Part shown: one piece after another, positions 1-64,000 of the stretch
How the letters are laid out: every line of letters starts with the position of its first letter
Position numbering within the stretch: the first letter of the stretch is position 1
Source of the DNA: Thermoplasmatota archaeon
Lineage (GTDB): Archaea; Thermoplasmatota; E2; UBA202; DSCA01
DNA: 64,000 nt
Direction of reading: 5' to 3'
Assembly: GCA_046498345.1 (NCBI GenBank)
Contig: JAWOAW010000017.1
Location: 526-64,525 of the forward strand
Notes under the pieces: model-generated
What the model saw: only the letters and a program-made list of their open reading frames with translations
What the model was told of the DNA's origin: nothing
Databases searched by the model: none
Made by a program: the position numbers and the translations under genes

Positions 1-2
1 TC

Positions 3-152
3 GTTGACGCCGACCCGGATATCAGGTGTGGGGACGAGGTGGTGGTGGTGCACGACGGCGACATACGGGGGGTCGGCGAGGCGGCCATGAACGGCGACGA
101 GATGCAGGAGAGCACGGTCGGCGAGGCGGTCAAGGTCCGGCATCACCCGTAG
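3..152 (+). CDS. C-terminal fragment of a PUA-domain protein (e.g. archaeosine tRNA-guanine transglycosylase-like); the gene starts upstream of the window
   Basis: Frame 3 translates to VDADPDIRCGDEVVVVHDGDIRGVGEAAMNGDEMQESTVGEAVKVRHHP*, a typical PUA-domain C-terminus (GDEVVVV..DG..GVG.A). The stop is at 150-152. Confidence 0.4.
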   Translation, partial: VDADPDIRCGDEVVVVHDGDIRGVGEAAMNGDEMQESTVGEAVKVRHHP

Positions 153-764
153 CTATTCGTGCCGCACCGTTACCTCGCCATCGAGGTCGATGACCGTGTA
201 GACGCCTCCTTTGCCGATGGTGCAGTTGACGACCAGGGTATCTTTGAGCCATGCGTGCCCCCTGTCCTCGTGCACGTGCCCGCAGATGGCGACGCGGGGC
301 TGCCGCTGCTCTATGAACTGGCGCACCCAGTCGCTGCCGATGTGCCGGCCGAGCATGGCTACGTCTTTGACTCCTTTGGGCGGGACATGGGTGACGAGGA
401 CGTCGCAGGCTGTCTCGTCGAGCTTGATTGGGGTGGTGCCGTCCACGGGCGTTATGTCCGTGGCCTGCGGCGACCCGCCGCCGACGGCGACGAAGGAAAA
501 GCCGTTGTACCGGTATGCCTGGTTGTGTAAAAATATGGCGCTGCCGATGCCGTGTATCCGTTCGCCGATGGCCGGGCTGTCCATGTTTCCGTGGACGACC
601 AGGGTCGGCATGTCGAGGCTTTCGAGCAGTGTAAAAAGAGAGGGGTTGCTGTTGACGTCGCCGGCCAGAACGGCGACATCGGGCTGCTCCGCCGGTATGC
701 CCGTCTGGAATGACTGGTAGCGGGATGCTTCACCGTGGAAGTCCGCGGCTGCCAGGATGCGCAT
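153..764 (-). CDS. Calcineurin-like metallophosphoesterase (YfcE/MJ0936-type)
   Basis: 203 aa ORF with phosphoesterase motifs (RILAAADFHG, GDV, VVHGNMD, GGG, GHVH). Confidence 0.8.
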   Translation of the reverse strand: MRILAAADFHGEASRYQSFQTGIPAEQPDVAVLAGDVNSNPSLFTLLESLDMPTLVVHGNMDSPAIGERIHGIGSAIFLHNQAYRYNGFSFVAVGGGSPQATDITPVDGTTPIKLDETACDVLVTHVPPKGVKDVAMLGRHIGSDWVRQFIEQRQPRVAICGHVHEDRGHAWLKDTLVVNCTIGKGGVYTVIDLDGEVTVRHE

Positions 765-768
765 ATGG

Positions 769-996
769 TTATTCTTCGCGCAGGCTTTGTTCCAGTGTTT
801 CCAGCAGCTCTTCGACCTCGACCTCGCTGAGCATGCCCTCGCGCTGTTCCATGCGGACCTCGGAGAGGCGGAGGCGGATGGCTTCCTTGCAGAGCTCTGC
901 CACGCTGGAGTAGCCCAGTCCCGGGTTGTCCTTTATGAGTGATTCTATCTCGCGGTGCAGGTCCTTGGGTATCGATATGGTGCTATATTCTGGCAT
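769..996 (-). CDS. Ribbon-helix-helix (CopG family) DNA-binding protein
   Basis: 75 aa. N-terminal beta-strand/helix pattern ISIPKDLHREIESLIKDNPGLGYSSVAELCKEAIRLRL with an acidic tail. There is a 5 nt gap to the downstream phosphoesterase. Confidence 0.6.
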   Translation of the reverse strand: MPEYSTISIPKDLHREIESLIKDNPGLGYSSVAELCKEAIRLRLSEVRMEQREGMLSEVEVEELLETLEQSLREE

Positions 997-1008
997 TGTA
1001 TCCTCTTT

Positions 1009-1236
1009 CTAGCGCTCTACCATGAAGTAGAGCTTGATTTTTGTCTGGTAGGAGACGATTTCGTCGTTTTCTATGAGGACTTCCATGTCGTCCACCTTGA
1101 CGCGTCTGATGTTGCGGATGGTTTTTTTCGCCTCGTTTATGGCGGTGTTGACCGCGTCTTCGAATGTGTCGGGTGAGCTGCCCACCAGTTCGATGCTTTT
1201 TATCACAGACATATAATTATTATGGGATATTCGCAT
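1009..1236 (-). CDS. Dodecin-family flavin-binding protein
   Basis: About 70 aa with the pattern VIKSIELVGSSPDSFEDAVNTAINEAKKTIRNIRRVKV..EIVSYQTKIKLYF, as in archaeal dodecins. The ATG is probably at the second Met (MSVIK). Confidence 0.6.
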   Translation of the reverse strand: MRISHNNYMSVIKSIELVGSSPDTFEDAVNTAINEAKKTIRNIRRVKVDDMEVLIENDEIVSYQTKIKLYFMVER

Positions 1237-1260
1237 ATAAACCTTTTGCCCTTTTTTGGG

Positions 1261-2541
1261 TTATGTCCACGGCGCATATTGATAGGCCAGCGTGACGATG
1301 TGTATGTCCATCTCGTCGGTGGCGACGTTGCCCTGGGTGTCGTAGGCGACCACGCGGAGGGTGTGCCGTCCCAGGGGCGGGGCATGTTTTCCCTGTATCC
1401 GCCATTGGTAGGGCGGGCTGCTGTCCCAGGAGATGAAGATGTCGTCGATGCAGAAGGTAACCCGTTCAACCGGATGCTCGTGTTCCACCGACGCCGCGGC
1501 GGTGGCGCTGCCCAGCAGCACGGTGGCTCCCCGGAGCCCGGTGTACCAGAGCCGGCCGCCGCTGATTTGCAGCAGCGGCAGGTCGCCCAGGTAGAGCTGT
1601 CCCTCGCGTGGTGCGGTGAGCCGGACCTGCAGCGGCACCTCCTGGAGGGTCAGTTCTCCGGCGATGGCGGTGAACAGCCGGGTTGCCTTGCAGTGGTAGG
1701 AGGCGTTGATGTGGTCCAGGGTGTCGTTGGCCGAGTGCCCCCAGGGGTAGCCGTCCACGTGGGCGTAGAATGCCGCGTCGTAGCCATAATCCACGAAGGC
1801 CTGGTGGTCGGCCCCCCGGTAGTTGGGGACGACCTCGACGGACATGTCGAGCGCGGGGTATCGTGTGGTCACGCTCTGGGAGAAATCGGCGAGCCATGCC
1901 GCCCGGTCGGGGCAGAACATGCGCGCCGTGGTGCCGCCTTCCGCGGTGTCGGCGTAGCCGATCATGTCGAGGTTGACGACGGCTCTGATGCGGTCGCCTC
2001 GCTGGTAGGCCTGTCGGGCGTATGTGTAGCTGCCGTAGGTGCCGACTTCTTCGCCGGAAAAAGCGATGAACCGGATGGTGTGGGAAAACGTGTATGTGCG
2101 CATGACCTCTGCTGCGGCGAGCAGGGATGCCACGCCGGACCCGTCGTCGTTGGCGCCCGGTGACCTGGGGACGGTGTCGTAATGGGCTGAGAGGATGATT
2201 TCGCTGTCGCTGCTGCCGTTCAGGGTTGCGACCACGTTCTGGCTGCTGTATCCGGCGTAGCTCCATTCGTGGAGGCGGGTGTGGAGCCCCATGGCTGTAA
2301 ACTCGTCGTGTATCCACCGGGCTGCGGCGGAGCAGTTGTCGGACCCGGTGTAGCGGGGGCCGAACGAGACGAGTTCTTCCAGGTATTCGTGTACCATTGA
2401 CTCGTTGACCCGGTCGATCATCTCCTGTATGTCGGGGTTGCCGTGGCTGTTTGTGGCCGCTGTCGGGGGGAGGGCGGCGTATGCTGGCGTGGCCACCGTG
2501 ATGATGCAGATGATGGCAACCAGGCTGGCGCGCGGGTTCAT
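1261..2541 (-). CDS. Secreted M28-family aminopeptidase with a C-terminal Ig-like domain
   Basis: Signal peptide (LVAIICIITVATPAYA). M28 Zn-ligand motifs (HYDT..ANDDGSGVA, FSGEEVGTYGS, NLDMIG). The Arg-rich ORF at 1466-3124 on the same strand, in an alternate frame, is rejected. Confidence 0.8.
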   Translation of the reverse strand: MNPRASLVAIICIITVATPAYAALPPTAATNSHGNPDIQEMIDRVNESMVHEYLEELVSFGPRYTGSDNCSAAARWIHDEFTAMGLHTRLHEWSYAGYSSQNVVATLNGSSDSEIILSAHYDTVPRSPGANDDGSGVASLLAAAEVMRTYTFSHTIRFIAFSGEEVGTYGSYTYARQAYQRGDRIRAVVNLDMIGYADTAEGGTTARMFCPDRAAWLADFSQSVTTRYPALDMSVEVVPNYRGADHQAFVDYGYDAAFYAHVDGYPWGHSANDTLDHINASYHCKATRLFTAIAGELTLQEVPLQVRLTAPREGQLYLGDLPLLQISGGRLWYTGLRGATVLLGSATAAASVEHEHPVERVTFCIDDIFISWDSSPPYQWRIQGKHAPPLGRHTLRVVAYDTQGNVATDEMDIHIVTLAYQYAPWT

Positions 2542-2562
2542 GTGAGCGTAACGTGGTGGTAC

Positions 2563-2618
2563 GTATAAATGTTGCAGCCCGCACTTTTATTAAAAAAATA
2601 GATAAAATTAATAAAATA
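2563..2618. promoter_or_regulatory. Divergent promoter region: GTATAAATG on the minus strand for the M28 peptidase, and an AT-rich TATA-like tract (TTTTATTAAAAAAATAGATAAAATTAATAAAATAG) for the metal ABC operon
   Basis: AT-rich 60 bp islet between divergent gene starts in an otherwise GC-rich stretch. Confidence 0.5.
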
Positions 2619-2626
2619 GCCCGGGG

Positions 2627-3571
2627 ATGTGGGATACTATGGCAGAGGCAGCCAAAAAACGGATGGCTCAACGCGTGCTGCTCGTCGTCGCCGTCGCCGT
2701 GGCCGCAGCCGTCATCGGGGGCACCTTTTACTGGGCGCAGCAGACCGACGAAACCGACGGCAGGACAACCATTATGGCCACCTTCTATCCGCTGGCTTTC
2801 TTCGCCGAGGAAATCGGCGGCGACCACGTCACGGTCCACACCCTGGTGCCCGCAAACACGGAGATACACGCCTGGCAGCCCAGCACCGCGGACATCCTCG
2901 CCGCCGACGACGCAGACGTGCTGCTCTACAACGGCGCCCACCTCGACCACTGGTTCGAAGACGACGTCCTGCCGGCGCTCTCCGCCACGGGCAAGACAAC
3001 CGTCGAGACCACCGCCATCGTCCCGCTGCGGACCATCGACGGGAAAACCGACCCGCATACCTGGGTCAGCCCCCACGTGGCACGGCAACAAGCAGAGGCG
3101 GTCTACCAGGCACTGGCCGAACACGACCCGGCCAACGCCTCAAGCTACGCCGACGCCTGGGGACAGCTGCGGCAGCGATTCACCGACCTCGACGGACGCT
3201 ACCAGCAAGAGCTGGCCGACCGGCAGAAAAACGTCATCTTTGTCACCCATGCGGCCTACGGTTACCTGGCGGAGCGGTATGGCTTCGAGCAGCAGAGCGT
3301 CATCGGGCTGTCCGGCGACGAGCAGCCCGGCTCGGCAGCCATCGCCTCCCTTGTAGACAGGATGCAACGGGAAGACATCTACACCATCTACGTGGACCCC
3401 GTCTACTCGGATACCTACGCCGACACGCTGCAGTCCACCCTCCGTCAGAAAACGGGCCGCGACGCCGAGGTACTCGAGCTGTACCTCATGCTCGGCCCCG
3501 TCGACGGCCTGGACTACTTCCAGCAGCAGGAAGCCAACCTCGACAACCTCAAACGGGGGTTGGACGCATGA
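2627..3571 (+). CDS. Metal ABC transporter substrate-binding protein (TroA/ZnuA/MntC cluster-9 family)
   Basis: N-terminal TM/signal anchor, TroA-like fold signatures (TFYPLAFFAEEIGGDHVTVHTLVP, DPHTW, VTHAAYGYLAERYG). An alternative start at 2639 is possible. Confidence 0.85.
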   Translation: MWDTMAEAAKKRMAQRVLLVVAVAVAAAVIGGTFYWAQQTDETDGRTTIMATFYPLAFFAEEIGGDHVTVHTLVPANTEIHAWQPSTADILAADDADVLLYNGAHLDHWFEDDVLPALSATGKTTVETTAIVPLRTIDGKTDPHTWVSPHVARQQAEAVYQALAEHDPANASSYADAWGQLRQRFTDLDGRYQQELADRQKNVIFVTHAAYGYLAERYGFEQQSVIGLSGDEQPGSAAIASLVDRMQREDIYTIYVDPVYSDTYADTLQSTLRQKTGRDAEVLELYLMLGPVDGLDYFQQQEANLDNLKRGLDA

Positions 3572-4344
3572 AGGCGCCGGCCATCGAAGCCCGGGAGCTC
3601 ACCATCACCCGGTCCGGCTCCCCGGTCATCACCGACGCATCGTTTACCATCAACCAGGGCGACTACGTGGGTATGGTCGGGCCCAACGGCGGCGGCAAGA
3701 CCACCCTGCTGCAGGCGCTCCTCGGCATCATCCCTGCAGCCAGCGGCTCCATCCGGCTGTTCGGCCAGGACAAAAAAACGTTTTCCGACTGGGAGCGCAT
3801 CGCCTACGTGGCGCAGGACGCCATCAACTTCGACGCGTCGTTTCCCCTGACCGTCAGGGAGCTCACCGGGCTGGGCCGCATCACCCGCGACCGGCTGGGG
3901 CGCCCCCTGCGGCGGGAGGACTGGCACGCGGTTGACGAGGCGCTCGGGCTCATGGAGATGGACAGCCTGGCAGACCGGCGTATCGGCCGCCTGTCGGGAG
4001 GCCAAAAACAGCGGGTGTTCGTGGCCAAGGCGCTGGTCCGTGACCCGGAGATTCTGCTGCTCGACGAGCCGGTCACCGGCGTCGACGCAGACACGCAGAA
4101 GCGGTTTTACAAGAAGCTCAGCGACCTGAACGCCGAGTGTGGCCTCACCGTCGTCATCGTGTCGCACGACCTGGCGGCCGTTTTTTGCCGGATGTCCAAG
4201 GTGATGTGCGTCAACCGGGACGTCTACGTCGCGGATATCACGGACGACCTGGAGCCCAACGAGATACTCAGGGAGGTCTACGGCGACCATTTCCATTTCG
4301 TGTTCCACCGACACGAATGCACGGGGGTGTTCGCCGATGAGTAG
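3568..4344 (+). CDS. Metal ABC transporter ATP-binding protein (ZnuC/TroB-like)
   Basis: Walker A GPNGGGKTT, ABC signature LSGGQKQR, Walker B LLLDEP. The ATG at 3568 overlaps the stop of the upstream SBP gene (ATGA). The long N-terminal extension of ORF 2629-4344 is rejected. Confidence 0.9.
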   Translation: MKAPAIEARELTITRSGSPVITDASFTINQGDYVGMVGPNGGGKTTLLQALLGIIPAASGSIRLFGQDKKTFSDWERIAYVAQDAINFDASFPLTVRELTGLGRITRDRLGRPLRREDWHAVDEALGLMEMDSLADRRIGRLSGGQKQRVFVAKALVRDPEILLLDEPVTGVDADTQKRFYKKLSDLNAECGLTVVIVSHDLAAVFCRMSKVMCVNRDVYVADITDDLEPNEILREVYGDHFHFVFHRHECTGVFADE

Positions 4345-5161
4345 CCTGACGCTCCTGGACCTGCCCCGGCTGCTCGGCTACCAGTTTTTCCAGCATGCGC
4401 TGGTCGGCGGGCTCATCACGGCGCTGGTCTGCGCCTGGGTCGGCTTTTTCCTCATCCTGCGGCGGGAGACCATGATCGGGGACGGCATCGCGCATACCGC
4501 CTTCGGAGGTATCGCGCTGGGACTGCTCCTGCATGTCAACCCGCTGCTGACCGCCTGGGTGGTATCCACGCTGGCCGTGGTCACCATTGCCTACATGCGG
4601 CGGAAGGGCATCGCTCATTCCGATGCGGCCATCGCGGTGATGCTGGCCATCGGGTTCTCCGGGGGCCTCATCATCATCAGTCTGGCCGGCGGCTTCAACG
4701 TCGAATTGTTCAGCTACCTGTTCGGGTCCATTCTCACCATCGACCAGACCGACCTGGTCATCGTGTCCGGTCTGGGCATGGCCGCGGCGCTGTTCTTGGG
4801 CATCTTTTACAAGGAGCTGCTGTCCATCACGTTCGACGAGGAATCCGCCAGGCTGATGGGCATCCCGGTGACGCCGTTATCGGTGGGCTTCCACGTACTG
4901 GTGGCCACCACGATAACGCTGTCGATCAAGGTCATCGGCATCATCCTCGTCGTCGCCTTGATTGTCCTGCCCGGCCTGACGGCGCTGCAGCTCGACCTGT
5001 CATTCCGGCGTACCACGATGGCGGCCGTCGGTGTCGGCCTGCTCTCCATGTTCCTGGGCATCTCGCTCTCAGCCGTCTACGACGTGGCGACCAGCGGGGT
5101 TATCGTGTTCACCGCCGCCGGGCTCTTCCTCTTCGCCGCCCTGTACCGGAGGCTGTCATGA
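4337..5161 (+). CDS. Metal ABC transporter permease (ZnuB/TroCD-like)
   Basis: 274 aa polytopic membrane protein typical of cluster-9 metal ABC permeases. It overlaps the ATPase gene by 8 nt. Confidence 0.9.
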   Translation: MSSLTLLDLPRLLGYQFFQHALVGGLITALVCAWVGFFLILRRETMIGDGIAHTAFGGIALGLLLHVNPLLTAWVVSTLAVVTIAYMRRKGIAHSDAAIAVMLAIGFSGGLIIISLAGGFNVELFSYLFGSILTIDQTDLVIVSGLGMAAALFLGIFYKELLSITFDEESARLMGIPVTPLSVGFHVLVATTITLSIKVIGIILVVALIVLPGLTALQLDLSFRRTTMAAVGVGLLSMFLGISLSAVYDVATSGVIVFTAAGLFLFAALYRRLS

Positions 5162-5583
5162 CCCGGCGGAAACGGGAAAACCGGCAGGCTCGGGTGGTGT
5201 CCATGAGCATCCCCGCCGAGATGGACGAGGCCATCAGCGCGGCAGCGGCGGACATGGGATACCGGAGCCGGTCGGCGTTCGTCCGCGATGCAGTGCGAGC
5301 CCTGCTCAGGGAAAAAGCCGGCCTGGACGGGCGCCGGGGTACCGTGGAGGGAGTCATCACCCTGCTCTACGAGCATGACGCCGCGGCCCAGGTATCCACA
5401 ATCCGCCACCGGCACATGGACATCTTCCGGAGCTTCATGCACTCGGATTTCGATGCCGCCGCCTGCTCATGCTGCGAGGTGCTCATGTTCTCCGGGGACA
5501 TCGAAGATGTCAGCGCCGCATACCATCGACTCAGAGCGATAGACGGCGTCGACGAGGCACACATCTACGTGGCCTCCCGGTAA
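5158..5583 (+). CDS. nikR: NikR-family nickel-responsive regulator (RHH N-domain plus ACT-like metal-binding C-domain)
   Basis: N-terminal RHH (RVVSMSIPAEMDEAIS..GYRSRSAFVRDAVRALL). C-domain carries NikR His/Cys ligand positions (TLLYEHD...IRHRHMD...HSDFDAAACSCCEVLMF). ATGA overlap with the permease stop. Confidence 0.7.
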   Translation: MTRRKRENRQARVVSMSIPAEMDEAISAAAADMGYRSRSAFVRDAVRALLREKAGLDGRRGTVEGVITLLYEHDAAAQVSTIRHRHMDIFRSFMHSDFDAAACSCCEVLMFSGDIEDVSAAYHRLRAIDGVDEAHIYVASR

Positions 5584-5613
5584 AAACAGGTACGCCGTGC
5601 CGTCACCCGGACC

Positions 5614-8310
5614 TCATTTTTTGGCGGGCGAAGAAAACGGCCAGCGGCGATGATACCACAGGTAGGCGGTGGCGCCGGCCAGCGCGCCGATAATAACGGC
5701 GGCAATCCACCATACGGCGCCTGAGGCTCCGCCCGCACCGCCGCTTTCCACATCGACGGGCCAGGGCTCCGTCTGCGCGGCCAGCGCGTAGACATGCCCG
5801 GCGGCGCCGACATAGCAGGTCTGGTCCGCCAGCGCCGGCGTCGAGCGGACGGCCGTGGTCACATAGTTGTAGACGTCAGCCTGCATCTCATATGCCGGGG
5901 CGTGGCTCCACCCGGCGGCGCCGGTCGTCCGGTTGACCGCGTAGACGTGGCCGTCGTCGCAGCCGTAGAACACGTAGTCGCCGTACAACACCGGCGAGGA
6001 ATGCACGGCGGAGGCATGGCTCCGCATCCATTCCAGGTCGCCCGACGCGGCGTCCAGGCAGTAGATGCCGTTGTCCATGGAGCCGACGTAGACATGGTCG
6101 TCGTCGACCGCCGGCGTGACGTCGACGCCCCATCCTGTCGCGTATCTCCATAGCTCGTCCCCGGTTTCTCCGTCGAGGGCATAGACGTGGTTGTCCCAGC
6201 TTCCCGCGTATACGGTGCCGTCCCGGGCTGCCGGCGCGGCGGTCATCGGCGCCATGGCGGCAAACGTCCAGGCGATGCTGCCGTCGTCGAGGTCTATGGC
6301 GTAGCAATGGGAGCCCGCGGCGACATACACGCGGCCATCGTCCACCGGGGAAACATATGCCGTGCCGTTGACCTGCGTCGTCCACCGGAGGGTGCCGTTT
6401 GACGACGTAACACAGGAAACCACGCTGTCTCCCCCCGCGATGACCATGCCCTGGCTGTACACGGGCCGCGAGCATACCATCCCGTCATGGCTCCATGCGA
6501 CGCTGCCGCCGTCGAGCGCGTAGAGACCCGTGCTGCTGCCTGCGTATACGATGCCGTCGTGGACGCAGGGCTGTACCGCCTGCTCGCCGACCCGGTGGCT
6601 CCACTGCCGGCTGCCGCTGTCGGCGTCCAGGGCCATTATCATGCCGTCGCTGGCCACGTAGAGCATGTCGCCATCGGCGGTGACCAGGGGGCTGCCGTAG
6701 CGCGGCGTGGAGGTGTTCACCGTCCATTTGAGGCGGCCTCCGCCGGTGGCGTTGACAGGCCGGTACCTGAATGAGGCGCCGTCCGCCATGCCGTACATGC
6801 GGACCCATCCCGCCGGGGGGACGTCGACGATGCCGCGGAGGTTGGGCTGCAGATGCGAGGTATTCCATATCCTGCCGCCGGTGTTCCCCCAGAAGGCCCA
6901 CAGGCCGTTGTCCGCCAGCAGGGAGCTGTCGGTGAGCTTGCAGTCGCTGGTGAAATCGGTCATCGGAGGCGTGGACATGATTTTTTTGACCACCTCGGCG
7001 TCGATGCTGCCGTAGTATTCGTTGCCCATCTCCTCGAACCTGATGTCCCGGGGCGAGGGATGATACCGCAGCGTGTAATATTCGTAGCCGGAGGTGTTGA
7101 ACAGGATGTTGAACACTCGGAAGAGCACGCCCTTGGCGCTCTCCAGCCGGAGCTGCTCCCGCCTGACCGAGGCGTCCATGGGATTGTTGGCCGACCAGTA
7201 GAAGCCGTTTGTGGTCCGCCAGACGGCGCTCTCGTAGAGGCCGAGCTCAAACCGGGCGATTTCGCCGGTGGTGGCGTCGCCGATGAGCCAGACAGCGTTC
7301 ATGATGCCGTTGTTGTTGCCCCGCAATGCTTCGATGGCGTCGTCGACGGTGCTGCCGTACTGCATCGCGGTGCGGGCCCGGACGGCCAATGGCAATCCGT
7401 TTTTTTTCCAGAGACCCTGTGGGCAGGTGGTCTCGATGAGCACCAGCCCCTGGTCGTTCTGGTAGTAGTCCTCGTCGCTCCATATGAGACCGGGCGAGGT
7501 GCCCATGACGACGCGGTTGCCCCTCGCCGGCTTGATATCCATGATGACGTTCCAGCGCTGCGCGATGTAGTAGCTGTACCACCAGCTTCCGAACCAGACT
7601 GAGTCGGATGCAACCATCTGGCCATTGGTGGTGGCGTCGCCGGTGGCGATGAACCCGTTGCAGTGGTGCGCCGGGGGCTGGTTGACCAGGGAGGTGATGA
7701 ACGCGGCCTGTTTTTCCTCCAGCTCCGGTGCGACGCCGAGCAGGTCGTAGTAGAGGCTGCGGAGCGGATGGATGCTCTTCGCCGGGTTGACCAGCATGGA
7801 CATGAACTCGTACATCTCGTTGAGCGTCAGGATGTCCTCGTGGGTGACGGGTTCGCCGAACAGCTGCCCGCCGCGGTTAGCGACGCCCTGCGCGATGCCC
7901 TTGACCTCCTGCTGGTATTCCACCGGGTAGTTGTCCCAGAAGATGTCCATGGCCCGGCTGCGGCAGAAATTCCACCATCGTTGCGATATCTGCTGGTAGC
8001 GCTCCGATGTCTGGTTGACGTGCAGGCTGCCCATCACCGGGGCGTTGTGGATGGTGTTCGCCCACCGGTGGAGCATGTCCATGATCTCCGGGTAGAGCAG
8101 GTGGCCGTGCTGCCGGCCGCGCTCCAGCGCGTCGCCCTCTATGTGGACGTAGATGAGCCCCTGGACGTTGTACCGGTAGCCCTGGCCGTACCGGGCGGCG
8201 CTGTCGGAGGCCAAGGGAACGTCCTCGCCGGAGCGCATCTCTTCGGGGGTGAATGCCACGGCGGCTCCGGACAGCAGAAAGACGGCGATGGCGAACGCGG
8301 CCACGTGTTT
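5614..8310 (-). CDS. Large secreted, C-terminally membrane-anchored protein: N-terminal Ntn-hydrolase-like domain plus PQQ-type beta-propeller repeats
   Basis: True start is at MKHVAAFAIAVFLLSGAAVA (signal peptide), which lies inside the longer ORF 5614-8538. N-terminal domain has a candidate nucleophile in HHCNGFIATGD. The C-terminal half has at least 6 PQQ/WD-like repeats (VYAGS..LYALD...W). The final hydrophobic helix VWWIAAVIIGALAGATAYLWY is followed by HRRW. Antisense Arg-rich ORFs are rejected. Confidence 0.7.
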   Translation of the reverse strand, partial: KHVAAFAIAVFLLSGAAVAFTPEEMRSGEDVPLASDSAARYGQGYRYNVQGLIYVHIEGDALERGRQHGHLLYPEIMDMLHRWANTIHNAPVMGSLHVNQTSERYQQISQRWWNFCRSRAMDIFWDNYPVEYQQEVKGIAQGVANRGGQLFGEPVTHEDILTLNEMYEFMSMLVNPAKSIHPLRSLYYDLLGVAPELEEKQAAFITSLVNQPPAHHCNGFIATGDATTNGQMVASDSVWFGSWWYSYYIAQRWNVIMDIKPARGNRVVMGTSPGLIWSDEDYYQNDQGLVLIETTCPQGLWKKNGLPLAVRARTAMQYGSTVDDAIEALRGNNNGIMNAVWLIGDATTGEIARFELGLYESAVWRTTNGFYWSANNPMDASVRREQLRLESAKGVLFRVFNILFNTSGYEYYTLRYHPSPRDIRFEEMGNEYYGSIDAEVVKKIMSTPPMTDFTSDCKLTDSSLLADNGLWAFWGNTGGRIWNTSHLQPNLRGIVDVPPAGWVRMYGMADGASFRYRPVNATGGGRLKWTVNTSTPRYGSPLVTADGDMLYVASDGMIMALDADSGSRQWSHRVGEQAVQPCVHDGIVYAGSSTGLYALDGGSVAWSHDGMVCSRPVYSQGMVIAGGDSVVSCVTSSNGTLRWTTQVNGTAYVSPVDDGRVYVAAGSHCYAIDLDDGSIAWTFAAMAPMTAAPAARDGTVYAGSWDNHVYALDGETGDELWRYATGWGVDVTPAVDDDHVYVGSMDNGIYCLDAASGDLEWMRSHASAVHSSPVLYGDYVFYGCDDGHVYAVNRTTGAAGWSHAPAYEMQADVYNYVTTAVRSTPALADQTCYVGAAGHVYALAAQTEPWPVDVESGGAGGASGAVWWIAAVIIGALAGATAYLWYHRRWPFSSPAKK

Positions 8311-8353
8311 CATTGGTATAGTGCATCTGCTGGCGGTAAAAATAGTCTTCGCT

Positions 8354-9193
8354 TCACTGCTGCCAGAGCTGCCGTCGCTGCGCCTCGAGCAAGCGGTTGT
8401 CCCGCCCCAGGTATTCTGCGTAGCTCTGTATGCGTTCGCCGTGGCGCTCGTACAGGTGGGGCAGATGCTTCCGGTATCCGAGATCCCGGAGCAGGTGGTG
8501 GTCGAGCAGCAGCTGGCAGCCGGTTTCCTCCATGACATGGCACATGTTTGCCTCCGCTTTTTCCAGGTTGGCGTGGGAGAAGCGCCAGCCGAGCAGGTAG
8601 GTGGGCGGTCCGTCGGCCACCACGATGTCGGGCTGCTCGTGGATGATGTAGTCTGCTGCGGCGTGGTCGACGGGCCCCTGGACGTCGGAGGTGTACAGCA
8701 GGCGTTGCCCGTTGCTTTCCACGGTGAGCATTAGCACGTAGCCGAGGCGGGTGCCCGGCGGCCCGTGGGGCATGGGCGGGGAGAATTGCAGTGTGGTGTC
8801 GCCGTGCTCGTAGGTCCGGCCGTCGGAGGATATGGGGGCGGTGTCGTCGAGCTGGCCGGCGAACGCGGCGCCGCGCTGCTGCTGGCTCTTGTTGACGTGG
8901 TGATCGGTGGCCTTGGCGTAGATGGTTTTGCCGCTGTAGACGGCGCCGTCGCGGGCCACGTGGTCGTAATGGTAATGGGTTATGGCCACCACGTCGGAGT
9001 CGTCGAGATGGTCGGCGATATGCTGGTGCGCCTGGTCAAGCGCTTCGAGCTCGCGGGGATGGGGCTGCAGCCCGTATCGCTTGGGCCCGAGCGCGGCTGC
9101 AGGGTCGATGAAAATGGTGATATCCGGGGTGTTCACGTAGAGGGCCATGGAACGGACGCCGAGGGACTCCGCCGCTATCGGCGTCAGCTTCAT
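8354..9193 (-). CDS. MBL-fold hydrolase, archaeal UPF0282 family
   Basis: HYHYDH metal-binding motif and further conserved His/Asp positions. 279 aa. There is a 4 nt overlap with the upstream gene. Confidence 0.7.
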   Translation of the reverse strand: MKLTPIAAESLGVRSMALYVNTPDITIFIDPAAALGPKRYGLQPHPRELEALDQAHQHIADHLDDSDVVAITHYHYDHVARDGAVYSGKTIYAKATDHHVNKSQQQRGAAFAGQLDDTAPISSDGRTYEHGDTTLQFSPPMPHGPPGTRLGYVLMLTVESNGQRLLYTSDVQGPVDHAAADYIIHEQPDIVVADGPPTYLLGWRFSHANLEKAEANMCHVMEETGCQLLLDHHLLRDLGYRKHLPHLYERHGERIQSYAEYLGRDNRLLEAQRRQLWQQ

Positions 9194-10467
9194 TGTTCCA
9201 GATGGAGGTCGTCTGTGTGGCAGTCGTTCATCTGCGCGAAGCCGTACCTGAGGTTGAGGTTGATGTGGAGCACGGCCCAGGTTGCGGCTTCCTCGGCGGT
9301 GATGACCCCGTCCTCGTTGAGGTCGGCCGTGTCATCCATGCGGTCGGTGATGCCCTGCAGGGCGCCGGCCATGAGCATGGTGAGTATGCCGCCGTCCTCG
9401 GTGGCGATGGCCCGGCTGAATGTGGTTGACGCGGTGACCAGCACCCGGCCTTTTTCTTCCATGTTGGGGTCGTCGCTGAACAGGTTTGCCACACTTTCCA
9501 GGTCGTCGGGGCCGCCGAACTCTCCGGAATAGCAGGTGTCCACGATGGAGAGGATGTGCATGGAGCCGGTGTCGGCGAAGAAGGTGGCGATGTCGCCGTC
9601 GTAGAGCACGCCGTCCCATACCTGGATGGTGCCGTCGCGCGGCTCCCTGTCGTCGTCGCCCCACCATTCGATGCCGCCGTGCCCGGATATCCAGAACACC
9701 AGCCGGGACGCCTGGCCGGTATGGCTGCCCAGCCATTCCATGGCATTGCTTATGTTTTGTTTTGTGGCGCAGCCGTTGGACAGGTACATGATGTTGTCGC
9801 GGGGAAACCCGTAGTGGTTGTACAGGGTGTCGAAGGCCATGACGCCGTCCTTCCACGCTGCGATTTCGTTTCCCACCGGGTCGGTGCCGATGATGAGGGC
9901 CCATCGGTCGTCGTCTGTCTCCGTATGGTCCACGGAGATGTTGCGGCTGATGTGGGCTAGCCGGGTGCCGTTGGCGTCCTCCAGGTAGCATTCGATGCTG
10001 TGGACGCCGTAGCTGGCGAACCGGTAGGGCCACCGGAACGTGTACACCACGTCCTCGTTCAGCATCCGCCGTGTCTGGGTGGCCGCCGGCAGGCCCAGCA
10101 TGTCGCTCTGGCTGATGTCGGTGGGCAGGTAGGTGTGCTCCGTATCCCGGGATGAAAGCCGGTGTCCGTCGACCAGGCAGTGGGCTGTTCCTTCGAAGGA
10201 TTCAACATTGTGCAGAAAAACGCGGTAGGTAAGAAACACCAGGTCTCCGACGCTGACGTTGCTCATGCTGTCCCCTGCGTACTGGTAGCGCACGTCTACC
10301 TCGGGGAGCCCGTCCTGCCGGATGTCGGAGATGTCGCTGACGGGGCGATATATCTCGGCGTAGCACTGCCGGGCGATGCCCGCTGGCTCAGCGTCGCCGT
10401 TGTCGAGGCAGCCGGTGAACGGCAGCAGGAGCAGCAGGAGCACGAGCGCGGCGGGGAGGTTCCGCAT
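9190..10467 (-). CDS. Secreted caspase-fold cysteine peptidase (C13 legumain / C11-like), putative lipoprotein
   Basis: Signal peptide with a lipobox-like LLPFTGC. His/Cys dyad context WISGHGG ... IVDTCYSGEF. C-terminal DLNEDGVITAEE Ca-binding / dockerin-like loop. Confidence 0.6.
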   Translation of the reverse strand: MRNLPAALVLLLLLLPFTGCLDNGDAEPAGIARQCYAEIYRPVSDISDIRQDGLPEVDVRYQYAGDSMSNVSVGDLVFLTYRVFLHNVESFEGTAHCLVDGHRLSSRDTEHTYLPTDISQSDMLGLPAATQTRRMLNEDVVYTFRWPYRFASYGVHSIECYLEDANGTRLAHISRNISVDHTETDDDRWALIIGTDPVGNEIAAWKDGVMAFDTLYNHYGFPRDNIMYLSNGCATKQNISNAMEWLGSHTGQASRLVFWISGHGGIEWWGDDDREPRDGTIQVWDGVLYDGDIATFFADTGSMHILSIVDTCYSGEFGGPDDLESVANLFSDDPNMEEKGRVLVTASTTFSRAIATEDGGILTMLMAGALQGITDRMDDTADLNEDGVITAEEAATWAVLHINLNLRYGFAQMNDCHTDDLHLEQ

Positions 10468-10540
10468 GGCGCAATAACGCTGACTGTGCTAATAAAATTA
10501 ACGGAGGCGCACCGCCCGCCGGGAGCACCATAAATATTTT

Positions 10541-13357
10541 ATGGGCATAACTCATATTAATCCAAATATGATTGCAGACGGAGCAGGGGCGGAGGACGGC
10601 ATAAACCCGGCAGATACCTGCCAGCATACCCCCGTCAACATGGCGGACCCCCTCAGCCAGCTTGAACAGGCAAAGCCGCTTTTCAACGTGCTCTCCGAAC
10701 ACGTCGTCTTCCAGGACACCGAACACACCATACTATGGGCCAACAGGGCGGCCGCCCGCTCCGTCGACAGCACCGCCAGCGACCTGCAGGGAAAACGCTG
10801 CTACCGGATATGGGCCCACCGAAACAGGCCCTGCCCCGCCTGCCCCGTCGAAACAGCCCTGCGCACCGGCGAGCCGCAGCAGGGCGAAACCGCAACGGAG
10901 GACGGAAAAACCTGGCTGGTGCGGGCCACGCCGCTCCGAAACGCAGACGGCGATATCGTCGGAACCATCGAAACCACGCTGGACGTCACCGAGCAGAAAA
11001 AAAGGGAGCAGCGCATCCGGGCATCGGCGGAGGAAATGCGGGTTATATCGGATACGGCCATGCAGCTGAACACGTGCGGCACCATCCGGGAGATATGCCG
11101 GCTGACGGGAGACGCCATCCGGACCTTCAACCCCGATGCCTACGTCATCGTGACCGCCCCCGACAGGCTGGGCGGAGACATCAGGATACAATACACCACC
11201 GGATTTTCACCGTTCCTTGAACGGCTTACCCGCCTGGTCGGCATGAACCCCCGGCATATGACGTTCTCCGTCGAAGACATGACCGAAGCGGAGCGGGAAC
11301 TGTTCACAGCCGGTCGACTGGTCGAGATGACCGGCGGCCTCTACGCGCTCTCCACCCGGAAGATGCCGCGGCCGGTCTGCCAGGGAATAGAGCGACTGCT
11401 CGACATCGACGCCATCTACACCATGGGGTTCGCCATCGACCACACCCCGTTTGGCGGCGTCATCCTGCTGCTGCCGGCGGACGGCGACCTCCGGCACGTG
11501 GACGGCGTGGAAGCCCTCGTCCGGCAGGCGGCAGCCGTGGTTGAACGAAAACTGGCACAGGAAGCACTGCAGGCAAGCGAGGCACACAGCCAGGCGGTGC
11601 TCGACGCCATCCCCGACCTCATGTTCCATTTTGACGGGCAGGGCACCATCATCGCGTACCGGGGCGGCCGCGAGGACCTGTACCGCGACCCCGACGAGTT
11701 CATGGACAAAAACATCCGGGACGTGATGCCCGGAGACCTGGCGGAGCTCACCCTGGTACATATCGAACGGGCGCTGGACACGGGCCGGGTACAGCGCTAC
11801 GAATACGACCTCCCGATACAGGGAACCATGCGCCACTTTGAGGCGCGGATGGCCGCCGCCGATGCCGACAGCGTCGTGGCCGTCGTCCGCGACATCACCC
11901 AGCGGAAACGGACGGAGAAGGCGCTCCAGCAAAGCGAGAAAAAATTCAGGCTCATCGCCGAGAACACCAGCGACTACATCGCCATCATCAACTGGAAGGG
12001 AGAATACCTGTATGCCAGCCCGTCGCACCGGCAGTTGGGCTACGAGCCGGAGGAGCTCATCGGGAAATCCGGGCTGTCCATGGTGCATCCAGACGACAGG
12101 AAAAAGCTGCTGCCGCTGCTCAAAAAATATGCGGCCATGAAGCTGCGCGACGCCGTCGGGCTATACCGGAAAGACATCACGGAACGGCTCAGCTTCCGGT
12201 TTCCCGACGTCGAGGGCACATGGCATCACGTCGAAGCCACCGCCGACCTCATACAGTCTCCGGATGGAAGCGAGCTCCAGATACTGCTCGTCTCACGGGA
12301 TGTCACGAAGCAAAAAAAGCTGCTGGAAGAGCTGAAGGAAAGCGAGGAACGCTTCCGGACCGTGTTCGAGCATGCCATGGTCGGCGTCTACAAGACCACG
12401 CCCGACGGCCACATTTTGATGGCCAACCCGGCGATGCTTGACATGCTGGGCTACGACTCATTTGAAGAGCTGGCGCAGCGAAACCTCGAACGGGAGGGCT
12501 TCGAGCCGGGCTACGACCGGGAGCGGTTCAAGCAGGAGGTCGACGAAAACGACGTCGTCAGGGGCCTGGAGTCCTCTTGGACGCGGAAGGACGGCACCAC
12601 CCTGCACGTCCGGGAAAACGCCAAGGCCATCCGGGACGACAGCGGCGACATACAGTACTACCTGGGCACCGTGGAAGACATCACCGAGCGAAAGCAGGCA
12701 GAGGAACAGGTCGCCCGGCTCAACGACACCCTCCGGCTCATCAACAAGATCATGCGGCATGACCTTCTCAACCATCTCAACATCGCGCAGAGCGCCCTCG
12801 AGCTTTTCGAGGAGGACCGGGACATGTCGTTCTGCGAAAAAGCCCGCAGCCGGATGCTGCAGGGCATGCAGCTCATCAAGCGCATGCGGGAGCTGGAAGC
12901 ACTCGTCGGCTCCGGCGGCAGCCTCCGGCCCTACGACCTCCGCGACGTCGTGGAGGAAGCCGTGGCCGGCTGCCCGGTGGACTGCGCCACACGCGGCCGG
13001 GGAGTCATCCGCGCCGACGACGCCATCTACCCGATGGTGGAAAACCTGGTGCGCAACGCGGTCGAACATGCAGACGCCACCAGCATCGACATCTCCATCA
13101 CCCGCAGCAACGGCCGCGGCAACGTCGAGCTCCGCATCGCCGACGACGGCACCGGCATTCCCGACCCTCTAAAAGAAAAAGTGTTCGAGGAACAATACAG
13201 CTACGGCAGCAGCGCCGGCTCCGGCCTGGGATTGTACATCGTCAGGCAGACCGTCGAGCGCTACGGCGGCAGCATCCACGTCGAGGACAACAAACCACGG
13301 GGGACGGTGTTCGTCATGACATTGCCGGGCGGGAAGCCGGCAGAGGCGACGGCATGA
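10541..13357 (+). CDS. Multi-PAS sensor histidine kinase
   Basis: Several PAS/PAC blocks (repeated DITQRK / DVTKQKK boundaries), a HisKA motif MRHDLLNHLNIAQSALE, and HATPase_c (LVRNAVEH, DDGTGIP, GSGLGLYIV). The real start is probably at the Met at 10568, downstream of the TATA-like CATAAATATTTT at 10527-10540. Confidence 0.85.
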   Translation: MGITHINPNMIADGAGAEDGINPADTCQHTPVNMADPLSQLEQAKPLFNVLSEHVVFQDTEHTILWANRAAARSVDSTASDLQGKRCYRIWAHRNRPCPACPVETALRTGEPQQGETATEDGKTWLVRATPLRNADGDIVGTIETTLDVTEQKKREQRIRASAEEMRVISDTAMQLNTCGTIREICRLTGDAIRTFNPDAYVIVTAPDRLGGDIRIQYTTGFSPFLERLTRLVGMNPRHMTFSVEDMTEAERELFTAGRLVEMTGGLYALSTRKMPRPVCQGIERLLDIDAIYTMGFAIDHTPFGGVILLLPADGDLRHVDGVEALVRQAAAVVERKLAQEALQASEAHSQAVLDAIPDLMFHFDGQGTIIAYRGGREDLYRDPDEFMDKNIRDVMPGDLAELTLVHIERALDTGRVQRYEYDLPIQGTMRHFEARMAAADADSVVAVVRDITQRKRTEKALQQSEKKFRLIAENTSDYIAIINWKGEYLYASPSHRQLGYEPEELIGKSGLSMVHPDDRKKLLPLLKKYAAMKLRDAVGLYRKDITERLSFRFPDVEGTWHHVEATADLIQSPDGSELQILLVSRDVTKQKKLLEELKESEERFRTVFEHAMVGVYKTTPDGHILMANPAMLDMLGYDSFEELAQRNLEREGFEPGYDRERFKQEVDENDVVRGLESSWTRKDGTTLHVRENAKAIRDDSGDIQYYLGTVEDITERKQAEEQVARLNDTLRLINKIMRHDLLNHLNIAQSALELFEEDRDMSFCEKARSRMLQGMQLIKRMRELEALVGSGGSLRPYDLRDVVEEAVAGCPVDCATRGRGVIRADDAIYPMVENLVRNAVEHADATSIDISITRSNGRGNVELRIADDGTGIPDPLKEKVFEEQYSYGSSAGSGLGLYIVRQTVERYGGSIHVEDNKPRGTVFVMTLPGGKPAEATA

Positions 13358-13626
13358 TCGAGGAAAGCGAAGTGGTGGTGCTCCTGCTGGGGCTGGCAAC
13401 CCTGCTGTTCATGACGGTAAACCGTCGCCGGCTGCGGCGGCTCCCCCGGCTGAAGGTGCTGGCATCCAGCTTTCTCCTCCTGCTGGCCGGCTGGACGCTG
13501 ACCATACTGGAGGGGTTTGTTCTCCACGAACACCTCAACCTCCTAGAACATGCCTGCTACGCGGCCAGCGCCCTGATGATAGCGGGATGGATATGGACCG
13601 TGTTTACCCCAGGAGTGGATGGATGA
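13354..13626 (+). CDS. Small 2-3 TM membrane protein coupled to the histidine kinase
   Basis: 90 aa hydrophobic ORF whose ATG overlaps the HK stop (ATGA). Unknown family. Confidence 0.45.
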   Translation: MIEESEVVVLLLGLATLLFMTVNRRRLRRLPRLKVLASSFLLLLAGWTLTILEGFVLHEHLNLLEHACYAASALMIAGWIWTVFTPGVDG

Positions 13627-14072
13627 TAGGGGCGGTGGGCGCGGCCGACCTGGTATCCCTGTTCTCCCTGGCGCTGGCACTTCTCCTGCTGTGGCGGGGA
13701 TGGCATCGGCAGCTGGGAGACGATGCGATGCTGTCGCTGGCCGGCGAAGCCGCCGTGGAGACATACCGGGAGGGACTGGAGGCCGGGCAGCCGCCGTCAC
13801 TGGTGGTTATGGACCTCAACCTGTCGGGAAGCAACGCCGACGAAGACATCGTGTACCGGCACCGGGAGGGCGAAGACGAAAAAATGGACGGGGTTCGCAC
13901 CGCGATGGCCATCTACGCCGTTGACGGCAGCGCAGTGATATGGGGGTACACGGCCTGGGCGGACACGCCCTGGGCTGACCGTCTGGATGACGTCGGTGCC
14001 CATAAAATCATTGATCGTATCGTGCCGTTCAAGGCGTTCGCTGAAATGGTGGCCGGCCATCTGCGGGGATAG
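13623..14072 (+). CDS. Membrane-anchored receiver (REC)-like domain protein
   Basis: N-terminal TM (LVSLFSLALALLLLW) followed by a degenerate CheY-like core (SLVVMDLNLSG ... KIIDRIVPFKAFAEMVAGHL). ATGA overlap with the upstream ORF. Confidence 0.45.
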   Translation: MIGAVGAADLVSLFSLALALLLLWRGWHRQLGDDAMLSLAGEAAVETYREGLEAGQPPSLVVMDLNLSGSNADEDIVYRHREGEDEKMDGVRTAMAIYAVDGSAVIWGYTAWADTPWADRLDDVGAHKIIDRIVPFKAFAEMVAGHLRG

Positions 14073-14083
14073 CACCCTCAAGG

Positions 14084-15109
14084 CTACCGGGTGAGCGGTG
14101 ACAGGTCAAGCTGCTCCGCAGCCGCCTTGATTTTTTCAACCTTGGCCGCCTCATCGGGCAAAATGATGGATTCGATGGCCTCCACCTTTTGAGCGGCGGT
14201 GTAGGTGTCCAGCCGGACGGACAGCAAGGGTACGTCGTTTTTGTCGGCCCGCGCCGTGAGATTGGAGGGCGGGATGATGTTGTTGGTCAGCAGGATGCAC
14301 GAGGTGTTGGGGTCTTTGAGCGAGGCGGCGATGACGTCGGTGCGGTCGCCGCCGGTGATGATGAGCTTGTTTTTCTTCTTGAAATCGGGATGCCGCTGTA
14401 TCTGGCTGGCGGACAGCGCTCCGATGAGGATATGCTGGATGGGGTTGCCGAGTCCGCCGCTGCCGGCCACGACCTTGGCGAACAATTTGTCGGCCAGGTA
14501 GCTGGCCTGCATGGTGTCGAGCTCCTCGATGTGGGGCATGACGCCCAGCAGGGGTATGTTTCGCTCCTCCAGGGCCTCCTCGACATGGTGCAGGTCGTCG
14601 TCCTTCGGGCGGTCCAGCACGGCGCCGATGATGGCGACGTCGTCGCTCTCTGCCACCCGATGGGCGAAGACAAGGTCGTCCAGCATGTCGGAGGCTTCGC
14701 CGGTGAGCGCGAGCACCACGCCTGCATCGAGATGATGGGCCACGGAGAAGGTGTCCAGGCCGAGCGACCGGCCGTGGGCGAGGTCGTAGCTGCCTTCGAC
14801 GAGAAACACGTCTCGGCCCGCGGACAGGGCTTCGGCCCGCCGCGTCAGCTCCCCGGGGATGTCCGGGAACGCATGCGCTATCTTGGAGTAATGGAATCCG
14901 ATGGTGAACTCCTCTATGGGCTGGTCGATGGCGAACACCTTTTTGAACAATGCTGCATCGTAGTCAACCAGCCGTTTCTTTTTGTATATCTGGTTGTCGC
15001 CCAGCGGTTTCATGTATCCGATGGAGGCGTCCAGCTGCTGTGCGATACCCAGTGCAACGGTGCTTTTTCCCGCGTTGGGGGACACCGAAGCCAGAACTAT
15101 TGTCTTCAT
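14084..15109 (-). CDS. DRTGG plus AAA (CobQ/BioD-like) domain protein, resembling the N-terminal regulatory half of bacterial phosphotransacetylase
   Basis: P-loop VSPNAGKST at the N-terminus and a DRTGG-like motif (IITGGDRTDV) in the C-terminal half. The ATG at 15109 overlaps the TGA of the upstream ACS (ATGA on the minus strand). Confidence 0.7.
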   Translation of the reverse strand: MKTIVLASVSPNAGKSTVALGIAQQLDASIGYMKPLGDNQIYKKKRLVDYDAALFKKVFAIDQPIEEFTIGFHYSKIAHAFPDIPGELTRRAEALSAGRDVFLVEGSYDLAHGRSLGLDTFSVAHHLDAGVVLALTGEASDMLDDLVFAHRVAESDDVAIIGAVLDRPKDDDLHHVEEALEERNIPLLGVMPHIEELDTMQASYLADKLFAKVVAGSGGLGNPIQHILIGALSASQIQRHPDFKKKNKLIITGGDRTDVIAASLKDPNTSCILLTNNIIPPSNLTARADKNDVPLLSVRLDTYTAAQKVEAIESIILPDEAAKVEKIKAAAEQLDLSPLTR

Positions 15110-17208
15110 GTTTCTTCCACCTCTATATTTATACAAGCGTCTATAACTTTTGCCCCGTCTTCGTAGACCATCAACGGGTTGATATCCAGCTCGGATATCT
15201 CCGGGAAGCGGTCCACCAGCACGCCGATACGGTAGATGGCGTCGATGACCGCCGGGATGTCCTTCCGCCCCTCGCCGCGGACGCCGAGCAGCAACGGGAA
15301 GGAACTGGTCTCCCGCATCATTTTCGCTATCTCTTTTTTGCTGACCGGTGCCACGCGGAACGCCACGTCCTTGAGCACCTCCACATAGATGCCGCCCAGG
15401 CCGAACATCAAGGTCTTGTCGAACGACGGGTCGGTCGTCGAGCCGATGATGGTCTCCACTCCCTCCGGCACCATCTTTACTACCTCGACGCCGCGGATGT
15501 TGGCATCCGGCATGTACTGCCGGCAGTTCCGGATGATCGCCTCATATCCCTCGACCACCTCGCCCTCGTTTTCCAGGTCCAGCAGCACGCCGCCGCAGTC
15601 CGTCTTATGCACGATGTCCTCCGAGACCACCTTCATGACCACCGGGTAGCCGATGTCGTTGGCCGCCTCGACCGCCTCGTCGATGTTCCGGGCCACGCTG
15701 AACGATGGCACATGCAGGCCGAGCGCGTCCATGATCTCCTTCGCCTCGGTACCCAGCAGCTGGCTTCGCCCCTCATCTGCCACCCGGGCGATGACCCCGG
15801 CGATGCGGTCCTCGTCGAACGAGACATCCTCCGCAGCCTCGGCTTCCCGGGGGGCATATGCCTGGTAGAGCGCGTTGAGCGACGACACCGCGTCCTCCAC
15901 GTCGTCAAAGGCCGGCAGCCCGTTGGTCGTCAGGTCGCGGAGCACCCTGTCGGTCTGGTCGCCGCCGAACAGCGAGTACACGATAGGCTTTTTATCGCCA
16001 TATTTTTCCTGGATGTCCAGAAAGGTCTCCTTGACGGGGTCCAGCGGCGACTGCCCCGTCTGACAGTACAGCGCGATAACCGCGTCGATGTCATCCCGCT
16101 GCAGGGCTCGCTCCAGCGCCTCCCGGTATTCGTCGCCGCCGGCCTGCCCGGTCAGGTCGACCGGATTCCGGTATGAGCCAAACGCTGGCAGGACGTCGCC
16201 GAACGTGTCCTCCAGGATTTCCATGTCGCTCAGCAGGTCAACGCCATATTTTTCGCAGGCATCCGCCGCGAGCACGCCGATGCCGCCGCCGTTGGTCACG
16301 ATAACCACGTTTTTGCCCGCCGGCCGGGGGCAGGCGGACAACGTGGCCACCCAGTTGAATCCCTCCTCCAGGCTTTCCGCCCTGAGCACCCCGGCCTGCC
16401 TGAAAGCCGCGTCGAAAATCCTGTCGGAACCGGCCAGCGAGCCCGTATGCGAGGCGACGGCCCGGGCACCCACCTCCGAGCGGCCGGCCTTGATGGCCAC
16501 CACGTTCATGCCCTCCGGCTTCCGCTGTACCAGGTCCATGAACTCCCGCCCGTTGTCCAGCCCCTCCATGTAGAGAAACACGACGTCGGTGATGTCGTCC
16601 TCGAACACATATGAGAGCAGCTCCGCCTCCGTGATATCGGCCTTGTTGCCGATGGAAACAATGGTGGAGAGCCCCATGTTCTCCTCGGCCGTCTTGCCGA
16701 TCATGGCGATGCCCAGCGCACCCGACTGCGATATCACGGCGATGTTGCCGGGCCGGATGTCGGAGGGGCCAAAGGTTGCATTGACGGGAGCTGCGGCGGA
16801 ATACAGGCCAAAGACGTTGGGCCCCAGGATGCGCATGCCGTGCCCGTGGGCAGCCCGGACCATCTCCCGCTCAGCCTCGATGTTACCGATCTCTGAGAAG
16901 CCTGACGTGATGACGATGGCAAATTTAACGTGGTGCTCCGCGCACTCCCGGATGACCTCCACCGCGATCTTGGCGGGGACCACGACGAGCGCGAGGTCGA
17001 CGGGTTCGTCGATGCTGCTGACATCCTCGTATACCTCGTGCCCCAGGATTTCGCCGCCCCTGGGGTTCACCGGGTAAATGGCGCCCTGGTATCCCGAGTC
17101 GACGATGTTTCTGAGGACCGTATGCCCTATCTTTCCCTCGTCGTGTGATGCACCGATAACGGCCACGTTTCGAGGGTTGAACAGGGGAGCAAGGTCGGTC
17201 GATGTCAC
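15106..17208 (-). CDS. Acetyl-CoA synthetase (ADP-forming), fused alpha/beta subunits
   Basis: CoA-binding N-terminus (NPRNVAVIGAS), succinyl-CoA-synthetase-like flavodoxin domain, ATP-grasp C-terminal half. I place the start at the GTG (VTSTDLAPLF), because a minus-strand TATA (AAATTTATAATA at 17231-17242) lies inside the longer ORF. Confidence 0.85.
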   Translation of the reverse strand: MTSTDLAPLFNPRNVAVIGASHDEGKIGHTVLRNIVDSGYQGAIYPVNPRGGEILGHEVYEDVSSIDEPVDLALVVVPAKIAVEVIRECAEHHVKFAIVITSGFSEIGNIEAEREMVRAAHGHGMRILGPNVFGLYSAAAPVNATFGPSDIRPGNIAVISQSGALGIAMIGKTAEENMGLSTIVSIGNKADITEAELLSYVFEDDITDVVFLYMEGLDNGREFMDLVQRKPEGMNVVAIKAGRSEVGARAVASHTGSLAGSDRIFDAAFRQAGVLRAESLEEGFNWVATLSACPRPAGKNVVIVTNGGGIGVLAADACEKYGVDLLSDMEILEDTFGDVLPAFGSYRNPVDLTGQAGGDEYREALERALQRDDIDAVIALYCQTGQSPLDPVKETFLDIQEKYGDKKPIVYSLFGGDQTDRVLRDLTTNGLPAFDDVEDAVSSLNALYQAYAPREAEAAEDVSFDEDRIAGVIARVADEGRSQLLGTEAKEIMDALGLHVPSFSVARNIDEAVEAANDIGYPVVMKVVSEDIVHKTDCGGVLLDLENEGEVVEGYEAIIRNCRQYMPDANIRGVEVVKMVPEGVETIIGSTTDPSFDKTLMFGLGGIYVEVLKDVAFRVAPVSKKEIAKMMRETSSFPLLLGVRGEGRKDIPAVIDAIYRIGVLVDRFPEISELDINPLMVYEDGAKVIDACINIEVEET

Positions 17209-17230
17209 CGAGAGCGAAAGAAGGACGCTA

Positions 17231-17242
17231 TTATAAATTTTG
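17231..17242 (-). promoter_or_regulatory. TATA box for the acetyl-CoA synthetase / DRTGG operon
   Basis: The minus strand reads AAATTTATAATA, about 25 nt upstream of the proposed GTG start. Confidence 0.45.
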
Positions 17243-17304
17243 TGTGTACAGCGAACGGAGGTATACACGCTCTGGACGGTGGCTTCAGGCCGGAAAAAAC
17301 GTGG

Positions 17305-17748
17305 TCATATGGTCGTCGAAAAAACGTGGAACGGAGCCCGCTTCATGCCCAGCTTCCGGTAGATGGCCGCCGCCTCCCGGTTTGCCTCGTGCAGATACAA
17401 TCTGACGGCGTAGACGTTGTTTTTCATGGCTCGCCGGTGCACCTCAGCGAAAAGCTTTTTGAGTATCCCGCTGTGCCGCCAGGCTTGTTTCACGTAGATG
17501 CGGTGCAGCCACCATATGTCCCTGTTCCGCCAGTCGCTCCATTCATGGGTGACGAGCACCTGGCCGACAATCTCGCCGTCATGCCGCGCCACAAGGTAAA
17601 ACCCGCGCTCCTCGCTGGCAATCAGCGCCCGGGTGCCTTCGATGGCCACCTGGGAGTCCATCTCCACGTGTTCGGTTTCCATGCGAAGCTGCACGTTGTT
17701 CCGGGCGATGGCCTCCGCGTCCTCCATGGACGCCGTTGATAGAAACAT
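17305..17748 (-). CDS. GNAT family N-acetyltransferase
   Basis: 147 aa. Acetyl-CoA binding motif (VARHDGEIVGQV ... RHSGILKKLF). Confidence 0.8.
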   Translation of the reverse strand: MFLSTASMEDAEAIARNNVQLRMETEHVEMDSQVAIEGTRALIASEERGFYLVARHDGEIVGQVLVTHEWSDWRNRDIWWLHRIYVKQAWRHSGILKKLFAEVHRRAMKNNVYAVRLYLHEANREAAAIYRKLGMKRAPFHVFSTTI

Positions 17749-17825
17749 GGACGGACAACGGCCGGGTGCACAAAAACATTCGTATACCCGCGTATACCCG
17801 CGGCCAGCGCGTGGTCAGTCCGCGG

Positions 17826-18524
17826 TCAGTCGAGCCATCCCTGCACGGCTCGCGTGGCCATGTCCACGTGGCGCTGTCCGTCATCTTCGATATGTGGGCC
17901 ATGCCCCGGGTAGAGATTGGTGACGGGCATGTCCAGCATGTGAATGGAACGGGCCAGCGCTGCCGGGTCGCCCCCCTGGAAGTCGGTGCGGCCGACGCCG
18001 CCGTGGGCGAATATGAGGTCGCCGGAGAACAATGCTGCCGTTGCTGTCTCGTAGAGGCAGATGCTGCCCGGGGAATGACCCGGGGTGTGGATGACCTGCA
18101 GCGACGTGCCATCGAGCGGTATCTCGTCGCCGTCCTGCAGCTTTCTGTCAACCTGGGTGGGCTCCTGGGAGGCGCCGAACCAGCCGGCTGACCAGTCCTT
18201 GCCCTGCTCGACGACGGCTGCGCCTGCCTCGTGCATGTATACCTGGCTGCTGCAGCGCTCCCGCAGGTCGGCGACGCCGCCGCAGTGGTCGTAGTGTTCG
18301 TGGGTGAGCACGATGGCGTCGAGGACGCCGGGGTCGATGGACGCCGCGAGCTTTCTGTATACGTATGCGCTGTTCACGCCGGTGCCGGCGTCGACGAGGA
18401 TGTGACGGTCGCCACTGACCAGGTAGATGTTGGCGTCGAAGCCGGCGCCCGGGATGGCTGTCACCTGCATGCGCCGGTAAATGGCCCGGGCTATATATTG
18501 CTTTGTGGCTTCATGGAACGTCAC
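17826..18524 (-). CDS. MBL-fold hydrolase (glyoxalase II / hydroxyacylglutathione hydrolase-like)
   Basis: THEHYDHCGG motif plus downstream His/Asp ligands. 232 aa. Confidence 0.8.
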   Translation of the reverse strand: MTFHEATKQYIARAIYRRMQVTAIPGAGFDANIYLVSGDRHILVDAGTGVNSAYVYRKLAASIDPGVLDAIVLTHEHYDHCGGVADLRERCSSQVYMHEAGAAVVEQGKDWSAGWFGASQEPTQVDRKLQDGDEIPLDGTSLQVIHTPGHSPGSICLYETATAALFSGDLIFAHGGVGRTDFQGGDPAALARSIHMLDMPVTNLYPGHGPHIEDDGQRHVDMATRAVQGWLD

Positions 18525-18565
18525 GGCGAGGCGAAACGTTTTATCCCGCTCATGTATAGTGGTGT

Positions 18566-18769
18566 ATGGACAAAAAACGGCGGAAGTACGTCGAAAAGAT
18601 AGAGGATTTAAACCAGCAGCGGGCCATCATCGACGACGACCTGCGCTCGCTGAAACGGCGCCGGGATGAGCTCTCGGACAAAAAATATGACCGGATGAAA
18701 AAAAAGTATGAACGGAAAAAGGAAAAGATAAAGCAGAAGATACGGAAATACGAGGAAAAAATCTGCTGA
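18566..18769 (+). CDS. Small Lys/Arg/Glu-rich coiled-coil protein (hypothetical)
   Basis: 67 aa ORF in a distinctly AT-rich islet, with AAA/AAG/GAA codon bias and TATA-like ATGTATAG upstream. No recognisable family. Confidence 0.35.
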   Translation: MDKKRRKYVEKIEDLNQQRAIIDDDLRSLKRRRDELSDKKYDRMKKKYERKKEKIKQKIRKYEEKIC

Positions 18770-18775
18770 GCCGGG

Positions 18776-20650
18776 TCAGTCGAAGTGCATCCGGATGTGG
18801 TATACCCCATCCTTGAGTTCTTTTTCCATCGTGAAATCCATTTTTTCAAACAGTTCGAGCATGCCCCGGTTGTTGGCCAGCACGTCGGCGGTGAAGCCGT
18901 AGAGGCCGCGCCGCTTGGCTATCTGCGTGAGATATTTGAGCAGCTCGGTGCCCACGCCCTGCTGCTGCCAGTCGTCCCGGACCACGAAGGCGACCTCGGC
19001 GCTGTTGGTGTTCTCGTCGAGACCCCAGCGGCCCACGCCCACGAGCTCCTCTTTATCCTCTTCGCCGGTGACCGCCACGATGGCCATGTTTTTGCTGTAG
19101 TCGACGTTGGCCAGCTCGTGCAGCTGCTGGCGGGGCAGATAATGCTTGACGCCCATGAACCGCTTGTAGATGGTCTCGTTTGAAAGATTGTAGAACATGT
19201 CCTTGAGCAGTTCCTCGTCGGCGGGTTTGACCGGCCGGAGCAGCACCCGCGTGCCGTCGGGGAGATGCACATATTTTTCCAGGTCAACTGGATAGATGCC
19301 ACCCCGCCCGGTTACCATCATCTGGTCCTGGTAGACCAGGTTGTATTTTTTGGCCTCCTCCAGCAGCTGCTCCCGGAACCTGGGATGCGCGATGCTTATC
19401 AGCGCCACGGCCCGCTCACGGATGTTTTTGCCGTGCAGGTAGGCGCTCCCATATTCAGTAACCACATAGTGCACGTCGCCCCGGGTCAGGGTAACGCCGG
19501 CGCCCTCCTTCAGGAAGGGGACGATGCGGGATACCTCGCCGTTTTTCGCCGTGGCGGGCAGCGCGATGATGTTTTTGCCGCCCTCGCTCAACGCGGCGCC
19601 GCGCATGAAGTCGGCCTGGCCGCCGATGCCGCTGTAGAACTCGTGGCCGAGCGATTCCGCGGTGACCTGGCCGGTGAGATCGATTTCCAGGGCGGTGTTG
19701 ATGGCCGTCATCTTGTAGTTCTGGGCGATGACCGTGGGCTTGTTGGTGTACTCGATGGGCCGGAACTCGAACTCGGGGTTGTTGTTGAGATAGGCGTAGG
19801 TTTTCTGGTGCCCCATGCAGAACGAGGCGATGGCCTTGCCCCGGTGTATCGATTTTTTTTCGTTGGTGACCACGCCCTTTTTCATGAGCTCGACGACGCC
19901 GTCGGTGAGCAGCTCGGTGTGGACGCCCAGGTCCCGCTTGCCCTGGAGGCTGGCGACGATGGCGTCGGGGATGCTGCCGTAGCCGACCTGGATGGTGGCC
20001 CCGTCCTCGACCAGCCGGGCCACGTTTTTGCCGATGGCGTCGGTGGTTTCATCCACCTCGCCCGTCTTGTATTCCAGCAATGGCTCATCATGGGGGATGA
20101 CGTAGTCGACGTCCTCGATGTGGATGAAGCTTTCCCCGAGCACGCGGGGCATGTTTTTGTTGACCTGGGCGATGACCACGTCGGCGTTTTCCACCGCCGA
20201 CTTGACGATGTCCACGCTGATGCCGTAGCTCATGTAGCCGTGCTCGTCGGGCGATGACAGCTGGATGAGCGCCACGTCCACGGGGATGACATCCCGGTGG
20301 AACAGGTCAGGGACGGCAGACAAAAAAATCGGGGTGTAGTCGGCCATCCCCTTGTTGACCGCGCCCCGGGTGTTGTCCCCGATGAAAAAGGCGTTGTGTC
20401 GGAAGTTCATCTCGAACTTGGGTTTGACGTAGGGGGCCACACCCAGCGTCCATACATGGAAGACTTCGGCGTCGGCGAAGGCCTTGGGATTGTCTTCCAC
20501 GTACTCGGCCAGTTCCTTGACCAGATGCGACGGCTTGCCGCAGCCGGTGCCGATAAATATTTTGTCGCCGCCGTGGATATGCTCGAACACCCGTTCCAGG
20601 TTGGTGGCAAACTTTTTGGGATACTTCCGCCGGAGGGTCTCCATGCCCAT
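18776..20650 (-). CDS. Acetyl-CoA hydrolase/transferase (Cat1/ScpC family) fused to a C-terminal Pat-type GNAT acetyltransferase domain
   Basis: Start at MGMETLRRKYPKKF; the longer ORF extending to 20947 is rejected. The CoA-transferase family fold spans both halves. The C-terminal about 160 aa matches the GNAT of bacterial protein acetyltransferase Pat (YPVDLEKYVHLPDGTRVLLRPVKPADEELLKDMFYNLSNETIYKRF). Confidence 0.8.
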   Translation of the reverse strand: MGMETLRRKYPKKFATNLERVFEHIHGGDKIFIGTGCGKPSHLVKELAEYVEDNPKAFADAEVFHVWTLGVAPYVKPKFEMNFRHNAFFIGDNTRGAVNKGMADYTPIFLSAVPDLFHRDVIPVDVALIQLSSPDEHGYMSYGISVDIVKSAVENADVVIAQVNKNMPRVLGESFIHIEDVDYVIPHDEPLLEYKTGEVDETTDAIGKNVARLVEDGATIQVGYGSIPDAIVASLQGKRDLGVHTELLTDGVVELMKKGVVTNEKKSIHRGKAIASFCMGHQKTYAYLNNNPEFEFRPIEYTNKPTVIAQNYKMTAINTALEIDLTGQVTAESLGHEFYSGIGGQADFMRGAALSEGGKNIIALPATAKNGEVSRIVPFLKEGAGVTLTRGDVHYVVTEYGSAYLHGKNIRERAVALISIAHPRFREQLLEEAKKYNLVYQDQMMVTGRGGIYPVDLEKYVHLPDGTRVLLRPVKPADEELLKDMFYNLSNETIYKRFMGVKHYLPRQQLHELANVDYSKNMAIVAVTGEEDKEELVGVGRWGLDENTNSAEVAFVVRDDWQQQGVGTELLKYLTQIAKRRGLYGFTADVLANNRGMLELFEKMDFTMEKELKDGVYHIRMHFD

Positions 20651-20731
20651 CGCTTCTTCATGGCAGCCGGCTATTAAAAGGTTTAGTGTACGGGGGGCAA
20701 GCAATATAACCCGATAGCCCATTACACGTAT

Positions 20732-21001
20732 ATGACTGTCGGCTACATTCTTATCTCTATTGCGCCGGCGAAGGAGCAGGCGGTGCACGAGGCGCTGGCC
20801 TCCATCGACGAGATAACCGAGCTGTACTCTCTTTTTGGTCCCTACGACGTCATCGCCAAGGTGGCGGTGGACAGCGAGGACGTCCTGGCCAGCGTGGTTC
20901 TCAACCACATTCGGCCCATAGACGGCGTCGCGGACACCAAGACGCATACCGTGGTGCCGCTCGAGCAGCTAACGCCGGGGCAGGAAGCATCGGAGGGGTA
21001 A
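20732..21001 (+). CDS. Stand-alone Lrp/AsnC ligand-binding (RAM) domain protein
   Basis: 89 aa: [40 protein letters not shown], the RAM-domain pattern without an HTH. Confidence 0.6.
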
Positions 21002-21066
21002 CATGCACCGGCGGGAGAGCGTCACGTTTAAATACGGAGAGCCCATGTGAGGGCAGAGGCGAGCTT

Positions 21067-22098
21067 ATGAAAGCTGGCATTGTTGGTTATGGGGCGTATG
21101 TCCCGAAGTATAGAATTAAAACAGAGGAAATCGCCCGTATGTGGCGGGGCGACGGGGCAGCGATCGCTGCCGGCCTCATGGTCTACGAGAAATCGGTGCC
21201 GGCGCTCGACGAGGACACCGCCACCATCTCGGTTGAGGCGGCCCGCCGGGCTGTTAAGCTGTCGGGCATCGACCCCCAGGACATCGGAGCATTGTATGTC
21301 GGGTCGGAGTCGCATCCCTACGCGGTCAAGCCCACCGCCACCATCGTCGCCGAGGCGATACAGGCCACGCCTCATCTGGCCGCGGCGGACTACGAGTTTG
21401 CCTGCAAGGCCGGCACGGCGGCCATGCAAAACTGCCTGGCCCTGGTCAGGGCGGACATGATTACCTACGGCATGGCCATCGGCGCCGACGTGTCGCAGGC
21501 GGCCCCCGGCGACGCATTGGAATATGCCGCAGCGGCGGGAGGCGCCGCGTTCATCCTGGGCCGGGACAACCTCATCGCCGAAATAAATGAAACCCTGTCG
21601 TTTACCACTGACACCCCGGATTTCTGGCGTCGGGAGGGAGAGCCCTACCCGGGCCACGGCGGCCGTTTCACCGGCAAACCCGCCTATTTCCGGCATGTGA
21701 CGGCCGCCACGGAGCGTCTCATGGAGGAGATGGGCACCAAGCCGGGAGACTACGACTACGCGGTCTTCCATCAGCCCAACGGCAAGTTTCCATCCCGGGT
21801 GGCCCGCAAGCTCGGGTTTACGAAGGAGCAGATCGAGGAGGGATTGCTCTGCTCGATCATCGGCAACACCTATTCAGGGTCGACGCCCCTGGGCCTGTCA
21901 GCGGTGCTCGACGTCGCCGAGCCCGGCGACCGCATCCTGGCCACCTCGTACGGCTCCGGGGCCGGCGCCGACTCGTTTGACATCACGGTCACCGACGGCA
22001 TCGAAGGCTACAAGCGAAACAACATACGGCGGATGCTGGAGGACAAGGAATATCTTGACTACGGCCTGTACATGAAACACAGAGGTGAGTTTGCATGA
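21067..22098 (+). CDS. Hydroxymethylglutaryl-CoA synthase (archaeal type)
   Basis: [16 protein letters not shown]-terminus and the catalytic Cys context (EFACKAGT) of archaeal HMGCS. TATA-like TTTAAATA upstream. Confidence 0.9.
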
Positions 22099-23261
22099 GA
22101 GACGTAGCGCTCATCGGCGGCGGTCTCACCCAGTTCGGCGAGCTCTGGGAGAAGTCGCTGGCTGACCTGGTGGCGGAGGCCGGCATCGGCGCCATCATGG
22201 ACGCAGGCATCGAGGGCGAGGACATCGAGGCCATGTACATCGGCGGGATGTCCGCCGGGCGGTTTGTCGGCCAGGAGCATCTGGGCTCGCTGGCAGCCGA
22301 AGTGTCCGGATTGAGCGAGCTGCACATCCCCGCCACGAGAGTTGAGGCGGCCTGCGCGTCGGGCAGCTTGGCGCTCCATAACGGCTACCTGGCCGTCGCC
22401 TCGGGCATGTACGACGTGGTGGTGGTCGGCGGCGCGGAGAAGATGACCGACGTGGCCGGCACCGAGGCGACCAACATCCTGGCCTCGGCGGCAAACCGGG
22501 AATGGGAGGCCTTTTTCGGGGCCACGTTCCCCGGCCTGTATGCGCTGATGGCCCGCTACCACATGCACAAATATGGAACAACGGGGGAGCAGCTGGCGCA
22601 GGTGGCGGTCAAAAACCATCACAACGGCACGCTGAACCCGAAGGCGCAGTACCGGCGGGAGGTATCCGTGGAAGACGTGCTCACCTCGACCATGGTGGCC
22701 GACCCGCTGCACCTGCTCGACTGCAGCCCCATCACCGACGGCGCCGGCGCCGTCATCATCGCATCCATGGACCGGGCACAGGAGTTCACCGACCAGCCAA
22801 TCAGGATCGCCGCCTCGGAAACCGTGGCGGACAGCATCTCGCTGAGCGAGCGCAGCCGGTTTGATGGCATCCCGGCGGCGATGACGGCATCCCGGCGGGC
22901 ATACCAGCGAGCCGGCATCTCGCCGGTCGACCTCGACGTGGCGGAGGTACACGACTGCTTCACCATCGCCGAGATCATGGCCATCGAGGACATCGGCTTC
23001 GTCGACAAGGGCAAGGGCGGAAGCGCCGTGGAGGACGGGCTGACCGCGCTGGACGGCGAGCTCCCCGTCAACACCTCCGGCGGCCTCAAGTCCAAGGGGC
23101 ATCCCGTGGGGGCGACCGGCATCGCGCAGGTACATGAGCTGATGTTGCAGCTGCGCGGCCAGGCGGGCCAGCGCCAGGTTGACGATGCCTCGCTCGGGTT
23201 GACGCACAACGTGGGCGGCTCGGGGGGAACAGCCGTCATTCACATCCTGGAGGCGATATAG
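22095..23261 (+). CDS. Acetyl-CoA C-acetyltransferase (thiolase), partner of archaeal HMGCS
   Basis: Thiolase fold ([26 protein letters not shown]). ATGA overlap with HMGCS. Confidence 0.9.
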
Positions 23262-23663
23262 ATGGGTGTACCACGATATTGGAGAGAGATACCACAGCGC
23301 TACAACATCATTGGAACCAAATGCGGGGCCTGCGGCCAGGTGTATTTTCCACCCCGCTCGATGTGCCCTGAATGCAGGCGGGCTTCGGTGGGCAAGATGG
23401 AGGAATACCGGCTCAAGGGCACGGGCACCGTGGAAACCTACACCGTCATCTACGCCCCGCCGCCGCATTTTGAGCACGAGGAGCCATATGTCATCGCGCT
23501 CATCAGGATGGACGAGGATACCTATCTGACGGCCCAGATCGTGGACACCGACCCGGACGAGGTGTCTATCGGCATGCATGTCGAGTCCTGCTTCCGCCGC
23601 ATCTACCAGGACGGAAAGGCGGGTGCCATCCATTACGGCTACAAGTTCAAGCCCGTGGAATAG
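23262..23663 (+). CDS. DUF35 OB-fold / Zn-ribbon protein (scaffold of the thiolase/HMGCS complex)
   Basis: CGACGQVYFPPRSMCPECRR zinc ribbon followed by an OB fold. Immediately follows the thiolase stop, as in the conserved archaeal three-gene module. Confidence 0.85.
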   Translation: MGVPRYWREIPQRYNIIGTKCGACGQVYFPPRSMCPECRRASVGKMEEYRLKGTGTVETYTVIYAPPPHFEHEEPYVIALIRMDEDTYLTAQIVDTDPDEVSIGMHVESCFRRIYQDGKAGAIHYGYKFKPVE

Positions 23664-23702
23664 GCCGCAGGAAGGCCAAAAAGTTTATGTGCCCCCTGTT
23701 GC

Positions 23703-23733
23703 ATATATAAAAGCATATAAAAGGTATAAAAGG
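23703..23733 (+). promoter_or_regulatory. Three tandem TATA-like repeats (ATATATAAAAGC / ATATAAAAGG / TATAAAAGG) upstream of tbp
   Basis: Direct read of CATATATAAAAGCATATAAAAGGTATAAAAGGTGGATAAAATG. Confidence 0.5.
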
Positions 23734-23741
23734 TGGATAAA

Positions 23742-24284
23742 ATGGCTGATATTAAAATACAGAATATGGTCGCATCGACCGTGATAGCAGAAGAACTGGA
23801 CCTGGACAAGATCAACGAATCCCTGGATGACACCAAATACAACCCCGACCAGTTCCCCGGGCTGGTCTACCACATCAAAGAGCCAAAGATAGCGTTTCTG
23901 CTGTTCAAAAGCGGCAGAGTCATCTGCACCGGCGCCCGCAACAAGGAGGACATCGAAACAGCTGTCGGCAAGCTCTACCCCAAGATGAAGGAACTCGGGT
24001 TCAACGTCATCAAGCCGGAGGTCAACATCCAGAACATCGTGGCCTCCGTCGACCTGCACGTACATCTCAACCTGCTGGAGCTCTCCCTGGCACTCGGCCT
24101 GGAAAACATCGAATACGAGCCCGAGATATTCCCGGGCATGGTCTACAGGCTCAAGGACCCCACCGTCGTGTTCCTATTTTTCGGCTCCGGTAAAATCGTC
24201 TGCACCGGCGCCAAGCGACGCGAAGACGTCGAGCGAGCCGTGGACGTCATCACCGAGGAGCTCGACAAACGAGGATTCCTGTAA
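23742..24284 (+). CDS. tbp: TATA-box binding protein
   Basis: Two direct repeats of the TBP fold (IQNMVAS...FPGLVY...GRVICTGA repeated). An alternative GTG start at 23733 is possible. Confidence 0.95.
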   Translation: MADIKIQNMVASTVIAEELDLDKINESLDDTKYNPDQFPGLVYHIKEPKIAFLLFKSGRVICTGARNKEDIETAVGKLYPKMKELGFNVIKPEVNIQNIVASVDLHVHLNLLELSLALGLENIEYEPEIFPGMVYRLKDPTVVFLFFGSGKIVCTGAKRREDVERAVDVITEELDKRGFL

Positions 24285-24310
24285 ACGGTTACGCCAGCAG
24301 ACAGCGTGGC

Positions 24311-25360
24311 TTACACGGCCTCGGCGTCCACCGTTACCGTCCCGCCGTTTCGGAACGCCTCGACTTCTTCCAGCGACGGTAGCTCGATATGCGAGCTCTG
24401 CTGCTGCTCGTTGTACTGCTCCCGGCCCAGCCGGTCGATGGTCTCCAGACCCTGCGCCCTGAGCATGTCCAGCTTGGTGTTCACCACGTCAACCGTGGTG
24501 CGGAGCGCAAACAGCACCGGAACCAGCAGATGCCTGAACATGAGCGGGAACCCTTCAAACCGGATATCGGAGGTGAGCACCCGGTCCCGCCAGGTGGGCT
24601 CCTCGCCGAACGAGGTGATGGGCAGCCCCATGCCCGCCTCCAGCTCGTCGGAAAACGTTGAATCCAACGGGATCCACTTTCCGTCCACCAGGGCCTCGGT
24701 CTCCCCGTGCAGCGAGTCCAGGAAGCCCAGCATCTCAAGCGTCTCGCTCAGCAAAAGGTCATCTTTTAGCACGGTGTCATAGAACTGCTGCGACGGAGAC
24801 AGCGCATACAGCCGATACCTGGCCGACACGCCGCCGGCGCGGAGCAGCGCCGCCATCAGAGAAAGCTGGTCCAGGCAGACGCCTCCCTTGCTGCGGAAGG
24901 TGCCCAGCGCCCCCCGCATGGTCTTGAACACCAGTTTTTTCTCGTTTTTCACGAACTCGTATACGGCCCGGGTGAACTCCAGCGGGCTTTTCTCCCCGGC
25001 GCCGAGCTTGACCGCCATGGCCCGTATCTCCGGGGCGTCGCTCTCGCAGAGCCGCGTGGGCCGCAGATATTTTTCGGTTCCCACCGGGGGCAGATCCTCG
25101 TAGTCCTCCGGGGACAGCAGCTGCCGGGAGTCATATCTGGACTCGTCCTCCAGATGGCCCCAGGGAGGCTTTGAACGGCGAAGGCGGGCCATCCACCCCG
25201 GCACGTTGGCCAGCGTAGCCCGGGGATGCTTCGCCATGACGAAGATGAGCGCACCGACCGCACCACCCAGGTTCCGCAGCATCGGCAATGGAATGAACAA
25301 TCCCTTGTCGAATTCCTCTCTCAGTTCCGCGAGCATGGTATCACCGCAGCTCCTCGGCAA
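24311..25360 (-). CDS. Transglutaminase-like cysteine protease superfamily protein (paralog 1)
   Basis: TGL core Cys context GGVCLDQLSLMAALLRAGGVSARY plus downstream His/Asp (HGETEALVDGKWIPLD). Overlaps the upstream LuxE-like gene by 20 nt. Clear paralog of the CDS at 39842-40816. Confidence 0.7.
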   Translation of the reverse strand: MPRSCGDTMLAELREEFDKGLFIPLPMLRNLGGAVGALIFVMAKHPRATLANVPGWMARLRRSKPPWGHLEDESRYDSRQLLSPEDYEDLPPVGTEKYLRPTRLCESDAPEIRAMAVKLGAGEKSPLEFTRAVYEFVKNEKKLVFKTMRGALGTFRSKGGVCLDQLSLMAALLRAGGVSARYRLYALSPSQQFYDTVLKDDLLLSETLEMLGFLDSLHGETEALVDGKWIPLDSTFSDELEAGMGLPITSFGEEPTWRDRVLTSDIRFEGFPLMFRHLLVPVLFALRTTVDVVNTKLDMLRAQGLETIDRLGREQYNEQQQSSHIELPSLEEVEAFRNGGTVTVDAEAV

Positions 25361-26720
25361 TCAAGTCCCGCATCAGGTTGCCGCATCCCTTCGCCTCGGC
25401 CCCGGCCATCCGGCTGATGTCGGAATCCATGACCACGCCCGGCCGGTCGCAGACAGGGCAGCGCTCGTAGAGCTTGACGTGGTCCCCGGTGACGATGAAG
25501 CCGGGGTAGCTGTGGGAGACGGGGTCGAGAAACGCGAAGCGTCCCTCCTCGCCGTATCCCTTGGGCTGGTTGTCTTCGTCCAGCACCATGGGGTAGAGCC
25601 AGGGATGCAGGTGCTTGTAGCGTCCCTCGCAGTCCATGCCCAGCGCGTTCATCTCGGACATGCCGTAGATGTCCTTGTAGTGCTCTGGAGGAATGCCCAG
25701 CGTGTCCTCTACCATGCCGGCGAAGGTCTGCGGGGACACCTTTTTGCCCTGGTGTATCTTCCATCCGCCGCCGGTGATGACGATGCCGTTGTGGTCGCCG
25801 AGCGACAGGCTGACGCCCTCCTCCCGCATGATCTCCATGAGGTCGTAGAGCTGGAATGGAAAGGTCAGGATGATGACCTGTTTCCCGGCGCTGTTGAGTT
25901 TTTCCAGCAGCTTGATGAGCTTATATTGCCCTTTTTTCATGACCCGCTGCAGCAGCTTCAGCTTCATCTTGTCCTTGAACCCCCGTATCTGGCCGGACAT
26001 CAGCCGGACGATGTCCATGGTCAGCTCCCGCTCGGTCAGAAAATGGCGCTGGCCGTCATCCATGATCTTGGTCGCCTCTGAAATCCAGTGCCCCATGGTG
26101 AGATAGGTCTTGACCGGGCCGGGGTAGACGAACTGCACGTCGTCGTCGGGGTGGACGACGGAGAACAGCAGGGTTTTGTCAGCCGCATAGAACCACCGCC
26201 TCGTTGTCAGCTCATCCCTGAACATGATGCTGAAGTTTCCCGTGGTGCCCGAGGAATGGGTCACGATGCCGCGCAGGCGGCTTTCAGCCCAGTGGAGAAA
26301 ATCCTGCAGGCTGCCCCCGGAAAAATCATAGTCGCCGATGTCCACCGAAGACACGCGGTACAGCCATTCATAGACGCTCTTGGGGTCCTCCTCCGGGTAG
26401 TCCTTGAAAAAACTGTCGGGAACCCTCGGGATAGCAGTGAGGTCCTCCTCCGATGTGACATCGCCAGGCTGGACGTTGCTGTCCCTGCAGTACCGATGGT
26501 AAAACAGGTTGTTGGAATAATGATGGTCAAACGCCTCGCGGATGGCCTGCGTTCTGGCTTCCCTGACACTCGCCGGGTCATACTCATAATAGTTGTCCAT
26601 GCCATAGATCATGGAGTCAACGGTCGTCCACTTTTCCCGGGGAACCGAGAACCGCTCCGTAAGGTTGTTCCACAGCTGCCCCGTGGTCTCAGCTATCGCT
26701 CGCATGGCCCACAACAACAT
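25341..26720 (-). CDS. LuxE-type acyl-protein synthetase / F390-synthetase-like adenylate-forming enzyme
   Basis: LuxE-like N-terminus (FDHHYSNNLFYHRYC...TSEEDLTAIPRVPDSFFK), adenylation motif SSGTTGNFS, and a C-terminal CPVCDRPG Cys cluster. Confidence 0.6.
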   Translation of the reverse strand: MLLWAMRAIAETTGQLWNNLTERFSVPREKWTTVDSMIYGMDNYYEYDPASVREARTQAIREAFDHHYSNNLFYHRYCRDSNVQPGDVTSEEDLTAIPRVPDSFFKDYPEEDPKSVYEWLYRVSSVDIGDYDFSGGSLQDFLHWAESRLRGIVTHSSGTTGNFSIMFRDELTTRRWFYAADKTLLFSVVHPDDDVQFVYPGPVKTYLTMGHWISEATKIMDDGQRHFLTERELTMDIVRLMSGQIRGFKDKMKLKLLQRVMKKGQYKLIKLLEKLNSAGKQVIILTFPFQLYDLMEIMREEGVSLSLGDHNGIVITGGGWKIHQGKKVSPQTFAGMVEDTLGIPPEHYKDIYGMSEMNALGMDCEGRYKHLHPWLYPMVLDEDNQPKGYGEEGRFAFLDPVSHSYPGFIVTGDHVKLYERCPVCDRPGVVMDSDISRMAGAEAKGCGNLMRDLIAEELR

Positions 26721-26778
26721 CAGGCCACATAAAACCGTTCGTTAAACGCCGCTTGAACACCGTTAAAGCCCGGTTTAC

Positions 26779-27861
26779 CTACTCCTGCGGCATCCACAGG
26801 AAATCCGTCTGGTCGCTCACCCGCCGCTCCCGGATGCCCTCCAGCACCTCGGCGATGTCCAGCCCCATCTGGGACAAAAAGTAGCGCTTGTCCTCGTCCT
26901 GCTTGATGACCCCATCGTCTTTCAGCTTCTTGAGATGAAAGCTGAGCTTCGGGTTATCCTTGATGTCCAGCAGCTGCGCGATGGTGGTGAAGCTGTAGGT
27001 GTCGCCGTCGGACAGCGCCTGGATGACCCGCCGGCGCAGGTAGTTGGAGATGGAGTCGGAGAACAGGCTCAGGCGGATGTCGGCGACGACCTCCCGGATG
27101 TCGTCGGCCATCTTGTCGTCGACCCCGCTGAAATCGGTGGACAATATGAGCCGCCCCTTGTGCAGCGACGCCATGCGGTAGAGCCAGCGCAGGAAATCGC
27201 GCACTTGGCCGACGGGATGCTTGTCGAGAAGATATGCGACATCGGCCAGGGCGATGACCACGTCGTCGGCGAGGGCTGCGTCCACGTCTTCCTGCACCGC
27301 CGGCAGGTCCCGGGGCTCCCAGTCGGCGAGCAGCGAAATCGTTTCCACGTCCATGTCTTTGACCCGTTCGACGTCGGTGCCGATGTAGATGCCGTGCGCC
27401 TCGTCGGCCAGCTTCCGGAATTTTTCGATGTAATCGCCGCTTTCCCGTCCCACCTGTTTCAGCCGCTCGAACTTTATCTCCTCGATGGCTGCCAGGATGC
27501 TGCCCTCCAGCTCGTCCATGTCGAACGGCTTTCGGATGTAGTCGAAGGCGCCCTCTTTCATGGCCTCGATGGCGCTGTCCACCGTGGCATACGCCGTTAT
27601 CATGATGACCGGGATCGATGCATCGCGCTGCTTTATCTGTTTCAGGGTTTCGATGCCGTCCATATCCGGCATCTTGATGTCCAGGAAGACCAGGTCCGCC
27701 TCGCCCAGCCGCTCCAGGCAGTCCTCACCCGACTCGGCGGTGACCACCTGGTAGCCGTAGGATTCGATGGCCGTCTTGGCCGCATCGAGAATGGACGGGT
27801 CGTCGTCGACGAACATGATACGCGTGAGCCGCTCGGGGCTGTCACCTGCTTTGGCATTCAT
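26779..27861 (-). CDS. Response regulator: CheY-like receiver plus DUF835-like middle domain plus C-terminal winged HTH
   Basis: REC motifs (IMFVDDD, DLVFLDIKMPDMDG, PVIMITA, KPF). C-terminal HTH-like ANYLRRRVIQALSDGDTYSFTTIAQLLDIKDNPKLSFHLKKLKDDGVI. Confidence 0.75.
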   Translation of the reverse strand: MNAKAGDSPERLTRIMFVDDDPSILDAAKTAIESYGYQVVTAESGEDCLERLGEADLVFLDIKMPDMDGIETLKQIKQRDASIPVIMITAYATVDSAIEAMKEGAFDYIRKPFDMDELEGSILAAIEEIKFERLKQVGRESGDYIEKFRKLADEAHGIYIGTDVERVKDMDVETISLLADWEPRDLPAVQEDVDAALADDVVIALADVAYLLDKHPVGQVRDFLRWLYRMASLHKGRLILSTDFSGVDDKMADDIREVVADIRLSLFSDSISNYLRRRVIQALSDGDTYSFTTIAQLLDIKDNPKLSFHLKKLKDDGVIKQDEDKRYFLSQMGLDIAEVLEGIRERRVSDQTDFLWMPQE

Positions 27862-27945
27862 ATTGCACATCCACGTGGCTTCATGACATAAAAGCGGATG
27901 GTTATATGGAGTTTACGCCGAGGGCCCGGGGAGCCAGGCCGGATA

Positions 27946-29748
27946 TCACGAGGGCGAACCCCCGGCAAGCCGGATGTGAAAGGTGGCTCCTTCGCCCGGA
28001 GGGCTTTCCACCCAGACATCGCCGCCGTGGGCCTCTACGATGTTTTTCACGATGGACAGGCCGAGGCCCATGCCCCCGCTTTCACCGCCGGTGTAAAAGG
28101 GGTCGAAGACCCGGTCGATGTTGTCCTCTGAGATGCCCGGGCCCGTATCCGTAATCATGAGATGTGTCTGCCTGCCCTCCTGCAGGCCGGCTACCCTGAC
28201 CTGGCCCCCCTCCGGGGTATGGCGAACCGCGTTCACCAGGATGTTTTTGACCGCCTTCCCCAGCAGGTTTTTGTCGCCGTGCAGGGACAAGGCATCGGGG
28301 ACATCGACGGACACCGACAGCCGTTTTTCATCCGCGATTTCCCGGCAGTCCGCCACCACGTCCGCTATCATCTCCCGGGCTCCAAAGGTCTCCTTGCGCA
28401 GCTCGAGCTCCTTCACGTCTATCGACGGAATCTCCAGCATGTCGTTGATGAGCGCCGTCAGCCGGTCCACGTTCTGCGCCATGATGCCCAGTTTTTCCTT
28501 CTGCACCCCCGACAGCTCACCCAGCCGTTCCTGTTTCAGCAGGTCGACGTAGGTCTTGATGGAGGTCAATGGGGTGCGCAGTTCATGGGCGATGACATCC
28601 AGAAACGTGGTCTTCATCTTGCCGAGCTCTGCCTCCGCCAGCTCCCGATATGCTTGCTCCAGCTTTTTCCGCCGGTCCAGCAGCTCCTCTATCAGGCGCT
28701 CCCGGCTGAGCAGGGTCACCTTTTCCTCCTCCAGGATGCCCTCGGGCAGCTGCTCGACCAGCCCCTCGCCGTACAGGCGCTCCTTGATGTTGGTGGGCAT
28801 CGCCCGGAAATGCTCCGTTATCATGGCGTTCGCCCGGTCGGGCCCCATGCTCTGCTTCAGGATGAGATACATCCGGTCGAGCGCGTGGAGAAACCGTTCG
28901 ATGATAAACTGAACCGGGTCGTCGGCGTCGCTGCTGCGGCGGTAGAGCGCCCGGACGTCTATCTGCCCGCCGGGGCGTATCTCGATGCCGCTCTTGCTCC
29001 GGTTGAGCATGATGGCGATTTCGTTGATGTCGTCGGAGCGGCACCGGCGGAGCACCGGCTCCAGCACCAGCCGGAACAGGACGATGGGCAGCGACCAGGT
29101 GAACAGACCCTCGTTCTGCTGGACCGCCTCGGCGATGGCATGCCGCCATTCGTCGGTGGCCTGCTTCCAGGGGACAAAGGCCGAGTAGAGGTCGATGAGC
29201 CCGGCGATAAAATCATAGAATGCCAGCCCCAGGTCGTCCATGTCCAGCTTGTCGACGACCTCCTCCAGAGCCGTGGTGCTCAGCCGCTCGTCGACGTCGA
29301 TGTAGCTGCCGGCCAGCACGGGATGCTCGTCGATGCGGCTTTCCAGCAGCTCCTCGATGCTCGCGGTGCCGATAAGCGGCGTGATCTTCCGGATGAACAC
29401 GTTGGCCACCTGCTCGTAGCTGCGCAGCAACGCCACGTCGTCCCGCAGCAGCATCTGATGTTCCTCGCTGGCCCCGCCCCGGATGGACATCAGCAGGTTT
29501 TTCTGCGCCAGAACGAAGCCGACCTCGATGACGATGACACACAGGGGAAACACCACGATGCCCATCTCCGTGGTGCCGGGCAGCGGCCAGACCAGGCTAT
29601 AGAGAAACATGAACGGGACCACGGCGAAGGAAAGCGAAAACCACAGGATGTACTGCCGCCGGTAGATCAGATACACCCGGGCGATGACCACCACGATGGC
29701 AATGGCCAGCGCCACGTTGAGCAATGCCAGCACGTGCTCCAGCATCAT
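27946..29748 (-). CDS. Membrane sensor histidine kinase
   Basis: 4 N-terminal TM helices, HisKA (HELRTPLTSIKTYVDLL), HATPase_c (LVNAVRHT, DTGPGI, GMGLGLSIV). Confidence 0.85.
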   Translation of the reverse strand: MMLEHVLALLNVALAIAIVVVIARVYLIYRRQYILWFSLSFAVVPFMFLYSLVWPLPGTTEMGIVVFPLCVIVIEVGFVLAQKNLLMSIRGGASEEHQMLLRDDVALLRSYEQVANVFIRKITPLIGTASIEELLESRIDEHPVLAGSYIDVDERLSTTALEEVVDKLDMDDLGLAFYDFIAGLIDLYSAFVPWKQATDEWRHAIAEAVQQNEGLFTWSLPIVLFRLVLEPVLRRCRSDDINEIAIMLNRSKSGIEIRPGGQIDVRALYRRSSDADDPVQFIIERFLHALDRMYLILKQSMGPDRANAMITEHFRAMPTNIKERLYGEGLVEQLPEGILEEEKVTLLSRERLIEELLDRRKKLEQAYRELAEAELGKMKTTFLDVIAHELRTPLTSIKTYVDLLKQERLGELSGVQKEKLGIMAQNVDRLTALINDMLEIPSIDVKELELRKETFGAREMIADVVADCREIADEKRLSVSVDVPDALSLHGDKNLLGKAVKNILVNAVRHTPEGGQVRVAGLQEGRQTHLMITDTGPGISEDNIDRVFDPFYTGGESGGMGLGLSIVKNIVEAHGGDVWVESPPGEGATFHIRLAGGSPS

Positions 29749-30047
29749 GCTATGACCTCGCGCCAGTCACGGTAGATGCGTATCACGCCGTAGAACAGGA
29801 TGGCCAGCGCCACCAGTATGAACCCGTAGGAGAGCTGCTCCATGATGGCGACGCTCCGGCCGATGGTAATCCAGGGCAGGATGAAAAACACGTAGCCCAC
29901 GAACAGGAACACGGCGCTCCCGGCCAGGATGCTCCCCCGCCGTATCTTTATGACCCGCATCAGCCGGACGAAATAGTACAGAGAGATGACGGCGAGTGTC
30001 AGCACTGCCCCGTTGAGCAGTATCATGGCCAGCTGTATCTCTTCCAT
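29745..30047 (-). CDS. Small 3-TM membrane protein coupled to the sensor kinase
   Basis: 100 aa hydrophobic ORF. Its stop overlaps the HK start by 4 nt. Confidence 0.45.
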   Translation of the reverse strand: MEEIQLAMILLNGAVLTLAVISLYYFVRLMRVIKIRRGSILAGSAVFLFVGYVFFILPWITIGRSVAIMEQLSYGFILVALAILFYGVIRIYRDWREVIA

Positions 30048-30336
30048 CGATGAAAAGAAGACCTGCCGCTTTTTAAATATTTAGATGTGCAGCGGCCTGG
30101 AAACATATTCCGTAAATAGAAGGACGAGGGGGTAATGACCGTGAGAAGTGTGTGGTTGGAGGCGACACACATGCCCACAGGGATTATCTCCCTCGCCCTC
30201 ATATAATAAGCTGCCGGTTGCATATAAGACTTGTTGTATATGACGGCAAAAGAGACGGGAACGGGCGATACCACGCCCTTCCCTAGGTTACAAAAAGCTG
30301 CTAAAAAAAGAAAAAACGGGAAAAAAGAGGGGGAAG

Positions 30337-30675
30337 CTATTCCTCGAGCTCCTCCAGCGCGTCCTTGACCTCTGCCACGTAGGTCATCGCCGGGCCGCCG
30401 CCCATCAGGATTGAAACCGTCGCGGCTTCAAGGATTTCCTCCCTGGTTGCGCCTGCCTCAAGACATTTTTTCACGTGAATGGCGATGCAGTACTTGCACC
30501 GGGCCGTGATAGCCGTGCCCAGCGCGATGAGCTCCTTGGTCTTGGTGTCCAGCGCATTGGGCTCCAGCACGCTTCCCATGAACTGCTGGAAATGGCGCAT
30601 GGTGTCCCTGTTGGTCCGGGAGAGCTCCTTCATCATGGCCTGCACTTTTTCTATGCTGTCGAGCATTTCACCCAT
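30337..30675 (-). CDS. Carboxymuconolactone decarboxylase family protein (AhpD-like)
   Basis: Start at MGEMLDSIEK. CMD core TKELIALGTAITARCKYCIAIH. The N-terminal extension of ORF 30337-30792 is rejected. Confidence 0.7.
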   Translation of the reverse strand: MGEMLDSIEKVQAMMKELSRTNRDTMRHFQQFMGSVLEPNALDTKTKELIALGTAITARCKYCIAIHVKKCLEAGATREEILEAATVSILMGGGPAMTYVAEVKDALEELEE

Positions 30676-30707
30676 GGTTTCACCTGTGTGGATATGCCGC
30701 CCTGGCA

Positions 30708-31952
30708 TTAATAGCTTTGGATGGGCGCCTTCATGACCTCGCGGAGCAGGCAGGTGGCGTAGCAGCCCTTCGGCAGCGAAAACGACAGCCATGCCATGTC
30801 ATCCGCCATGCTCATCCGAAGACTGGTGAGCGGCGCCAGGACGGCCCGGCGGAGACCCCGGGAGGACAGCGAAGGCATCTCTGAAATGGTAAAGTCGTCC
30901 CCGGAAACATTCTCCTGGTCGAGCACCGCCTGCTCCACCTCGCCCATCTCCCCGGCGGCCAGCATCGCCTCGGTGCCGATGAGCACCGCGGACGGCAGGC
31001 ATCGATGCCGGGCAATCTGCCGGTTGACCTTGTCCAGGTTTCGCCCTGTGACGGGAATCCCGTTCTCCTGCTGCATGTCCCCCCGGTCCATGGGGAGCAC
31101 CACGTCGCCGGACACCGCCATGTCGATGGGGATACCCCGGCGTATGCGCTCCGACACCATGCGGTTGAACAGCCACGACTGGTAGGCGTGCACGAACATT
31201 TGGAGCAGTCCCCCGGGGAGCTGCCGCAGCGCTCCGGTCCAGTCCCCGGGATGCTCGGCCAGATAGGCTACCATCCGCCGTTCAAAGTTCAGCCGGGCCG
31301 GGTATCGCTCCAGCGCGCCGGCGAAATCCCGGGTTTCCTGGAGCCATCGCCGCGCCCCGCAGCAGACGTCATCCTCGCCGGGCAGGGGATTGGCGGCGTA
31401 GGTCATCACCGCCTGCTCATAGTCGCCGGCCACCATGTATCTGCCGACCACGTGCGTTATCGGGCGGAGGATGCCGAAGCGCTGCACGCCGAAAAAGTTG
31501 GGGAACCCGCCGGTGCTGTGTATCTGCCGCTGGATGGCCTGCGCTTGCTCCTCTGAGCCGGAGGCGTCCCGTATGGTGACATGGAAATGGTTGCCGGCCA
31601 GCTGGCCCCGGTAGACCGGCTTACGTGATCGGTAGAGCACCTCGACGGTGACGCGCGGGATGTCCAGCATTCTGACCCGCTGGAGCGACACGGGAAACGA
31701 CATGTACTGCGAGGTAACAGCCTGCTTGTCTTTCATGCCGGCGAAGCCGATGTATCCGGCGGGGATACCCAGCCGGGATGCAATGTTTTCTATCAGGTCG
31801 TTGGTCTCCCATCGGGCTGCGGTCACCCGGGCGATGACCTGTTTGCCGTCCCCGGGCGGGGGAAGCCGCGGCTGCTCCTCGACGATGAAATCTTCCGGCC
31901 GTGTTTTGATGCACCCGCCGATGCCCGGGCCGTCGGTCAAAAAAACCTCCAT
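30708..31952 (-). CDS. truD: tRNA pseudouridine(13) synthase TruD
   Basis: TruD motifs IGFAGMKDKQAVTSQ and FPNFFGVQRFG. Start at MEVFLTDGPGIGG. Confidence 0.8.
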   Translation of the reverse strand: MEVFLTDGPGIGGCIKTRPEDFIVEEQPRLPPPGDGKQVIARVTAARWETNDLIENIASRLGIPAGYIGFAGMKDKQAVTSQYMSFPVSLQRVRMLDIPRVTVEVLYRSRKPVYRGQLAGNHFHVTIRDASGSEEQAQAIQRQIHSTGGFPNFFGVQRFGILRPITHVVGRYMVAGDYEQAVMTYAANPLPGEDDVCCGARRWLQETRDFAGALERYPARLNFERRMVAYLAEHPGDWTGALRQLPGGLLQMFVHAYQSWLFNRMVSERIRRGIPIDMAVSGDVVLPMDRGDMQQENGIPVTGRNLDKVNRQIARHRCLPSAVLIGTEAMLAAGEMGEVEQAVLDQENVSGDDFTISEMPSLSSRGLRRAVLAPLTSLRMSMADDMAWLSFSLPKGCYATCLLREVMKAPIQSY

Positions 31953-31992
31953 TCCCACGGCGCGCTCCTCCGTGGGCGGGCGGGGTGGCACG

Positions 31993-32256
31993 CTATTCCT
32001 CGAGCTGTTCCTTCAGGCTGGTGATGTCTTCCTGCATTTCCCGGATGGCCGTAACGACGATGTCGCGGGGATTGCCCTCGTTCACGCGGAGGGTAAACCG
32101 GGGGTTGGCCAGCAGGGGATGCGCCACGTTCCAGCCGGCGTAGTCCACCTTTTCATGGGTGAGCAGTCGTTCTTTCAGCGGGTTGAGAATCGTTTTCTCG
32201 GCGATGACCTCGAACACGAACTCGTCGTCTGTTTCCTCGATGACCTTGACCTCCAT
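31993..32256 (-). CDS. rpoL: DNA-directed RNA polymerase subunit L (Rpb11 homolog)
   Basis: 87 aa: MEVKVIEETDDEFVFEVIAE..ILNPLKERLL...AGWNVAHPL...PRFTLR, the RpoL pattern. Adjacent to csl4, the conserved archaeal neighbourhood. Confidence 0.75.
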   Translation of the reverse strand: MEVKVIEETDDEFVFEVIAEKTILNPLKERLLTHEKVDYAGWNVAHPLLANPRFTLRVNEGNPRDIVVTAIREMQEDITSLKEQLEE

Positions 32257-32260
32257 GATA

Positions 32261-32851
32261 TCACTCCCTGTTAAAGCCGCCTTCGCCGTAGTCGGCTGCT
32301 ATCTTCCGGTCCTCTACGTGGCCGCAGCGGGGGCATTCGAGCACGATGCCCTCCTTGCCCTCCGTTTTTTCCAGGGGATTCCGGCATTCGATGCAGTATG
32401 ACCTGAGCGACCCAAGGTTTTTTCCCTTGGTGGTCATGCGGAGCGAGGGCTCCGGCTCGGTGATCCTGGCCCGGATGATGTCCCCGATGCGGAATTTGTC
32501 CTTGGCGTTGACCACGTATTCGTTGGAGATGTCGGAGATATGTATGGCGCCGTCGCCGCCGCCGACGATGGCCCGGTCTACGCCCACGACGCACAGTATG
32601 TCGACGAGCACCATCTTGTCCATCACATGCCTGACCTCCGCGATGACCGTCATGCCCTCCTTGACCACCAGCGGCGTGCTGGTAAGCGGGCGGATCTCAG
32701 CCGAGGATTTTTTCTTATCGACCGTAAAGGTTCCCAGCAGGGTGCCCTTGATCTCGCCGTCTATTTCCACGGTGCCGTATCCCGGGAGAATCTCCTCGGC
32801 AGCGGCTATCCTGTCGCCGGGCAGCACCAGGCTTCCTTCTTTTATCATCAA
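32261..32851 (-). CDS. csl4: Exosome complex RNA-binding protein Csl4 (S1 domain plus Zn ribbon)
   Basis: S1 domain (GDIIRARI) and a C-terminal CIECRNPL...CPRCGH zinc ribbon. Confidence 0.8.
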   Translation of the reverse strand: MMIKEGSLVLPGDRIAAAEEILPGYGTVEIDGEIKGTLLGTFTVDKKKSSAEIRPLTSTPLVVKEGMTVIAEVRHVMDKMVLVDILCVVGVDRAIVGGGDGAIHISDISNEYVVNAKDKFRIGDIIRARITEPEPSLRMTTKGKNLGSLRSYCIECRNPLEKTEGKEGIVLECPRCGHVEDRKIAADYGEGGFNRE

Positions 32852-32869
32852 AAGCGTAATACACCGGGT

Positions 32870-34111
32870 TTATATATGTTCTTTTCCGTCGATTTCGCCG
32901 ACCAGGTGGTTGCCCTCGACGCCCGTGATACGCACCCGCTGCAGCGTACCGGTCTCGCCGTCGGACAGATACACCGAGCGGTAGCAGTCGGTCTTCGCCG
33001 CCACCCCGCCATCCCTCTTTTCCAGGAGCAGCGCGCTCGTCATCGTTCCGACCTGCTGCTCCATGTGCTCCCGCGTGACATCCTGCGCCAGCGCCGCAAG
33101 CGTGCGGGACCGCTGCTTCGCCATCGCGGTGTCCGGCCGCGCCATATCTGCGGCATCGGTGCCCGGGCGGGCGGAAAACCGGGTGACGTTGACCACGTCC
33201 GGCTGCATGCGCCGCACGGCGGTGCAGGTATCCTCGAAATCCCGCCGGGTTTCACCGGGAAAGGCCACGATGACGTCGGTGGAAACCGAGATATCCGGGT
33301 AGCTTTCCCGCGCCCTGGCGACGATGTCCAGGACATCCCGGGCAGCATAGCCCCGGCGCATGCGCTGCAGCACCCGGGCGCTTCCCGACTGCAGGGGCAG
33401 ATGCAGAAAACGGTATACCTTGTCATGCTCGAAGACGTCGAGGACGCCGGGCCGCTGCCTGACCGACAGGGGATGCATCATGCCCACCCGGATCCGGAAG
33501 CTGCCGGGCAGCGCCGCGATGCGGCCGACGAGCGACTCCAGCGACCCATTGGTGTCCATGCCGTAGGCGGCGGTGTCCTGGCAGGTCAGCCGGAGCTCCC
33601 GGCATCCCTGCCGCAATGCCTGCCCTGCCACGGAGACCAGCGCGTCCTCGTCGTAGGAGGTCAGCCGTCCCCTGGCATGGCGGGTAATGCAATAGGAGCA
33701 GCTGTAGCGGCAGCCGTCGGCGATGGGGACATCCAGGCGCAGGCCGACCCGGCGGGGCAGCATCGCCTTGTTTTCGGGGAGCGAGCAGCCGTCGAGCAGC
33801 CGGGCGATGCGGTGTACCTCTCGCGGCCCGAGCATCGAGGCGTGCGGTGCCACCGCCCGTATCCTGTCCGGGTAGACCGCGGGCATGCAGCCGGCCACCA
33901 CGAGGTCGACGTCCAGCCGCGAGAGCTCCCGGAGCCGATGGAGCATCCGCTGCTCGGTCCGGTGGATGACACAGCAGGTGAACAGCACCACGACATCGGC
34001 CTCGTCAGCGCTGTCCGCCAGCCGATGGCCCTGTGCCTCTAGGATGCCGCAGGCGATGGACGCGTCGCCCTGGTTGGCGGCGCAGCCGTATGATTCGACG
34101 AAGACCAGCAT
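32870..34111 (-). CDS. Radical-SAM methylthiotransferase, MiaB/MtaB(e-MtaB) family
   Basis: N-terminal MTTase domain (VFVESYGCAANQ), radical SAM CxxxCxxC (CRYSCSYC), TRAM C-terminus. Start at MLVF; the upstream extension is rejected. Confidence 0.8.
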   Translation of the reverse strand: MLVFVESYGCAANQGDASIACGILEAQGHRLADSADEADVVVLFTCCVIHRTEQRMLHRLRELSRLDVDLVVAGCMPAVYPDRIRAVAPHASMLGPREVHRIARLLDGCSLPENKAMLPRRVGLRLDVPIADGCRYSCSYCITRHARGRLTSYDEDALVSVAGQALRQGCRELRLTCQDTAAYGMDTNGSLESLVGRIAALPGSFRIRVGMMHPLSVRQRPGVLDVFEHDKVYRFLHLPLQSGSARVLQRMRRGYAARDVLDIVARARESYPDISVSTDVIVAFPGETRRDFEDTCTAVRRMQPDVVNVTRFSARPGTDAADMARPDTAMAKQRSRTLAALAQDVTREHMEQQVGTMTSALLLEKRDGGVAAKTDCYRSVYLSDGETGTLQRVRITGVEGNHLVGEIDGKEHI

Positions 34112-34206
34112 CGGTGAAATGATGGCCGGGATGCTAATAAAGATTACCCGAGCGGTATCTGGATCCGAACGTGAGCGTTTTATACCCATATTGCATTCCG
34201 GATGCA

Positions 34207-35451
34207 ATGGGAACAACAGTCCTCGAAAAAATATTTATGCGGCACACCAGCGGCGATGGAACACCGACGCCGGGCGACGTGATATGGCTCGACGTCGACC
34301 TCAGGACGGCGCGCGACTTCGGCGGAGCCAGTGTGGTCAAACATCTGCAGCGCAATTACGACGGCGACTACGTCGCCGACCCGGACAAGACCGCGTTTAC
34401 GTTCGACTGCAACGCCCCGGCGAAGACCCCGGAGTATGCGGACAACCAGCACATCTGCCGGCGGTTCGCCCGCGACACCGGGGTGCCCGTCTACGACGTC
34501 GACATGGGCATCGGCACCCACGTGATGCTGGAGCAGGGGCGCATCGCACCCGGCGTGACCGCCGTTGGAACGGACAGCCATTACAACATCGTCGGCGCCG
34601 TCGGCGCCTTCGGCCAGGGCATGGGCGATATGGACATCGCCTTCACCTTCAAGACAGGGCGGACCTGGTACGAGGTACCCGAGTCCATGCGGATACGGTT
34701 CACCGGCATGCCGGACGGCGAATGGACCGCCAAGGACCTGACCCTGAAGGTGCTGGCCGAGATCGGCAGCACGGGCGCCCTGGGCAAAGCCGTCGAGTTC
34801 GAGGGCGACGTCATCGACGAGCTGGGGCTGCCGGGCCGCATCACGCTGTCCTCGATGATGACCGAGATGGGCGGCATCATCGGCTTCATTCCACCCAGCA
34901 AAGAGGTGCTCCGGTTCTGCCGGGAGCGCAGCGGCGGCGACGTGCAGCCCGTGTACGCCGACGACGATGCATGCTACAGCGAAGAAATCGAGATAGACGT
35001 ATCCGGCCTGGAGCCGCTGGTGGCGGCACCGTACAGCCCGGCGAACGTGAAACCCTTGTCGGAGCTCGACGTGGCCGTCGACACCGTGTTCATCGGCTCC
35101 TGCACCAACGGTCGGTTCGAGGACATGCAGGCCGCGGCCGACGTCCTGCGGGGCAGCCACATCGCCGAAGGAGTCACAGCCAAGGTCGTCCCCGCCACCC
35201 GGGAGGTATGGGACCAGATGCTGCAGAGCGGCGTCCTCCGCGACCTGCACGAAGCCGGCGCGCTGATATCCAACCCGGGCTGCGGGGGCTGCGCCTCCGG
35301 CCAGATCGGGATGACCGGCCGGCACGAGGTCCAGGTGTCCACGTCCAACCGGAACTTCAAGGGAAAACAGGGACCCGGGGAGACCTATCTCGCCAGCCCG
35401 GAGACGGCCGCCCGAGCCGCCCTGACAGGCTACCTGGGAGGTGGCGCATGA
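34207..35451 (+). CDS. 3-isopropylmalate / homoaconitate dehydratase large subunit (aconitase family, archaeal LeuC/HacA type)
   Basis: Aconitase Fe-S ligand context (GSCTNGR, NPGCGGCASG). Start taken at MGTTVLEKIF. Confidence 0.85.
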   Translation: MGTTVLEKIFMRHTSGDGTPTPGDVIWLDVDLRTARDFGGASVVKHLQRNYDGDYVADPDKTAFTFDCNAPAKTPEYADNQHICRRFARDTGVPVYDVDMGIGTHVMLEQGRIAPGVTAVGTDSHYNIVGAVGAFGQGMGDMDIAFTFKTGRTWYEVPESMRIRFTGMPDGEWTAKDLTLKVLAEIGSTGALGKAVEFEGDVIDELGLPGRITLSSMMTEMGGIIGFIPPSKEVLRFCRERSGGDVQPVYADDDACYSEEIEIDVSGLEPLVAAPYSPANVKPLSELDVAVDTVFIGSCTNGRFEDMQAAADVLRGSHIAEGVTAKVVPATREVWDQMLQSGVLRDLHEAGALISNPGCGGCASGQIGMTGRHEVQVSTSNRNFKGKQGPGETYLASPETAARAALTGYLGGGA

Positions 35452-35969
35452 AGCCAACGAGGCTGACCGGGCGGATATGGATGCTCCGCGACGACCAGGG
35501 CGAGCTCATCGACAACATCGACACCGACATGATCTTCCACAACCAGTACCTCCACATCACCGACATCGACGAGATGGGGCAATATGCGCTGGACAATCTG
35601 ACGGGCTGGGAGGACTTCGCCGAGCGCGCCACGCCGGGCGACATCGTGGTAGCAGGAGAAAACTTTGGGTCGGGCAGCAGCCGGCAGCAGGCCGTCGACT
35701 GCTTCATCTCCCTGGGCGTCCAGGCCATCATCGCGAAAAGCTTCGGGGCCATCTACAAGCGCAACGCTATAAACTCGGGGCTGCCCGTGCTCACCGGCGA
35801 CATGCCAGACGATATTGCAAGCGGCGACGTGGTCACCCTGGACCTGGAAAGCGGCGCCGTCACCATGGACGACGAGCCCGTGGCACAACTGGAGCCGATG
35901 TCACAGGTGCAGCTGGACATCTACCACGCCGGCGACCTGTTCGCCTACGGCAGAACCCTCGGTCAGTAG
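35448..35969 (+). CDS. 3-isopropylmalate / homoaconitate dehydratase small subunit (LeuD/HacB type)
   Basis: Swivel domain (GENFGSGSSRQQAVD). ATGA overlap with the large subunit. Confidence 0.85.
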   Translation: MKPTRLTGRIWMLRDDQGELIDNIDTDMIFHNQYLHITDIDEMGQYALDNLTGWEDFAERATPGDIVVAGENFGSGSSRQQAVDCFISLGVQAIIAKSFGAIYKRNAINSGLPVLTGDMPDDIASGDVVTLDLESGAVTMDDEPVAQLEPMSQVQLDIYHAGDLFAYGRTLGQ

Positions 35970-36127
35970 CAGGCGGTCAGTCGAAGGGGCCCTTCACGCT
36001 CTGCTTGCAGTCCCGGCAGACCTCGACCTCGACCTCCAGAAAATCACGTATACGGGTCGACACTTCCTGTATCGACGATTCATCCCATCCCATAAAAAGC
36101 CAATGTAACGACTATATAATACTCTTT

Positions 36128-36463
36128 CTAAATTTTTCGCGGGCAGCCGCATGGCTTTTCCCGCAGCAGGCGGCACTGCACGGCCGGCGTGTCCACGTAG
36201 CAGTCCTGCTCGCCGTTGCCCGTTGCCAGCGACGGGTCCAGCGGGCTCCGATGCCGGTAGCCACGCCGGTTCATCTCCTCGACCAGCAATGCATGGCGAC
36301 GGAACAATGCAGCCAGCTTGCCCTGCCATCGCTGCACCTCGGGGTGACACCGGTAGCCCTGTTTGCCGTTGACCAGGATGCTCCATATGGCGTGGAGCTC
36401 ACGGTGCTCGCCGAGCAGATGCAGGCGGCAGAGCTCAGCCGGCGGGACATCCCAGATGCGCAT
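36128..36463 (-). CDS. Pyrimidine-dimer DNA glycosylase family protein (T4 endonuclease V / DenV-like)
   Basis: N-terminal pattern LCRLHLLGEHRELHAIWSILVNGKQGY.HPEV parallels T4 endoV [29 protein letters not shown]. 111 aa. Confidence 0.55.
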   Translation of the reverse strand: MRIWDVPPAELCRLHLLGEHRELHAIWSILVNGKQGYRCHPEVQRWQGKLAALFRRHALLVEEMNRRGYRHRSPLDPSLATGNGEQDCYVDTPAVQCRLLREKPCGCPRKI

Positions 36464-36503
36464 ATGGCTGCAACGACGGGTATGCTATAACGGTTGCTGT
36501 CCT

Positions 36504-37073
36504 CTACCGCCGCCCGTATGACTCGCCGGTCTTGACGCCCGTTGCGATGAGATGCGCCACGCGGAGCGGCTCCGGCAGCGCACCCCGCATAATGCTGAGC
36601 TTGATGATGTCCGTGGCCTTCTCAATGGAGAGGCCAAAGGACTTGACGTAGAGCGGATAACGCAGCGGCACCCGGTACAGCTCGCCCTTCCGCATGATAT
36701 CCCAGCGGGGCTGCCAGTCATCAAAATGCTGCTGGAGAGCAGCTATGAGCGCCTTCTCGTCGGGCTGGCTCGCGGTGACCGTCATCACCGGGATATCCGT
36801 TGCCTCATGGAGCCGCTGGCCGTCGACAACGTTGAAGCCGCCGAGGGCGCCGCCGTCAACCAGGACGGCGCGGAGCTGCCCGGCATGCTTCGACGACATA
36901 ATCAGCTCGATGAGCTGCGTGGTGGCGTCGAGACCGTCGACCTCGATGTCCGTGGAGAGCACGCCCTCGATGTAATGGTTGCCGCGCATGACCACGCCGA
37001 CCACGCCGACGCGCTGGTCGTCAAACGTGAACGGCATGTCGTCGACGCCCAGTATCCGGATCTCTGATTTCAT
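36504..37073 (-). CDS. UPF0215 / DUF99 family protein
   Basis: Start at MKSEIRILGVDDMPF; family pattern GVVGVVMRG..YIEGVLST.IEVDGLDAT. The upstream Arg-rich extension to 37331 is rejected. ATGA overlap with pth2. Confidence 0.65.
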   Translation of the reverse strand: MKSEIRILGVDDMPFTFDDQRVGVVGVVMRGNHYIEGVLSTDIEVDGLDATTQLIELIMSSKHAGQLRAVLVDGGALGGFNVVDGQRLHEATDIPVMTVTASQPDEKALIAALQQHFDDWQPRWDIMRKGELYRVPLRYPLYVKSFGLSIEKATDIIKLSIMRGALPEPLRVAHLIATGVKTGESYGRR

Positions 37074-37405
37074 TTCAGAGGAAGCTGGCCCGTGATCTTG
37101 TCCACCTTGTGCTCCTGCGCTGGACCGATGGCCAAGGCCGTGACGGTGCCCGGCGGGAGCTCCGTGCGCCCTGCATCCCGTATCAGCGCGGTGCACAGGC
37201 CCATCGACGACGCCGTGCTCTCCAGGCGCTGGATGTCCTCGCCGCCGGTGCCGAGCACCACCTTTTTTTGGCCCTCGTCGAGCCATTTCTGCAGCAGCAT
37301 CGGGTTTTTTTTGCGGAGGCGAAGCGTGCACGCTACGGCTGCATGGGCGACCTGCGCCGCCAGCTTGCCCTCGGATATGGGGAGCTCCGGGGTCACGATG
37401 GCCAT
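37070..37405 (-). CDS. pth2: Peptidyl-tRNA hydrolase, archaeal Pth2
   Basis: GKLAAQVAHAAV ... DEGQKKVVL ... IRDAGRTELPPGTVTALAIGP, a near-canonical Pth2. Start at MAIVTPE. Confidence 0.85.
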   Translation of the reverse strand: MAIVTPELPISEGKLAAQVAHAAVACTLRLRKKNPMLLQKWLDEGQKKVVLGTGGEDIQRLESTASSMGLCTALIRDAGRTELPPGTVTALAIGPAQEHKVDKITGQLPLK

Positions 37406-37406
37406 C

Positions 37407-37673
37407 TTATACACGCTGTTTCCACTCCTCTGCCATGTCGGCTGCTTTTTCCCAGTGGACAACGCCTTTCACTCGGAGTCCTTCACCGGCGGCGTCCACG
37501 TGTTTGAGCGGAACTGCATAAAAGTCGCCCTCCCGCTTGATGATGAGCAGGTCGTTGTAGACCGAGATGCTCTCGCCGGCGCGGTTGCCGTCTTTGTCGA
37601 CGACGAACCGGGAGAGCAGCGAACGGGCTTTTTTCCGGGTGACGAGGAGCGCCATACACGCGACGGATATCAT
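37407..37673 (-). CDS. Hypothetical small protein (N-terminal hydrophobic segment plus beta-rich domain)
   Basis: 88 aa ORF abutting the pth2 start. No confident family. Confidence 0.3.
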   Translation of the reverse strand: MISVACMALLVTRKKARSLLSRFVVDKDGNRAGESISVYNDLLIIKREGDFYAVPLKHVDAAGEGLRVKGVVHWEKAADMAEEWKQRV

Positions 37674-37713
37674 AACGACGAAGATATAAATAGGGAGCGA
37701 ATACTTAAACCTG

Positions 37714-38814
37714 ATGCGTTACGACGTGGCAGTCATCGGCGCCGGCCCGGTGGGATGTACGGCAGCCCGGCTGCTCGCCATGCGTGGCCATCGCACCGTG
37801 GTGCTCGAGGAGCATCCCCGGGTGGGTGAACCGGTTCGCTGCGCCGGACTGGTGACACCCCGGGTACTCGACCTGGCCTGCGTGGACGGCGACGTCGTCC
37901 GGCAGGAGGTCTCCGGCGCCGTGGTGCATGCACCCGGCGGGGCAACGGTGCATGTCGGCGGCGACCGGACCCATGCGCTGGCCGTCGACCGGCGCCTGTT
38001 CGATCGGCGTATGGCGGAGCGGGCCAGGGCGGCGGGCGCCGAGCTCCGGTGTTCGTGGAAGGTGTCCGGTGTACGGGGCTGCGACGGCGGCTTCGTGTTG
38101 TCGGATGGGAGCGGCCGCAGCCTGCGCTGCCGGTATGTGGTGGGAGCTGACGGTGTGTGCAGCGGGGCTGCATCGGCGCTTGGTTTTCCGGCGCAGCCGG
38201 AGCATGTGCAGACGCTGCAGGCGGTTGTCCCCGGCGCTGGCGGAGGGGAGGATGTGGACATCTGGGTGGGCTCCCGGGTTGCCCCGGGTTTTTTCGCGTG
38301 GCGTATCCCGGCTGACGGCGAGATGCGTGTCGGGCTGGGCGTCTCCCCCGGGCGAGGGGTGATGTATTTTTTCCGGCGGATGCTCGACCGTCTCGGCGTT
38401 GGACGACATGAGCTGCAGGCGGGCCTCATTCCCGTCGGGATGCGCCGGCGGTTTTGCACCGACCGGGCTGCATTGGTCGGTGATGCGGCGGGGCAGGTGA
38501 AGGCGACGTCGGGCGGCGGCCTGTACCCGGGGCTGGTGGCCGCATACTGTCTGGCGGATGCGCTGGACGACGGCACGGCGGACTACCGCCGGTTGTTTAT
38601 GCGCCGCTATGGCCGGGAGCTGAAACGGAGCGTGTGGCTCCGCCGACGGTTTGTCGGTCTTTCTGACGGGGAGATGGACCGGCTGCTGGGGGCGGTGGAC
38701 GAGGATGTCGCGGCCGTTGTCACCGCGCACGGGGACATTGACTTTCCCTGGCGGGTGGCGAAGGAGGTGGTGAAACGGCGGCCGGGGCTGCTGCGCTACA
38801 CGCTGCCTTTTTGA
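37714..38814 (+). CDS. Geranylgeranyl reductase family FAD-dependent oxidoreductase
   Basis: Rossmann GxGxxG at the N-terminus (YDVAVIGAGPVGCTAA) and GGR-family blocks (GDAAG..GGGL). Very high local GC, with spurious overlapping ORFs. Confidence 0.8.
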   Translation: MRYDVAVIGAGPVGCTAARLLAMRGHRTVVLEEHPRVGEPVRCAGLVTPRVLDLACVDGDVVRQEVSGAVVHAPGGATVHVGGDRTHALAVDRRLFDRRMAERARAAGAELRCSWKVSGVRGCDGGFVLSDGSGRSLRCRYVVGADGVCSGAASALGFPAQPEHVQTLQAVVPGAGGGEDVDIWVGSRVAPGFFAWRIPADGEMRVGLGVSPGRGVMYFFRRMLDRLGVGRHELQAGLIPVGMRRRFCTDRAALVGDAAGQVKATSGGGLYPGLVAAYCLADALDDGTADYRRLFMRRYGRELKRSVWLRRRFVGLSDGEMDRLLGAVDEDVAAVVTAHGDIDFPWRVAKEVVKRRPGLLRYTLPF

Positions 38815-38870
38815 AAGAATATATGTAATCTATATATATGACACTAGCGATATAGCGTCTGGAGGAGTAT

Positions 38871-39509
38871 ATGAAATCTATTCTGTTTGTATGCGGACTG
38901 GCAACGATGGCGCTGCTCTGCAGCGGCCTGGCCGACGCGGCGACGGTTGACGATGACACCGGTGACGTGTTTCACTGGAGGTGGAGCGAAAACCTGGGCA
39001 CGTATTCGTGGGCGCATGCGGTGACCGACAAGCCGAACATCGACATCACGGAGCTGTCATATGATGTCAGCGGAGACATGCTGACGCTGACCATGACCGT
39101 TCAGGGCGAGATAGAGGATTCCGAGGACGTATGGTACTGGGCGTCTTTCAACACCAGCGATGCCACCTATTATATGAACTATGTCAACGGTTCCGGTACC
39201 TGTATGGGCACCGGGGCGAGCAACTTTAGCTTCGGGAATGTCTCCGTCGCCGGCGACACGGTCACGGGTACCATCGACCTGCTGGGTACCGATGAAACCG
39301 TATCGTTCTGGGGCTGGGCGGCATCCGGGTATTCCCAGGCCACGAACACCGAGTACTGGCAGGATTGGGCGCCGGAGGAATATGAGCCCGATATCGACAA
39401 CGGTGGAAGCGGGGGCGACGATGGCGGTGGAACCCCCGGTTTCACGGCGCTTCTGGCACTCGGCGGCATGGGTGCCGTGCTGGTGATGCTCCGCAGACGG
39501 CGCGGCTAG
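38871..39509 (+). CDS. Secreted protein with a PGF-CTERM archaeosortase sorting signal
   Basis: Signal peptide (ILFVCGLATMALLCSGLADA). C-terminal GGSGGDDGGGTPGFTALLALGGMGAVLVMLRRRRG is a textbook PGF-CTERM (PGF motif, TM helix, Arg cluster). Confidence 0.75.
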   Translation: MKSILFVCGLATMALLCSGLADAATVDDDTGDVFHWRWSENLGTYSWAHAVTDKPNIDITELSYDVSGDMLTLTMTVQGEIEDSEDVWYWASFNTSDATYYMNYVNGSGTCMGTGASNFSFGNVSVAGDTVTGTIDLLGTDETVSFWGWAASGYSQATNTEYWQDWAPEEYEPDIDNGGSGGDDGGGTPGFTALLALGGMGAVLVMLRRRRG

Positions 39510-39565
39510 ACTGGCTGGCATAAAAGCTTTAAGACCGGTGCCGTTGCTGGCTGTGAGGTGACACC

Positions 39566-39769
39566 ATGAAAATAACGCTTGATGAGGAAAGTGTTGAAAA
39601 CATCGTGAAATATGCGAAGTCGCATCCCGAGGAGATAAAGGAGCTCATGGAGGTGGTCGGGGAGCAGGCGCTCGAAGTGCTGACGGAGCGACATGTGCTG
39701 CAGGAGGGCGCGAAGCTCTACCGGGCCATCCAGCGGGAGATAAACTATACCTACCGGGAAAGCGACTGA
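39566..39769 (+). CDS. Hypothetical small acidic protein
   Basis: 67 aa ORF with an upstream GGTGA RBS-like element. No family recognised. Confidence 0.35.
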   Translation: MKITLDEESVENIVKYAKSHPEEIKELMEVVGEQALEVLTERHVLQEGAKLYRAIQREINYTYRESD

Positions 39770-39841
39770 GACAGAGAGACAACATTTATAATTGACCCGT
39801 CATTATACGGGCACGTTGCAGTGATATGCAGGGGACACGTC

Positions 39842-40816
39842 ATGACCACGCTTACAGAGATAAAAAAGAAGGGCTACATGCCGTCGAGGGCATATCTGCA
39901 GTTGATGGTGAAGGGGCTTTCCTCGCTGGGCACGGTGCTCCTCTCGAACATGGGGGCGCTGCGCGGTCTGCGGGAAAGCGATGGCGATGGAGGAGCGGGG
40001 TATGTGCGTCCGCCGCGCCGGTATGAGCTACCCGCCTACGAGGCGGATATGCGGTACTGCGACCGGGATGAGCGGTATCTGCGGCCCACGCTGTACTGCA
40101 ACTCGCATGCGCCGGAGGTGGTGGCGCTGGCCAACGAGCTCGGGGCGTTTGAGGTATCCGACCGGGTGTTTGCCGAGCGGGCGTTTGATTTTGCGAAGCG
40201 GAAGCTGACGCTTGAGATGGTGCCGATGGGCGACGTGGCGGCGACGCTCCGCCGGGGGACGGGGACCTGTCTGCACGAGATCTCGGTGTTCGTGGCGCTG
40301 TGCCGCGCCGCTGGCATCAAGGCCCGTTATAAGCTGTATGCCCCGGAGATGATCGAGGCGTGGAGCAACACGTTTATCGTGGACCCGTTGATGCAGGAAT
40401 GGTATGACGCCATGGGGTATTTTATGTTGCACGGCGAGGGCGAGGCATATGTGGATGGCTCCTGGGAGGTGGTGGACGTTGGGCCGACGCCCGAGCGTCA
40501 GGTGGCTGCGGGCATCCCGATAACGGCGTTCGGCGAGGACTCCATCGGCGTATGGTTTTTTCCGAAGCCGGACTCGGTTATGCATCTTGAGTCGTTTCCA
40601 TATGGGCTGGGCCTGCTGCTGAAGCTCGCCCACGTGGTGGCCCCGGGGACGATTGAGAAGGTGAACGCCAACATCCAGCAGCAGATCGAAGCAGGAAAGC
40701 AGGTGCTGGAGGAAGCGGGCGGCGAGGCGGCCTACAACGAGGCGGTCCGGGAAAAGCAAACGCTGTCTCCCAAGATGCAGCTGGAGCCCAGGCAGGAAAT
40801 CGTTTTTGAATCCTGA
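39842..40816 (+). CDS. Transglutaminase-like cysteine protease superfamily protein (paralog 2)
   Basis: Same architecture as 24311-25360: YLRPT..C.S.APE N-terminal block, TGL Cys context GTGTCLHEISVFVALCRAAGIKARY, and HGEGEAYVDGSWEVVD. TATA AACATTTATAATTG at 39781-39794. Confidence 0.7.
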   Translation: MTTLTEIKKKGYMPSRAYLQLMVKGLSSLGTVLLSNMGALRGLRESDGDGGAGYVRPPRRYELPAYEADMRYCDRDERYLRPTLYCNSHAPEVVALANELGAFEVSDRVFAERAFDFAKRKLTLEMVPMGDVAATLRRGTGTCLHEISVFVALCRAAGIKARYKLYAPEMIEAWSNTFIVDPLMQEWYDAMGYFMLHGEGEAYVDGSWEVVDVGPTPERQVAAGIPITAFGEDSIGVWFFPKPDSVMHLESFPYGLGLLLKLAHVVAPGTIEKVNANIQQQIEAGKQVLEEAGGEAAYNEAVREKQTLSPKMQLEPRQEIVFES

Positions 40817-40901
40817 CAGATATGATTGTCCGCCGCCGTGGATATTACACTAGATTCCTATAGAGGACTCCGCATACAGAGTGTACACCGGGAACATATC
40901 G

Positions 40902-42089
40902 CTATTTTTTCGCCACGATGCGGATGATGTCCCCGTTGTGGAGCTCGTGGTCGTGGCCCACGACCCGCTGCGTCCGGGCGTCGATGGCCCGGATGAATCC
41001 CTCGCCGAGGTCGGTGTGCACCTTGTAGGCCAGGTCGATGACCGTGGAGCCACGGGGAACCAGGAACACGTCGGGGAGCACGTTGCCTTTTTTGTCGGTG
41101 AGATGCGTCTCATCTTCAACCGGGTAGACCGCGATGAGGTCGAGCAGGCTGAACACGGCCTGGTTGATACATTTCTGGACGCCGGTGCCGCCATACCGGT
41201 CGAGCACATGCGTGCGGATGTACTCCAGGCCCTTGCGCTGCCGCTCGCTCATGTCGTCGCTGCATATCTCGAAGGAGCCGTCGCCCGGCCGGTAGTCTAT
41301 CATGTCATGCTCGGCTGCATGGGTGAGCGCCAGCTCTGCCTCCGCCGCTGTCGGAATCGCCGTCTCGCCGGCCATCCCGGCGACGACGTCGTCGGGGGCC
41401 TTGTCCACCTTGTTGAGCGACAGCAGGATGGGCTTGCCCGCCCGCCGGATAGCCGAGGCCAGCTGGAACATGTCCGCCTCGCTCCATCCCGTGGGGTTGC
41501 CCTCCAGCCCGGTCTTCCGCAGGGCCAGGGTGATGTCCGCCTCGCTGACACCCAGCCCGGTGAGCCGGTCGGCCAGGGCAGCGCTGGCTTTTTTGTCCTC
41601 CAGGGCGCATTTCCGGCTGATGCGCTCCCAGTCGCGCATGATGATGCCGTGTATCCAGTGGTCGAGCTCTTCCTCCAGAAAGGCGACGTCCTGCCGGGGG
41701 TCGTGTTCGCCTGTCTCGCACATCTCTCCCTCGGCATTGGTGGAGCCGGATGCGTCGATGATGTGGATGAGGCAGGATGCCTGCCGGAGGTCGTCGAGAA
41801 ACTTGTTGCCCAGGCCGCGTCCCTCGTGGGCCTTGGGCACCAGCCCGGCGACGTCGATGGCTTCGATGGGGACGTAGCGGATGCCGTCTCTGCATACGGC
41901 GTTGTGCGGGGTGCAGGTCACGTCGAAATCCTGGCAGGGGCACCGCGTCCGGGCGTACATGACCCCGCGGTTGGCGTCGATGGTGGTGAACGGGTAGGCT
42001 GCCATTTCCCCGCCGGCGTTGGTGGCCGCGTTGAAAAACGTGGTCTTGCCCACGTTTGGCTTGCCCACGATACCGATCTGCATGCTCAT
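40902..42089 (-). CDS. Obg-like GTPase with TGS domain (YchF/Ygr210-type)
   Basis: G1 GIVGKPNVGKTT, G4 NKVD, C-terminal TGS domain (GDIIRIV). Confidence 0.85.
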   Translation of the reverse strand: MSMQIGIVGKPNVGKTTFFNAATNAGGEMAAYPFTTIDANRGVMYARTRCPCQDFDVTCTPHNAVCRDGIRYVPIEAIDVAGLVPKAHEGRGLGNKFLDDLRQASCLIHIIDASGSTNAEGEMCETGEHDPRQDVAFLEEELDHWIHGIIMRDWERISRKCALEDKKASAALADRLTGLGVSEADITLALRKTGLEGNPTGWSEADMFQLASAIRRAGKPILLSLNKVDKAPDDVVAGMAGETAIPTAAEAELALTHAAEHDMIDYRPGDGSFEICSDDMSERQRKGLEYIRTHVLDRYGGTGVQKCINQAVFSLLDLIAVYPVEDETHLTDKKGNVLPDVFLVPRGSTVIDLAYKVHTDLGEGFIRAIDARTQRVVGHDHELHNGDIIRIVAKK

Positions 42090-42093
42090 GGTG

Positions 42094-42363
42094 TCACCCG
42101 AAATAGTGGTCCGGTTTGCCGGCGCTGCTGTGCTGCGTCTCGTGGTCGAGCAGGTCGATGCAGATGATGTTGCCCACGGGTATCACGCGTATCTTGTCGG
42201 CCAGCTCGTCGTGCTCCTCGCCCAGGCGGATGCACAATGCCTCGTCCTTGCCGATGTAGGTGAATCCTTCGAGGTTGCCATGCGATGTGAGCGGTTCTTC
42301 GCTGGCGTCCTGGGAGCGGATGATGCAGCCGGAGCCGTCGGTGAGCTCAATCTCTTCCATCAA
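42094..42363 (-). CDS. Hypothetical small beta-rich protein
   Basis: 89 aa ORF overlapping the upstream regulator by 17 nt. No family assigned. Confidence 0.35.
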   Translation of the reverse strand: MMEEIELTDGSGCIIRSQDASEEPLTSHGNLEGFTYIGKDEALCIRLGEEHDELADKIRVIPVGNIICIDLLDHETQHSSAGKPDHYFG

Positions 42364-42790
42364 GCACCCTCCGTTCGACGAGCTTGTGTAAATGCGTGAC
42401 GGTTTCAGCGTAGTTGTCCATGGCGACCTTGACGTGCGCCTCCACGAAGTTCCAGGCCTTGGCGAGGTTGCCGTAGCGCAGCCGGTAGGTCTTCCGCTGC
42501 GTGGTGCCCTCGCCGGCCTTGCCCTCCTCGAGGATGTCGAGGCCTTTGAGCTTGTTGAGATGCCGGTAGACGGTGGCCTTGGTCGCGTCGAGCTCGACGG
42601 CCAGTTCGTCCACCTGCCATTCTTTGCCGGGGTGCAGCAGGAAGCATTCGAAGAGCCGGTAGGGTATCGACGTGGTGTCGGAGCCCCGTGAAAGGTAGCC
42701 GATGTGCTTGAGAAACTGTACCGCGACGGCTTCGTAGTCGTCCTCCCCGGTGAGCGGGGTGTTTTTTGTTACCTGGAGTTGAAATCCCAT
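42347..42790 (-). CDS. Winged-helix transcriptional regulator
   Basis: wHTH-like segment VDELAVELDATKATVYRHLNKLKGLDILEE. Start at MGFQLQV. Confidence 0.55.
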   Translation of the reverse strand: MGFQLQVTKNTPLTGEDDYEAVAVQFLKHIGYLSRGSDTTSIPYRLFECFLLHPGKEWQVDELAVELDATKATVYRHLNKLKGLDILEEGKAGEGTTQRKTYRLRYGNLAKAWNFVEAHVKVAMDNYAETVTHLHKLVERRVLDGRD

Positions 42791-42847
42791 ATGCGTAATA
42801 TCTTTACGCATTTTAAATTTTTTCTCGAACGCGTAAAGGATTTAGGT

Positions 42848-43273
42848 TTATGCAACCTCGGGGCTGAACCCGCCCTTGCCCTGCTGCTGGGCTCCCTTGT
42901 CCTTGTCGAACTTGACCTGCGGCATGGGAATCGGGGGCGGCAGACGGAGGTCGCGGGACACCATGACCGCCTCGGGGAGACAAAAATGCATGATGGCGGT
43001 ATGGATATGGGAGGCCACCTCTTCGGGCATGTTCTTGTTTTCGCTCCACTGCTCCGCTATCTCCCGGGCGTTGTCAGCCGTGAAATGAAAGTCCCCTGAA
43101 AGCTTGATGAGACCGAGCGGGCCATAGCTGGCCGTATACTGGAACTCGATCGACGCCTCATTGGCACCCTTAGCAGAAAAAAGCGTGACGGTGCTGTTGT
43201 GGTCGATGCGCACGTTCTGCGGTCGCTGCTGCGGCTCCGAGTAGCGGCGCGCTTCGATGGAGGACAGCTTCAT
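42848..43273 (-). CDS. Hypothetical protein
   Basis: About 140 aa ORF. A minus-strand TATA (CATTTTATATAGTT at 43304-43317) lies upstream. No family recognised. Confidence 0.35.
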   Translation of the reverse strand: MKLSSIEARRYSEPQQRPQNVRIDHNSTVTLFSAKGANEASIEFQYTASYGPLGLIKLSGDFHFTADNAREIAEQWSENKNMPEEVASHIHTAIMHFCLPEAVMVSRDLRLPPPIPMPQVKFDKDKGAQQQGKGGFSPEVA

Positions 43274-43328
43274 GTTCGATATATTCATTCGTATCGCAAA
43301 GATGCCGGCATTTTATATAGTTTTGGCA

Positions 43329-43544
43329 TCACTTGACAGAAATACTGACGATGTTGTTGCCGCGCAGCACGACCTTGCCCAGGCGTCGTTCAGCGTCTCC
43401 CTTCGTCTCCCGGGTGTCCTCGATGACCAGGTTCATGTACTGGTCGTAGCCCGACAGCCGGCCCTCCAAAACGCGGCCGTCTTTGAGCAGAAGCGATATG
43501 TCCTTGTTGAGCGAGCTTTCTAGCAAGTCGGTTGGCAGTACCAT
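43329..43544 (-). CDS. Sm-like archaeal protein (SmAP/LSm)
   Basis: Sm1/Sm2 motifs (VLLKDGRVLEGRLSGYDQYMNLVIED...VVLRGNNIVSI). Confidence 0.9.
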   Translation of the reverse strand: MVLPTDLLESSLNKDISLLLKDGRVLEGRLSGYDQYMNLVIEDTRETKGDAERRLGKVVLRGNNIVSISVK

Positions 43545-43562
43545 GGCAAAGAGTATGTGCTG

Positions 43563-43613
43563 TCATTTTATATAGTTGTTGAAAGCGGCTTCCCTGCATC
43601 CACGAACTTTTTT
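43563..43613. promoter_or_regulatory. Divergent promoter with two TTTTATATAG TATA boxes (43566-43575 and 43603-43612)
   Basis: Direct read. CATTTTATATAGTT also recurs at 43304-43317. Confidence 0.5.
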
Positions 43614-43645
43614 ATATAGAACTGCGCATACAGTCTGTGGGGAAT

Positions 43646-44293
43646 ATGGACGTTACATCGATAAAAGGAATCGGCCGGCAGTATGGCAAAAAACTCCGCG
43701 AGGCAGGCATCAACGATGTCGCCGACCTGCGGACGATGCAGCTCGACCGCATCGCGAAAGAGACCGGCATCTCAACGGAACGCCTCACGGAATGGCAGGA
43801 GCGCGCCCGGGACATGAAGCTGCTCACCGACATCCAGGGCATCGGCCCCGCCTACAGCACGCGGCTGCACGAGCAGGGCATCACCACGCCCGAGGAGCTG
43901 GCCGATGCAGACGCCTGCGTCGCCGACGACATCGACATATCCCAAAAACGCTTCAGGCGATGGGTGAAACAAGCCCGGAAGATGACCGCGGGGAAGGCAG
44001 AAAAGCCATCGGTCAAAAAAGCCGTGGTCGCAGAACCTATCGGGCCCGACAACGCGTCGATACACCTGCAGGGCGACAAGGCAACCGTGACCATCAAGGA
44101 CACCGCCCACGAGCGCGTGCCCGTCTTCCGCGGCGACGGCATGGAAGGCATCGCGCAGGACCAGAAGATTGCGGTGCACGTCGACAGCGCCGGAGCCGCT
44201 CATCTGTGGTTCAACGACACCTGGCATACACACGTCCCCGTCGAAAAAGAAGGCCTCCTTGACAAGTTGAAACGCATGCTGGGGATAGGATGA
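43646..44293 (+). CDS. Tandem helix-hairpin-helix (HhH) DNA-binding protein with a beta-rich C-terminal domain
   Basis: Two HhH units (IKGIGRQYGKKLREAGINDVADL and IQGIGPAYSTRLHEQGITTPEELA). Confidence 0.55.
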   Translation: MDVTSIKGIGRQYGKKLREAGINDVADLRTMQLDRIAKETGISTERLTEWQERARDMKLLTDIQGIGPAYSTRLHEQGITTPEELADADACVADDIDISQKRFRRWVKQARKMTAGKAEKPSVKKAVVAEPIGPDNASIHLQGDKATVTIKDTAHERVPVFRGDGMEGIAQDQKIAVHVDSAGAAHLWFNDTWHTHVPVEKEGLLDKLKRMLGIG

Positions 44294-44931
44294 TCAACGT
44301 ACGGTGGCACGGCCATTCATGCTTCGAGCTGACTGACGACGTGACCCTGGTAACGGATCCCCATGACGGCAGCTCGATCGGCATCCAGCCGCCCGGCGTC
44401 CGGGCAGACGTGGTGCTGGTCTCCCACGACCACTACGACCACAACAAGGTCAAGGCGGTCAAAAAGGACGACACGACGGTCGTCCGGGACGGGGAAACAA
44501 CGGTGCACGACATCCAGATTGCCGCATATCCCGGCCACCATGACCGGGAGGACGGCGCAAAACGGGGGGACATATCCATATTCCGCTTTGTCATGGACGG
44601 CATTACCTTCTGCCATCTCGGCGACCTGGGCCATGCCATCGACGACGAGCTGGCTGAACAGATCGGCGACATCGACGTGCTCTTCGTGCCGGTCGGCGGC
44701 GTGTTCACCATCGGCGGCGAAGAAGCTCTGGAGGTATGCAACACCATCAATCCCTCGGTGGTCATCCCCATGCATTACAAGGTCGGCGGGCTGTCGCTGC
44801 CCATCGAACGCATCGACACATTTCTGGATGCCGCCCGCCCCCGTTACGCGATACGGCATGTGGCCAACGAGATAGAGGTGGAGAAAAGCGACCTGCCGTC
44901 CGAACCCGAGATATGGGTGTTCACTCTCTAG
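44290..44931 (+). CDS. MBL-fold metal-dependent hydrolase (UPF0173 family)
   Basis: HGHSCF ... VLVSHDHYDH ... GDLGH. ATGA overlap with the HhH gene. Confidence 0.8.
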   Translation: MINVRWHGHSCFELTDDVTLVTDPHDGSSIGIQPPGVRADVVLVSHDHYDHNKVKAVKKDDTTVVRDGETTVHDIQIAAYPGHHDREDGAKRGDISIFRFVMDGITFCHLGDLGHAIDDELAEQIGDIDVLFVPVGGVFTIGGEEALEVCNTINPSVVIPMHYKVGGLSLPIERIDTFLDAARPRYAIRHVANEIEVEKSDLPSEPEIWVFTL

Positions 44932-45334
44932 ACAGCAGCTTTTCGACTTTTTTGTCCACGTCGGAGTAGTCGCGCTCCGGCTCGATGGATTCCACGGCGG
45001 CGATGTCGGCGGCGCGCGTTTTTCGGTCGGTGACGGTCCGCTCGACGATGGCGTCCACGGCTGCCTCGACACGCCCGATGTCCACGGTTTCCTCGACAAC
45101 ATCGGCATCTGGCTGCTCCCGCTGCTCCGATTGTGGCGTGGATGCTTTTTCCTGCTTTTGTCCCTTTCGTCCCCCGCGGGATGGCTCCGGGGGCTGCGGG
45201 GTCTGCCGGGCGGCGGGGACATCCTCATATATCAGTGAGATGCTGCAGGATGGACATTTTCCGCGGGTGGCGTTGACGTCCACCTCAAAGGAGGTCTCGC
45301 AGTTGGGACAGGTCACAACGGTCTGTGCCATCAT
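44921..45334 (-). CDS. Zinc-ribbon protein (hypothetical)
   Basis: N-terminal CPNCETSF...CPSC ribbon followed by a low-complexity acidic tail. Confidence 0.4.
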   Translation of the reverse strand: MMAQTVVTCPNCETSFEVDVNATRGKCPSCSISLIYEDVPAARQTPQPPEPSRGGRKGQKQEKASTPQSEQREQPDADVVEETVDIGRVEAAVDAIVERTVTDRKTRAADIAAVESIEPERDYSDVDKKVEKLLSRE

Positions 45335-45354
45335 CGTAATATGCGTTCCCTCTA

Positions 45355-45786
45355 TTAATTATTATTGGAGGCCACGTATTCCCGGAGGCAGGCCACGGCT
45401 CGCTCACGGCTGGCCGGGTACACCCGGATTTTGCCTTTCAGCGTGACGACGTTTGTGCCATCCGAGGGCTCCAGATGGCCGTGGAAGGCCGCTTCCTTGT
45501 CAAACCGGAGATGGAAAAACCATTTGTTGTCGACTTTACCCTCGACGTCTTCCTCCGATAGCAGGGGGAGCACCCGCCGGCTGAGAGCGCGGATGTCCCG
45601 GGAGCGCCTCAGCCTGGCATGCATGACGGTGATGGTGTCCCCGAACTGTCCCTCGATGGCTTCCTCGCAGATGTCGCCGTCAGGGTCGCCGTAGGCGACG
45701 TGGGACAGCGCTTCGCGTACCATGTCCTTGTTTTCTGTCTGGTAACAAAACGTGGTGAGCCGGACGTAGTGGAACGGGGGGTCCAT
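45355..45786 (-). CDS. Conserved archaeal hypothetical protein (possibly a UPF0201/DUF54-like RNA-binding fold), co-transcribed with rpl15e
   Basis: 143 aa ORF starting 4 nt after the rpl15e stop. The family assignment is tentative. Confidence 0.35.
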   Translation of the reverse strand: MDPPFHYVRLTTFCYQTENKDMVREALSHVAYGDPDGDICEEAIEGQFGDTITVMHARLRRSRDIRALSRRVLPLLSEEDVEGKVDNKWFFHLRFDKEAAFHGHLEPSDGTNVVTLKGKIRVYPASRERAVACLREYVASNNN

Positions 45787-45789
45787 GCC

Positions 45790-46371
45790 TTATTTGCCCT
45801 TGCCGTCGTGGGCTCCGATGCTGGGCCGTATTTTTTCGGCGCCTTTGCCCTTCCGGCGGAGGCCTCGTCCTTTTTTGCCCGCCGACGTCTTTCCCTTGTG
45901 GACGCGGCTTCGCTCCCCTGTAATCCAGCTGATGTCGTCGTCGTTGACGATGGCGGGATGGCTGGGGTCGACGAGGATGACCTCGTAGTAGTGCTGCCGC
46001 CCGTCGGCGCCGACCTTGTATGAGTTGAGCACTTCCAGGTTGGGATGGCGCTTGGCGGCTCGTTCCTCGGCCATGCGCTGTATCGACTTGGCTCCGGTGA
46101 TTTTTTTGACGCCCATGCGGGCCGGTCGTCGGCCGCCGGTTGGGCGCTGTTTTCTGCGGCTGCCCTTGCGGACTCTGGAGCGGACGATGACGAATCCCTG
46201 TTTTGCCTTGTAGCCGAGGCTCCGGGCTCTGTCCGGCCTGGTCGGGCGTTCAACGCGGACGACGCTGTCGTCCTTGCGCCATTGGATGAGGCGGTTCCAC
46301 TGCGGCGACCGGTGGCCGGTGTCGGGCTGTTTCCATGCTTCTCTGAGGTAGTGGGAGAGTCCTTTGGCCAT
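45790..46371 (-). CDS. rpl15e: 50S ribosomal protein L15e
   Basis: MAKGLSHYLREAWKQP...GYKAKQGFVIVRSRVRKG...EVLNSYKVG..YYEVILVDPSHPAI is canonical L15e. The extension to 46689 is rejected. Confidence 0.9.
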   Translation of the reverse strand: MAKGLSHYLREAWKQPDTGHRSPQWNRLIQWRKDDSVVRVERPTRPDRARSLGYKAKQGFVIVRSRVRKGSRRKQRPTGGRRPARMGVKKITGAKSIQRMAEERAAKRHPNLEVLNSYKVGADGRQHYYEVILVDPSHPAIVNDDDISWITGERSRVHKGKTSAGKKGRGLRRKGKGAEKIRPSIGAHDGKGK

Positions 46372-46542
46372 TTTAACCCTGAAAAGCATTGGGTTATATA
46401 AATTGTTTGGATGGCCTTCGGGAGGGAGGGCGGCGGCAGCACACGATTCCTCTCCATGCATTTCCAGCTGTCTATGAGCGGTACCCGGCGAGTCGGATAG
46501 TTTATAACAAGCCAGAGGATATATCCGGGAGGAGGTATATGC

Positions 46543-46740
46543 ATGCCGATCGTCGAGATAAAGGTATGGGAAGGATTTGGAGCGGACAACGCACGGCAGG
46601 TCATCGAAGAGGCAACCGCGATGTTCGAGCGCAGGGGCATCCCCCCTGAAGCGGTCGAGGTCGTGGTCACCGAGGTACCGAAGACGCATTGGGGCATCGG
46701 AGGGATGCCTGCTTCGAAACGGTTTGCGGGAGAGGACTGA
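46543..46740 (+). CDS. 4-oxalocrotonate tautomerase family protein
   Basis: 65 aa beginning MPIVEIKVWEG (catalytic Pro1 context). GGGAGGAGG RBS-like element upstream. Confidence 0.7.
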   Translation: MPIVEIKVWEGFGADNARQVIEEATAMFERRGIPPEAVEVVVTEVPKTHWGIGGMPASKRFAGED

Positions 46741-46742
46741 CC

Positions 46743-47621
46743 ATGTTCGGCAGCAAAGAAAAGGTCATGGAGAAGGTCAAAGGCCTGCCGTCCGGGGAGC
46801 CGTCGCCCTCGGGACGATACTGGTGTGTGACCTGTAAAAAGCTGTTCCGGCTGGACGAGCCGCGGTGCCCCTATATGCCCAGGATGTGTCTTAACACGCC
46901 CGTCGCCGTTGAAAACCTGCCGCCGGAGACAACGGAGGGGCTGGAGCGTTTCGGGCTGTTCTACCCGAAGATACCGCAGCGGCTGGCCGCGAGACTGATG
47001 CCGGACGGCGTGGAAGAAATCGCCGAGGGATGGGCCGACGGCTACCTTGCATTTCTAGAGGACTGGCACATCCATTACGAAAAGCAGCCATTGCAAACCC
47101 TGAAGAGCTTTATTATCATAGCCAGCGGATGCGAAACCGCACAGCGCGTCGGTGCCGATGCTATTACCTTCGTGGTCATGGACGCGGGTACGGTCTGGGA
47201 CCGGGATGTGCTGTTCAGGCTCCTGGAGCATGCGGTACCCCGTCTGGCTTCGCAGCTCGGGATTTCGAGGCGGATACGATTCGACGACGTAGCCATCCTG
47301 GGTGACAGCCCGATGGGACGGTATTTCTGTCCGATGTGCCAGAAATTTTTCGAATTTTCATTCCAGCGGGAGACGATTACCTGTCCATTGATGCCACAAA
47401 AATGCATGGCCACGCCGCGGGATATAAAGGACATCGATACGTCGGTTGAAGGTCTCGTGCACATGTACCAGGTGACGCCTGGTATCTACCGTCGATTTAT
47501 CGGGCTGTTGCCCGGTAAAGAAAACGGAAAGCAGATGGTGCGCGAAATGCTTGAAGAAGACTGGAATCTGTCCGTTGATGACGCAGTACTGGAGAAGATA
47601 TCGACGCTGCTGGGGATGTAG
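46743..47621 (+). CDS. Hypothetical protein with an internally duplicated Cys motif (two copies of CxxC...CPxMPxxC.xTP)
   Basis: YWCVTCKKLFRLDEPRCPYMPRMCLNTP (N-terminal) and YFCPMCQKFFEFSFQRETITCPLMPQKCMATP (about 180 aa later). Start at MFGSKEK, 3 nt after the tautomerase stop. Confidence 0.5.
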   Translation: MFGSKEKVMEKVKGLPSGEPSPSGRYWCVTCKKLFRLDEPRCPYMPRMCLNTPVAVENLPPETTEGLERFGLFYPKIPQRLAARLMPDGVEEIAEGWADGYLAFLEDWHIHYEKQPLQTLKSFIIIASGCETAQRVGADAITFVVMDAGTVWDRDVLFRLLEHAVPRLASQLGISRRIRFDDVAILGDSPMGRYFCPMCQKFFEFSFQRETITCPLMPQKCMATPRDIKDIDTSVEGLVHMYQVTPGIYRRFIGLLPGKENGKQMVREMLEEDWNLSVDDAVLEKISTLLGM

Positions 47622-47691
47622 CGACGCGATTGCGTGGGCGCAGATGATCCTCCCGGATGGCTGGCGGCCACCGTACGAAGACACCATTCTT

Positions 47692-47760
47692 ATTTCAAAA
47701 TAAGTTTAAATGAAAAAGCTTTTATACCTGCCCGACATACCATTTCAAAATAGGTTGAAA
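47692..47760 (+). promoter_or_regulatory. Two operator-like repeats (ATTTCAAAATAAGTTTAAA at 47692-47710 and ATTTCAAAATAGGTTGAAA at 47742-47760) flanking a TATA box (GCTTTTATACC at 47717-47727) upstream of the ars island
   Basis: Direct repeat of a 19-mer, each with an internal TTCAA-N7-TTGAA imperfect palindrome. The second copy sits where the transcription start is expected. Confidence 0.5.
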
Positions 47761-47770
47761 CAGTGATGCC

Positions 47771-48853
47771 ATGATGGAAATAGCCCAGGCCGGCATCGAC
47801 ATGCTGGCAAGCTACCTGTCCGAGCACGTGCTCACCTGCCTCATCCCGGCGTTTTTCATAGCCGGGGCCATCGCCGCCTTCGTCTCAAAGCAGAGCATCC
47901 TCCGATACTTCGGGGCGCAGGCCAAAAAATACGTCTCCTATTCCATCGCATCCGTCTCAGGGGCCATCCTGGCGGTCTGCTCGTGCACCGTCCTTCCCTT
48001 GTTTGCAGGCATCTACAAGCGTGGGGCGGGCATCGGCCCAGCATCGGCCTTCCTGTACTCCGGGCCAGCGGTCAACGTCCTGGCCATCGTGCTCACCGCC
48101 CGGATACTCGGCTGGCAGATGGGCGCCGCCCGGGCTCTCGCCGCCGTGACGATGGCCATCGTCATCGGGCTCGTCATGGCAACTGTGTTCAAGCAGCATG
48201 ACCGTGACACACAGTCCAACCCCGACTTCCAGTACCAGGCGAGCGACGACGACGAAAAACGGTGGCCGTCGCTCACCGTCTTCGTTGCCCTCGTCGCCAT
48301 TCTGGTTGTTGCGACCACCGGCATCTCCTGGATGACCAAGTTCCCCATCATATATGCGCTCACCATCCTCATCGCCGTCCTCCTCATATTCTACTACAGC
48401 CGGACGGAGGTCAAAGAATGGGGCAGCCAGACCTGGTTCCTGACCAAGCGCATTTTCCCCGTTCTGCTGGGCGGCGTGTTCCTGGTCGGCGTCATCGGCG
48501 GCGTCGCAGCGCAGTTCGTCGATGCGCCGGCGGAGGAAGCGGTCGGCGTGCTGGTCAAGGACTACATCGGCGGGAACAGCCTCACCTCCTGCTTCACCGC
48601 ATCGGTCATCGGCGCCGTGCTGTACATGCCGACGCTGCTGGAGGTTCCCATCGTCAACGACCTGTTCGGCTTTGGCTCTGGTATCATGGGAGCCGGACCG
48701 GCGCTGGCATTGCTCCTCGCCGGGCCCTCGCTGAGCCTGCCCAACATGGTGGTCATCGTCCGGGTGATGGGGCTCCGGAAGGCCGGGGTATACATTTTCC
48801 TGGTCGTCGTCATCTCAACCCTGGTGGGATACCTGTACGGAGGAATAGCATGA
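47771..48853 (+). CDS. ArsP-like (DUF318) permease
   Basis: Multi-TM permease with the conserved VCSCTVLP motif (cf. ArsP TPFcSCS..P). First gene of the ars cluster. Confidence 0.7.
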   Translation: MMEIAQAGIDMLASYLSEHVLTCLIPAFFIAGAIAAFVSKQSILRYFGAQAKKYVSYSIASVSGAILAVCSCTVLPLFAGIYKRGAGIGPASAFLYSGPAVNVLAIVLTARILGWQMGAARALAAVTMAIVIGLVMATVFKQHDRDTQSNPDFQYQASDDDEKRWPSLTVFVALVAILVVATTGISWMTKFPIIYALTILIAVLLIFYYSRTEVKEWGSQTWFLTKRIFPVLLGGVFLVGVIGGVAAQFVDAPAEEAVGVLVKDYIGGNSLTSCFTASVIGAVLYMPTLLEVPIVNDLFGFGSGIMGAGPALALLLAGPSLSLPNMVVIVRVMGLRKAGVYIFLVVVISTLVGYLYGGIA

Positions 48854-49245
48854 AGAAGTGTTGTTCTCTGGAAAACATAGATGTAGAGATCCCCGACATA
48901 ATCGAGCGGGAAATGGAAGCAAAGGGCGGCTTCGATGAGATATACCGGTCGCTGGCGAAGCATGACACGATGGCGATGGCCACCATGACAAAGGTGCTGG
49001 GCGACGAGAAACGGCTGACGATGCTCCTGGCGCTGGCCCGGCAGCGGATGTGCGTCTGCATGCTGGCGGAGCTGACCGGCTGCACCTACTCGAAATGCTC
49101 CTATCACATCGCCAGGCTAAAAGATGCCGGGCTGATAGAGCCGGAGCATCTCGGCAATTATCTCATCTACTCGCTCACCTCCCACGGTCGGGAGATAGTC
49201 GTCCTGCTGGAAAAAATATACGAAGCGGAGGAAAACCATGGATGA
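48850..49245 (+). CDS. arsR: ArsR/SmtB family arsenite-responsive repressor
   Basis: HTH with the classic As(III)-binding CVC motif (RMCVCMLAELTGC) and an N-terminal KKCC. ATGA overlap with the permease stop. Confidence 0.8.
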   Translation: MKKCCSLENIDVEIPDIIEREMEAKGGFDEIYRSLAKHDTMAMATMTKVLGDEKRLTMLLALARQRMCVCMLAELTGCTYSKCSYHIARLKDAGLIEPEHLGNYLIYSLTSHGREIVVLLEKIYEAEENHG

Positions 49246-49462
49246 AACGGCCAAAGAACTAGCTGGCATAGCGGCCTCGATAGCCGGGCACTGCCGCCCG
49301 TGTTTTAGACATCATTTGAAGAAAGCAAAAGAGCTGGAGGTGCCAATGGATGACATCAATGAAGTAGTTATGTTTGCCAGAGACATCAGTGCAGCAGGCG
49401 ACGAGAAAATGTACGCCTTTGCATCCAAGCGCCTGCAACAAAAAAGAGGTGAAAACATATGA
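49238..49462 (+). CDS. Small AhpD-like (carboxymuconolactone decarboxylase family) protein
   Basis: 74 aa with the CxxC-H core (GHCRPCFRHH). Confidence 0.55.
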   Translation: MDETAKELAGIAASIAGHCRPCFRHHLKKAKELEVPMDDINEVVMFARDISAAGDEKMYAFASKRLQQKRGENI

Positions 49463-49827
49463 AAAAGATAGGCATACTGCCCTGCTCGGGGGCCTGCAAC
49501 GTGGGGATGCTGTCCACGAAGACGGTCGTACAAACGCTTGATGAAAGAGAGAATACAGATTTCGTCTGCGCCCTAGGACTCCCCCTGGGCATCGAAGGCA
49601 TCATACATCAGGGAAAAAGCAGCGACGGCTACATCGCGCTCAACGGCTGCCCGGTCAAATGCGCGAGCAAGGCACTCAAAAGCGCGGACATACCAGTCGA
49701 CAAAGAAATAGTCATCACCGAACGATATGGCATAAAAAAGAACAAGAATCTAAACAGCGAAGAAAAACTGGAGGACATCATAGCCGAGGTGAAGCGAATG
49801 GTTGATGAGATGCAAAAAGATAGCTAG
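49459..49827 (+). CDS. DGC-domain putative metal/zinc-binding protein
   Basis: ILPCSGACNVG N-terminus and ALNGCPVKCASKA (the DGC-motif region). Confidence 0.55.
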   Translation: MKKIGILPCSGACNVGMLSTKTVVQTLDERENTDFVCALGLPLGIEGIIHQGKSSDGYIALNGCPVKCASKALKSADIPVDKEIVITERYGIKKNKNLNSEEKLEDIIAEVKRMVDEMQKDS

Positions 49828-49843
49828 ATACAATGAGGAAAAA

Positions 49844-50083
49844 ATGAAGATAGAGATACTGGGAACCGGCTGCCCGAAATGCCGGTCAACGGAAAAAATG
49901 GTCAGGCAGGTCGTCGACGAGCTCGAGATGGACGTCGATATACAGAAAGTCGAAAGCATCGAGCAGATCATGGAGCGCGGGGTCATGATGACGCCCGCCG
50001 TGGCCATCGACGACGACATCAAAATCGTGGGACACGTGCCCGGAAAGGAGGAACTCACACGGCTGCTGGAGGAGGCCGGATAA
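49844..50083 (+). CDS. Thioredoxin-family small protein (redox-active disulfide protein 2 type)
   Basis: MKIEILGTGCPKC ... PAVAIDD. CxxC is CPKC. Confidence 0.75.
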   Translation: MKIEILGTGCPKCRSTEKMVRQVVDELEMDVDIQKVESIEQIMERGVMMTPAVAIDDDIKIVGHVPGKEELTRLLEEAG

Positions 50084-50084
50084 C

Positions 50085-50405
50085 ATGCGGCTGCTGGAGG
50101 AATGGTTCCCCGAGTTCGCCGGAGAACTGGACAAGATAGACGAGCTCTACCGGGAAAAACGAATGATCGACGAAAAAACCTACCAGTTCATCTGCTTCGC
50201 CCTGGCCATCCGCGGCCGGTCGGCACCCTGCGTCCGGAAGCACTTCAAGGCAGCGCTGGAGGCCGGCGCCACGCTCAAGGAGCTGGCGTACATCATGGCC
50301 CTGGTGTTCAGGGAGAGCGCGGGCAACGACGACTGCTGGGTCCACGACGTCCTCGACGACTACACGGAATTGATGAAAAACAATGTCCGATGCTGCCCGG
50401 AGTAG
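50085..50405 (+). CDS. Carboxymuconolactone decarboxylase family protein (AhpD-like)
   Basis: 106 aa: FICFALAIRGRSAPCVRKH (CMD core). Confidence 0.6.
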   Translation: MRLLEEWFPEFAGELDKIDELYREKRMIDEKTYQFICFALAIRGRSAPCVRKHFKAALEAGATLKELAYIMALVFRESAGNDDCWVHDVLDDYTELMKNNVRCCPE

Positions 50406-50412
50406 CGATAAC

Positions 50413-50820
50413 ATGAAGACGCTAGAAATAGAATGGCGGCATCTCGAGTTGGACGGCAGCACATGCATCCGCTGCTCCGGGACGGGGCAGAGCCTGCAGC
50501 AAGCCATCGCGGAGCTGGAAAAGGAGCTGCAGCCGCGGGGCGTCGAGCTGTCGTTCACGGAGACGACACTGCCGGAGGAAAAGCTCCCTCAGTCCAACCT
50601 GATTCTCATAGACGGCCAGCCGCTCGATGACGTTCTTGCCGGTGCAGAATCCGGTGAAAACTATTGCTCGTCGTGCTCCTGCCTGACCGGCAGAGACGCA
50701 TACTGCAGGACGGTATCCTACGACGGGGAAACATACGAGGAGATACCCGAGGAAATCATCCGGGAGGCGGTCTTCACCGCGCTGGACATGGACCCCGCCG
50801 GGGAGGAGACGAAAACATGA
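50413..50820 (+). CDS. DUF2703-like Cys-rich protein
   Basis: CIRCSGTG and CSSCSC motifs. Start at MKTLEIEW. Confidence 0.45.
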   Translation: MKTLEIEWRHLELDGSTCIRCSGTGQSLQQAIAELEKELQPRGVELSFTETTLPEEKLPQSNLILIDGQPLDDVLAGAESGENYCSSCSCLTGRDAYCRTVSYDGETYEEIPEEIIREAVFTALDMDPAGEETKT

Positions 50821-51353
50821 AACACCTGGCAGCCATCCTCATAGCGGTGCTCCTCCTGGCCATGATGGGCGGCTGCCTGGAAGATAATGGAGGCAGCTCG
50901 TCCGACTACACGATAACCCATTCCGTCGGGACGGGAAGCACCGACTTCTGGACGGGATATCCCGCGGGGCATCCACGCAGCGGGGAGAACATTTCTCATC
51001 CCCAGTGGGTGCACGACAGGCTGGAAGATAGACCCCTGCTTATCCTGGCGCACAGCACCGACTGCCAGCCCTGCATCGTACAGCAGTCGGACCTAGAAGC
51101 GGTGCTCCCAGACTACCGGAACCAGATAGAATACGTGGACCTTCTGACCGACGGCAGCGACCCCCGGGCCATGGACGTCTACAACACCTATTACCCTCGG
51201 AGCGGACAATGGTACATCCCGCTCACCGTCCTCGTCTCCCGGGCATCCGTCGAGGGAGAGCAAACAATCATCTGGCACGGCAAGGTGAGCACCACCGGCA
51301 AGGACTGGCTGCGCACCTACATCGAGGATGCCATCGCATACTATGAAGGATAG
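50817..51353 (+). CDS. Secreted thioredoxin-fold lipoprotein (TlpA/ResA-like thiol-disulfide oxidoreductase)
   Basis: Signal plus lipobox-like LAMMGGC; CQPC active site (HSTDCQPCIVQ). ATGA overlap with the upstream gene. Confidence 0.6.
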   Translation: MKHLAAILIAVLLLAMMGGCLEDNGGSSSDYTITHSVGTGSTDFWTGYPAGHPRSGENISHPQWVHDRLEDRPLLILAHSTDCQPCIVQQSDLEAVLPDYRNQIEYVDLLTDGSDPRAMDVYNTYYPRSGQWYIPLTVLVSRASVEGEQTIIWHGKVSTTGKDWLRTYIEDAIAYYEG

Positions 51354-51357
51354 AAAC

Positions 51358-52701
51358 ATGAAGACAAAGAACATCGTTATTCCCGTTGCCGGTCTCGTTG
51401 CCGTTCTTGCCCTCATCGTCCTGCCGACGCTTTCCCATGGAGAAGAGTTTTCCCCGGCCCCTGATTTCACGGCTGAAGCCGTGGACGGCCGGACGTTCTC
51501 GCTGAATGAGAGCCAGGGCAACGTGACCATCCTGCACGTGCAGAACTTCGAGAACCCCATCTGCATCGAATGCGAAAAAGAGCTCCGCGGGCAGATAGAG
51601 GCGCTGGCTGATCTGTCGGCAATGAGCCACGGCAATCTCTCCATCGTGACGCTCAACCTCCGCAAAAATCCCTCCTCCGACGACGGCAAAACGCTGGCCG
51701 AGCGCTGGTACGATATAAACGTGAGCTGGTACTGGATAGAGGAGGAAGCACCCTACCAGGTGGCCGACGACTACCGGGAATATTGGACCGTGGACGGCGC
51801 CTTCGCCAACCCTACCCTCATATTAATCGGTCCCTCGCTGGACGTCATGGGCGTCTACCACGTCTACCGGATGGGAGCCGGGAAACTGGACGGCGTTCAG
51901 CCGGCGACGTCGCTGGCCGACGACGTCGAACAGATATTACAGGGAAACTGGACGACCTTCAAGGGAGAAACGAGCAGCCGGGACATCACCTTCCTGGGCA
52001 TGTTCGGGCTGGGCGTCATCACCGCGCTTTCCCCCTGCTCCATTGCCCTGCTCATCTCCATGATATCCTACGTGGGAGCAACGGCGAGTGGCACGGGAAC
52101 CAAGAGGGAGAGCTTCCGGGGGTTTGGCATGGGCGTGGTCTTTACGCTGGGGATGGCCCTGGTGTTCTTTTTCATCGGGCTGCTGATCTCGTATGCCGGA
52201 TTTTTCGTGGAGATGTCCTCTCTGTTTTATCTCATCGCCGGAGCCATACTTTTCATCTTAGGCGTCAACATCGTGTACCCGTTGAAGGATATGCTGGCAC
52301 CGCTCCTAAAAAAGAGGGACGGTGGGCAAAACATCATGGAGAAAGGCGGACGAGTCTTTGAAAGCCTGAGTAAAAGGTCGCTCGTTCTCGGCGCCTTTTT
52401 CCTGGGCATTCTTTTCGCCGTTGGATGGGCGCCCTGCGCCATCTCGCTGGTCATGCCCGTGTTCATCCTGGTGCTGGCTCAGAAGACGTCGCTGCTGATG
52501 GGTGGTCTGCTGCTCTTCGTGTTCGGCCTCGGGCACGGCGTGCCCGTCATCCCGCTCACCACGCTGACCAGGGGTATGCGCGCCAGGGTGGGAAACGCCT
52601 ATGTGACGGCCGGCCGCTACATCCAGAAGATATTCGCCGTGGCCATCCTGATCATCGCGGTGGTGTTCATGCTCCGCTACTTTGGGATACGGTTGTGGTA
52701 G
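51358..52701 (+). CDS. Fusion of a periplasmic thioredoxin-like domain (CIEC) with a CcdA/DsbD-type transmembrane thiol-disulfide transporter domain
   Basis: N-terminal signal anchor plus TlpA-like domain (FENPICIECEKE). C-terminal 6-TM domain with the two conserved Cys (ALSPCSIALL and GWAPCAISL). Confidence 0.75.
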   Translation: MKTKNIVIPVAGLVAVLALIVLPTLSHGEEFSPAPDFTAEAVDGRTFSLNESQGNVTILHVQNFENPICIECEKELRGQIEALADLSAMSHGNLSIVTLNLRKNPSSDDGKTLAERWYDINVSWYWIEEEAPYQVADDYREYWTVDGAFANPTLILIGPSLDVMGVYHVYRMGAGKLDGVQPATSLADDVEQILQGNWTTFKGETSSRDITFLGMFGLGVITALSPCSIALLISMISYVGATASGTGTKRESFRGFGMGVVFTLGMALVFFFIGLLISYAGFFVEMSSLFYLIAGAILFILGVNIVYPLKDMLAPLLKKRDGGQNIMEKGGRVFESLSKRSLVLGAFFLGILFAVGWAPCAISLVMPVFILVLAQKTSLLMGGLLLFVFGLGHGVPVIPLTTLTRGMRARVGNAYVTAGRYIQKIFAVAILIIAVVFMLRYFGIRLW

Positions 52702-52767
52702 GAAAAGAGAGGTGATTGCATACCTGATGAAAAGCTGGGTTTTTTTGAGCGGTATCTGAGCCTCTGG

Positions 52768-53763
52768 GTGGCACTGTGCATCGTTGCTGGCGTTGTTATT
52801 GGAACAGTGTTTCCCTGGTTCCCGGACATGCTGGACGGGCTGCAGTATGCACGGGTGTCGCTGCCCGTCGCCGTATTGATATGGCTGATGATATACCCCA
52901 TGATGGTCCGGGTGGATTTTTCGAGCATTCTCGAGGTCACCCGGAAGCCGCGGGGGCTGCTGGTTACCTGGGTGACCAACTGGCTGATAAAGCCATTCAC
53001 CATGTACCTGTTTGCGCTGCTGTTCTTCACATATGTATTTGCCGACTTTATCAGCCCGTCGCTGCAGGACCAGTACATCGCGGGGGCCGTGTTTCTCGGG
53101 GCGGCGCCCTGCACGGCCATGGTGTTCGTGTGGAGCTATCTGAGCAGGGGCGATGCGAGCTACACGCTGGTGCAGGTGGCCAGCAACGACCTCATCATCC
53201 TTGTCGCCTATGTCCCCATCGTGTCGTTTCTCCTGGGCATCAGCGGGCTATCTGTGCCCTATGACACGCTGGTGCTCTCCGTGGTATTGTTCGTGGTCAT
53301 CCCGCTCGCGCTGGGCTACCTCACTCGAACATGGGCGCTGAAGCGCAAAGGCAAAGCATGGCTGAACCGCGTATTCCTCCGGCGGATGCACACGGTCACC
53401 ATCATCGGGCTGCTGCTCACCCTGGTCATCCTGTTTTCGTTCCAGGGCGAGAAAATCCTTGACAACCCGCTGCACATTGCGCTCATCGCGGTGCCGTTGA
53501 CCATCCAGACCTACGTCATCTTCGGGCTGGCCTATGGCTGGAGTTTCCTCTGGCATTTGCCGCATCGCATCGCTGCGCCGGCGGCGATGATCGGGGCCAG
53601 CAATTTTTTCGAGCTGGCCGTGGCGGTCGCCATCTCCGTCTACGGGCTGGGCTCGGGAGCGGCGCTGGCCACCGTGGTCGGCGTGCTGGTGGAGGTCCCC
53701 GTCATGCTGAGCCTGGTCGCCGTGGCCAATCGGACCCGCGGCCGGTTCAGGGAGGATGTATGA
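52768..53763 (+). CDS. acr3: ACR3-family arsenite efflux transporter, with its 5' end disrupted or shifted at a T7 homopolymer
   Basis: ACR3 signatures throughout (LWVALCIVAGVVIG, MIYPMMVRVDF). The in-frame codons upstream of the GTG at 52768 read EKLGFFERYLSLWV, with no start codon. The only ATG (52727) is in the +1 frame and reads MKSWVF before a stop. Confidence 0.8.
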   Translation: MALCIVAGVVIGTVFPWFPDMLDGLQYARVSLPVAVLIWLMIYPMMVRVDFSSILEVTRKPRGLLVTWVTNWLIKPFTMYLFALLFFTYVFADFISPSLQDQYIAGAVFLGAAPCTAMVFVWSYLSRGDASYTLVQVASNDLIILVAYVPIVSFLLGISGLSVPYDTLVLSVVLFVVIPLALGYLTRTWALKRKGKAWLNRVFLRRMHTVTIIGLLLTLVILFSFQGEKILDNPLHIALIAVPLTIQTYVIFGLAYGWSFLWHLPHRIAAPAAMIGASNFFELAVAVAISVYGLGSGAALATVVGVLVEVPVMLSLVAVANRTRGRFREDV

Positions 53764-54146
53764 AAAAGATATTGTTCGTCTGCGTGGAAAACGCCTGCCG
53801 CAGCCAGATGGCCCAGGGGTTCTGCACCGCGCTGGCCGACGATGTCGAAGCGGAGAGCGCCGGCACGCAGCCGGCCGAGGAGGTGGATGATATCGCTGTA
53901 GCGGTCATGGCGGAGGCAGGCGTCGACATTTCCGGGCAGCGGCCGACGGCGATGACGGGGGAGATGAACGACCGGTTTGACATTATTGTGACGATGGGTT
54001 GCACCGATGGCTGTCCGATAACACCGAAGGAGAAAACCGTCGCCTGGAGCATTGAGGACCCGCGTGGTAAACCCGCCGGGGTCTATCGCAGGGTCAGAGA
54101 TGACATCCGGTGGCACGTTGAGCGGCTGCTTGCCGACATCCGCTAG
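53760..54146 (+). CDS. arsC: Arsenate reductase ArsC (LMW-PTP, thioredoxin-coupled type)
   Basis: CX5R P-loop ILFVCVENACRSQMA and downstream Cys (GCTDGCPI). ATGA overlap with acr3. Confidence 0.85.
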   Translation: MKKILFVCVENACRSQMAQGFCTALADDVEAESAGTQPAEEVDDIAVAVMAEAGVDISGQRPTAMTGEMNDRFDIIVTMGCTDGCPITPKEKTVAWSIEDPRGKPAGVYRRVRDDIRWHVERLLADIR

Positions 54147-54655
54147 CTTTTTTCTCTGTCGCGCAGCCCGAGGATAATCTCTGCGGTCCACCGGGCGACG
54201 TCGGCTGCCACCTGCGGGCAGGTGTCCCGTGATGCATGATCGGAGAAGGCTGCGGCTTCATCTGCGTCGAGCAAGTCATATGTCCGTCCTAACACCTGCT
54301 GCTGCACGTCGCGGCAGACCGGAGACCCGTATTTTTTTGTGAAGCGGCTGTAGAGCCGCTGGCTGTGGACGAACACCCGTCGCTCTCCCTTTCCGGCTTT
54401 GAAGTCCTCGTAGCTTCTGCCCAGCACGGCGCCGATGGCCAGCATCCCACCGGCGAGGGCGCCGCAGGTGCCAGCCGTGGACAGCGCCGCTCCCCCGGCG
54501 AGGCCGTCGCTGGCCTGGATGACCTCGGGGCCGGCTATCCCGAGTGTTTCGTGGAGCGCTGCCAGGACACACTGGGGGCAGCTGCCGATGGTATGTTCGT
54601 ATTCTCTGGCGAGCGCTGCGGCTTTTCCAACTGGGCTGTGCTCGTCCGATGTCAT
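54143..54655 (-). CDS. C_GCAxxG_C_C family putative redox-active protein
   Basis: GSCPQCVLAAL ... AGTCGALAGGMLAIG ... CRD, the hallmark C/GCAxxG/C/C arrangement. Confidence 0.7.
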   Translation of the reverse strand: MTSDEHSPVGKAAALAREYEHTIGSCPQCVLAALHETLGIAGPEVIQASDGLAGGAALSTAGTCGALAGGMLAIGAVLGRSYEDFKAGKGERRVFVHSQRLYSRFTKKYGSPVCRDVQQQVLGRTYDLLDADEAAAFSDHASRDTCPQVAADVARWTAEIILGLRDREKS

Positions 54656-54695
54656 GGGTAGGACAAGCGGTGACGCTACTAATAGGTTCTGCCGG

Positions 54696-54809
54696 TCAGC
54701 AGCCCTGCTCGCGGACCATTTTTCTGAAGCAGTCCCGGTGCCAGTGTTTTCCGCTGCGCTGTACTCCCGTGCCTTCTATCTCCTGGTTGCAGTAGTCGCA
54801 GGTGGTCAT
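54696..54809 (-). CDS. Possible 37-aa zinc-ribbon micro-protein
   Basis: MTTCDYCNQEIEGTGVQRSGKHWHRDCFRKMVREQGC. Below the ORF-track cutoff. A CxxC...HxxxC arrangement. Confidence 0.25.
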   Translation of the reverse strand: MTTCDYCNQEIEGTGVQRSGKHWHRDCFRKMVREQGC

Positions 54810-54872
54810 TGTTCGTATAACGGAACGTGAGATTAAAAAAAGTGGGGCGCAACGCTTTTATATCCGCTGTGC

Positions 54873-54885
54873 TTAACAATTGTTG
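54873..54885 (+). promoter_or_regulatory. Palindromic operator-like site TTAACAATTGTTG (core AACAATTGTT) between TATA (CTTTTATATCC at 54855-54865) and the ATG of the small Cys-rich ORF
   Basis: Direct read. The same core appears at 55105-55116. Confidence 0.5.
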
Positions 54886-54893
54886 AGGATATC

Positions 54894-55046
54894 ATGAAAG
54901 TATATCTCTGTGGAGAAAAGGGCTGTTGCCCGAGCGTTGACGTCACGGACAGCGGCGTGACCATCGGTGAAGACGACAACACGTGTACACTGACCCACGA
55001 CCAGTTCGACAGCCTGAAGCAGAAAATAAAAGCCGGCGAGCTGTAG
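54894..55046 (+). CDS. 50-aa Cys-rich small protein (hypothetical)
   Basis: MKVYLCGEKGCCPSVDVTDSGVTIGEDDNTCTLTHDQFDSLKQKIKAGEL. It has its own TATA and a terminator-like hairpin. Confidence 0.4.
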   Translation: MKVYLCGEKGCCPSVDVTDSGVTIGEDDNTCTLTHDQFDSLKQKIKAGEL

Positions 55047-55075
55047 GCCGGCTCTTTTTCCTTCTTTTTTTATAG
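55031..55075 (+). terminator. Hairpin (AGCCGGC-N9-GCCGGCT) followed by the T-rich tract CTTTTTCCTTCTTTTTTT
   Basis: Direct read. Archaeal termination at oligo-T after the small ORF stop (55044-55046). Confidence 0.45.
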
Positions 55076-55104
55076 ACCGTAACTCATTTATACAGCCACC
55101 TAAA

Positions 55105-55116
55105 TAACAATTGTTA
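55105..55116 (+). promoter_or_regulatory. Perfect 12-nt palindrome TAACAATTGTTA between TATA (CATTTATAC at 55085-55093) and the nadA ATG
   Basis: Direct read. Same spacing relative to TATA/ATG as the copy at 54873-54885. Confidence 0.5.
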
Positions 55117-55119
55117 AAA

Positions 55120-56022
55120 ATGGACGGCAGACTCGGGCAGCTCAAACAAAAACACAACGCAGTCATCCTCGCCCACAACTACCAGCGTCCCGAAGTACAA
55201 GACGTGGCCGACTACGTCGGCGACTCCCTCGGCCTGGCCATGCAGGCGTCAGAGACAAACGCAGACACCGTCGTCTTCTGCGGCGTCGACTTCATGGCCG
55301 AAACAGCGAAGATACTCAACCCGGACAAAACGGTGGTACATCCGAATGAAGAGGCGAGATGCCCCCTGGCGGCCATGGTGGACGTCGAGGGACTGCAGGC
55401 ACTCAAAGAGAAACATCCATCGGCAGGCGTGGTATCCTACGTCAACACGACCGCCGAGGTAAAGGCAGCCAGCGACATCTGCTGCACCTCATCCAACGCG
55501 GTCAAGGCCATTAAGAGCTTAGCGGAGGAAACAATCATCTTCGTACCGGACGAACACCTGGGCCGATACGCCCAGCGCTTCCTCCCCGACCGGAACCTCA
55601 TCCTGTGGCCCGGCATCTGCCCCACACATCACACCATCACAGCAGAGGACATCCAGGCGCTGCAGCACGAGCATCCCAGCGCGAAAACCATGGTACATCC
55701 CGAATGCCGGCCGGCGGTGATAGACCTCGCCGACGAGGTGCTCTCCACGGGCGGTATGATACGGGATGCCCGCTACGGGGACGCCGACGCGTTCATCGTG
55801 GGCACCGAAAAAGAGCTCTGCCACCGCCTGTCCACCGAATGCCCCGACAAGCGGTTCCATCCCATACACAAGGCTTGCTGCCCGAACATGAAGAAGATAA
55901 CGCTGGAAAAAGTTTTAAAAAGCATAGAGACGTTAACCCCCACGGTTTCCCTGTCCAGGCGTGTCATCAAAGAAGCGCGGCGGCCCCTGCAACGCATGAT
56001 GGACATGGGAAGAGGCGATTGA
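55120..56022 (+). CDS. nadA: Quinolinate synthase A
   Basis: NAVILAHNYQ, three conserved Cys regions, a very typical NadA. A TTG at 55111 is an alternative start. Confidence 0.9.
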   Translation: MDGRLGQLKQKHNAVILAHNYQRPEVQDVADYVGDSLGLAMQASETNADTVVFCGVDFMAETAKILNPDKTVVHPNEEARCPLAAMVDVEGLQALKEKHPSAGVVSYVNTTAEVKAASDICCTSSNAVKAIKSLAEETIIFVPDEHLGRYAQRFLPDRNLILWPGICPTHHTITAEDIQALQHEHPSAKTMVHPECRPAVIDLADEVLSTGGMIRDARYGDADAFIVGTEKELCHRLSTECPDKRFHPIHKACCPNMKKITLEKVLKSIETLTPTVSLSRRVIKEARRPLQRMMDMGRGD

Positions 56023-56023
56023 C

Positions 56024-57175
56024 ATGAAACAGATATACCTCGACCATGCGGCTACCACGCCGGTCGACCCCGACGTGCTCGAAGCCATGACCCCCTATTT
56101 CACCGACACATACGGAAACGCCTCCTCGCTGCACAGCCAGGGGACGGCAGCAAAACAGGCCCTCGAGCAAAGCCGGGAGCAGGTCGCCGGCCTCATCGGC
56201 GCCGACCCCGACGAGGTCATTTTCACGGGAAGCGGCACCGAAAGCGACAACCTCGCAGTCAAAGGCGTTGCCATGCAGCACGGCGGCGGCCACGTCATCA
56301 CCAGCCAGATAGAACACCCGGCGGTGCTGCAGCCCTGCAAACATCTCGAAAAAAAGGGCTTCGACGTAACCTATCTTCCCGTCGACGAACACGGCATGGT
56401 TGACCCCTCCGATGTCGGCGACGCGATACGGAGCGACACCCTCCTGGTCAGCGTCATGCACGCCAACAACGAGATCGGGACCATCGAGCCAGTCAAAGAG
56501 ATAGCACGGATTGCCCACGAGCACGAGGTGGCGGTGCACACCGACGCGGTGCAGACAGTGGGCAAAATCCCCGTGGACGTCCGCGAGCTCGGCGTCGACA
56601 TGCTCTCCCTGTCGGCACACAAAATATACGGGCCAAAGGGAGTCGGCGCCTTATACGTCCGGGAGGGCACCCGACTGGAGCCGCTGCTCCACGGCGGTGG
56701 CCACGAACACGGGCTGCGCTCCTCGACCGAAAACGTTCCCGGCATCGTCGGCCTCGGCACGGCATGCCAGCTGGCCAAGACGCGGCATGATGGAGAACAG
56801 AAGCGCCTCACGGGGCTCCGGGACCGGCTGATAGACGGCGTGCTGGACATCGAGGAAACATATCTCAACGGGCATCCCATCCAACGATTGCCCAACAACG
56901 CCCATTTCCGTTTTACCGCCATCGAGGGCGAATCACTGCTGCTGAGCCTGGACGAAAAGGGCATCGCAGCATCGACGGGCTCCGCCTGCTCCTCGAAAAA
57001 GCTGCAGGCCTCGCACGTCCTGCTGGCCATCGGGCTGGACAAGGTCGACGCCCATGGCTCCCTCCGGCTCACGCTGGGCAGGGACAACACCGAGGAGGAC
57101 GTCGACACCGTGCTCGACGTGCTTCCCGGCGTCATAGAGCGACTCCGCGAGATGTCCCCATTATGGAGCAGATAA
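56024..57175 (+). CDS. iscS: Cysteine desulfurase (IscS/NifS class)
   Basis: PLP-Lys context (SLSAHKIYGPKGVGALY) and the catalytic Cys loop (ASTGSACSS). Confidence 0.9.
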   Translation: MKQIYLDHAATTPVDPDVLEAMTPYFTDTYGNASSLHSQGTAAKQALEQSREQVAGLIGADPDEVIFTGSGTESDNLAVKGVAMQHGGGHVITSQIEHPAVLQPCKHLEKKGFDVTYLPVDEHGMVDPSDVGDAIRSDTLLVSVMHANNEIGTIEPVKEIARIAHEHEVAVHTDAVQTVGKIPVDVRELGVDMLSLSAHKIYGPKGVGALYVREGTRLEPLLHGGGHEHGLRSSTENVPGIVGLGTACQLAKTRHDGEQKRLTGLRDRLIDGVLDIEETYLNGHPIQRLPNNAHFRFTAIEGESLLLSLDEKGIAASTGSACSSKKLQASHVLLAIGLDKVDAHGSLRLTLGRDNTEEDVDTVLDVLPGVIERLREMSPLWSR

Positions 57176-57176
57176 C

Positions 57177-57557
57177 ATGAGCATATATACCGACAAGGTC
57201 ATGGAGCACTTTCGCAACCCCCGCAACATGGGCGAGCTCGAAAACCCCGACGGCGTCGGCAAGGTCGGCAACCCGGTCTGCGGCGACGTGATGACCATCC
57301 ACATCAAGGTCGAGGACGACAGGCTGGCGGACATCAAGTTCAAGACGTTCGGATGCGCCGCTGCCATCGCCACCAGCAGCATGATAACCGAGCTGGCCAA
57401 AGATATGACGCTCGACGAGGCAATGCAGGTGAGTAACGAGGACGTCGCCGACGCCCTGGAAGGGCTTCCCCAGGTCAAGATGCACTGCTCCAACCTGGCC
57501 GCCGAGGGGCTGCACAAGGCCATCCAAGACTACCGGGAAAAACAGGGAAAGGGTTAA
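57177..57557 (+). CDS. iscU: Fe-S cluster assembly scaffold IscU/NifU-like
   Basis: Three conserved Cys (GNPVCGDVM, FGCAAAIA, HCSNLA). Confidence 0.9.
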   Translation: MSIYTDKVMEHFRNPRNMGELENPDGVGKVGNPVCGDVMTIHIKVEDDRLADIKFKTFGCAAAIATSSMITELAKDMTLDEAMQVSNEDVADALEGLPQVKMHCSNLAAEGLHKAIQDYREKQGKG

Positions 57558-57580
57558 ATCACACCCCTGGTTGAAAGGAC

Positions 57581-58006
57581 ATGAAACGACTTCTCGCAGC
57601 GGCGGTGGCCCTGCTTTTCCTGCCGCTTGCTCCCCTGGCAGTGCAGGCCGAACCCGGCGGCGACGCATCCGTAACCATCACCGAGCCAGCCGGCGGCATC
57701 TACTACCACGGAAGCAGGCTGACGCCAAACTATACGCCATCCTGGACCCTCATACTCGGGGCAAGCATCCAGGTGACAGCGGAGACCACCGGCGCCGTCA
57801 TATCCGTCACGTTTATCTTGTACGACGTCAGAGACAAGACAACCGTGGACAAGACCACGGACGTCACCCCGGGCGACGGCTTCTCCGGCACCTTCCAGGT
57901 AATGCCAGCCGGGACCTATCTCGTGGCCGCGGTAGCACTCGTCGCCGACATCGAGGAACCCGTGGCCTCGGACTGGCGGACCCCCATCTTCGTCTTCCCG
58001 ATGTAG
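57581..58006 (+). CDS. Secreted hypothetical protein
   Basis: Signal peptide (LLAAAVALLFLPLAPLAVQA); beta-rich; no family. Confidence 0.5.
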   Translation: MKRLLAAAVALLFLPLAPLAVQAEPGGDASVTITEPAGGIYYHGSRLTPNYTPSWTLILGASIQVTAETTGAVISVTFILYDVRDKTTVDKTTDVTPGDGFSGTFQVMPAGTYLVAAVALVADIEEPVASDWRTPIFVFPM

Positions 58007-58045
58007 CAACGGCAACGGTTTTAATGGCCCGGCGCATGCAGAAAC

Positions 58046-58534
58046 ATGGCGATACGTAACCGTCACCCCGTCCGGCAGAAAAAGGCAGCCGACATCCTCC
58101 AGCATATCAAGGAGACGCTGGGCTGCGACGTCACCGTCGACCGGGTCATCGAGACAGCCGACATCGACGGCCGGGAGATGCTCATCATCGACGGTAACAT
58201 CGACGTCTTCTACCTCGACGGCGAGCCCATGCTGACATTGCCCGGCATCCACCACCACGAGCCATCCCAGCGGTACGTCACCGTCGACCACGGCGCCGTA
58301 AAATTCGTGCTCAACGGCGCAGACGTCATGGCACCGGGCATCACCGACGCCGACCCGGACATCGAGCAGGAAGACCTGGTCTGGATACGCAACCCCGAGG
58401 GGACGGGCATCGCCGTCGGGCGCGCCCTCGTCGACGGCCCCGTGATGGTCGAACAGACAAACGGTAAAGCCGTGGAAACCCTGCACTACATCGGCGACGA
58501 GCTCTGGGAGCACAACGAGACGCTGAAAGCATAG
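58046..58534 (+). CDS. PUA-domain RNA-binding protein (archaeal Tma20/MCT-1-like)
   Basis: The C-terminal PUA block is AVKFVLNGADVMAPGI...LVWIRNPEGTGIAVGRAL. Confidence 0.65.
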   Translation: MAIRNRHPVRQKKAADILQHIKETLGCDVTVDRVIETADIDGREMLIIDGNIDVFYLDGEPMLTLPGIHHHEPSQRYVTVDHGAVKFVLNGADVMAPGITDADPDIEQEDLVWIRNPEGTGIAVGRALVDGPVMVEQTNGKAVETLHYIGDELWEHNETLKA

Positions 58535-58816
58535 CCATGAACCGGAGCTAATCCGTTTTTCGATATCCACAGCAATCTGACCACCGCTCCAAGGAGAGGG
58601 ATGTTACCGAGAATAGTAGATGTTAAACCACATAAAAAGTAGAAACGGTAGAATCGCAGCCATCGGCAGAGCAAAAAAGCTTGCGGTCTTCCCGGCGGAG
58701 CACGGTTCCCTGCCAGATACCTCGTATCTTTTTATATGATTTTTTGTCCTTCCCCCAGCGCATCATCATCGCCGATATCAACAAACTTATAAGCCGTGTT
58801 TATTTCCGGTGGTACG

Positions 58817-61519
58817 ATGAGCAGCGACTACGACCCGATGGCATGGGAGCAAAAATGGCAGCGGCGCTGGCAGGAGATGGAGCTCTACCATTTCGACCCC
58901 GACGATGACAACGTCTACTCCATCGACAACCCGCCCCGGTATGCCTCCGGCGGGCTGCACATCGGTCATGCCGTTCACTACACACACATCGACTTCGTGG
59001 CGCGGTACAAGCGCATGCGGGGTTACAACGTGTTCTTTCCCTTGTGTTTCGACGTCAACGGCATCCCGATTGAGGAGCGCGTGGAAAAACGGCTGGGTAT
59101 CACCCGGAAGGACATCGACCGGCACGAGTTCATCGAGCTGTGCCGGGAGTTCGCCGAGGAGAACATCGAGGAGATGAAACGGCAGTTTACCATGCTCGGG
59201 GAGTCCATGGACCCCAGCATCTACTATCAGACGGATGCGGAGTACTATCGGCGTATCACCCAGCTTTCGTTTCTCGACCTGTATGACAAGGGCCACATCT
59301 ACCAGGGTGAGTTTCCCGTCAATTGGTGCCCCCGCTGCATGACCGCGATGGCGGACGCCGAGATAGAGCACGCGGAGCGGGAGACCACGCTGAACACGGT
59401 CAAGTTTTATTTCACGGAGAAGCAGCCCGAGCAGATAGAAAAATACCACGGCATCGGCCGAGATGCGCGAGGCCAGTACCTCGAGATTGCGACCACGCGC
59501 CCCGAGATGTTTCCCACCTGCCACCTGGTGGCGGTGCATCCCGACGACGAGCGGGCGCCCTGGCTGGCCGACCAGGAGGTCATGGTGCCATTGTACGACA
59601 AGCCGGTGCCCATCGTCACGGAGGACAGCGTGGACCCCACGTTTGGCACCGGGCTGCTCATGATATGCACCATCGGCGACAAGGACGACCTCGAGATGGC
59701 GTTCAAATACGACCTGCCCATGGACATCTGCATCGACGAAGCAGGCTGCATGAACGAGCTCGCCGGCCCCTACCAGGGCATGCCCGTCGAAAAAGCCCGC
59801 GAAACGGTCATCGAAGCGTTGCGTGACAACGACATGCTCCTGGAGCAGCAACCGACGGAGCAGAGCGTCGGTGTCTGCTGGCGCTGCAAGACCCCGGTGG
59901 AGTTCACCCAGGCCGAGCAGTGGTTCCTCAAGCTCCTGCCGTTCAAGGAGCAGGTATTGGAGGCCGCCGACGAGATGGACTGGTATCCCGAATACATGAA
60001 GCTCCGCCTCGAGGACTGGGTGAACTCGCTGCGATGGGACTGGGTTATCTCCCGGCAGCGCTACTTTGCCACGCCCATTCCGCTGTGGGAGTGCGCGGAC
60101 TGCGGCGAGGTCGTCGTCGCAACCAGGGAGCAGTGCTATGTCGACCCGACCATCGACGACCCACCGGTGGACGAGTGCCCGGCCTGCGGCGGCCCGCTGC
60201 ATGGCAGCGAGGACGTGTTCGACACCTGGATGGACTCCTCTATCAGCCCATTGTACAACGCGTTCTGGATGCGGGACGAGCGGCTGTTTGACATGCTGTA
60301 CCCGATGTCGCTGCGGCCGCAGGCCCATGACATCATCCGGACCTGGGCGTTCTACACGGTGCTGCGCTGCCTGCTGGTGACCGGTGAGCGGCCGTTCGAC
60401 GAGGTCATGATGGGCGGCTTTATTCTGTCGTCCGACGGGCGGCCGATGCATACCAGCCTGGGGAACGTCATCGACCCGCTCGAGATTCTGGAGGAGGATG
60501 GCGCCGACCCGTTGCGCTACTACGCCGCCAAGTGCAAGCTGGGGGAGGACAACCCGTTCCGGCCGAAGGACCTGGTGCGGGGCAGGCGGCTGATGAAAAA
60601 GCTGTGGAGCGCCATGCGGTTCGTGGGCACCGCTCTGGAAAGGCATGGCCGCGGCGGCGACCGGGACCCGGCGTCGCTCGGCGACGTGGACCGGTGGATG
60701 CTCTCCCGGTATAGCCAGGTGGTGCAGGAATGCACCGAATACATGGACGCGTTTGACTATGCCGATGCGATACGGGCGGCGGAGCATTTTCTCTGGCATG
60801 AGTTCGCCGACCATTACATCGAGATGGTGAAACACCGGGTCTACGACGAGGGCGACACTGATGCACTGTCTGTTCTCTACGAGGTCGGCCTGGGTGTCAC
60901 CAAGCTCCTGGCGCCGTTTCTCCCGCACATCGCGGAGGAGATATATCACCGGTATTTCAGGCAGCATGACGGCGCGGCGAGCATCCATGTGGCTGCATGG
61001 CCGGAGCCTGTCCTGGAGGACGAGGAGGCCGAGCGGCGCGGGAATCTGGTAAAGGAGGTTATTTCGAGCCTGCGTGACTGGAAGAGCAGCCAGGGCATCG
61101 CGCTGAACGCGCCGGTGGAGAACACCGTGACCGTGTACGGCACCACCGGTGAAGCCTTTGAGATGGTACGGGGGAGCAGCGATATCATAAGGAACACGTT
61201 GAGTATCCCGGATCTGTCCATCGAGAGGGGGGTCCCGGAGACCGAGGAGGTTCCCTCGGCGGTCAGGCCGGACTACGCCAGGATAGGCCCCGAATACGGC
61301 GGGGCAACAGGATATATCGTGGAAAAGCTGCAAGAGCGAGACCTCGACGAGCTGTACCGGGAACGGGAGGAGCAGGGCAGCATATCCCTGCCAGAGGTCG
61401 ACGGTGAAACGGTGACGATCCCCGGCGACTACGTGGCGTTTGACATGGACCATCGGATACACGGCAAAACAGCAGATTTAATAAACGTGGGCGACATCAT
61501 TATCTCCATTGAGGGATAG
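58817..61519 (+). CDS. valS: Valyl-tRNA synthetase
   Basis: Class I HIGH (PPRYASGGLHIGHAV), the ValRS-typical WCPRCMTAMADAEIE block, a KMSKS-region variant (GRPMHTSLGNVIDP), and an anticodon-binding C-terminus. Start at MSSDYDP. Confidence 0.9.
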   Translation: MSSDYDPMAWEQKWQRRWQEMELYHFDPDDDNVYSIDNPPRYASGGLHIGHAVHYTHIDFVARYKRMRGYNVFFPLCFDVNGIPIEERVEKRLGITRKDIDRHEFIELCREFAEENIEEMKRQFTMLGESMDPSIYYQTDAEYYRRITQLSFLDLYDKGHIYQGEFPVNWCPRCMTAMADAEIEHAERETTLNTVKFYFTEKQPEQIEKYHGIGRDARGQYLEIATTRPEMFPTCHLVAVHPDDERAPWLADQEVMVPLYDKPVPIVTEDSVDPTFGTGLLMICTIGDKDDLEMAFKYDLPMDICIDEAGCMNELAGPYQGMPVEKARETVIEALRDNDMLLEQQPTEQSVGVCWRCKTPVEFTQAEQWFLKLLPFKEQVLEAADEMDWYPEYMKLRLEDWVNSLRWDWVISRQRYFATPIPLWECADCGEVVVATREQCYVDPTIDDPPVDECPACGGPLHGSEDVFDTWMDSSISPLYNAFWMRDERLFDMLYPMSLRPQAHDIIRTWAFYTVLRCLLVTGERPFDEVMMGGFILSSDGRPMHTSLGNVIDPLEILEEDGADPLRYYAAKCKLGEDNPFRPKDLVRGRRLMKKLWSAMRFVGTALERHGRGGDRDPASLGDVDRWMLSRYSQVVQECTEYMDAFDYADAIRAAEHFLWHEFADHYIEMVKHRVYDEGDTDALSVLYEVGLGVTKLLAPFLPHIAEEIYHRYFRQHDGAASIHVAAWPEPVLEDEEAERRGNLVKEVISSLRDWKSSQGIALNAPVENTVTVYGTTGEAFEMVRGSSDIIRNTLSIPDLSIERGVPETEEVPSAVRPDYARIGPEYGGATGYIVEKLQERDLDELYREREEQGSISLPEVDGETVTIPGDYVAFDMDHRIHGKTADLINVGDIIISIEG

Positions 61520-61608
61520 CGTGAAGGAGAAATACAGGAAGCTCCTGTGGAAGATCTTGGCCGTGCTGGTGATGCTGTTCATGGTGCTGGCCGGGTTCAC
61601 CGTGATAT

Positions 61609-62436
61609 TTACGTCGTGACATCTGCTCCGGCGTTTTTTACCTGGACATCCGTCTTCGAGCCGTTTTTCACGAATGTGATCTCCCGGCCCTGCCCGGCGA
61701 TGGACATGCCCCTGGTTTTGTCGATGACGACGTGTGCCACGTCAACGTCGGGGATGCCGGGGCGGCCGGCCACCGAGAGGTGCATCGATCCCTCCACGGT
61801 GATGGCAAGGCTTGTCCCCTGTATCACGGCTTCCACGGCGGCCGGCTCCGGTATATCCAGCTGGAGGATGGTGCTCTGGAGCGGCTGGAAGACCGCGTCC
61901 TGTTTCGGCGTTATCTCAACGCGCGTCCTCGAAAACGAGGTCTCCCATCGGAGCTCGTGCAGGGTGGAGAGCATGTTGGCAAACCCCCGTATCCGTTTCT
62001 GCAGGCCGGTCACGGCATGCATCTGCTTCCGCATGGCGATACGCTGCTTGAGGTCGTCGATGCCGGCGATGCGGGACTCCAGGCCGCCGATGACCTTCTG
62101 CATCGTTTCCATCTTTTGGCGGAGGTCGTCTCTCAGCTGGCGGAGCATGGCGGCCGGCAGATGACGCCGGGAAAACGTTTCATGGAGAATACTCCCTGTC
62201 TCGTCGATGACGGAGCGAACCGTGGGCTCCCTGGAGACCAATGGCCCATGCTGCGCTATCATGTCCATGTCCACTATCTCGTCCAGCCGTTCTATGACGG
62301 TGATGCTGGCCAGCAGGTCGTCGAGGTGCAGCGTCGCGCCGGCTTCCAGCCAGTCCCGGGCGGTGGCGTACAGGTCGCGGTAGATGGCGTACAGGTCCTC
62401 GTTTTTGTCCGGGTTGGGGATGTCACCGTTATACAT
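61609..62436 (-). CDS. Hypothetical protein with a central coiled-coil, downstream of pyrG
   Basis: Start at [11 protein letters not shown] overlaps the pyrG stop by 8 nt. The upstream extension to 62541 is rejected. Confidence 0.45.
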
Positions 62437-64000
62437 CGTCGTCTGCCTGTTTTTTGTCCAGGGCTGCCTGCACGAACCCGTAGAATAATGGGGACGGGTC
62501 CAGGGGGCGGGAGGTAAACTCTGGATGGAACTGCGAGGCAATGTAAAACCGGTGGTCGGGGAGCTCGGCTATCTCCATACGCCGGCGGCTGGGCGAGACC
62601 CCGGAGAAGACCAAGCCTGCTGATTCCAGCGCCTCGATGTCGTCGGGGTTGACCTCGTATCGGTGGCGATGGCGCTCCGATATCTCGGTGGAGCCATACA
62701 GGCGATGGGCGAGCGTGTCCTCCCGTATCTTGATGGGCTGGGCGCCAAGGCGCATGGTGCCGCCCATGTTTTCGACGTCGTGCTGCTCGGGCAGGATGGT
62801 GATGATGGGATGCTTTGTGTCGGGGTCTATTTCGATGCTGTTGCACTGCATGCCGAGTACGTTCTGGCCGTATTCGACGACTGCGAGCTGGAAGCCGAAG
62901 CAGATGCCGAGGTAGGGGACGTTGTGCTCCCGGGCGTACCGGATGGCGTCTATTTTGCCGTCGGCCCCCCGCATGCCGAATCCGCCGGGGACCAGGATGC
63001 CGTGCAGGTGGTCGAGGGATTCCCCGCCTGCCTCCAGTTTTTCGGCGTCGATCCATTCGATGTGCACCGTGGCATCCAGGGGAGCACCGGCGTGGTTGAA
63101 TGCCTCCTCGATGCTGATGTATGAGTCGCTCAGCGAGGTGTATTTGCCGACGATTCCGATGGTGACCTCGTGGCTGGCGTGCTTCACCCGTTCAACGAAG
63201 CGTTTCCATCGGTCGAGGTTGTCGCCCCGTTCCATGCCGAAGCGCTGCAGCAGGAAGCCGGTGAGGCCCTGGTCGTCGAGCATGAGCGGGACCTCGTAGA
63301 TGCAGTCGGCGTCCGGGGCCGATATGACGCCTTCCACGGGGACGTCGCAGAACAGCGATATTTTTTCCCGGGTCTTTTGCTCCAGGGGCTCCTCGGACCT
63401 GCCGATGATGATGTCGGGGTCGATGCCGATGGCCTTGAGCTCTTTGACGGAATGCTGGGTCGGCTTGGTTTTTTGTTCGCCGACCACGTTGAGCACGGGC
63501 ACCAGCGTGGTGTGCAGGAACACGACGTCGTCGGGGCGCTCCTGATGCAGCTGGCGCACTGCCTCCAGGAAGGGCATGGACTCGATGTCGCCGACGGTGC
63601 CCCCGATTTCGACGAGGCAGAGGTCTGCGCCGCTTTCCCGCGCCACGTCCTTTATCCATTCCCTGATTTCGTCGGTGATATGGGGGACGATCTGCACGGT
63701 TTTGCCCAGGTAGTCGCCCCGCCGTTCTTTTTCGATGACCCGCCGGTAGACCCGGCCGGTGGTGATATTGTTTTTGCTTGACAGGTTGACGTCCAGGAAT
63801 CGCTCGTAGTTGCCCAGGTCGAGGTCCACCTCGCTGCCGTCGTCGAGCACGAACACCTCGCCGTGCTGGAACGGGTTCATGGTGCCGGCGTCGCAGTTCA
63901 GATATGGGTCTATCTTTATCGCCGTGACATCGTACCCCTGCATCTTGAACAACAGGCCTATCGACGAGGTGGTGATGCCTTTGCCGAGACCGGACAAAAC
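62429..64000 (-). CDS. pyrG: CTP synthase (N-terminus beyond the window end)
   Basis: [13 protein letters not shown]-loop; glutamine amidotransferase domain (GICFGFQL catalytic Cys, HPEF). The ORF runs off the 3' end of the window. Confidence 0.9.

Follow-up and report, generated by a model that had tools for sequence, protein, structure and literature searches.

A family-I CoA-transferase fused to a Pat-type GNAT domain in a Thermoplasmatota archaeon: a possible acyl-CoA-responsive lysine acetyltransferase

Introduction

How prokaryotes control metabolism by lysine acetylation is classically illustrated by Pat and its target acetyl-CoA synthetase, which is acetylated reversibly. The gene described here joins a Pat-like GNAT domain to a CoA-transferase and thus raises the question of what such a protein does: does it modify other proteins, carry out acyl-CoA chemistry of its own, or both? 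Pat types I-V, as laid out in reviews of 2021 and 2024 and in the 2025 PatZ structure paper, are based on a handful of bacterial partner domains, and no CoA-transferase type is listed in the Pat classification reviews of 2021-2025. According to a 2025 paper on archaeal Pat homologues, the single-GNAT-domain architecture is common there; fused regulatory domains are cited for bacteria only. A full-text literature search, with coverage that was thin for subscription journals, returned no paper describing a CoA-transferase/GNAT fusion.

Results

Both domains lie on one uninterrupted reading frame

The window, i.e. the whole 64-kb stretch of DNA that was analysed, carries the fusion gene on its minus strand:

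18776..20650, minus strand: CoA-transferase/GNAT fusion gene, 624 aa plus stop, from the open reading frame and its translation
20672..20679, minus strand: TATA-like box TTTTAATA, 29 nt 5' of the fusion ATG, read from the sequence

The frame starts with the ATG at 20650 (MGMETLRRKYPKKF...), ends with the stop codon at 18776-18778 and contains zero internal stops. The mechanical ORF reaches 20947; the 99 codons added in this way are without any homologue and hold the TATA-like box. Since homologues among the protein database matches span 621-634 aa, compared to 624 aa here, the true start is either 20650 or the Met at 20644. The TATA-like box suggests that the fusion gene has its own archaeal promoter and gives rise to a leaderless or short-leader transcript.

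The fusion of an acetyl-CoA hydrolase/transferase-family domain with a GNAT domain, as put forward in the original prediction, was borne out by Pfam domains on this single frame. An HMM search placed the domain limits at residues 9-189 (AcetylCoA_hydro), 280-433 (AcetylCoA_hyd_C) and 468-607 (GNAT models), and the C-terminal peptide quoted in the prediction (YPVDLEKYVHLPDGTRVLLRPVKPADEELLKDMFYNLSNETIYKRFMG) corresponds to residues 453-500. A stop codon or frameshift between the two domains was sought in the sequence and none was found. The 624-aa protein is 100% identical to a fusion deposited at NCBI from a Thermoplasmatota MAG, and each of the 120 best database matches (120/120) is full-length with both domains present, which argues that the fusion is no assembly or sequencing artefact. 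The probability that a frameshift, a missed stop or a chimeric assembly merged two neighbouring genes is practically nil. The frame is uninterrupted, and the same architecture of ~620-640 aa, together with the conserved linker, recurs in hundreds of independent assemblies from different phyla. Database matches, species spread and family conservation all refute such an artefact, and nothing was found in its favour.

The transferase half belongs to the AbfT/Cat2/But/RipA clade

19337..20626, minus strand: family-I CoA-transferase domain of the AbfT/Cat2/But/RipA clade (residues 9-438), from Pfam, PDB matches and Foldseek
19913..19915, minus strand: Glu246 codon, predicted catalytic nucleophile (glutamyl-CoA thioester), aligned with AbfT E238
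19607..19633, minus strand: SGIGGQADF (residues 340-348), GXGG-type CoA-thioester/oxyanion motif, from family conservation and solved AbfT enzymes

Pfam membership was defined by the gathering threshold for both transferase domains. AcetylCoA_hydro (PF02550) matched residues 9-189 with 2.7e-48 (165 bits, cut-off 24) and AcetylCoA_hyd_C (PF13336) matched residues 280-433 with 2.3e-67 (226 bits, cut-off 23.7), confirming that the GNAT partner is a full CoA-transferase-family domain. The label "Cat1-type", however, had to be given up in favour of the AbfT/Cat2 clade. Comparison with 4-hydroxybutyrate CoA-transferases of the AbfT/Cat2 type yielded 1e-110 to 1e-134 with 35-43% identity over ~430 residues; matches in the PDB included 9vag (1.8e-134), 3eh7 and 3gk7, and Foldseek on a model of the fusion gave TM 0.91-0.95 to AbfT-type structures. 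In contrast, the succinyl-CoA:acetate clade of Ach1/AarC, of which we take Cat1 to be a member, was reached with only ~1e-12 to 1e-14, 21% identity and TM 0.70, in an alignment covering the C-terminal half of the transferase alone. The score against TIGR03948 (butyryl-CoA:acetate CoA-transferase) was 306 bits and stays below the cut-off of 674.8, short of the equivalog level.

The HMMER alignment pairs E246 of the fusion with E238, the catalytic residue of AbfT from C. aminobutyricum (3gk7). Residue conservation was computed over 196 family members, of which 99.5% keep Glu246; in alignment A1 it is invariant. The SGIGGQADF segment fits the pattern GXGG(Q/A)xDF, is near-invariant across the fusion family and is common to the solved AbfT enzymes; we take it to be the CoA-thioester/oxyanion motif near the thioester site of family-I CoA-transferases. 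Indeed, most residues near the transferase active site are invariant, in archaea and bacteria alike. As judged from these residues, the transferase half is apparently catalytically complete and working.

The GNAT half is Pat-like, including catalytic and gating residues

19295..19336, minus strand: conserved inter-domain linker (residues 439-452, VYQDQMMVTGRGGI), from alignment A1 and family conservation
18779..19294, minus strand: Pat-family GNAT catalytic domain (residues 453-624), including the Pat-typical YP...LE...RP lead-in
19160..19162, minus strand: Arg497 codon, in the alpha1-alpha2 'gating' segment of the GNAT domain, aligned with PatZ R754
18995..18997, minus strand: Glu552 codon, predicted catalytic glutamate of the GNAT domain, aligned with PatZ, SlPatA and MtPat
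18950..18967, minus strand: acetyl-CoA pyrophosphate-binding P-loop QQQGVG (residues 562-567), found by a regular expression

Pfam GNAT models matched residues 468-607 with 6e-12 to 6e-11, and the claim that this domain is specifically Pat-like held: its closest solved relatives, in end-to-end alignments, are PatZ (9it0, 7.9e-24), SlPatA (4nxy, 8.6e-20) and MtPat (4ava, 5.7e-16). The mycobacterial Pat model NF058543 was matched over its GNAT part with 1.5e-28, at 99.6 bits compared to an equivalog cut-off of 460. The best structural match found by Foldseek was 4u5y (TM 0.92, rmsd 1.9 A), a crystal structure of the SlPatA GNAT together with the C-terminal domain of Acs.

The alignment of the Pat lead-in and the gating segment (PatZ V746-T763) is gap-free from YP(453) on. 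R497 is aligned with PatZ R754 and invariant in alignment A1; activity is lost in the R754 alanine mutant of PatZ (PMC12184503). The position of PatZ F756 is occupied by Met, as in MtPat. E552 aligns with PatZ E809, SlPatA E123 and MtPat E235 and is kept in 95% of the 196 members, and a catalytic role has been described for PatZ E809 and SlPatA E123 (PMC12184503). The Q/RxxGxG/A motif, as defined in PMC8556138, was looked for in the GNAT domain and is present as Q562-Q-Q-G565-V-G567; this P-loop is kept in 98-99% of the fusion family. The C-terminal domain is thus predicted to be a catalytically complete Pat-type protein lysine acetyltransferase domain, with lysine as the presumed acceptor.

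Within the linker, D442, Q443, G448 and G451 are invariant in alignment A1, and its mean conservation of 0.78 equals that of the two domains (0.79 / 0.78 / 0.76 over both domains and linker). The predicted model of the two-domain chain reached a pTM of 0.84, and low pLDDT marks flexibility in only two places, loop 333-343 at the active site and gating loop 497-504 of the GNAT domain. At loop 497-504 this agrees with PatZ, for which a mobile gating motif has been described. According to Pfam, the fusion protein has no CoA_binding, Succ_CoA_lig or ATP-grasp_5 domain; these are found in the separate synthetase gene at 15106-17208. Its N-terminus holds none of the small-effector domains of type III Pat (cAMP, ACT, NADP); the CoA-transferase is found there instead.

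The fusion is widespread in archaea and bacteria

Conservation of the fusion in relatives was evident from the 120 best matches and extends, at ~60% identity, to at least 592 species genomes in numerous phyla of both archaea and bacteria; this level of identity also holds between archaeal and bacterial members. The range covers many anaerobic bacterial phyla as well as Thermoplasmatota, Methanotrichaceae, Asgard and DPANN archaea. The architecture is common, and not unusual in sequence space; annotation pipelines already name both halves, the IMG label being 'acyl-CoA hydrolase/GNAT superfamily N-acetyltransferase'. When the GNAT clade was surveyed through its 150 closest 50%-cluster representatives, the GNAT domain was joined to a CoA-transferase C-domain in 56, to Pat-like synthetase domains in 6 and to an acetate kinase in 1. 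The commonest fusion partners in this set are acetate/acetyl-CoA enzymes. Many of the short matches in the representative search are gene fragments.

An ADP-forming synthetase and a PtaN-like protein are the conserved neighbours

15106..17208, minus strand: ADP-forming (NDP-forming) acyl-CoA synthetase, fused alpha-beta type, 700 aa, from Pfam and PDB
14084..15109, minus strand: AAA_26 + DRTGG protein (PtaN-like), which by Pfam matches the N-terminal regulatory half of class II phosphotransacetylase
17305-17748, minus strand: stand-alone small GNAT
20732-21001, plus strand: Lrp/AsnC RAM-only protein
21067-23663, plus strand: HMGCS/thiolase/DUF35 module

All neighbours that had been listed (ADP-forming ACS, stand-alone GNAT, DRTGG/AAA, RAM and HMGCS/thiolase) were recovered by Pfam. 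The synthetase matched 8wzu (6e-144) and 4xyl (9e-125) in the PDB, with every NCBIfam match below its equivalog cut-off, and it keeps the catalytic His in the phosphohistidine motif ASH254TGSLAG. The ATG of the AAA_26 + DRTGG gene overlaps the synthetase stop codon (ATGA), and its product corresponds to positions 2-360 of Pta model NF004167, which has 708 positions in all. Downstream of this gene, no RAM domain was found in the ORFs at 13261-14081, and the ORF at 13587-14072 had no significant Pfam match. A convergent gene at 18566-18769, coding for a Lys-rich protein of 67 aa, an MBL gene and the small GNAT gene sit between the fusion and the synthetase. A single operon of fusion, MBL, small GNAT and synthetase genes was considered for the window and rejected, because the convergent gene and oligo-T tracts intervene and there is a separate TATA box (TTTATAAT) for the synthetase.

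Across relatives, 36/70 loci have an ADP-forming synthetase immediately downstream of the fusion and in the same orientation, and in most of these the gap is 11-50 nt. Of the synthetase-linked loci, 29 are long enough to judge what comes next, and in 28 of them it is a PtaN-like AAA_26 + DRTGG protein. The phosphohistidine motif is kept in 38/40 partner synthetases, which indicates that the partner is a working synthetase. AMP-forming Acs was found within 8 kb of the fusion in 13/80 loci, and in 10 of those 13 (10/80 overall) it keeps the classical target motif of Pat, PKTRSGKIMRR; Pat enzymes acetylate the active-site lysine of AMP-forming acyl-CoA synthetases, in a PX4GK motif. Six loci encode a SatP/YaaH acetate channel. 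Either type of synthetase, ADP-forming or AMP-forming, occurs in 56/80 loci, and ~30% of loci have no acetate-enzyme neighbour. The acetyl-CoA-centred neighbourhood of the original prediction is thereby retained in part: conservation across phyla holds for the ADP-forming synthetase and the DRTGG/AAA protein, while HMGCS/thiolase, RAM, MBL and stand-alone GNAT genes adjoin the fusion in only 1-6, mostly close, relatives. A functional link between the fusion and the HMGCS/thiolase module was rejected, since this module adjoins the fusion only in the 4 closest relatives.

Discussion

The fusion shares several features with type I/II Pat (E. coli PatZ, S. enterica Pat, S. lividans PatA). The GNAT domains are homologous over their full length, including the catalytic Glu, the gating Arg, the P-loop and the YP..LE..RP lead-in; both are large multidomain proteins with a partner from an acyl-CoA-handling enzyme family, and both are genomically linked to acetyl-CoA synthetases. 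They differ in the partner itself: the fusion has a ~440-aa family-I CoA-transferase whose active site is intact, whereas Pat carries an NDP-forming synthetase-like domain of 700-900 aa that has lost the catalytic His (PMC8556138). In the fusion family the real, His-containing ADP-forming synthetase is a separate protein, often encoded immediately downstream, and unlike type I/II Pat the family is found in Archaea too. In common with type III Pat (the cAMP-Pat of M. tuberculosis and M. smegmatis, ACT and NADP KATs), the fusion has an N-terminal domain of a few hundred residues in the regulatory position, a C-terminal GNAT that matches the GNAT part of NF058543 (1.5e-28), and an equivalent of MtPat E235 in E552. 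However, its N-terminus is an enzyme fold with catalytic residues and not a small-ligand module, and NF058543 is reached with 99.6 bits where 460 are needed.

With the AbfT/Cat2/But/RipA family the fusion shares the fold, the catalytic Glu and the GXGG motif; known members of that family are stand-alone proteins of ~430-450 aa, to which the fusion adds a 14-residue linker and a 172-aa GNAT domain. Cat1/Ach1/AarC belong to the same Pfam superfamily (AcetylCoA_hydro + AcetylCoA_hyd_C) and are clearly more distant than the AbfT clade. The protein encoded at 14084-15109 has the AAA_26 + DRTGG architecture of the N-terminal domain of class II Pta (E. coli/Salmonella Pta) but lacks the PTA_PTB catalytic domain and is translationally coupled to the ADP-forming synthetase. 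A stand-alone PtaN-like copy, DVU3031, lies next to pta-ack in Desulfovibrio vulgaris (PMC4481167).

Domain identities, intact residues in both halves, family conservation and gene linkage point to an acyl-CoA-responsive lysine acetyltransferase that would control acetate/acetyl-CoA enzymes, with a live transferase in place of the dead synthetase-like sensor of Pat; we give this reading an even chance. Lysine acetylation by the fusion, the identity of its targets and the sensor role of the transferase are what we infer, targets and regulation by association. The transferase half occupies the place of Pat's degenerate NDP-forming-synthetase-like sensor and could sense the acyl-CoA/carboxylate state through acetyl-CoA binding, perhaps as a covalent Glu246-CoA thioester. 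This state would be relayed to the GNAT domain via the rigid, conserved linker, by analogy to PatZ, where binding of acetyl-CoA to the regulatory domain opens the gating motif (PMC12184503; regulatory precedent for Pat also in PMC8556138). Candidate targets are AMP-forming Acs, wherever it occurs, and perhaps also the PtaN-like partner or the co-operonic ADP-forming synthetase. No case of an ADP-forming synthetase as an acetylation target was found in the literature searched.

The conserved chemistry of the transferase half could also be read as that of a metabolic enzyme. CoA would be moved from butyryl-, 4-hydroxybutyryl-, propionyl-CoA and similar compounds to acetate, the synthetase would then convert acetyl-CoA to acetate and ATP, and the GNAT domain would only tune the transferase or its partners by cis- or auto-acetylation, an acetate cycling that resembles the ASCT/succinyl-CoA-synthetase cycle. 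The catalytic Glu and the GXGG motif are strictly conserved (99.5-100%), in contrast to the Pat regulatory domain, which is without its catalytic His (PMC8556138). The partner synthetases that keep the phosphohistidine motif (38/40) fit such a cycle, and the closest characterised transferases all use acetate/acetyl-CoA. What this leaves unexplained is the equal conservation, in every member, of a Pat-type GNAT with the catalysis and gating residues of PatZ, as well as the AMP-forming Acs and the acetate channel beside the fusion in other lineages; as the main role we consider it doubtful, albeit a serious contender. A metabolic enzyme and a lysine acetyltransferase are mutually compatible. Against the lysine acetyltransferase reading it may be noted that the fusion is not co-transcribed with the synthetase in the window, that no AMP-forming Acs lies within its 64 kb, that ~30% of loci are without an acetate-enzyme neighbour, and that the intact transferase active site suits an independent metabolic role at least as well as a sensor role.

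The acceptor is not fixed by the GNAT sequence alone, and weak matches to RimI, ArsN1 and AAC models would fit a GNAT that acetylates small molecules or protein N-termini in place of lysines, with the fusion supplying or recycling acetyl-CoA locally. We hold this to be improbable: those matches are at 1e-5 or weaker, compared to 1e-28 and 8e-24 for Pat, the Pat match takes in the lead-in and the gating segment that are specific to Pat, with the counterpart of R754, and the top structural match is a GNAT crystallised with its protein substrate Acs. By strict analogy with type I/II Pat, whose partner domain binds acetyl-CoA yet is inactive, the transferase half could likewise be a non-catalytic acetyl-CoA-binding scaffold. 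However, archaeal and bacterial members alike keep Glu246, the GXGG motif and most residues close to the active site without change, which is not expected of a binding-only module, and there is little likelihood of such a role.

The lysine acetyltransferase reading can be taken further, to a sixth architectural type of Pat-family lysine acetyltransferase and the first multidomain type in Archaea. Here the live transferase would act as a covalent sensor in which Glu246-CoA occupancy reports the acyl-CoA/carboxylate ratio and gates the GNAT domain, and the output would control an archaeal-style acetate switch consisting of the ADP-forming synthetase, the PtaN-like regulator and/or Acs. We regard this extended proposal as speculative and rather unlikely in its entirety; within it, the CoA-transferase/GNAT type may be more widespread than Pat types I-III.

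The fusion family would add to the known Pat systems a partner domain that is, in its own right, an intact acetate/acetyl-CoA-node enzyme, a wide spread over anaerobic bacterial phyla and several archaeal groups, and a conserved module of three genes, for the fusion, the ADP-forming synthetase and the PtaN-like protein, with the look of a regulated acetate switch in organisms without Pta-AckA. If the proposed function is true, it would provide a handle on the control of ATP-yielding acetate formation in fermentative archaea and syntrophs, and a natural test case for enzyme-derived sensors that retain their chemistry. As part of the extended proposal, the conserved gene order GNAT followed by ADP-forming synthetase might represent an unfused precursor of type II Pat, in which a GNAT domain precedes the synthetase-like domain.

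A CoA-transferase and a GNAT domain share one reading frame

The mechanical ORF of the fusion spans 20947 to 18776 on the minus strand. Since its first 99 codons lack any homologue and contain a TATA-like box, and since homologues are 621-634 aa long, the gene was set to 18776-20650, exactly the span of the original prediction.

The fusion gene and its domains
18776-20650, minus strand: fusion gene, 624 aa, starting MGMETLRRKYPKKF (from the ORF and homologue lengths)
20672-20679, minus strand: TATA-like box TTTTAATA, 29 nt upstream of the fusion ATG at 20650, within the 99-codon extension
Residues 9-189: AcetylCoA_hydro (Pfam, 2.7e-48)
Residues 280-433: AcetylCoA_hyd_C (Pfam, 2.3e-67)
Residues 468-607: GNAT (Pfam, several models)

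The domain-boundary HMM search places a complete transferase domain pair and a GNAT domain in a single 624-aa chain, and no stop codon or frameshift lies between the two halves. A 100% identical protein is present in the database, from a Thermoplasmatota MAG. The window (61% G+C) also encodes TBP, TruD and archaeal-type HMGCS/thiolase/DUF35, which likewise indicate an archaeal source. An AlphaFold2 model of the fusion, built on 70 homologues, reached a mean pLDDT of 84.4 and a whole-chain pTM of 0.84, which argues for a defined rather than floppy arrangement of the two modelled domains. Low-confidence stretches were confined to residues 333-343, the loop into the GXGG motif, and 497-504, the GNAT alpha1-alpha2 loop. 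The inter-domain segment (439-452, 14 residues) is as conserved as both domains, and D442, Q443, G448 and G451 are invariant in the family alignment.

The C-terminal half is a Pat-family GNAT

As had been proposed, the GNAT at the C-terminus truly belongs to the Pat family. The alignment of residues 453-620 with the E. coli PatZ catalytic domain is gap-free (7.9e-24), and the GNAT domain also matches that of S. lividans PatA (8.6e-20) and M. tuberculosis Pat (5.7e-16). Superposition of the model on the SlPatA GNAT, crystallized with the C-terminal domain of Acs, gave a TM-score of 0.92 and an rmsd of 1.9 A. E552 is aligned with PatZ E809, SlPatA E123 and MtPat E235, R497 with PatZ R754, and the Q/RxxGxG/A motif is present in the P-loop (Q562-G565-G567); these residues are 95-100% conserved across the family. 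In PatZ, the E809A and R754A exchanges abolish activity and the residues surrounding R754 form a mobile gating motif (PMC12184503), matching the low-pLDDT loop 497-504 of the fusion model.

The N-terminal half is an AbfT/Cat2-type transferase

The original prediction had named the N-terminal half a Cat1-type acetyl-CoA hydrolase/transferase. C. kluyveri Cat1 is a member of the Ach1/AarC clade, and the fusion matches AbfT/Cat2-type enzymes far better by E-value, identity and TM-score, so that this half is AbfT/Cat2-type, not Cat1-type.

Matches of the fusion to two CoA-transferase groups
4-Hydroxybutyrate CoA-transferases (9vag, 3eh7, 3d3u, 2oas, 3gk7) and RipA: 1.8e-134 to 1e-87, 35-43% identity, TM 0.91-0.95
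Ach1p/AarC succinyl-CoA:acetate clade: about 1e-12 to 1e-14 (C-terminal half only), 21% identity, TM 0.70

The NCBIfam models agree, with 3.9e-91 for butyryl-CoA:acetate CoA-transferase and 1e-33 to 1e-38 for the succinate CoA-transferases; as every CoA-transferase match falls under its equivalog cut-off, a substrate assignment is not supported. The partner is a complete CoA-transferase-family domain, as predicted: besides both Pfam halves, it has Glu246 (HTE246LL), aligned by HMMER with the catalytic nucleophile of the C. aminobutyricum enzyme, Glu238, and the SGIGGQADF motif (340-348) common to the solved AbfT-type enzymes. E246 is conserved in 99.5% of 196 non-identical family members, and SGIGGQADF is essentially invariant among them. 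Judged by these residues, the transferase domain looks enzymatically competent, unlike Pat's regulatory domain, in which the catalytic histidine is no longer present (PMC8556138).

The fusion is widespread in archaea and bacteria

A search of 5.8 billion proteins yielded at least 8000 candidates at E <= 1e-10. The best 120 of these, from Thermoplasmatota, Thermococci, Asgard, DPANN and Nitrospirota, all contain both domains (59-95% identity), and 119 are full length, the exception being a 512-aa fragment. In a scan with one genome per species the fusion was found in at least 592 species, all near 60% identity. Carriers listed include archaea (Thermoplasmata, Methanotrichaceae, Theionarchaea, Halobacteria) and bacteria (Cyanobacteria such as Microseira and Lyngbya, Nitrospirota, Syntrophaceae, Dehalococcoidia, Bipolaricaulota, Planctomycetota, Actinomycetota). 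When the GNAT domain alone was searched against 1.84 billion 50%-identity representatives, 5991 matches were obtained at E <= 1e-10; a CoA-transferase C-domain is present in 56 of the best 150 and Pat-like synthetase domains in 6, many of the shorter proteins being gene fragments. Given this share and the species spread, the CoA-transferase is a major and ancient fusion partner of this GNAT clade, and the architecture is not a curiosity of one genome.

The same best 150 include P0250 (598 aa), in which this Pat-type GNAT is N-terminal to a complete acetate kinase (NCGSSSLK motif), another acetate-node enzyme as partner, as well as one CBS and one receiver-domain fusion. A Methanotrichaceae MAG (L049, 3599-5551 and 7983-9878) and two Dehalococcoidales MAGs (L024, L032) each encode two paralogous fusion copies, spaced a few kb apart.

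The 2021 and 2024 reviews and a 2025 PatZ paper (PMC12184503) recognize only five Pat types: I and II with a synthetase-like partner, III with a cAMP, ACT or NADP domain, IV with a single GNAT and V with tandem GNATs. The common architecture in archaea is a single GNAT domain, according to a 2025 study. No description of a CoA-transferase partner was found in the full-text literature searched, the coverage of which is incomplete. Thousands of database entries already carry an annotation of the architecture; the best 120 matches are named 'acyl-CoA hydrolase/GNAT superfamily N-acetyltransferase' by IMG and 'GNAT family N-acetyltransferase' by NCBI. Because the fusion has the catalytic-domain features of both parent families, lacks the partner domains that define Pat types I-III and reaches no equivalog cut-off, it represents an architectural type of the Pat-family acetyltransferases that is visible in databases yet uncharacterized, of which the locus in the window is an ordinary member.

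Acetate-converting enzymes recur beside the fusion

Genes around the fusion in the window
14084-15109, minus strand: PtaN-like (AAA_26+DRTGG) gene, its ATG overlapping the synthetase stop as ATGA
15106-17208, minus strand: ADP-forming acyl-CoA synthetase with its own TTTATAAT box
17305-17748, minus strand: RimI-like stand-alone GNAT, between fusion and synthetase
17826-18524, minus strand: glyoxalase-II-like MBL-fold hydrolase, possibly a thioesterase, between fusion and synthetase
18566-18769, plus strand: 67-aa Lys/Arg-rich gene, convergent, its stop 6 nt from the fusion stop amid oligo-T tracts
20732-21001, plus strand: Lrp/AsnC RAM protein (ligand-binding only), 89 aa, divergent from the fusion

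All flanking ORFs of 80 related loci were clustered and the neighbour genes of the window were searched by tblastn. An ADP-forming synthetase lies downstream on the same strand in 36 of the 70 loci whose downstream flank is 400 nt or longer, usually starting 11-50 nt past the fusion stop, and the PtaN-like gene comes next in 28 of 29 synthetase-linked loci of judgeable length. In at least one locus (L040, Nitrospirota) the synthetase is upstream and divergent. The phosphohistidine motif SHTG[SA]L is kept in 38 of 40 ADP-forming synthetases (ASH254TGSLAG in the window), which marks the linked proteins as real, working enzymes. AMP-forming Acs occurs within 8 kb in 13 of the 80 loci (Cyanobacteria, Actinomycetota, Thermodesulfobacteriota, Syntrophaceae, one haloarchaeon), 10 of these Acs carrying the classical Pat target PKTRSGKIMRR, and a SatP/YaaH acetate channel is present in 6 loci. 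Either synthetase type is present in 56 of the 80, and the remaining loci have no recurrent neighbour. The fusion is thus recurrently linked to enzymes interconverting acetate and acetyl-CoA.

An acetyl-CoA-centred neighbourhood had been predicted, and the ADP-forming synthetase and DRTGG/AAA protein do recur, whereas the other members are lineage-specific: only the 4 closest relatives have HMGCS/thiolase/DUF35/TBP next to the fusion, the RAM protein adjoins it in 3 close relatives (with a weak match far upstream in L040) and the small GNAT in 1. An MBL homologue separates fusion and synthetase in 3 close relatives (L001, L016, L003). The core of the original reading, a CoA-transferase joined to a Pat-like GNAT, stands, with the transferase subtype and the choice of relevant neighbours revised. 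Three Actinomycetota loci (L054, L055, L065) have weaker MBL matches (34-47% identity) some 7.5 kb upstream, and in three further loci (L082-L084) an unrelated Lactamase_B_2 gene immediately precedes the fusion.

In the window the ancestral operon is broken up, with 1.6 kb between the fusion and its usual partner genes. The convergent 67-aa gene, the oligo-T tracts, the intervening MBL and GNAT genes and the synthetase's own TTTATAAT box indicate that the fusion is probably monocistronic.

Possible roles of the fusion

The fusion has two intact active sites and a rigid, conserved junction. Binding of acetyl-CoA by the synthetase-like domain of Pat/PatZ activates the GNAT cooperatively and helps to form the Acs-binding pocket (PMC8556138, PMC12184503). 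By our estimate there is about an even chance that the fusion likewise works as a Pat-like lysine acetyltransferase, in which the CoA-transferase would serve as regulatory domain. As the transferase chemistry is conserved, this domain may report the acyl-CoA/carboxylate ratio via a covalent Glu-CoA intermediate. The apparently competent active site and the linked synthetase may also be read differently: the transferase domain may instead serve metabolism in its own right and supply the ADP-forming synthetase with acetyl-CoA, within an ASCT/SCS-like acetate cycle.

Translational coupling to the synthetase through ATGA and the recurrence of the pair across phyla suggest, by analogy to the class II Pta N-domain, that the PtaN-like protein is an allosteric regulator of ADP-forming synthetases; no paper on this pairing was found in the literature searched. 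The likeness of the PtaN-like protein to class II Pta's allosteric N-terminal half gives the trio of fusion, synthetase and PtaN-like protein the look of a regulated acetate switch. The gene order GNAT, then synthetase, at fusion loci mirrors the domain order of type II Pat, which hints, speculatively, at an evolutionary link. The family is large and conserved and yields sharp, cheap biochemical predictions.

The 67-aa protein (17 Lys, 10 Arg, probably coiled-coil, MDKKRRKYVEKIEDLNQQ...) has no Pfam match, and the five closest Thermoplasmatales relatives keep its gene in the equivalent place, with identities as low as 45%. This Lys-rich protein is a possible substrate of the adjoining putative lysine acetyltransferase. 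In a Thermoplasmatales MAG (GCA_014361195.1; L081, 12752-13738) the fusion is followed, about 5 kb downstream, by a gene for an HDAC-type deacetylase (Hist_deacetyl), possibly its cognate deacetylase; ORF clustering of the 80 loci (L001-L080) gave no such recurrent cluster.

Elsewhere in the window, the RAM gene heads the HMGCS-thiolase-DUF35 set (21067-23663), the archaeal mevalonate entry. A LuxE-like acyl-protein synthetase (25341-26720, minus strand) overlaps a transglutaminase-core protein (24311-25360, minus strand), beside an ArsR-type-HTH response regulator (26779-27870, minus strand) and a histidine kinase (27946-29748, minus strand). A PAS-rich histidine kinase is encoded at 10541-13357, and a 974-aa protein (5614-8538, minus strand) combines a phospholipase-B-like domain with PQQ/beta-propeller repeats, which is unusual for an archaeon.

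Follow-up and report, generated by a model that had tools for sequence, protein, structure and literature searches.

The functional core of the locus, which lies in a 64-kb window of DNA from an uncultured Thermoplasmatota archaeon, is a two-gene module on the minus strand encoding a LuxE-type acyl-protein synthetase with a PaaK-like ANL fold (25341-26720) and a cytosolic transglutaminase-like (TGL) Cys-His-Asp enzyme of 341 aa (24311-25336). The two are obligately linked and co-translated and, judged from their sequences, seem to form an ATP-driven pathway of acyl transfer not described before. What is known of LuxE concerns almost exclusively its role as acyl-activating subunit in the fatty-acid reductase of bioluminescence, archaeal protein and lipid acylation are poorly understood, and the group of 'transglutaminase-like putative cysteine proteases' is mostly uncharacterized. 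In a whole LuxE-family branch of uncultured Thermoplasmatota, LuxC has been swapped for a transglutaminase-fold thiol enzyme. The original prediction did not recognize a described pathway here, and a literature search (including for LuxE in Thermoplasmat*) likewise returned no published description of a LuxE or acyl-protein synthetase paired with a transglutaminase or transglutaminase-like protein. All five of the co-directional minus-strand ORFs from which that prediction set out are present in the ORF list at the coordinates it gave.

Linkage and coupled translation of the pair

The TGL gene lies directly downstream of the LuxE-like gene in 51 of the 54 loci surveyed, and the other three end at a contig edge; adjacency thus holds in 51/51 informative loci, far beyond chance. 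The linkage survives inversion, as a clade at ~37% identity carries the pair in reversed order and still overlapping, and it survives duplication, as the pair is copied as a unit: matched partners stay together in the paralogous A, B, and C pairs, and two or three paralogous pairs often occur in one genome. One bacterial occurrence was found, on a contig of Dehalococcoidales where the pair is flanked by unrelated riboflavin, BioY, and ABC-2 transporter genes. Identity matrices for LuxE and TGL are correlated (r = 0.85), with 0/999 permutations as high, and the LuxE-like family comprises 422 clusters at 90% identity across uncultured Thermoplasmatota. The notion that the genes are neighbors by chance, with the adjacent two-component system regulating something else, draws on the separability of that system from the pair (see below), but 51/51 loci, a shared coupling junction, inversion-resistant linkage, matched paralogs and the bacterial copy leave it a negligible probability, and for the pair itself chance adjacency is effectively refuted by the census.

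Translational coupling of the two genes, proposed originally from a 20-nt overlap, is upheld, although the overlap itself is an artefact of choosing a TTG start at 25360. TGL homologs (332-343 aa) start at the position corresponding to ATG 25336, which lies 4 nt past the LuxE stop, so that the overlap disappears. At the junction (25334-25346, minus strand), a GGTGAT Shine-Dalgarno sequence (25345-25340) spans the LuxE stop TGA (25343-25341), and 4 nt separate this stop from the TGL ATG (25336-25334). The same stop-within-Shine-Dalgarno arrangement, GAGGTGA-N4-ATG, recurs in nearly all type-A loci, and the gap between the genes is -4 to +16 nt in 48/51 (median 4 nt). When all ORFs of the 54 loci were clustered, no further gene (for a substrate, carrier, or precursor peptide) proved to be conserved beside the pair; the genes that flank type-B pairs have housekeeping roles (AspRS, PPS_PS, PAC2, RtcB, PFK, EndoIII, and HMG-CoA reductase) and are retained by lineage synteny. 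Membership of an anti-phage defence system was rejected, as PADLOC models gave zero matches for the LuxE-like enzyme, TGL, kinase, and small protein, and generic wHTH/REC matches only for the regulator.

Catalytic residues and a putative acyl relay

The LuxE domain call is borne out by Pfam (PF04443, 123.2 bits vs. a cutoff of 24.9), and PF04443 is present in 120/120 LuxE-like homologs among the matches listed. Profile-PDB alignment returned LuxE (7XC6_E) as the closest sequence match at E 4.5e-36, with the KGC motif aligned, placing the enzyme nearer to LuxE than to PaaK (E 1.4e-5). The motif HSSGTTG noted earlier (residues 155-161) aligns to the LuxE P-loop, while K321 (in GGGWK), R437, and the KGC Cys446 correspond to LuxE K238, R355, and the acyl-acceptor Cys364 of the C-terminal TRxxKGCxLS motif, respectively; the roles of these LuxE residues, and the position of Cys364 on a flexible C-terminal tail, are taken from published work (PMC9157457). 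By alignment, every residue of demonstrated importance in LuxE is retained by the LuxE-like enzyme. The P-loop, K321, and R437 are invariant in A1 and kept in every clade, and the acceptor motif (K/R)GC446 is invariant and retained by every clade, including those paired with LuxC. In the predicted monomer structure (pLDDT 84.8) the C-terminal tail scores <50, and the tail bearing Cys446 is predicted to be flexible, as in LuxE. The enzyme also carries a conserved Cys364/CPxC421-424 cluster (own numbering). Its score against the NCBIfam equivalog for bioluminescence LuxE falls short (NF052244, 110.2 bits vs. a cutoff of 550). NCBIfam models also led us to reject identity as PaaK (PaaK_haloarch, 36.2 vs. 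700; TIGR02155, 11.8 vs. 646) or as coenzyme F390 synthetase (F390_ftsA, 16 vs. 458.7). Neither the LuxE-like enzyme nor TGL has a single hydrophobic segment by hydropathy, and membrane anchoring was rejected accordingly.

At the level of fold, the LuxE-like enzyme has the two-domain PaaK-like adenylate-forming architecture of the ANL superfamily, and its top Foldseek matches are PaaK1/2 (E 7e-13, TM 0.59-0.64 over ~410 columns). If it were a PaaK-like acyl-CoA (or acyl-AMP-releasing) ligase, then TGL would take up diffusible acyl-CoA, and no protein-to-protein relay would be needed. Arylamine N-acyltransferases, which share the TGL fold, use acyl-CoA, and both the ranking of PaaK CoA ligases as best structural matches (E about 1e-12) and the naming of many homologs as 'PaaK-like' in source annotations are compatible with this arrangement. 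We nonetheless consider it improbable, given that the LuxE-specific (K/R)GC acceptor motif is kept in all clades, that LuxE is nearest by sequence, and that the NCBIfam PaaK score is so low (36.2 vs. 700).

The transglutaminase-like call for the second protein also stands (PF01841 Transglut_core, 38.6 bits vs. a cutoff of 23). TGL comprises a helical N-terminal extension, the TGL core and long C-terminal helices, with a catalytic triad of Cys154, His210, and Asp225; C154 is conserved in 55/55 TGLs, and H210 and D225 each in 52/55, the exceptions being L135 and L146, both of the radical-SAM-linked reversed clade, and L145. In that reversed clade the triad His is replaced by Tyr and the Asp by Glu, hence the chemistry of TGL may differ between clades. 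An invariant Cys97 sits in a YLRPTxxC motif. The subfamily is small and distinct (76 representatives at E<=1e-10 among 1.84 billion), and a solo TGL paralog within the window (39821-40816), beside which searches with queries from five clades detected no second LuxE-like gene or remnant at E=10, indicates that the family can exist without an adjoining LuxE. Structurally, the papain-like TGL fold clusters with that of transglutaminases, of arylamine N-acyltransferases, and of the amide synthase GdmF; the isopeptidases PeiW and PeiP, together with LapG, PNGase, and protein glutaminases, are also among its neighbors.

That so many of these transglutaminase-fold neighbors are hydrolytic, and that the nearest solved relative (3ISR) is annotated merely as a putative cysteine protease, accords with TGL being a hydrolase, which would either free an acid for re-activation by the LuxE-like enzyme (salvage or remodeling), or edit mis-acylated LuxE-Cys446. 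As a supplier, TGL could act as amidase, peptidase, or thioesterase, in the way that LuxE is fed by LuxD, the hydrolytic supplier of the Lux system. However, TGL occupies the LuxC slot downstream of LuxE rather than a supplier position, simple hydrolysis of the acyl group would waste ATP, and strict 1:1 coupling and co-divergence are more what one would expect of a stoichiometric partner than of an editing factor. We therefore regard hydrolysis as unlikely.

The retention of the LuxE residues and of the TGL triad, together with the occupation of the TGL position by LuxC in related loci, leads us to infer a relay in which an acyl group passes from acyl-AMP to the LuxE cysteine, to the TGL cysteine, and finally to an acceptor. 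In this relay, as the conserved residues suggest, the LuxE-like enzyme would adenylate a carboxylic acid, most plausibly a lipid-like one; homology to LuxE further suggests that the enzyme would then take up the acyl group on Cys446 of its flexible tail. The tail may hand the acyl group to Cys154 of TGL, the partner which gene context places in the genomic and functional slot of LuxC. Transglutaminases and arylamine N-acyltransferases resolve an acyl-enzyme with an amine acceptor to give an amide, and the known chemistry of the fold suggests that acyl-TGL could be resolved by an amine likewise, so that the overall reaction would be an ATP-driven, CoA-independent N-acylation. The chemistry sketched in the original prediction (an acyl-AMP, a protein thiol, and a Cys-His-Asp enzyme) fits the conserved Cys446, the TGL triad, and the exchange with LuxC. 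We consider the chances evenly balanced that the module is expressed from its own leaderless promoter with coupled translation, and operates such a relay from LuxE-Cys through TGL-Cys to an amine. If it does, then it would represent a new ATP-driven, CoA-independent way to acyl conjugates, and provide a first functional foothold in one subfamily of the very large 'transglutaminase-like putative cysteine protease' group. With two proteins and clear-cut catalytic residues (Cys446 and Cys154), the system lends itself to direct in vitro study.

The comparison with LuxC derives from an archaeal sister clade at ~36% identity, with identical catalytic motifs, in which the gene order is FAD_binding_4, SCP2, LuxE, SCP2, LuxC; TGL fills the gene slot held by LuxC in this clade. 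LuxC itself (PF05893) was found neither in the 64-kb window nor among the conserved neighbors of the 54 loci. Hints of a lipid context come from SCP2 in the sister clade, from the CMAS-like methyltransferase and radical-SAM/SPASM enzymes which surround the reversed pair, and from the Acyl_transf_3, alpha/beta-hydrolase, and Lgt genes adjoining the bacterial copy. The radical-SAM/SPASM enzymes are, equally, typical of peptide maturation, and might point to conjugation of the E1/E2 kind, whereby the LuxE-like enzyme adenylates a peptide or protein C-terminus and TGL serves as thioester carrier, or as maturation or deconjugating protease. The formal chemistry would be identical (adenylate, enzyme thioester, trans-thioesterification, and lysine amide), and TGL domains recur beside ATP-dependent carboxylate-amine ligases in predicted peptide modification (PMC2588565). 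Against this, neither a small ORF nor a ubiquitin-like gene is conserved with the pair in about 60 loci, and the spaces between genes amount to only 4 nt and a promoter. To our knowledge, LuxE and PaaK relatives act on small or fatty acids and never on proteins, which, with the lipids suggested by the LuxC/SCP2 sister clade, makes peptide or protein conjugation very unlikely.

The acyl relay proposed above would resemble, and depart from, several known systems. The LuxE-LuxC fatty-acid reductase (7XC6, PMC9157457) shares the PF04443 family and catalytic residues with the LuxE-like enzyme and, as far as can be read from sequence here, the logic by which an adenylating enzyme self-thioesterifies and passes its acyl group to a neighbor-encoded protein, at the active-site cysteine. 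The partner differs, being a transglutaminase-fold Cys-His-Asp enzyme rather than the ALDH-fold NADPH reductase LuxC, so that the expected product would be an amide or other acyl conjugate and not an aldehyde. The pair also lacks the LuxD, LuxAB, and SCP2 components, and the LuxE-like protein is ~85 aa longer than LuxE, with an N-terminal extension, an insertion that contains a long basic helix (248-277), and the CPxC/Cys364 cluster. Relative to arylamine N-acyltransferases and ansamycin amide synthases (NAT, GdmF/RifF), Transglut_core alone was detected in TGL, whose sequence falls outside the NAT family, and whose helical extensions at both termini differ; its donor would be the Cys446 thioester of the LuxE-like enzyme, not acyl-CoA or acyl-ACP. 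TGL domains also occur fused to, or linked with, ATP-dependent carboxylate-amine ligases, for instance in the Mycobacterium tuberculosis Rv2566 family (Iyer, Burroughs and Aravind, 2008, PMC2588565), where ATP-dependent carboxylate activation is similarly combined with a TGL thiol enzyme for predicted amide-bond chemistry. Those ligases are glutamine-synthetase/GCS2-like or ATP-grasp enzymes acting via acyl-phosphate, and the proteins are fusions from other taxa, whereas the present ANL/LuxE enzyme would proceed through an acyl-adenylate and enzyme thioester within a translationally coupled pair. Among the 'transglutaminase-like putative cysteine proteases' of COG1305, the closest solved structure is the uncharacterized 3ISR of Cytophaga hutchinsonii, from which TGL is set apart as a subfamily of its own by its N-terminal helices, its long C-terminal helix, and its LuxE-like partner.

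Promoter block and adjoining two-component system

Upstream of the LuxE-like gene, a block at 26727-26771 (minus strand) is conserved in both GC-rich and AT-rich genomes, and comprises a near-palindrome (TTTAAC-N3-GTTCAA), followed by TTTAACGAA (consensus TTTAAAGAA across loci) in a BRE-like position, and then a TATA-like TTTTAT (26734-26729). Scanned with a PWM of the block, the 64-kb window gives a single match (score 42.5), and each type-A locus likewise holds one, invariably right before LuxE; the upstream element is kept with or without an adjoining regulator gene. As the upstream ATG at 26720 is absent in L003, and the conserved TATA-like box lies ~29 nt before ATG 26705, the true start of the LuxE-like enzyme is probably the latter (454 aa); this spacing also implies a leaderless transcript. 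The pair has its own predicted, conserved promoter between the regulator gene and LuxE. It follows that the five genes, taken originally as a single operon, are probably not one, given the conserved TATA box and upstream element within the string; TATA-like boxes also lie 5' of the regulator gene (TTTTAT, 27893-27888) and of the small-protein/kinase genes (AT-rich, ~30082-30070). So distinctive and highly conserved an element offers an entry to transcriptional regulation in uncultured archaea.

The remaining minus-strand genes encode a two-component system, with a HisKA and HATPase_c kinase and a REC regulator encoded alongside, accompanied by a small membrane protein. This protein (29745-30047, 100 aa) has three hydrophobic segments, as predicted, and only a weak, sub-cutoff DUF7672 match (16.2 bits); it is co-conserved with the kinase in eight loci, and the 4-nt ATGA overlap of their genes (29745-29748) is translationally coupled. 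The membrane histidine kinase (27946-29748; HisKA 61.7 bits, HATPase_c 99.9 bits; Pfam, NCBIfam, and hydropathy) begins with three to four tightly packed TM helices (residues 1-89), almost without external loop, which are separated from the HisKA/HATPase_c domains by a cytoplasmic region of ~280 aa without a family match. For the response regulator (26779-27870, or from an alternative start at ATG 27861), the predicted REC (112.1 bits) and C-terminal wHTH (ArsR-like; DUF7347 35.6 bits, HTH_20 29.2 bits) were both recovered. The intervening DUF835, an inactivated KaiC-like domain, is correct for the family rather than from this sequence alone, since PF05763 is sub-threshold in the window (12.4 bits vs. 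a cutoff of 33.1, E 0.13) and is matched by 9/11 aligned family members (best E 9.7e-15). The regulator-centered metagenome comparison rests on ~13 full-length relatives, the other matches being mostly generic REC domains. Published work lists REC-DUF835 architectures in Thermoplasmata and Methanomicrobia (Galperin et al., 2018, PMC5847659); to this architecture the present regulator adds the ArsR-like wHTH.

Dedicated control of the pair by this system, as first envisaged, does not hold as a generality: of about 27 type-A loci, only about 10-12 have it next to the pair, and orthologs at 52-56% identity elsewhere precede PyrF/PyrE-like genes. The two-component system is a lineage-specific add-on to the pair, and as the synteny of small TM protein, kinase, regulator, and pair persists down to 39-54% identity, a role as controller of the pair's promoter in this lineage is plausible. 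Here the module lies directly downstream of a membrane-embedded kinase, its small TM partner and the REC-DUF835-wHTH regulator. We tentatively raise, as a bolder and rather doubtful proposal, that an E1/E2-like, CoA-independent relay carries a lipid-type acid from the LuxE-like tail cysteine to the TGL cysteine and N-acylates a cellular amine under the switch of an intramembrane-sensing two-component system, amounting to a hitherto unrecognized path of signal-controlled lipidation or membrane remodeling in archaea. Candidate amine acceptors for such a relay include protein lysines or N-termini, polyamines, and an amino-lipid headgroup.

A conserved, translationally coupled enzyme pair

Five co-directional genes lie on the minus strand, at coordinates that an ORF listing reproduced. 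They encode a 100-aa small protein with three TM segments by hydropathy (29745-30047); a 600-aa histidine kinase (27946-29748) with HisKA and HATPase_c domains (Pfam) and three to four packed N-terminal TM helices (hydropathy), the start of which overlaps the stop of the small-protein gene by 4 nt, as the original prediction held; a 363-aa regulator (26779-27870, with a second ATG at 27861); a 459-aa LuxE-like protein (25341-26720); and a transglutaminase-like (TGL) protein (ORF at 24311-25360). Both enzyme assignments stood up to profile search, at 123.2 bits for LuxE (PF04443; Pfam cutoff 24.9) and 38.6 bits for Transglut_core (PF01841; cutoff 23), and hydropathy indicated no TM segments in either protein. 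The regulator, previously called as REC-DUF835-wHTH, contains REC and ArsR-type wHTH domains (DUF7347, HTH_20; Pfam); DUF835 is sub-threshold in the window copy (E 0.13), and is matched by 9 of 11 aligned family members (best E 9.7e-15). REC-DUF835 is a catalogued regulator architecture in archaea (PMC5847659). Judged by the homologs of its proteins, the window comes from an uncultured member of the Thermoplasmatota.

Scanning the LuxE-like profile against one genome per GTDB species returned 54 loci, all from Thermoplasmatota or unclassified archaeal MAGs save one from Dehalococcoidales. By tblastn with the window proteins, 51 of these have a co-directional TGL gene directly downstream. The remaining three (L032, L048, and L051) were excluded as uninformative, their contigs stopping at or within the LuxE gene, so that pairing is observed in 51/51 informative loci and the genetic linkage is obligate. 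The pairs fall into paralogous types, of which the window pair is type A: type-A TGLs are 47-97% identical to the window TGL, and type-B pairs share 50-57% (LuxE) and 26-32% (TGL) identity with the window proteins. Single genomes can hold both types, each LuxE type retaining its matching TGL type. LuxE and TGL identity matrices are correlated across 54 pairs (r=0.85, reached in 0/999 permutations), a value that common species history inflates; species history alone does not account for the matched paralogs. The partner TGL subfamily is small: at E<=1e-10, 1.84 billion proteins yield 76 representatives.

The original prediction also placed a 20-nt overlap between the two genes, which requires the TGL to start at TTG 25360. 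The N-termini of the closest TGL homologs (332-343 aa) align instead with the Met of ATG 25336, which lies 4 nt past the LuxE stop and is preceded by a GGTGAT Shine-Dalgarno sequence spanning the stop codon. Because nearly all type-A loci share this junction (GAGGTGA-N4-ATG), and gaps fall between -4 and +16 nt in 48 of 51 junctions, the sequences argue that translational coupling is real and conserved, and that the 20-nt overlap is not.

Transcription units and the two-component system

The 58-nt gap between the regulator and LuxE genes holds a block whose conservation extends from genomes of 61% GC to AT-rich ones, the window genome (61% GC) keeping the AT-rich sequence of the block. In type-A loci it reads TTTAAC-N3-GTTCAA, ~6 nt, TTTAAAGAA, 2-4 nt, and TTATAT, with a conserved start codon ~26-29 nt onward, an arrangement that fits leaderless transcription from an archaeal promoter, with an operator ahead of it. 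The window copy (26727-26771, minus strand; PWM score 42.5; equivalents in loci L001-L026) is the sole site in 64 kb. Since each type-A locus has a single copy of the block, always immediately 5' of LuxE, and almost no others occur in ~750 kb, a dedicated transcription factor is implied; the block is present with or without an adjacent regulator gene. In many type-B pairs another palindrome, TAACAATTGTTA, stands near the start and next to or overlapping the TATA box, with a half-site (TAAC/GTTA) similar to the type-A element. It precedes the approximate LuxE start by 11-37 nt in twelve type-B loci (L030, L033, L035, L037, L039, L040, L042, L043, L046, L048, L049, and L051), and of its 100 matches across the loci, the 150 nt ahead of LuxE account for 19, against an expectation of ~1 (~17-fold over). 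TATA-like boxes also precede the regulator gene and the small-protein/kinase genes. As each of these and the pair thus has its own putative promoter, the region looks like three transcription units, possibly with read-through, rather than the single five-gene operon first proposed.

The order of small TM protein, kinase, regulator and pair is kept in eight loci, down to 39-54% identity, and the regulator is present in three more, on contigs truncated beyond it. Two other loci place a PAS kinase and a regulator of the same family downstream of the pair. In L011 (11114-16527) and L013 (12381-17802), a ~1,100-aa multi-PAS kinase and a REC-DUF835-wHTH regulator follow an ArsR-type wHTH gene, an alternative regulatory layout around the same pair; a standalone 105-aa gene of this ArsR type sits directly 3' of the TGL gene in several type-A loci (L011, L013, L019, L022, L024, and L054). 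The two-component system is missing from most type-A and all type-B loci. Further, a metagenome scan centred on the regulator recovered orthologs of the system at 52-56% identity, including the small TM protein and the kinase, that precede genes for PyrF-like (OMP decarboxylase-like) and PyrE-like (phosphoribosyltransferase) proteins (L056, 1121-2501; L057, 8090-8571). The two-component system is therefore a module separable from the pair, and the dedicated control originally ascribed to it goes too far; in the window lineage it may plausibly control the pair. Overall, the earlier observations largely survive, and their interpretation does so for the enzyme pair, not for the operon or its dedicated control. 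The kinase is nearly devoid of an extracytoplasmic loop by hydropathy which, by analogy with known intramembrane-sensing kinases, would fit the reading of a membrane-derived signal.

Catalytic residues, partner exchange and a candidate mechanism

The LuxE-like family profile matches the LuxE chain of the LuxC-LuxE complex (7XC6_E) at E 4.5e-36, followed by PaaK chains at 1.4e-5 or weaker. In LuxE, Lys238 and Arg355 serve adenylation and thioesterification, and the acyl acceptor Cys364 belongs to a C-terminal TRxxKGCxLS motif, which is flexible and has to swing into LuxC (PMC9157457). These residues align with K321, R437 and C446 of the LuxE-like protein, all invariant and kept in every clade, TGL-linked and LuxC-linked alike. 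The tail beyond the cysteine varies by partner class: GC(G/A)NLMR in type-A, type-B and bacterial proteins, GCAAVM in LuxC-linked proteins and GC(G/A)EE in type C. The predicted structure (pLDDT 84.8; C-terminal tail <50) has a PaaK-like ANL fold; NCBIfam ruled out orthology to luminescence LuxE, PaaK or F390 synthetase. Separately, Cys364 of the LuxE-like protein, a CPxC motif (421, 424) and the nearby His370 are invariant in all archaeal and bacterial clades of the subfamily and missing in Photobacterium LuxE; these residues may form a structural metal site of the C-terminal subdomain. Among 55 TGLs examined, the triad residue Cys154 is invariant, and His210 and Asp225 are each found in 52, the exceptions being L145 and the rSAM-linked, reversed-order L135 and L146. 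A second invariant cysteine, Cys97, lies within a P(T/S)RxC motif also seen in 3ISR.

In a sister clade (L140-L143, metagenome contigs with proteins P0251, P0235, and P0248), the gene order is FAD_binding_4 oxidase, SCP2, LuxE, SCP2, LuxC, an arrangement suggesting a non-luminous fatty-acid reductase system equipped with lipid carriers. LuxC, the canonical reductase partner, and the lipid carrier SCP2 here hold the slot of the window TGL, so that LuxC and TGL alternate in one position. As TGL-linked clades flank the LuxC-linked clade on both sides in a neighbour-joining tree, the phylogeny implies that partner exchange occurred within one LuxE subfamily. Type-C loci (L137, L144) are ordered LuxE, TGL, MFS transporter, and a bacterial copy (L138) is preceded by Acyl_transf_3, alpha/beta-hydrolase and Lgt. 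A clade of ~37% identity (L135, L136, and L146) reverses the order to TGL then LuxE, with a 4-nt overlap, and its TGL carries Tyr and Glu where the triad has His and Asp. On the flanks of this pair are genes for a B12-radical-SAM enzyme, a pair of radical-SAM/SPASM enzymes and several methyltransferases, of which one is CMAS-like; the locus may be a gene cluster making a modified lipid or peptide.

We propose that the LuxE-like enzyme would adenylate an acid and then self-acylate on Cys446, and that the acyl group would be handed to Cys154 of the TGL; a diffusible acyl-CoA route is a possible alternative to this hand-over. Acyl transfer to an amine is the chemistry characteristic of the transglutaminase fold, from which we infer that the TGL may pass the acyl group to an amine; a hydrolytic role for the TGL is also possible, as is peptide conjugation by the pair. 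Within the proposed relay, a lipid-like acyl group is weakly favoured because SCP2, a CMAS-like methyltransferase, Lgt and Acyl_transf_3 occur in related contexts.

Of known systems the LuxE-LuxC fatty-acid reductase comes closest, and the window module would resemble it up to the hand-over step; the module has neither the equivalog score, the LuxC partner nor the LuxD of a luminescence system. Earlier predictions couple TGL domains to ATP-dependent ligases, but these are glutamine-synthetase-like or ATP-grasp (PMC2588565), and not LuxE-type as here. PADLOC gave no match for the pair, and a literature search found no paper connecting LuxE-type enzymes with transglutaminase-like proteins, in keeping with the initial view that the pairing is not a described pathway. 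We regard the pair as an acyl-protein synthetase system in which the acceptor enzyme would be of a new class. It is a genuine and widespread module of two enzymes, as yet uncharacterised, for which a specific mechanism can be proposed and tested.

Other genes in and around the window

A solo TGL paralog (39821-40816, plus strand; 331 aa; Transglut_core 31.2 bits) shares 28-34% identity with the first TGL, retains the complete Cys/His/Asp triad and a YLRPTxxC motif, and is closest to the type-C subfamily; no LuxE-like gene or remnant other than that of the pair was found within the 64-kb window. Its neighbours encode a PGF-CTERM surface protein (38871-39509) and a YchF-like GTPase (40902-42089, minus strand). 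A convergent TBP gene adjoins the window pair, and just past it lie the mevalonate-pathway genes for HMG-CoA synthase, thiolase and DUF35 (21067-23663, plus strand); many type-B pairs (L028-L044) have an HMG-CoA reductase gene 2-10 kb upstream. These neighbours may reflect housekeeping synteny only, or weakly hint at an isoprenoid-lipid connection. Finally, in a 723-aa ORF (18776-20947, minus strand) the N- and C-domains of acetyl-CoA hydrolase/transferase are followed by a fused GNAT acetyltransferase domain at the C-terminus; the initial ~100 residues of the ORF are probably non-coding.

Follow-up and report, generated by a model that had tools for sequence, protein, structure and literature searches.

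The names ArsE, ArsF and ArsG reportedly come from Chen, Zhang and Rosen in 2019, Environ Sci Technol 53:6182, and the ArsE (Trx_3 family) and ArsG (CcdA-like) models held by NCBIfam are named for their ArsEFG. Besides arsR, arsC and a pump for arsenite, bacterial operons of this type encode a Trx_3-family protein, a further thioredoxin and a CcdA/DsbD-type membrane protein, and bacterial ars operons with CcdA, Trx and Trx_3 are on record (PMC2963123). A DUF2703 gene for a CxxC thioredoxin-fold protein adjoins acr3 and LMW-PTP arsC in the cluster arsR-acr3-arsC2-arsC3-DUF2703-arsO of Rhodococcus aetherivorans BCP1, where it is arsenate-induced as a separate transcript (PMC6514093; for DUF2703 proteins see also PMC3091736). 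Anaerobic bacteria (e.g. Ilyobacter polytropus, pILYOP01) hold a three-gene ArsR-permease(PF03773)-Trx_3 cassette. Transmembrane thiol-disulfide relays (DsbD/DipZ/ScsB, CcdA-ResA/CcdA-Etrx) have a CcdA core in which two transmembrane helices each carry one Cys, and an extracytoplasmic thioredoxin-like CxxC acceptor of ResA/TlpA/Etrx2 fold; pneumococcal Etrx has a thioredoxin lipoprotein as partner (PMC3914529).

Here we examine a 64 kb window, the whole stretch of DNA analysed, from an uncultured Thermoplasmatota archaeon. The host was confirmed to carry a genuine arsenic-resistance operon of 11 genes, all of them on the + strand at 47771-54146 (Table 1), as a sequence-only reading of this DNA had listed them. 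That reading considered its thiol chemistry undescribed for ars operons, which is overstated, as the CcdA/Trx/Trx_3 operons, the NCBIfam ArsE and ArsG models and the Rhodococcus DUF2703 gene precede it. The Trx_3 protein is a member of the TIGR00412 'MTH895/ArsE family'; the operon nevertheless differs from the bacterial ArsE/F/G type in its archaeal host, in an outward-facing thioredoxin fused N-terminally to CcdA, in a second thioredoxin which has a lipobox, belongs to an unmodelled family and constantly partners the fusion, in a CcdA core below the ArsG cut-off, and in its extra AhpD-like, DGC and DUF2703 genes. The BCP1 cluster differs in that it is without CcdA, outward thioredoxins, ArsP or the Trx_3 block. 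The bacterial cassette consists of the three families with which the upstream half conserved in archaea begins, in matching order; the archaeal module adds AhpD-like, DUF2703 and DGC proteins, the outward relay and often arsC and acr3.

Table 1. Features of the operon and its flanks, with positions in the window.
Feature	Position	Strand	Evidence or remarks
Operator-like site O1	47693..47710	+	TTTCAAAATAAGTTTAAA; 1 mismatch to TTTCAA-N6-TTGAAA; 5' of TATA-like element
Archaeal promoter candidate	47713..47727	+	A-rich BRE-like AAAAAGC, then TATA-like TTTTATAC
Operator-like site O2	47743..47760	+	TTTCAAAATAGGTTGAAA; perfect palindrome; between TATA-like element and arsP ATG
arsP-like permease (ArsP_1, PF03773)	47771..48853	+	237 bits
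ArsR/SmtB repressor	48850..49245	+	NF033788, 64 bits (cut-off 55)
Small AhpD/CMD-like protein, 74 aa	49238..49462	+	Pfam/NCBIfam; CRPC-x3-H
DGC-domain Cys-rich protein, 122 aa	49459..49827	+	PF08859, 84 bits
Cytoplasmic Trx_3 thioredoxin (CPKC)	49844..50083	+	PF13192, 90 bits; TIGR00412, 101 bits (cut-off 62)
Second AhpD/CMD-like protein, 106 aa	50085..50405	+	CMD match; SAPC, DDCW, C-terminal CCPE
DUF2703 thioredoxin-fold protein	50413..50820	+	Pfam; CIRC and CSSCSC
Lipobox (MMGGC) thioredoxin-fold protein, CQPC, 178 aa	50817..51353	+	Fold, lipobox; constant partner of the fusion
Signal anchor + ResA/TlpA-like domain (CIEC) + 6-TM CcdA/DsbD core	51358..52701	+	One fused protein
ACR3 arsenite efflux permease	52720..53763	+	TIGR00832, 392 bits (cut-off 283)
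LMW-PTP-type arsenate reductase ArsC	53760..54146	+	Profile match; C8-x5-R P-loop, C81, C85
C_GCAxxG_C_C Cys-rich 'putative redox-active' protein	54143..54655	-	Convergent; overlaps arsC stop by 4 nt

The genes overlap their neighbours or are separated by no more than 18 nt, and each internal gene is preceded by a ribosome-binding site of GGAGG/GAGGT type. Most junctions had been described as ATGA overlaps, which is right as to operon-like packing and slightly overstated as to number, because four of the ten junctions are ATGA overlaps, a fifth is an overlap of 8 nt, and the other five are gaps of 1, 4, 7, 16 and 18 nt. TATA-like elements other than the upstream one were not found in the interior of the operon. 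The tiny gaps, the Shine-Dalgarno sequence at every internal gene and the single upstream TATA-like element with two operator-like sites bear out the proposal of a single transcription unit. In this genome no canonical start codon stands at the conserved N-terminus of ACR3, a feature that we counted against the operon reading; translation apparently starts at an ATA at 52720, after the Shine-Dalgarno sequence GAGGTGAT, where close relatives have ATG. The convergent gene for a C_GCAxxG_C_C protein has an equivalent position in the related locus L001, and whether it is part of the system is uncertain.

The promoter is a candidate read from the sequence and from alignment with relatives, its TATA-like element corresponding to TTTTATAT and TTTATATA of L007 and L008, and O2 should overlap the transcription start. 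O1 and O2 are the only matches to TTTCAA-N6-TTGAAA in the 64 kb (2 versus 0.06 expected); the L007 counterpart of O1 is a perfect palindrome, and L075 and L084 also have the O1-TATA-O2 arrangement. Related loci (1.19 Mb) contain the motif 16 times against 0.29 expected, with 15 of the 16 copies within 61 nt of the start of an ArsR or ArsP homologue, and in distant lineages, too, the palindrome recurs beside such homologues. In six loci (L054, L071, L077, L079, L084 and L086) the lipoprotein-fusion pair is preceded, on its own strand, by an ArsR homologue that has the motif no more than 6 nt from its start.

Profile searches against Pfam and NCBIfam recognised both AhpD-like proteins and the DGC, Trx_3 and DUF2703 proteins, as well as ArsP, ArsR, the DsbD/CcdA membrane domain, ACR3 and LMW-PTP ArsC; of the small redox proteins whose identity was to be checked in this way, the CQPC lipoprotein alone gave no match in either collection. 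A relative of the DGC protein with a solved structure was not found. On re-reading of the Cys pairs, CRPC, CPKC, CIRC, CQPC and CIEC were all present; the second AhpD-like protein has SAPC in place of a CxxC, together with an invariant C-terminal CC, and it is the protein for which conservation within the module is highest.

The fusion has an open frame from 51328, and its homologues begin at the MKTK methionine and all terminate in LW. In its predicted topology a signal anchor with the N-terminus inside is followed by an outward domain of acidic character and a six-helix core that obeys the positive-inside rule; the thioredoxin should face outward, because it lies N-terminal to CcdA and behind the signal anchor. 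The CxEC cysteines and the two transmembrane cysteines of the core, in PCS and PCA, are all four invariant among 64 homologues. The fused domain resembles ResA, Etrx2, TlpA and the C-domain of DipZ (TM-score on target ~0.75), and among 12 family members it matched AhpC-TSA in nine and Redoxin in six. The label 'TlpA-like' had thus been placed on the wrong protein: the ResA/TlpA-like domain is the CcdA-fused one, and the CQPC lipoprotein belongs to a small family without a Pfam model, with a generic thioredoxin fold and a conserved N-terminal extension rich in His and Trp. Compared with DsbD-type systems, the thioredoxin is N-terminal, the core has six helices, the DsbD alpha domain is absent, and the clusters are linked to ArsR operators and arsenic genes and not to cytochrome c or Msr genes. 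The predicted topology, the invariant cysteines of the fusion, and the lipobox and thioredoxin fold of its partner make it likely that, as had been proposed, these two genes move reducing equivalents to an extracytoplasmic thioredoxin.

We consider it rather probable that the locus is one ArsR-repressed polycistronic arsenic/metalloid-resistance operon, in which classical detoxification is joined to small Cys proteins and a DsbD-like transmembrane thiol relay. The gene content, the conserved cysteines, the folds, the predicted topology and the conservation of neighbourhood and operator motif were observed; from these we infer what induces the operon, in which direction and between which partners electrons flow, and which substrate is physiological. 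Cytoplasmic ArsC would reduce As(V), ACR3 would expel As(III), and ArsP would expel trivalent (organo)arsenicals. The Trx_3/ArsE-like, DGC, DUF2703 and two AhpD-like proteins would probably be a source of reducing equivalents for both ArsC and the membrane relay, and their thiols may in addition serve to buffer or chaperone As(III). In the relay, electrons would pass from cytoplasmic thioredoxin to the CcdA core, through its two membrane-embedded cysteines to its own outward CIEC domain, with the CQPC lipoprotein, other surface thiols or both as the next acceptors.

Neighbourhoods were counted over 54 related archaeal loci. The lipoprotein adjoins the fusion in 53 of these; the same-strand cluster takes in ArsP or Trx_3 at 31 loci and ACR3 or ArsC at 17, and 20 have ACR3 no more than 10 kb away. 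The pair is also interleaved with ars genes, as acr3-lipoprotein-fusion-arsC (L002) and arsC-lipoprotein-fusion (L005). The linkage of the pair to ars genes is thus no local accident. The pair occurs without any ars gene in 13 loci, mainly of Methanotrichaceae, and therefore can function outside an arsenic context; L006, among others, has a block running from ArsR and ArsP to the pair, with ACR3 and ArsC absent nearby. A general soft-metal or thiol-stress module (e.g. for Cd, Pb, Cu, Sb, sulfane sulfur or oxidants) would account for these loci, for the many others with ArsP or Trx_3 and neither ACR3 nor ArsC, and for cassettes of ArsR, permease and Trx_3 on bacterial plasmids without other ars genes: the block ArsR-ArsP-Trx_3-AhpD-DUF2703-DGC-lipoprotein-fusion would merely have acquired acr3-arsC as neighbours in some genomes, with arsenic not its primary substrate. 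ArsP has about nine hydrophobic segments and a vicinal Cys pair (C70-S-C72), and its family PF03773 takes in SaoE and also a Cu/Zn exporter, SO_0444, a point that we counted against an arsenic operon. Arsenic is not proven as the inducer, because the N-terminal CC (C4, C5) and helix-3 CVC (C68, C70) of ArsR, a pattern its homologues keep, also resemble Cd/Pb-type sensors. The recurrent ACR3 and ArsC linkage and interleaving, the fusion of an AhpD-like domain to arsenite methyltransferase in NF041537 and the arsenic-induced Rhodococcus DUF2703 gene (PMC6514093) nevertheless make a module in which arsenic is not primary unlikely.

We regard as somewhat more doubtful still an ArsG-type role, in which the CcdA-like core would export trivalent organoarsenicals, aromatic or methyl, as an efflux permease and would be no electron conduit, the outward thioredoxin domains binding or passing on the exported arsenical. 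The ArsG model, whose NCBIfam name ('aromatic aminobenzylarsenical efflux permease') speaks of efflux and not of electron transfer and so counts against a relay, aligns over its full length (4-222 of 225 positions), a Trx_3 of the ArsE family is co-encoded, L002 and L003 have a nitroreductase after the cluster, and some homologues are annotated at source as TauE/SafE exporters. The match is however not ArsG-specific, because its 54.7 bits (cut-off 200) are close to the 50 bits of the generic DsbD_TM match, and the invariant membrane Cys pair with a fused outward ResA-like CxxC is the hallmark of the electron-transferring DsbD, DipZ and ScsB.

That the relay reduces arsenate or pentavalent organoarsenicals outside the cell, a candidate of the sequence-only reading, which also named protection of surface thiols, is very improbable, although two outward CxxC proteins within an ars operon speak for it: an outward-facing arsenate-reductase fold is absent, the sole arsenate reductase is the cytoplasmic ArsC, in whose sequence no signal peptide was found, As(III) made outside the cell would be counter-productive for resistance, and no thioredoxin fold is known to reduce arsenate by itself. 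Equally improbable is a housekeeping role in cytochrome c maturation (CcdA/CcmG-ResA) or general envelope disulfide reduction, beside ars genes by chance; the closest folds are ResA and CcmG/DsbE and Methanosarcina has archaeal ccmG-ccdA pairs, but M. acetivorans cytochrome c did not need ccmG and ccdA (PMC9084895), a WWD-motif heme-handling protein was not found anywhere in the 64 kb, an operator-bearing ArsR homologue precedes the pair in six loci, and the association with ArsP, Trx_3, ArsR, ACR3 and ArsC is seen again in different phyla and under different gene orders.

The operon thus carries a type of accessory that is known from bacterial ars operons, in an archaeal version and with a partner protein family that are undescribed. 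As part of what is probably an ArsR-repressed arsenic-resistance operon, the outward relay would keep cysteines outside the cytoplasm in their reduced form as thiol-reactive As(III) species leave the cell past them.

All eleven plus-strand genes that an earlier, sequence-only reading had placed between positions 47771 and 54146 were confirmed, and HMM scans against Pfam and NCBIfam were used to assign them to families (see table). The finding is real and the anatomical reading was largely right. Trx_3, the DGC-domain protein, DUF2703 and both CMD proteins, which had been listed as small redox proteins, were recovered by these models, but the CQPC lipoprotein has no match in Pfam or NCBIfam. 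The window has a base composition of about 0.6 GC and is archaeal sequence; NCBI entry R6U10_01855 (Thermoplasmatota archaeon) matches one of the encoded proteins at 100% identity.

Genes of the arsenic island and the convergent gene that follows it, with family assignments (scores in bits)
Gene or product	Position	Strand	Assignment and motifs
arsP-like permease	47771-48853	+	PF03773, 237 vs cut-off 32.3
arsR	48850-49245	+	ArsR/SmtB, HTH_5 / NF033788, 64.2 vs cut-off 55
AhpD-like 1	49238-49462	+	74-aa CMD protein, 35 vs 23; CRPC-FRH-H
DGC-domain protein	49459-49827	+	Pfam DGC, 83.8 vs cut-off 27
Trx_3	49844-50083	+	TIGR00412 'MTH895/ArsE family', 101.3 vs 62; CPKC
AhpD-like 2	50085-50405	+	second CMD protein, 25.1 vs cut-off 23
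DUF2703	50413-50820	+	131.5 vs cut-off 23.6; CIRC and CSSCSC
lipoprotein	50817-51353	+	178 aa; lipobox MMGGC; CQPC
fusion	51358-52701	+	CIEC domain, then DsbD_TM core
ACR3	52720-53763	+	TIGR00832, 391.7 vs cut-off 282.8, model positions 1-327 of 327
ArsC	53760-54146	+	LMW-PTP type, LMWPc 78.6
C_GCAxxG_C_C Cys-rich 'putative redox-active' protein	54143-54655	-	convergent with arsC, 4-nt stop-codon overlap

Re-reading of the sequence located a vicinal cysteine pair (C70-S-C72) within a TM helix of the ArsP-like permease, a feature that we take to have a role in ArsP. Helix 3 of ArsR carries CVC (C68, C70) and has no third cysteine at +3, the R773-type site being CVCDLC; an N-terminal CC is conserved among its homologues. 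AhpD-like 1 has the catalytic CxxC(x3)H of the AhpD/CMD family. ArsC has the C-x5-R P-loop (C8-VENAC-R14) and downstream redox cysteines (C81, C85), and falls below the cut-offs of both the thioredoxin-coupled equivalog TIGR02691 (77.4 vs 174.3 bits) and the Grx-coupled equivalog TIGR02689 (90.8 vs 157.6 bits). The C_GCAxxG_C_C protein, which may be an eighth thiol protein of the island, occupies the same position in L001, the closest relative, whose fusion protein is 89% identical. Directly upstream of the promoter lies an ORF of 310 aa (46689-47621) with two CxxC...CPxMPxxC zinc-ribbon-like repeats and no match in Pfam or NCBIfam; L001 has an unannotated 292-aa gene at the corresponding position.

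The cysteine motifs named in the sequence-only reading were all present on re-inspection, except that AhpD-like 2 lacks the catalytic CxxC and has SAPC instead, as do all its close homologues. The protein has a CMD domain, matching PDB CMD proteins at E 1.5e-5, and its DDCW and C-terminal CC are invariant in the homologue alignment. The protein shares 77-88% identity with homologues from genomes of 0.30-0.43 GC, even though identity at third codon positions has fallen to saturation (0.23-0.46). None of its neighbours approaches this conservation, being only 50-65% identical. Judged from these alignments, such constraint appears unusual for a 106-aa protein and marks AhpD-like 2 as a priority for biochemistry.

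Most junctions of the island had been read as ATGA overlaps. Four of the ten are; a fifth is an overlap of 8 nt, and the remaining five are gaps of 1, 4, 7, 16 and 18 nt. A GGAGG/GAGGT-type site precedes every internal gene, with none before the first (arsP-like). Between 47600 and 54200 on the plus strand only one TATA-like element was found, in the A/T-rich upstream region. These features support the claim of a single transcription unit, of which arsC is the last gene, since the gene beyond it runs convergently and overlaps the arsC stop codon. The TATA-like element (aligned sequence TTTTATAC, 47720-47727) is flanked by TTTCAAAATAAGTTTAAA (47693) and, at 47743, by TTTCAAAATAGGTTGAAA, a perfect palindrome. 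No other site in the 64 kb matches TTTCAA-N6-TTGAAA when one mismatch is allowed (two matches, 0.06 expected), and the downstream site is kept, together with the TATA element, in two close relatives. A search of 83 related loci, 1.19 Mb in all, found 16 copies of the exact palindrome where shuffled sequence would give 0.29; 15 of the 16 copies lie at most 61 nt from where an ArsR or ArsP homologue starts, and the distant loci L075 and L084 have the same operator-TATA-operator arrangement as the window. This comparative evidence is strong and points to an ArsR-type operator at a single promoter; it concerns the operator, not the inducer.

Over 900 proteins, each about 450 aa long, are homologous to the membrane fusion; nearly all come from Thermoplasmatota, and the others include sequences from Hadarchaeota, Methanotrichaceae and a Jordarchaeum MAG. 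Its CcdA core matches PF02683 (50.1 bits vs a cut-off of 27.1) and has two TM helices with one conserved cysteine apiece. These cysteines, in the PCS and PCA motifs, and those of the CxEC pair are invariant in both alignments that were made (12 and 64 sequences). A tblastn search of plasmids with this core returned only generic CcdA matches at about 30% identity. Hydropathy and charge predict, in order, a short positive N-terminus, a signal anchor, an acidic domain of 190 residues (30 D+E vs 12 K+R) and six helices; the alternation of K/R-rich loops between the helices would place the acidic domain outside. The N-terminal domain of the window protein does not reach the Pfam cut-off for AhpC-TSA (18.6 vs 26 bits); among 12 family members, nine match AhpC-TSA and six match Redoxin. 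In the AlphaFold model this domain has a pLDDT above 90, and Foldseek finds it to resemble ResA, pneumococcal Etrx2, CcmG/DsbE, TlpA and the DipZ C-domain (probability 1.0, TM-score on target 0.72-0.80). As modelled, the fused domain is a ResA/TlpA/CcmG-type thiol-disulfide oxidoreductase, predicted to be extracytoplasmic.

The sequence-only reading had attached the label TlpA-like to the CQPC lipoprotein. This assignment did not hold, as the lipoprotein has no specific similarity to TlpA or ResA beyond that to thioredoxins in general; on the Foldseek and Pfam evidence, the TlpA-like module is the fused domain. The lipoprotein instead belongs to a small and sharply bounded family, with 181 representatives at E<=1e-3 among 1.84 billion cluster representatives (HMMER), whose members carry no Pfam domain. 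The lipobox G19-C20 is nearly invariant across the family, and positions G38, P49, H61, H79, C83, C86, Q89, Y125, T137, W153 and H154 are invariant. A conserved His/Trp-rich N-terminal extension of 35 residues gave no structural match.

The fusion and ACR3 ORFs share one frame with a single TAG between them, an arrangement that initially suggested read-through. Amber read-through to a fusion-ACR3 product, by pyrrolysine or otherwise, was rejected: all 64 aligned homologues end in ...LW, the relatives' stop codon is TAA or TGA, and in the close relative L008 the two genes are in different frames. As all fusion homologues stop at ...LW, the TAG at 52699 is a true stop. The window has no canonical start codon at the conserved ACR3 N-terminus, reading ATA at 52720 where L007 and L008, both close relatives, have an ATG start. 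An intact SD, GAGGTGAT, lies 7 nt before the ATA, and initiation at the following canonical in-frame codon (GTG 52768) would cost the conserved KLGFFERYLSLW at the beginning of TM1. A frameshift at the T7 run, with use of the out-of-frame ATG 52727, was rejected because the in-frame reading follows the relatives residue for residue and the window's ATA aligns with their ATG. Three origins are conceivable for the ATA: weak initiation at a non-canonical codon, loss of the start by mutation, or an error in the MAG consensus.

We then consider how far the lipoprotein and fusion are tied to arsenic genes elsewhere. Each of the homologues with 89%, 68%, 58% and 54% identity has ars-type genes around it, and their order varies: acr3-lipoprotein-fusion-arsC-nitroreductase in L002; arsR ... 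arsC-lipoprotein-fusion in L005; several Trx_3, DGC and CMD copies with two SBF/ACR3-like genes in L004; and arsR-arsR-arsP-CMD-Trx_3-CMD-DGC-DUF2703-lipoprotein-fusion, with neither acr3 nor arsC, in L006. A tblastn survey of 80 genome loci with the eleven window proteins left 54 once redundant loci and those with less than 5 kb upstream were set aside. The lipoprotein adjoins the fusion in 53 of these. The same-strand cluster includes ArsP or Trx_3 in 31 of the 54 and ACR3 or ArsC in 17; ACR3 lies anywhere within 10 kb in 20. In six loci an operator-bearing ArsR homologue is upstream of the pair on the same strand, accompanied in four of the six (L071, L077, L084, L086) by a divergent arm of arsP-Trx_3-acr3; that of L079 is Trx_3-acr3 only, and L054 has none. 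The pair stands alone in 13 of the 54 loci, mostly from Methanotrichaceae; in the five of these that were scanned the neighbours are unrelated, the exception being a divergent rhodanese-domain protein seen at two. This survey indicates that the pair is an autonomous two-gene module. On these gene orders, it has been recruited repeatedly into an ArsR/ArsP/Trx_3-centred operon to which acr3 and arsC are often attached.

Several features of individual loci may be recorded here. The divergent rhodanese-domain protein is directly beside the lone pair in two Methanotrichaceae loci (minus strand; L065 7842-8900, L069 7830-9047). In L001 (3366-6665), DUF169, a second DGC, DUF5714 and an LplA-like ligase are inserted between Trx_3 and DUF2703, and the cytoplasmic part of the operon is thus modular. 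A nitroreductase-family gene directly follows arsC in the acr3-lipoprotein-fusion-arsC cluster of the 68% identical relative (L002 4054-4656, L003 3722-4324), which recalls the nitroaromatic-arsenical theme of ArsEFG. Trx_3 matches were found on 137 plasmid records, mostly of Citrobacter, Klebsiella and Enterobacter; of two contexts examined, a Citrobacter plasmid (L087, 4010-5222) has a permease-Trx_3 pair and Ilyobacter pILYOP01 (L088, 3677-5234) an ArsR-permease-Trx_3 cassette, both without other ars genes.

Family membership, invariant cysteines, folds, predicted topology, conserved synteny and a conserved operator are shown here, and the overall picture of an ArsR-controlled ars operon with an outward CcdA thiol relay is in our judgement probably correct; we place far less confidence in any particular physiological substrate of the relay. 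From the established behaviour of these families, we infer that ArsR would repress from sites bracketing the TATA element and transcription start until let go by a thiophilic metalloid, that cytoplasmic ArsC would reduce As(V) via a small thioredoxin, and that ACR3 and ArsP would export As(III) and trivalent organoarsenicals. Reducing equivalents would pass from a cytoplasmic thioredoxin through the CcdA membrane cysteine pair to the outward ResA-like domain of the fusion, and from there to the lipoprotein, other surface thiols or both. It is speculative that the relay keeps surface cysteines reduced or frees them of As(III) during efflux, and equally that DUF2703, DGC and the AhpD-like proteins act as chaperones. 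A bolder reading, which we think improbable, is that the pair is an unrecognised ArsR-controlled archaeal system handling arsenicals on the outward side of the membrane, with the SAPC/CC AhpD-like protein as its dedicated cytoplasmic partner. The lipoprotein CxxC, framed by invariant His and Trp, could then, for instance, capture or release trivalent (methyl)arsenicals or mend As-bridged surface thiols; it would be regenerated by electrons entering through CcdA.

The stand-alone pairs, the plasmid ArsR-permease-Trx_3 cassettes without ars genes, the inclusion of Cu/Zn exporters in PF03773 and the CC and CxC pattern of ArsR would all suit a general soft-metal or thiol-stress module; however, acr3 and arsC recur in these clusters, interleaved with the pair, and we regard this alternative as doubtful. 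It is rather improbable that the CcdA core is an ArsG-like permease: the NCBIfam ArsG model (NF040495) aligns to it over its full length but scores 54.7 bits where the cut-off is 200, much as the generic DsbD_TM model of Pfam does (50 bits), and it is the electron-transferring relatives that characteristically carry a fused outward CxxC domain. A cytochrome c maturation system is also unlikely, given that the window contains no WWD heme-handling motif and that cytochrome c in Methanosarcina does not require ccmG or ccdA (PMC9084895). Extracellular arsenate reduction by the relay, for which no outward reductase fold speaks, is very improbable.

Arsenic resistance is usually depicted as reduction confined to the cytoplasm and then efflux, and the CcdA and thioredoxin genes of bacterial ars operons have been interpreted as ArsC helpers or as a permease (ArsG). 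NCBIfam names TIGR00412 'MTH895/ArsE family' and NF040495 'ArsG', model names that reportedly come from Chen, Zhang & Rosen in 2019; a fusion of an AhpD domain with arsenite methyltransferase is NCBIfam family NF041537. The suggestion that thiol chemistry of this kind was new to ars operons has to be withdrawn. CcdA/thioredoxin genes are known from eight instances of bacterial ars operons in seven organisms, with possible transmembrane electron flow discussed (PMC2963123), and DUF2703, classed as thioredoxin-like in 2010 (PMC3091736), lies within an arsenate-induced Rhodococcus ars cluster (PMC6514093). In the searchable literature, whose coverage is incomplete, we found nothing on the archaeal architecture, in which an N-terminal outward ResA-like domain is fused to CcdA, on its constant lipoprotein partner family, on the conserved operator, or on the breadth of the association across Thermoplasmatota; a literature search for DGC-domain proteins and arsenic returned nothing relevant.

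The advance is incremental and introduces no new principle. Compared with the CcdA/thioredoxin genes of bacterial ars operons, the archaeal version has its thioredoxin covalently fixed outside the CcdA core and a dedicated surface lipoprotein. The compact unannotated protein family, the conserved operator and the unusually constrained AhpD-like protein provide testable handles. The archaeal architecture argues for genuine extracytoplasmic thiol chemistry in the arsenic or metalloid response of its hosts, which are anaerobic sediment archaea of the Thermoplasmatota, Hadarchaeota and Methanotrichaceae.
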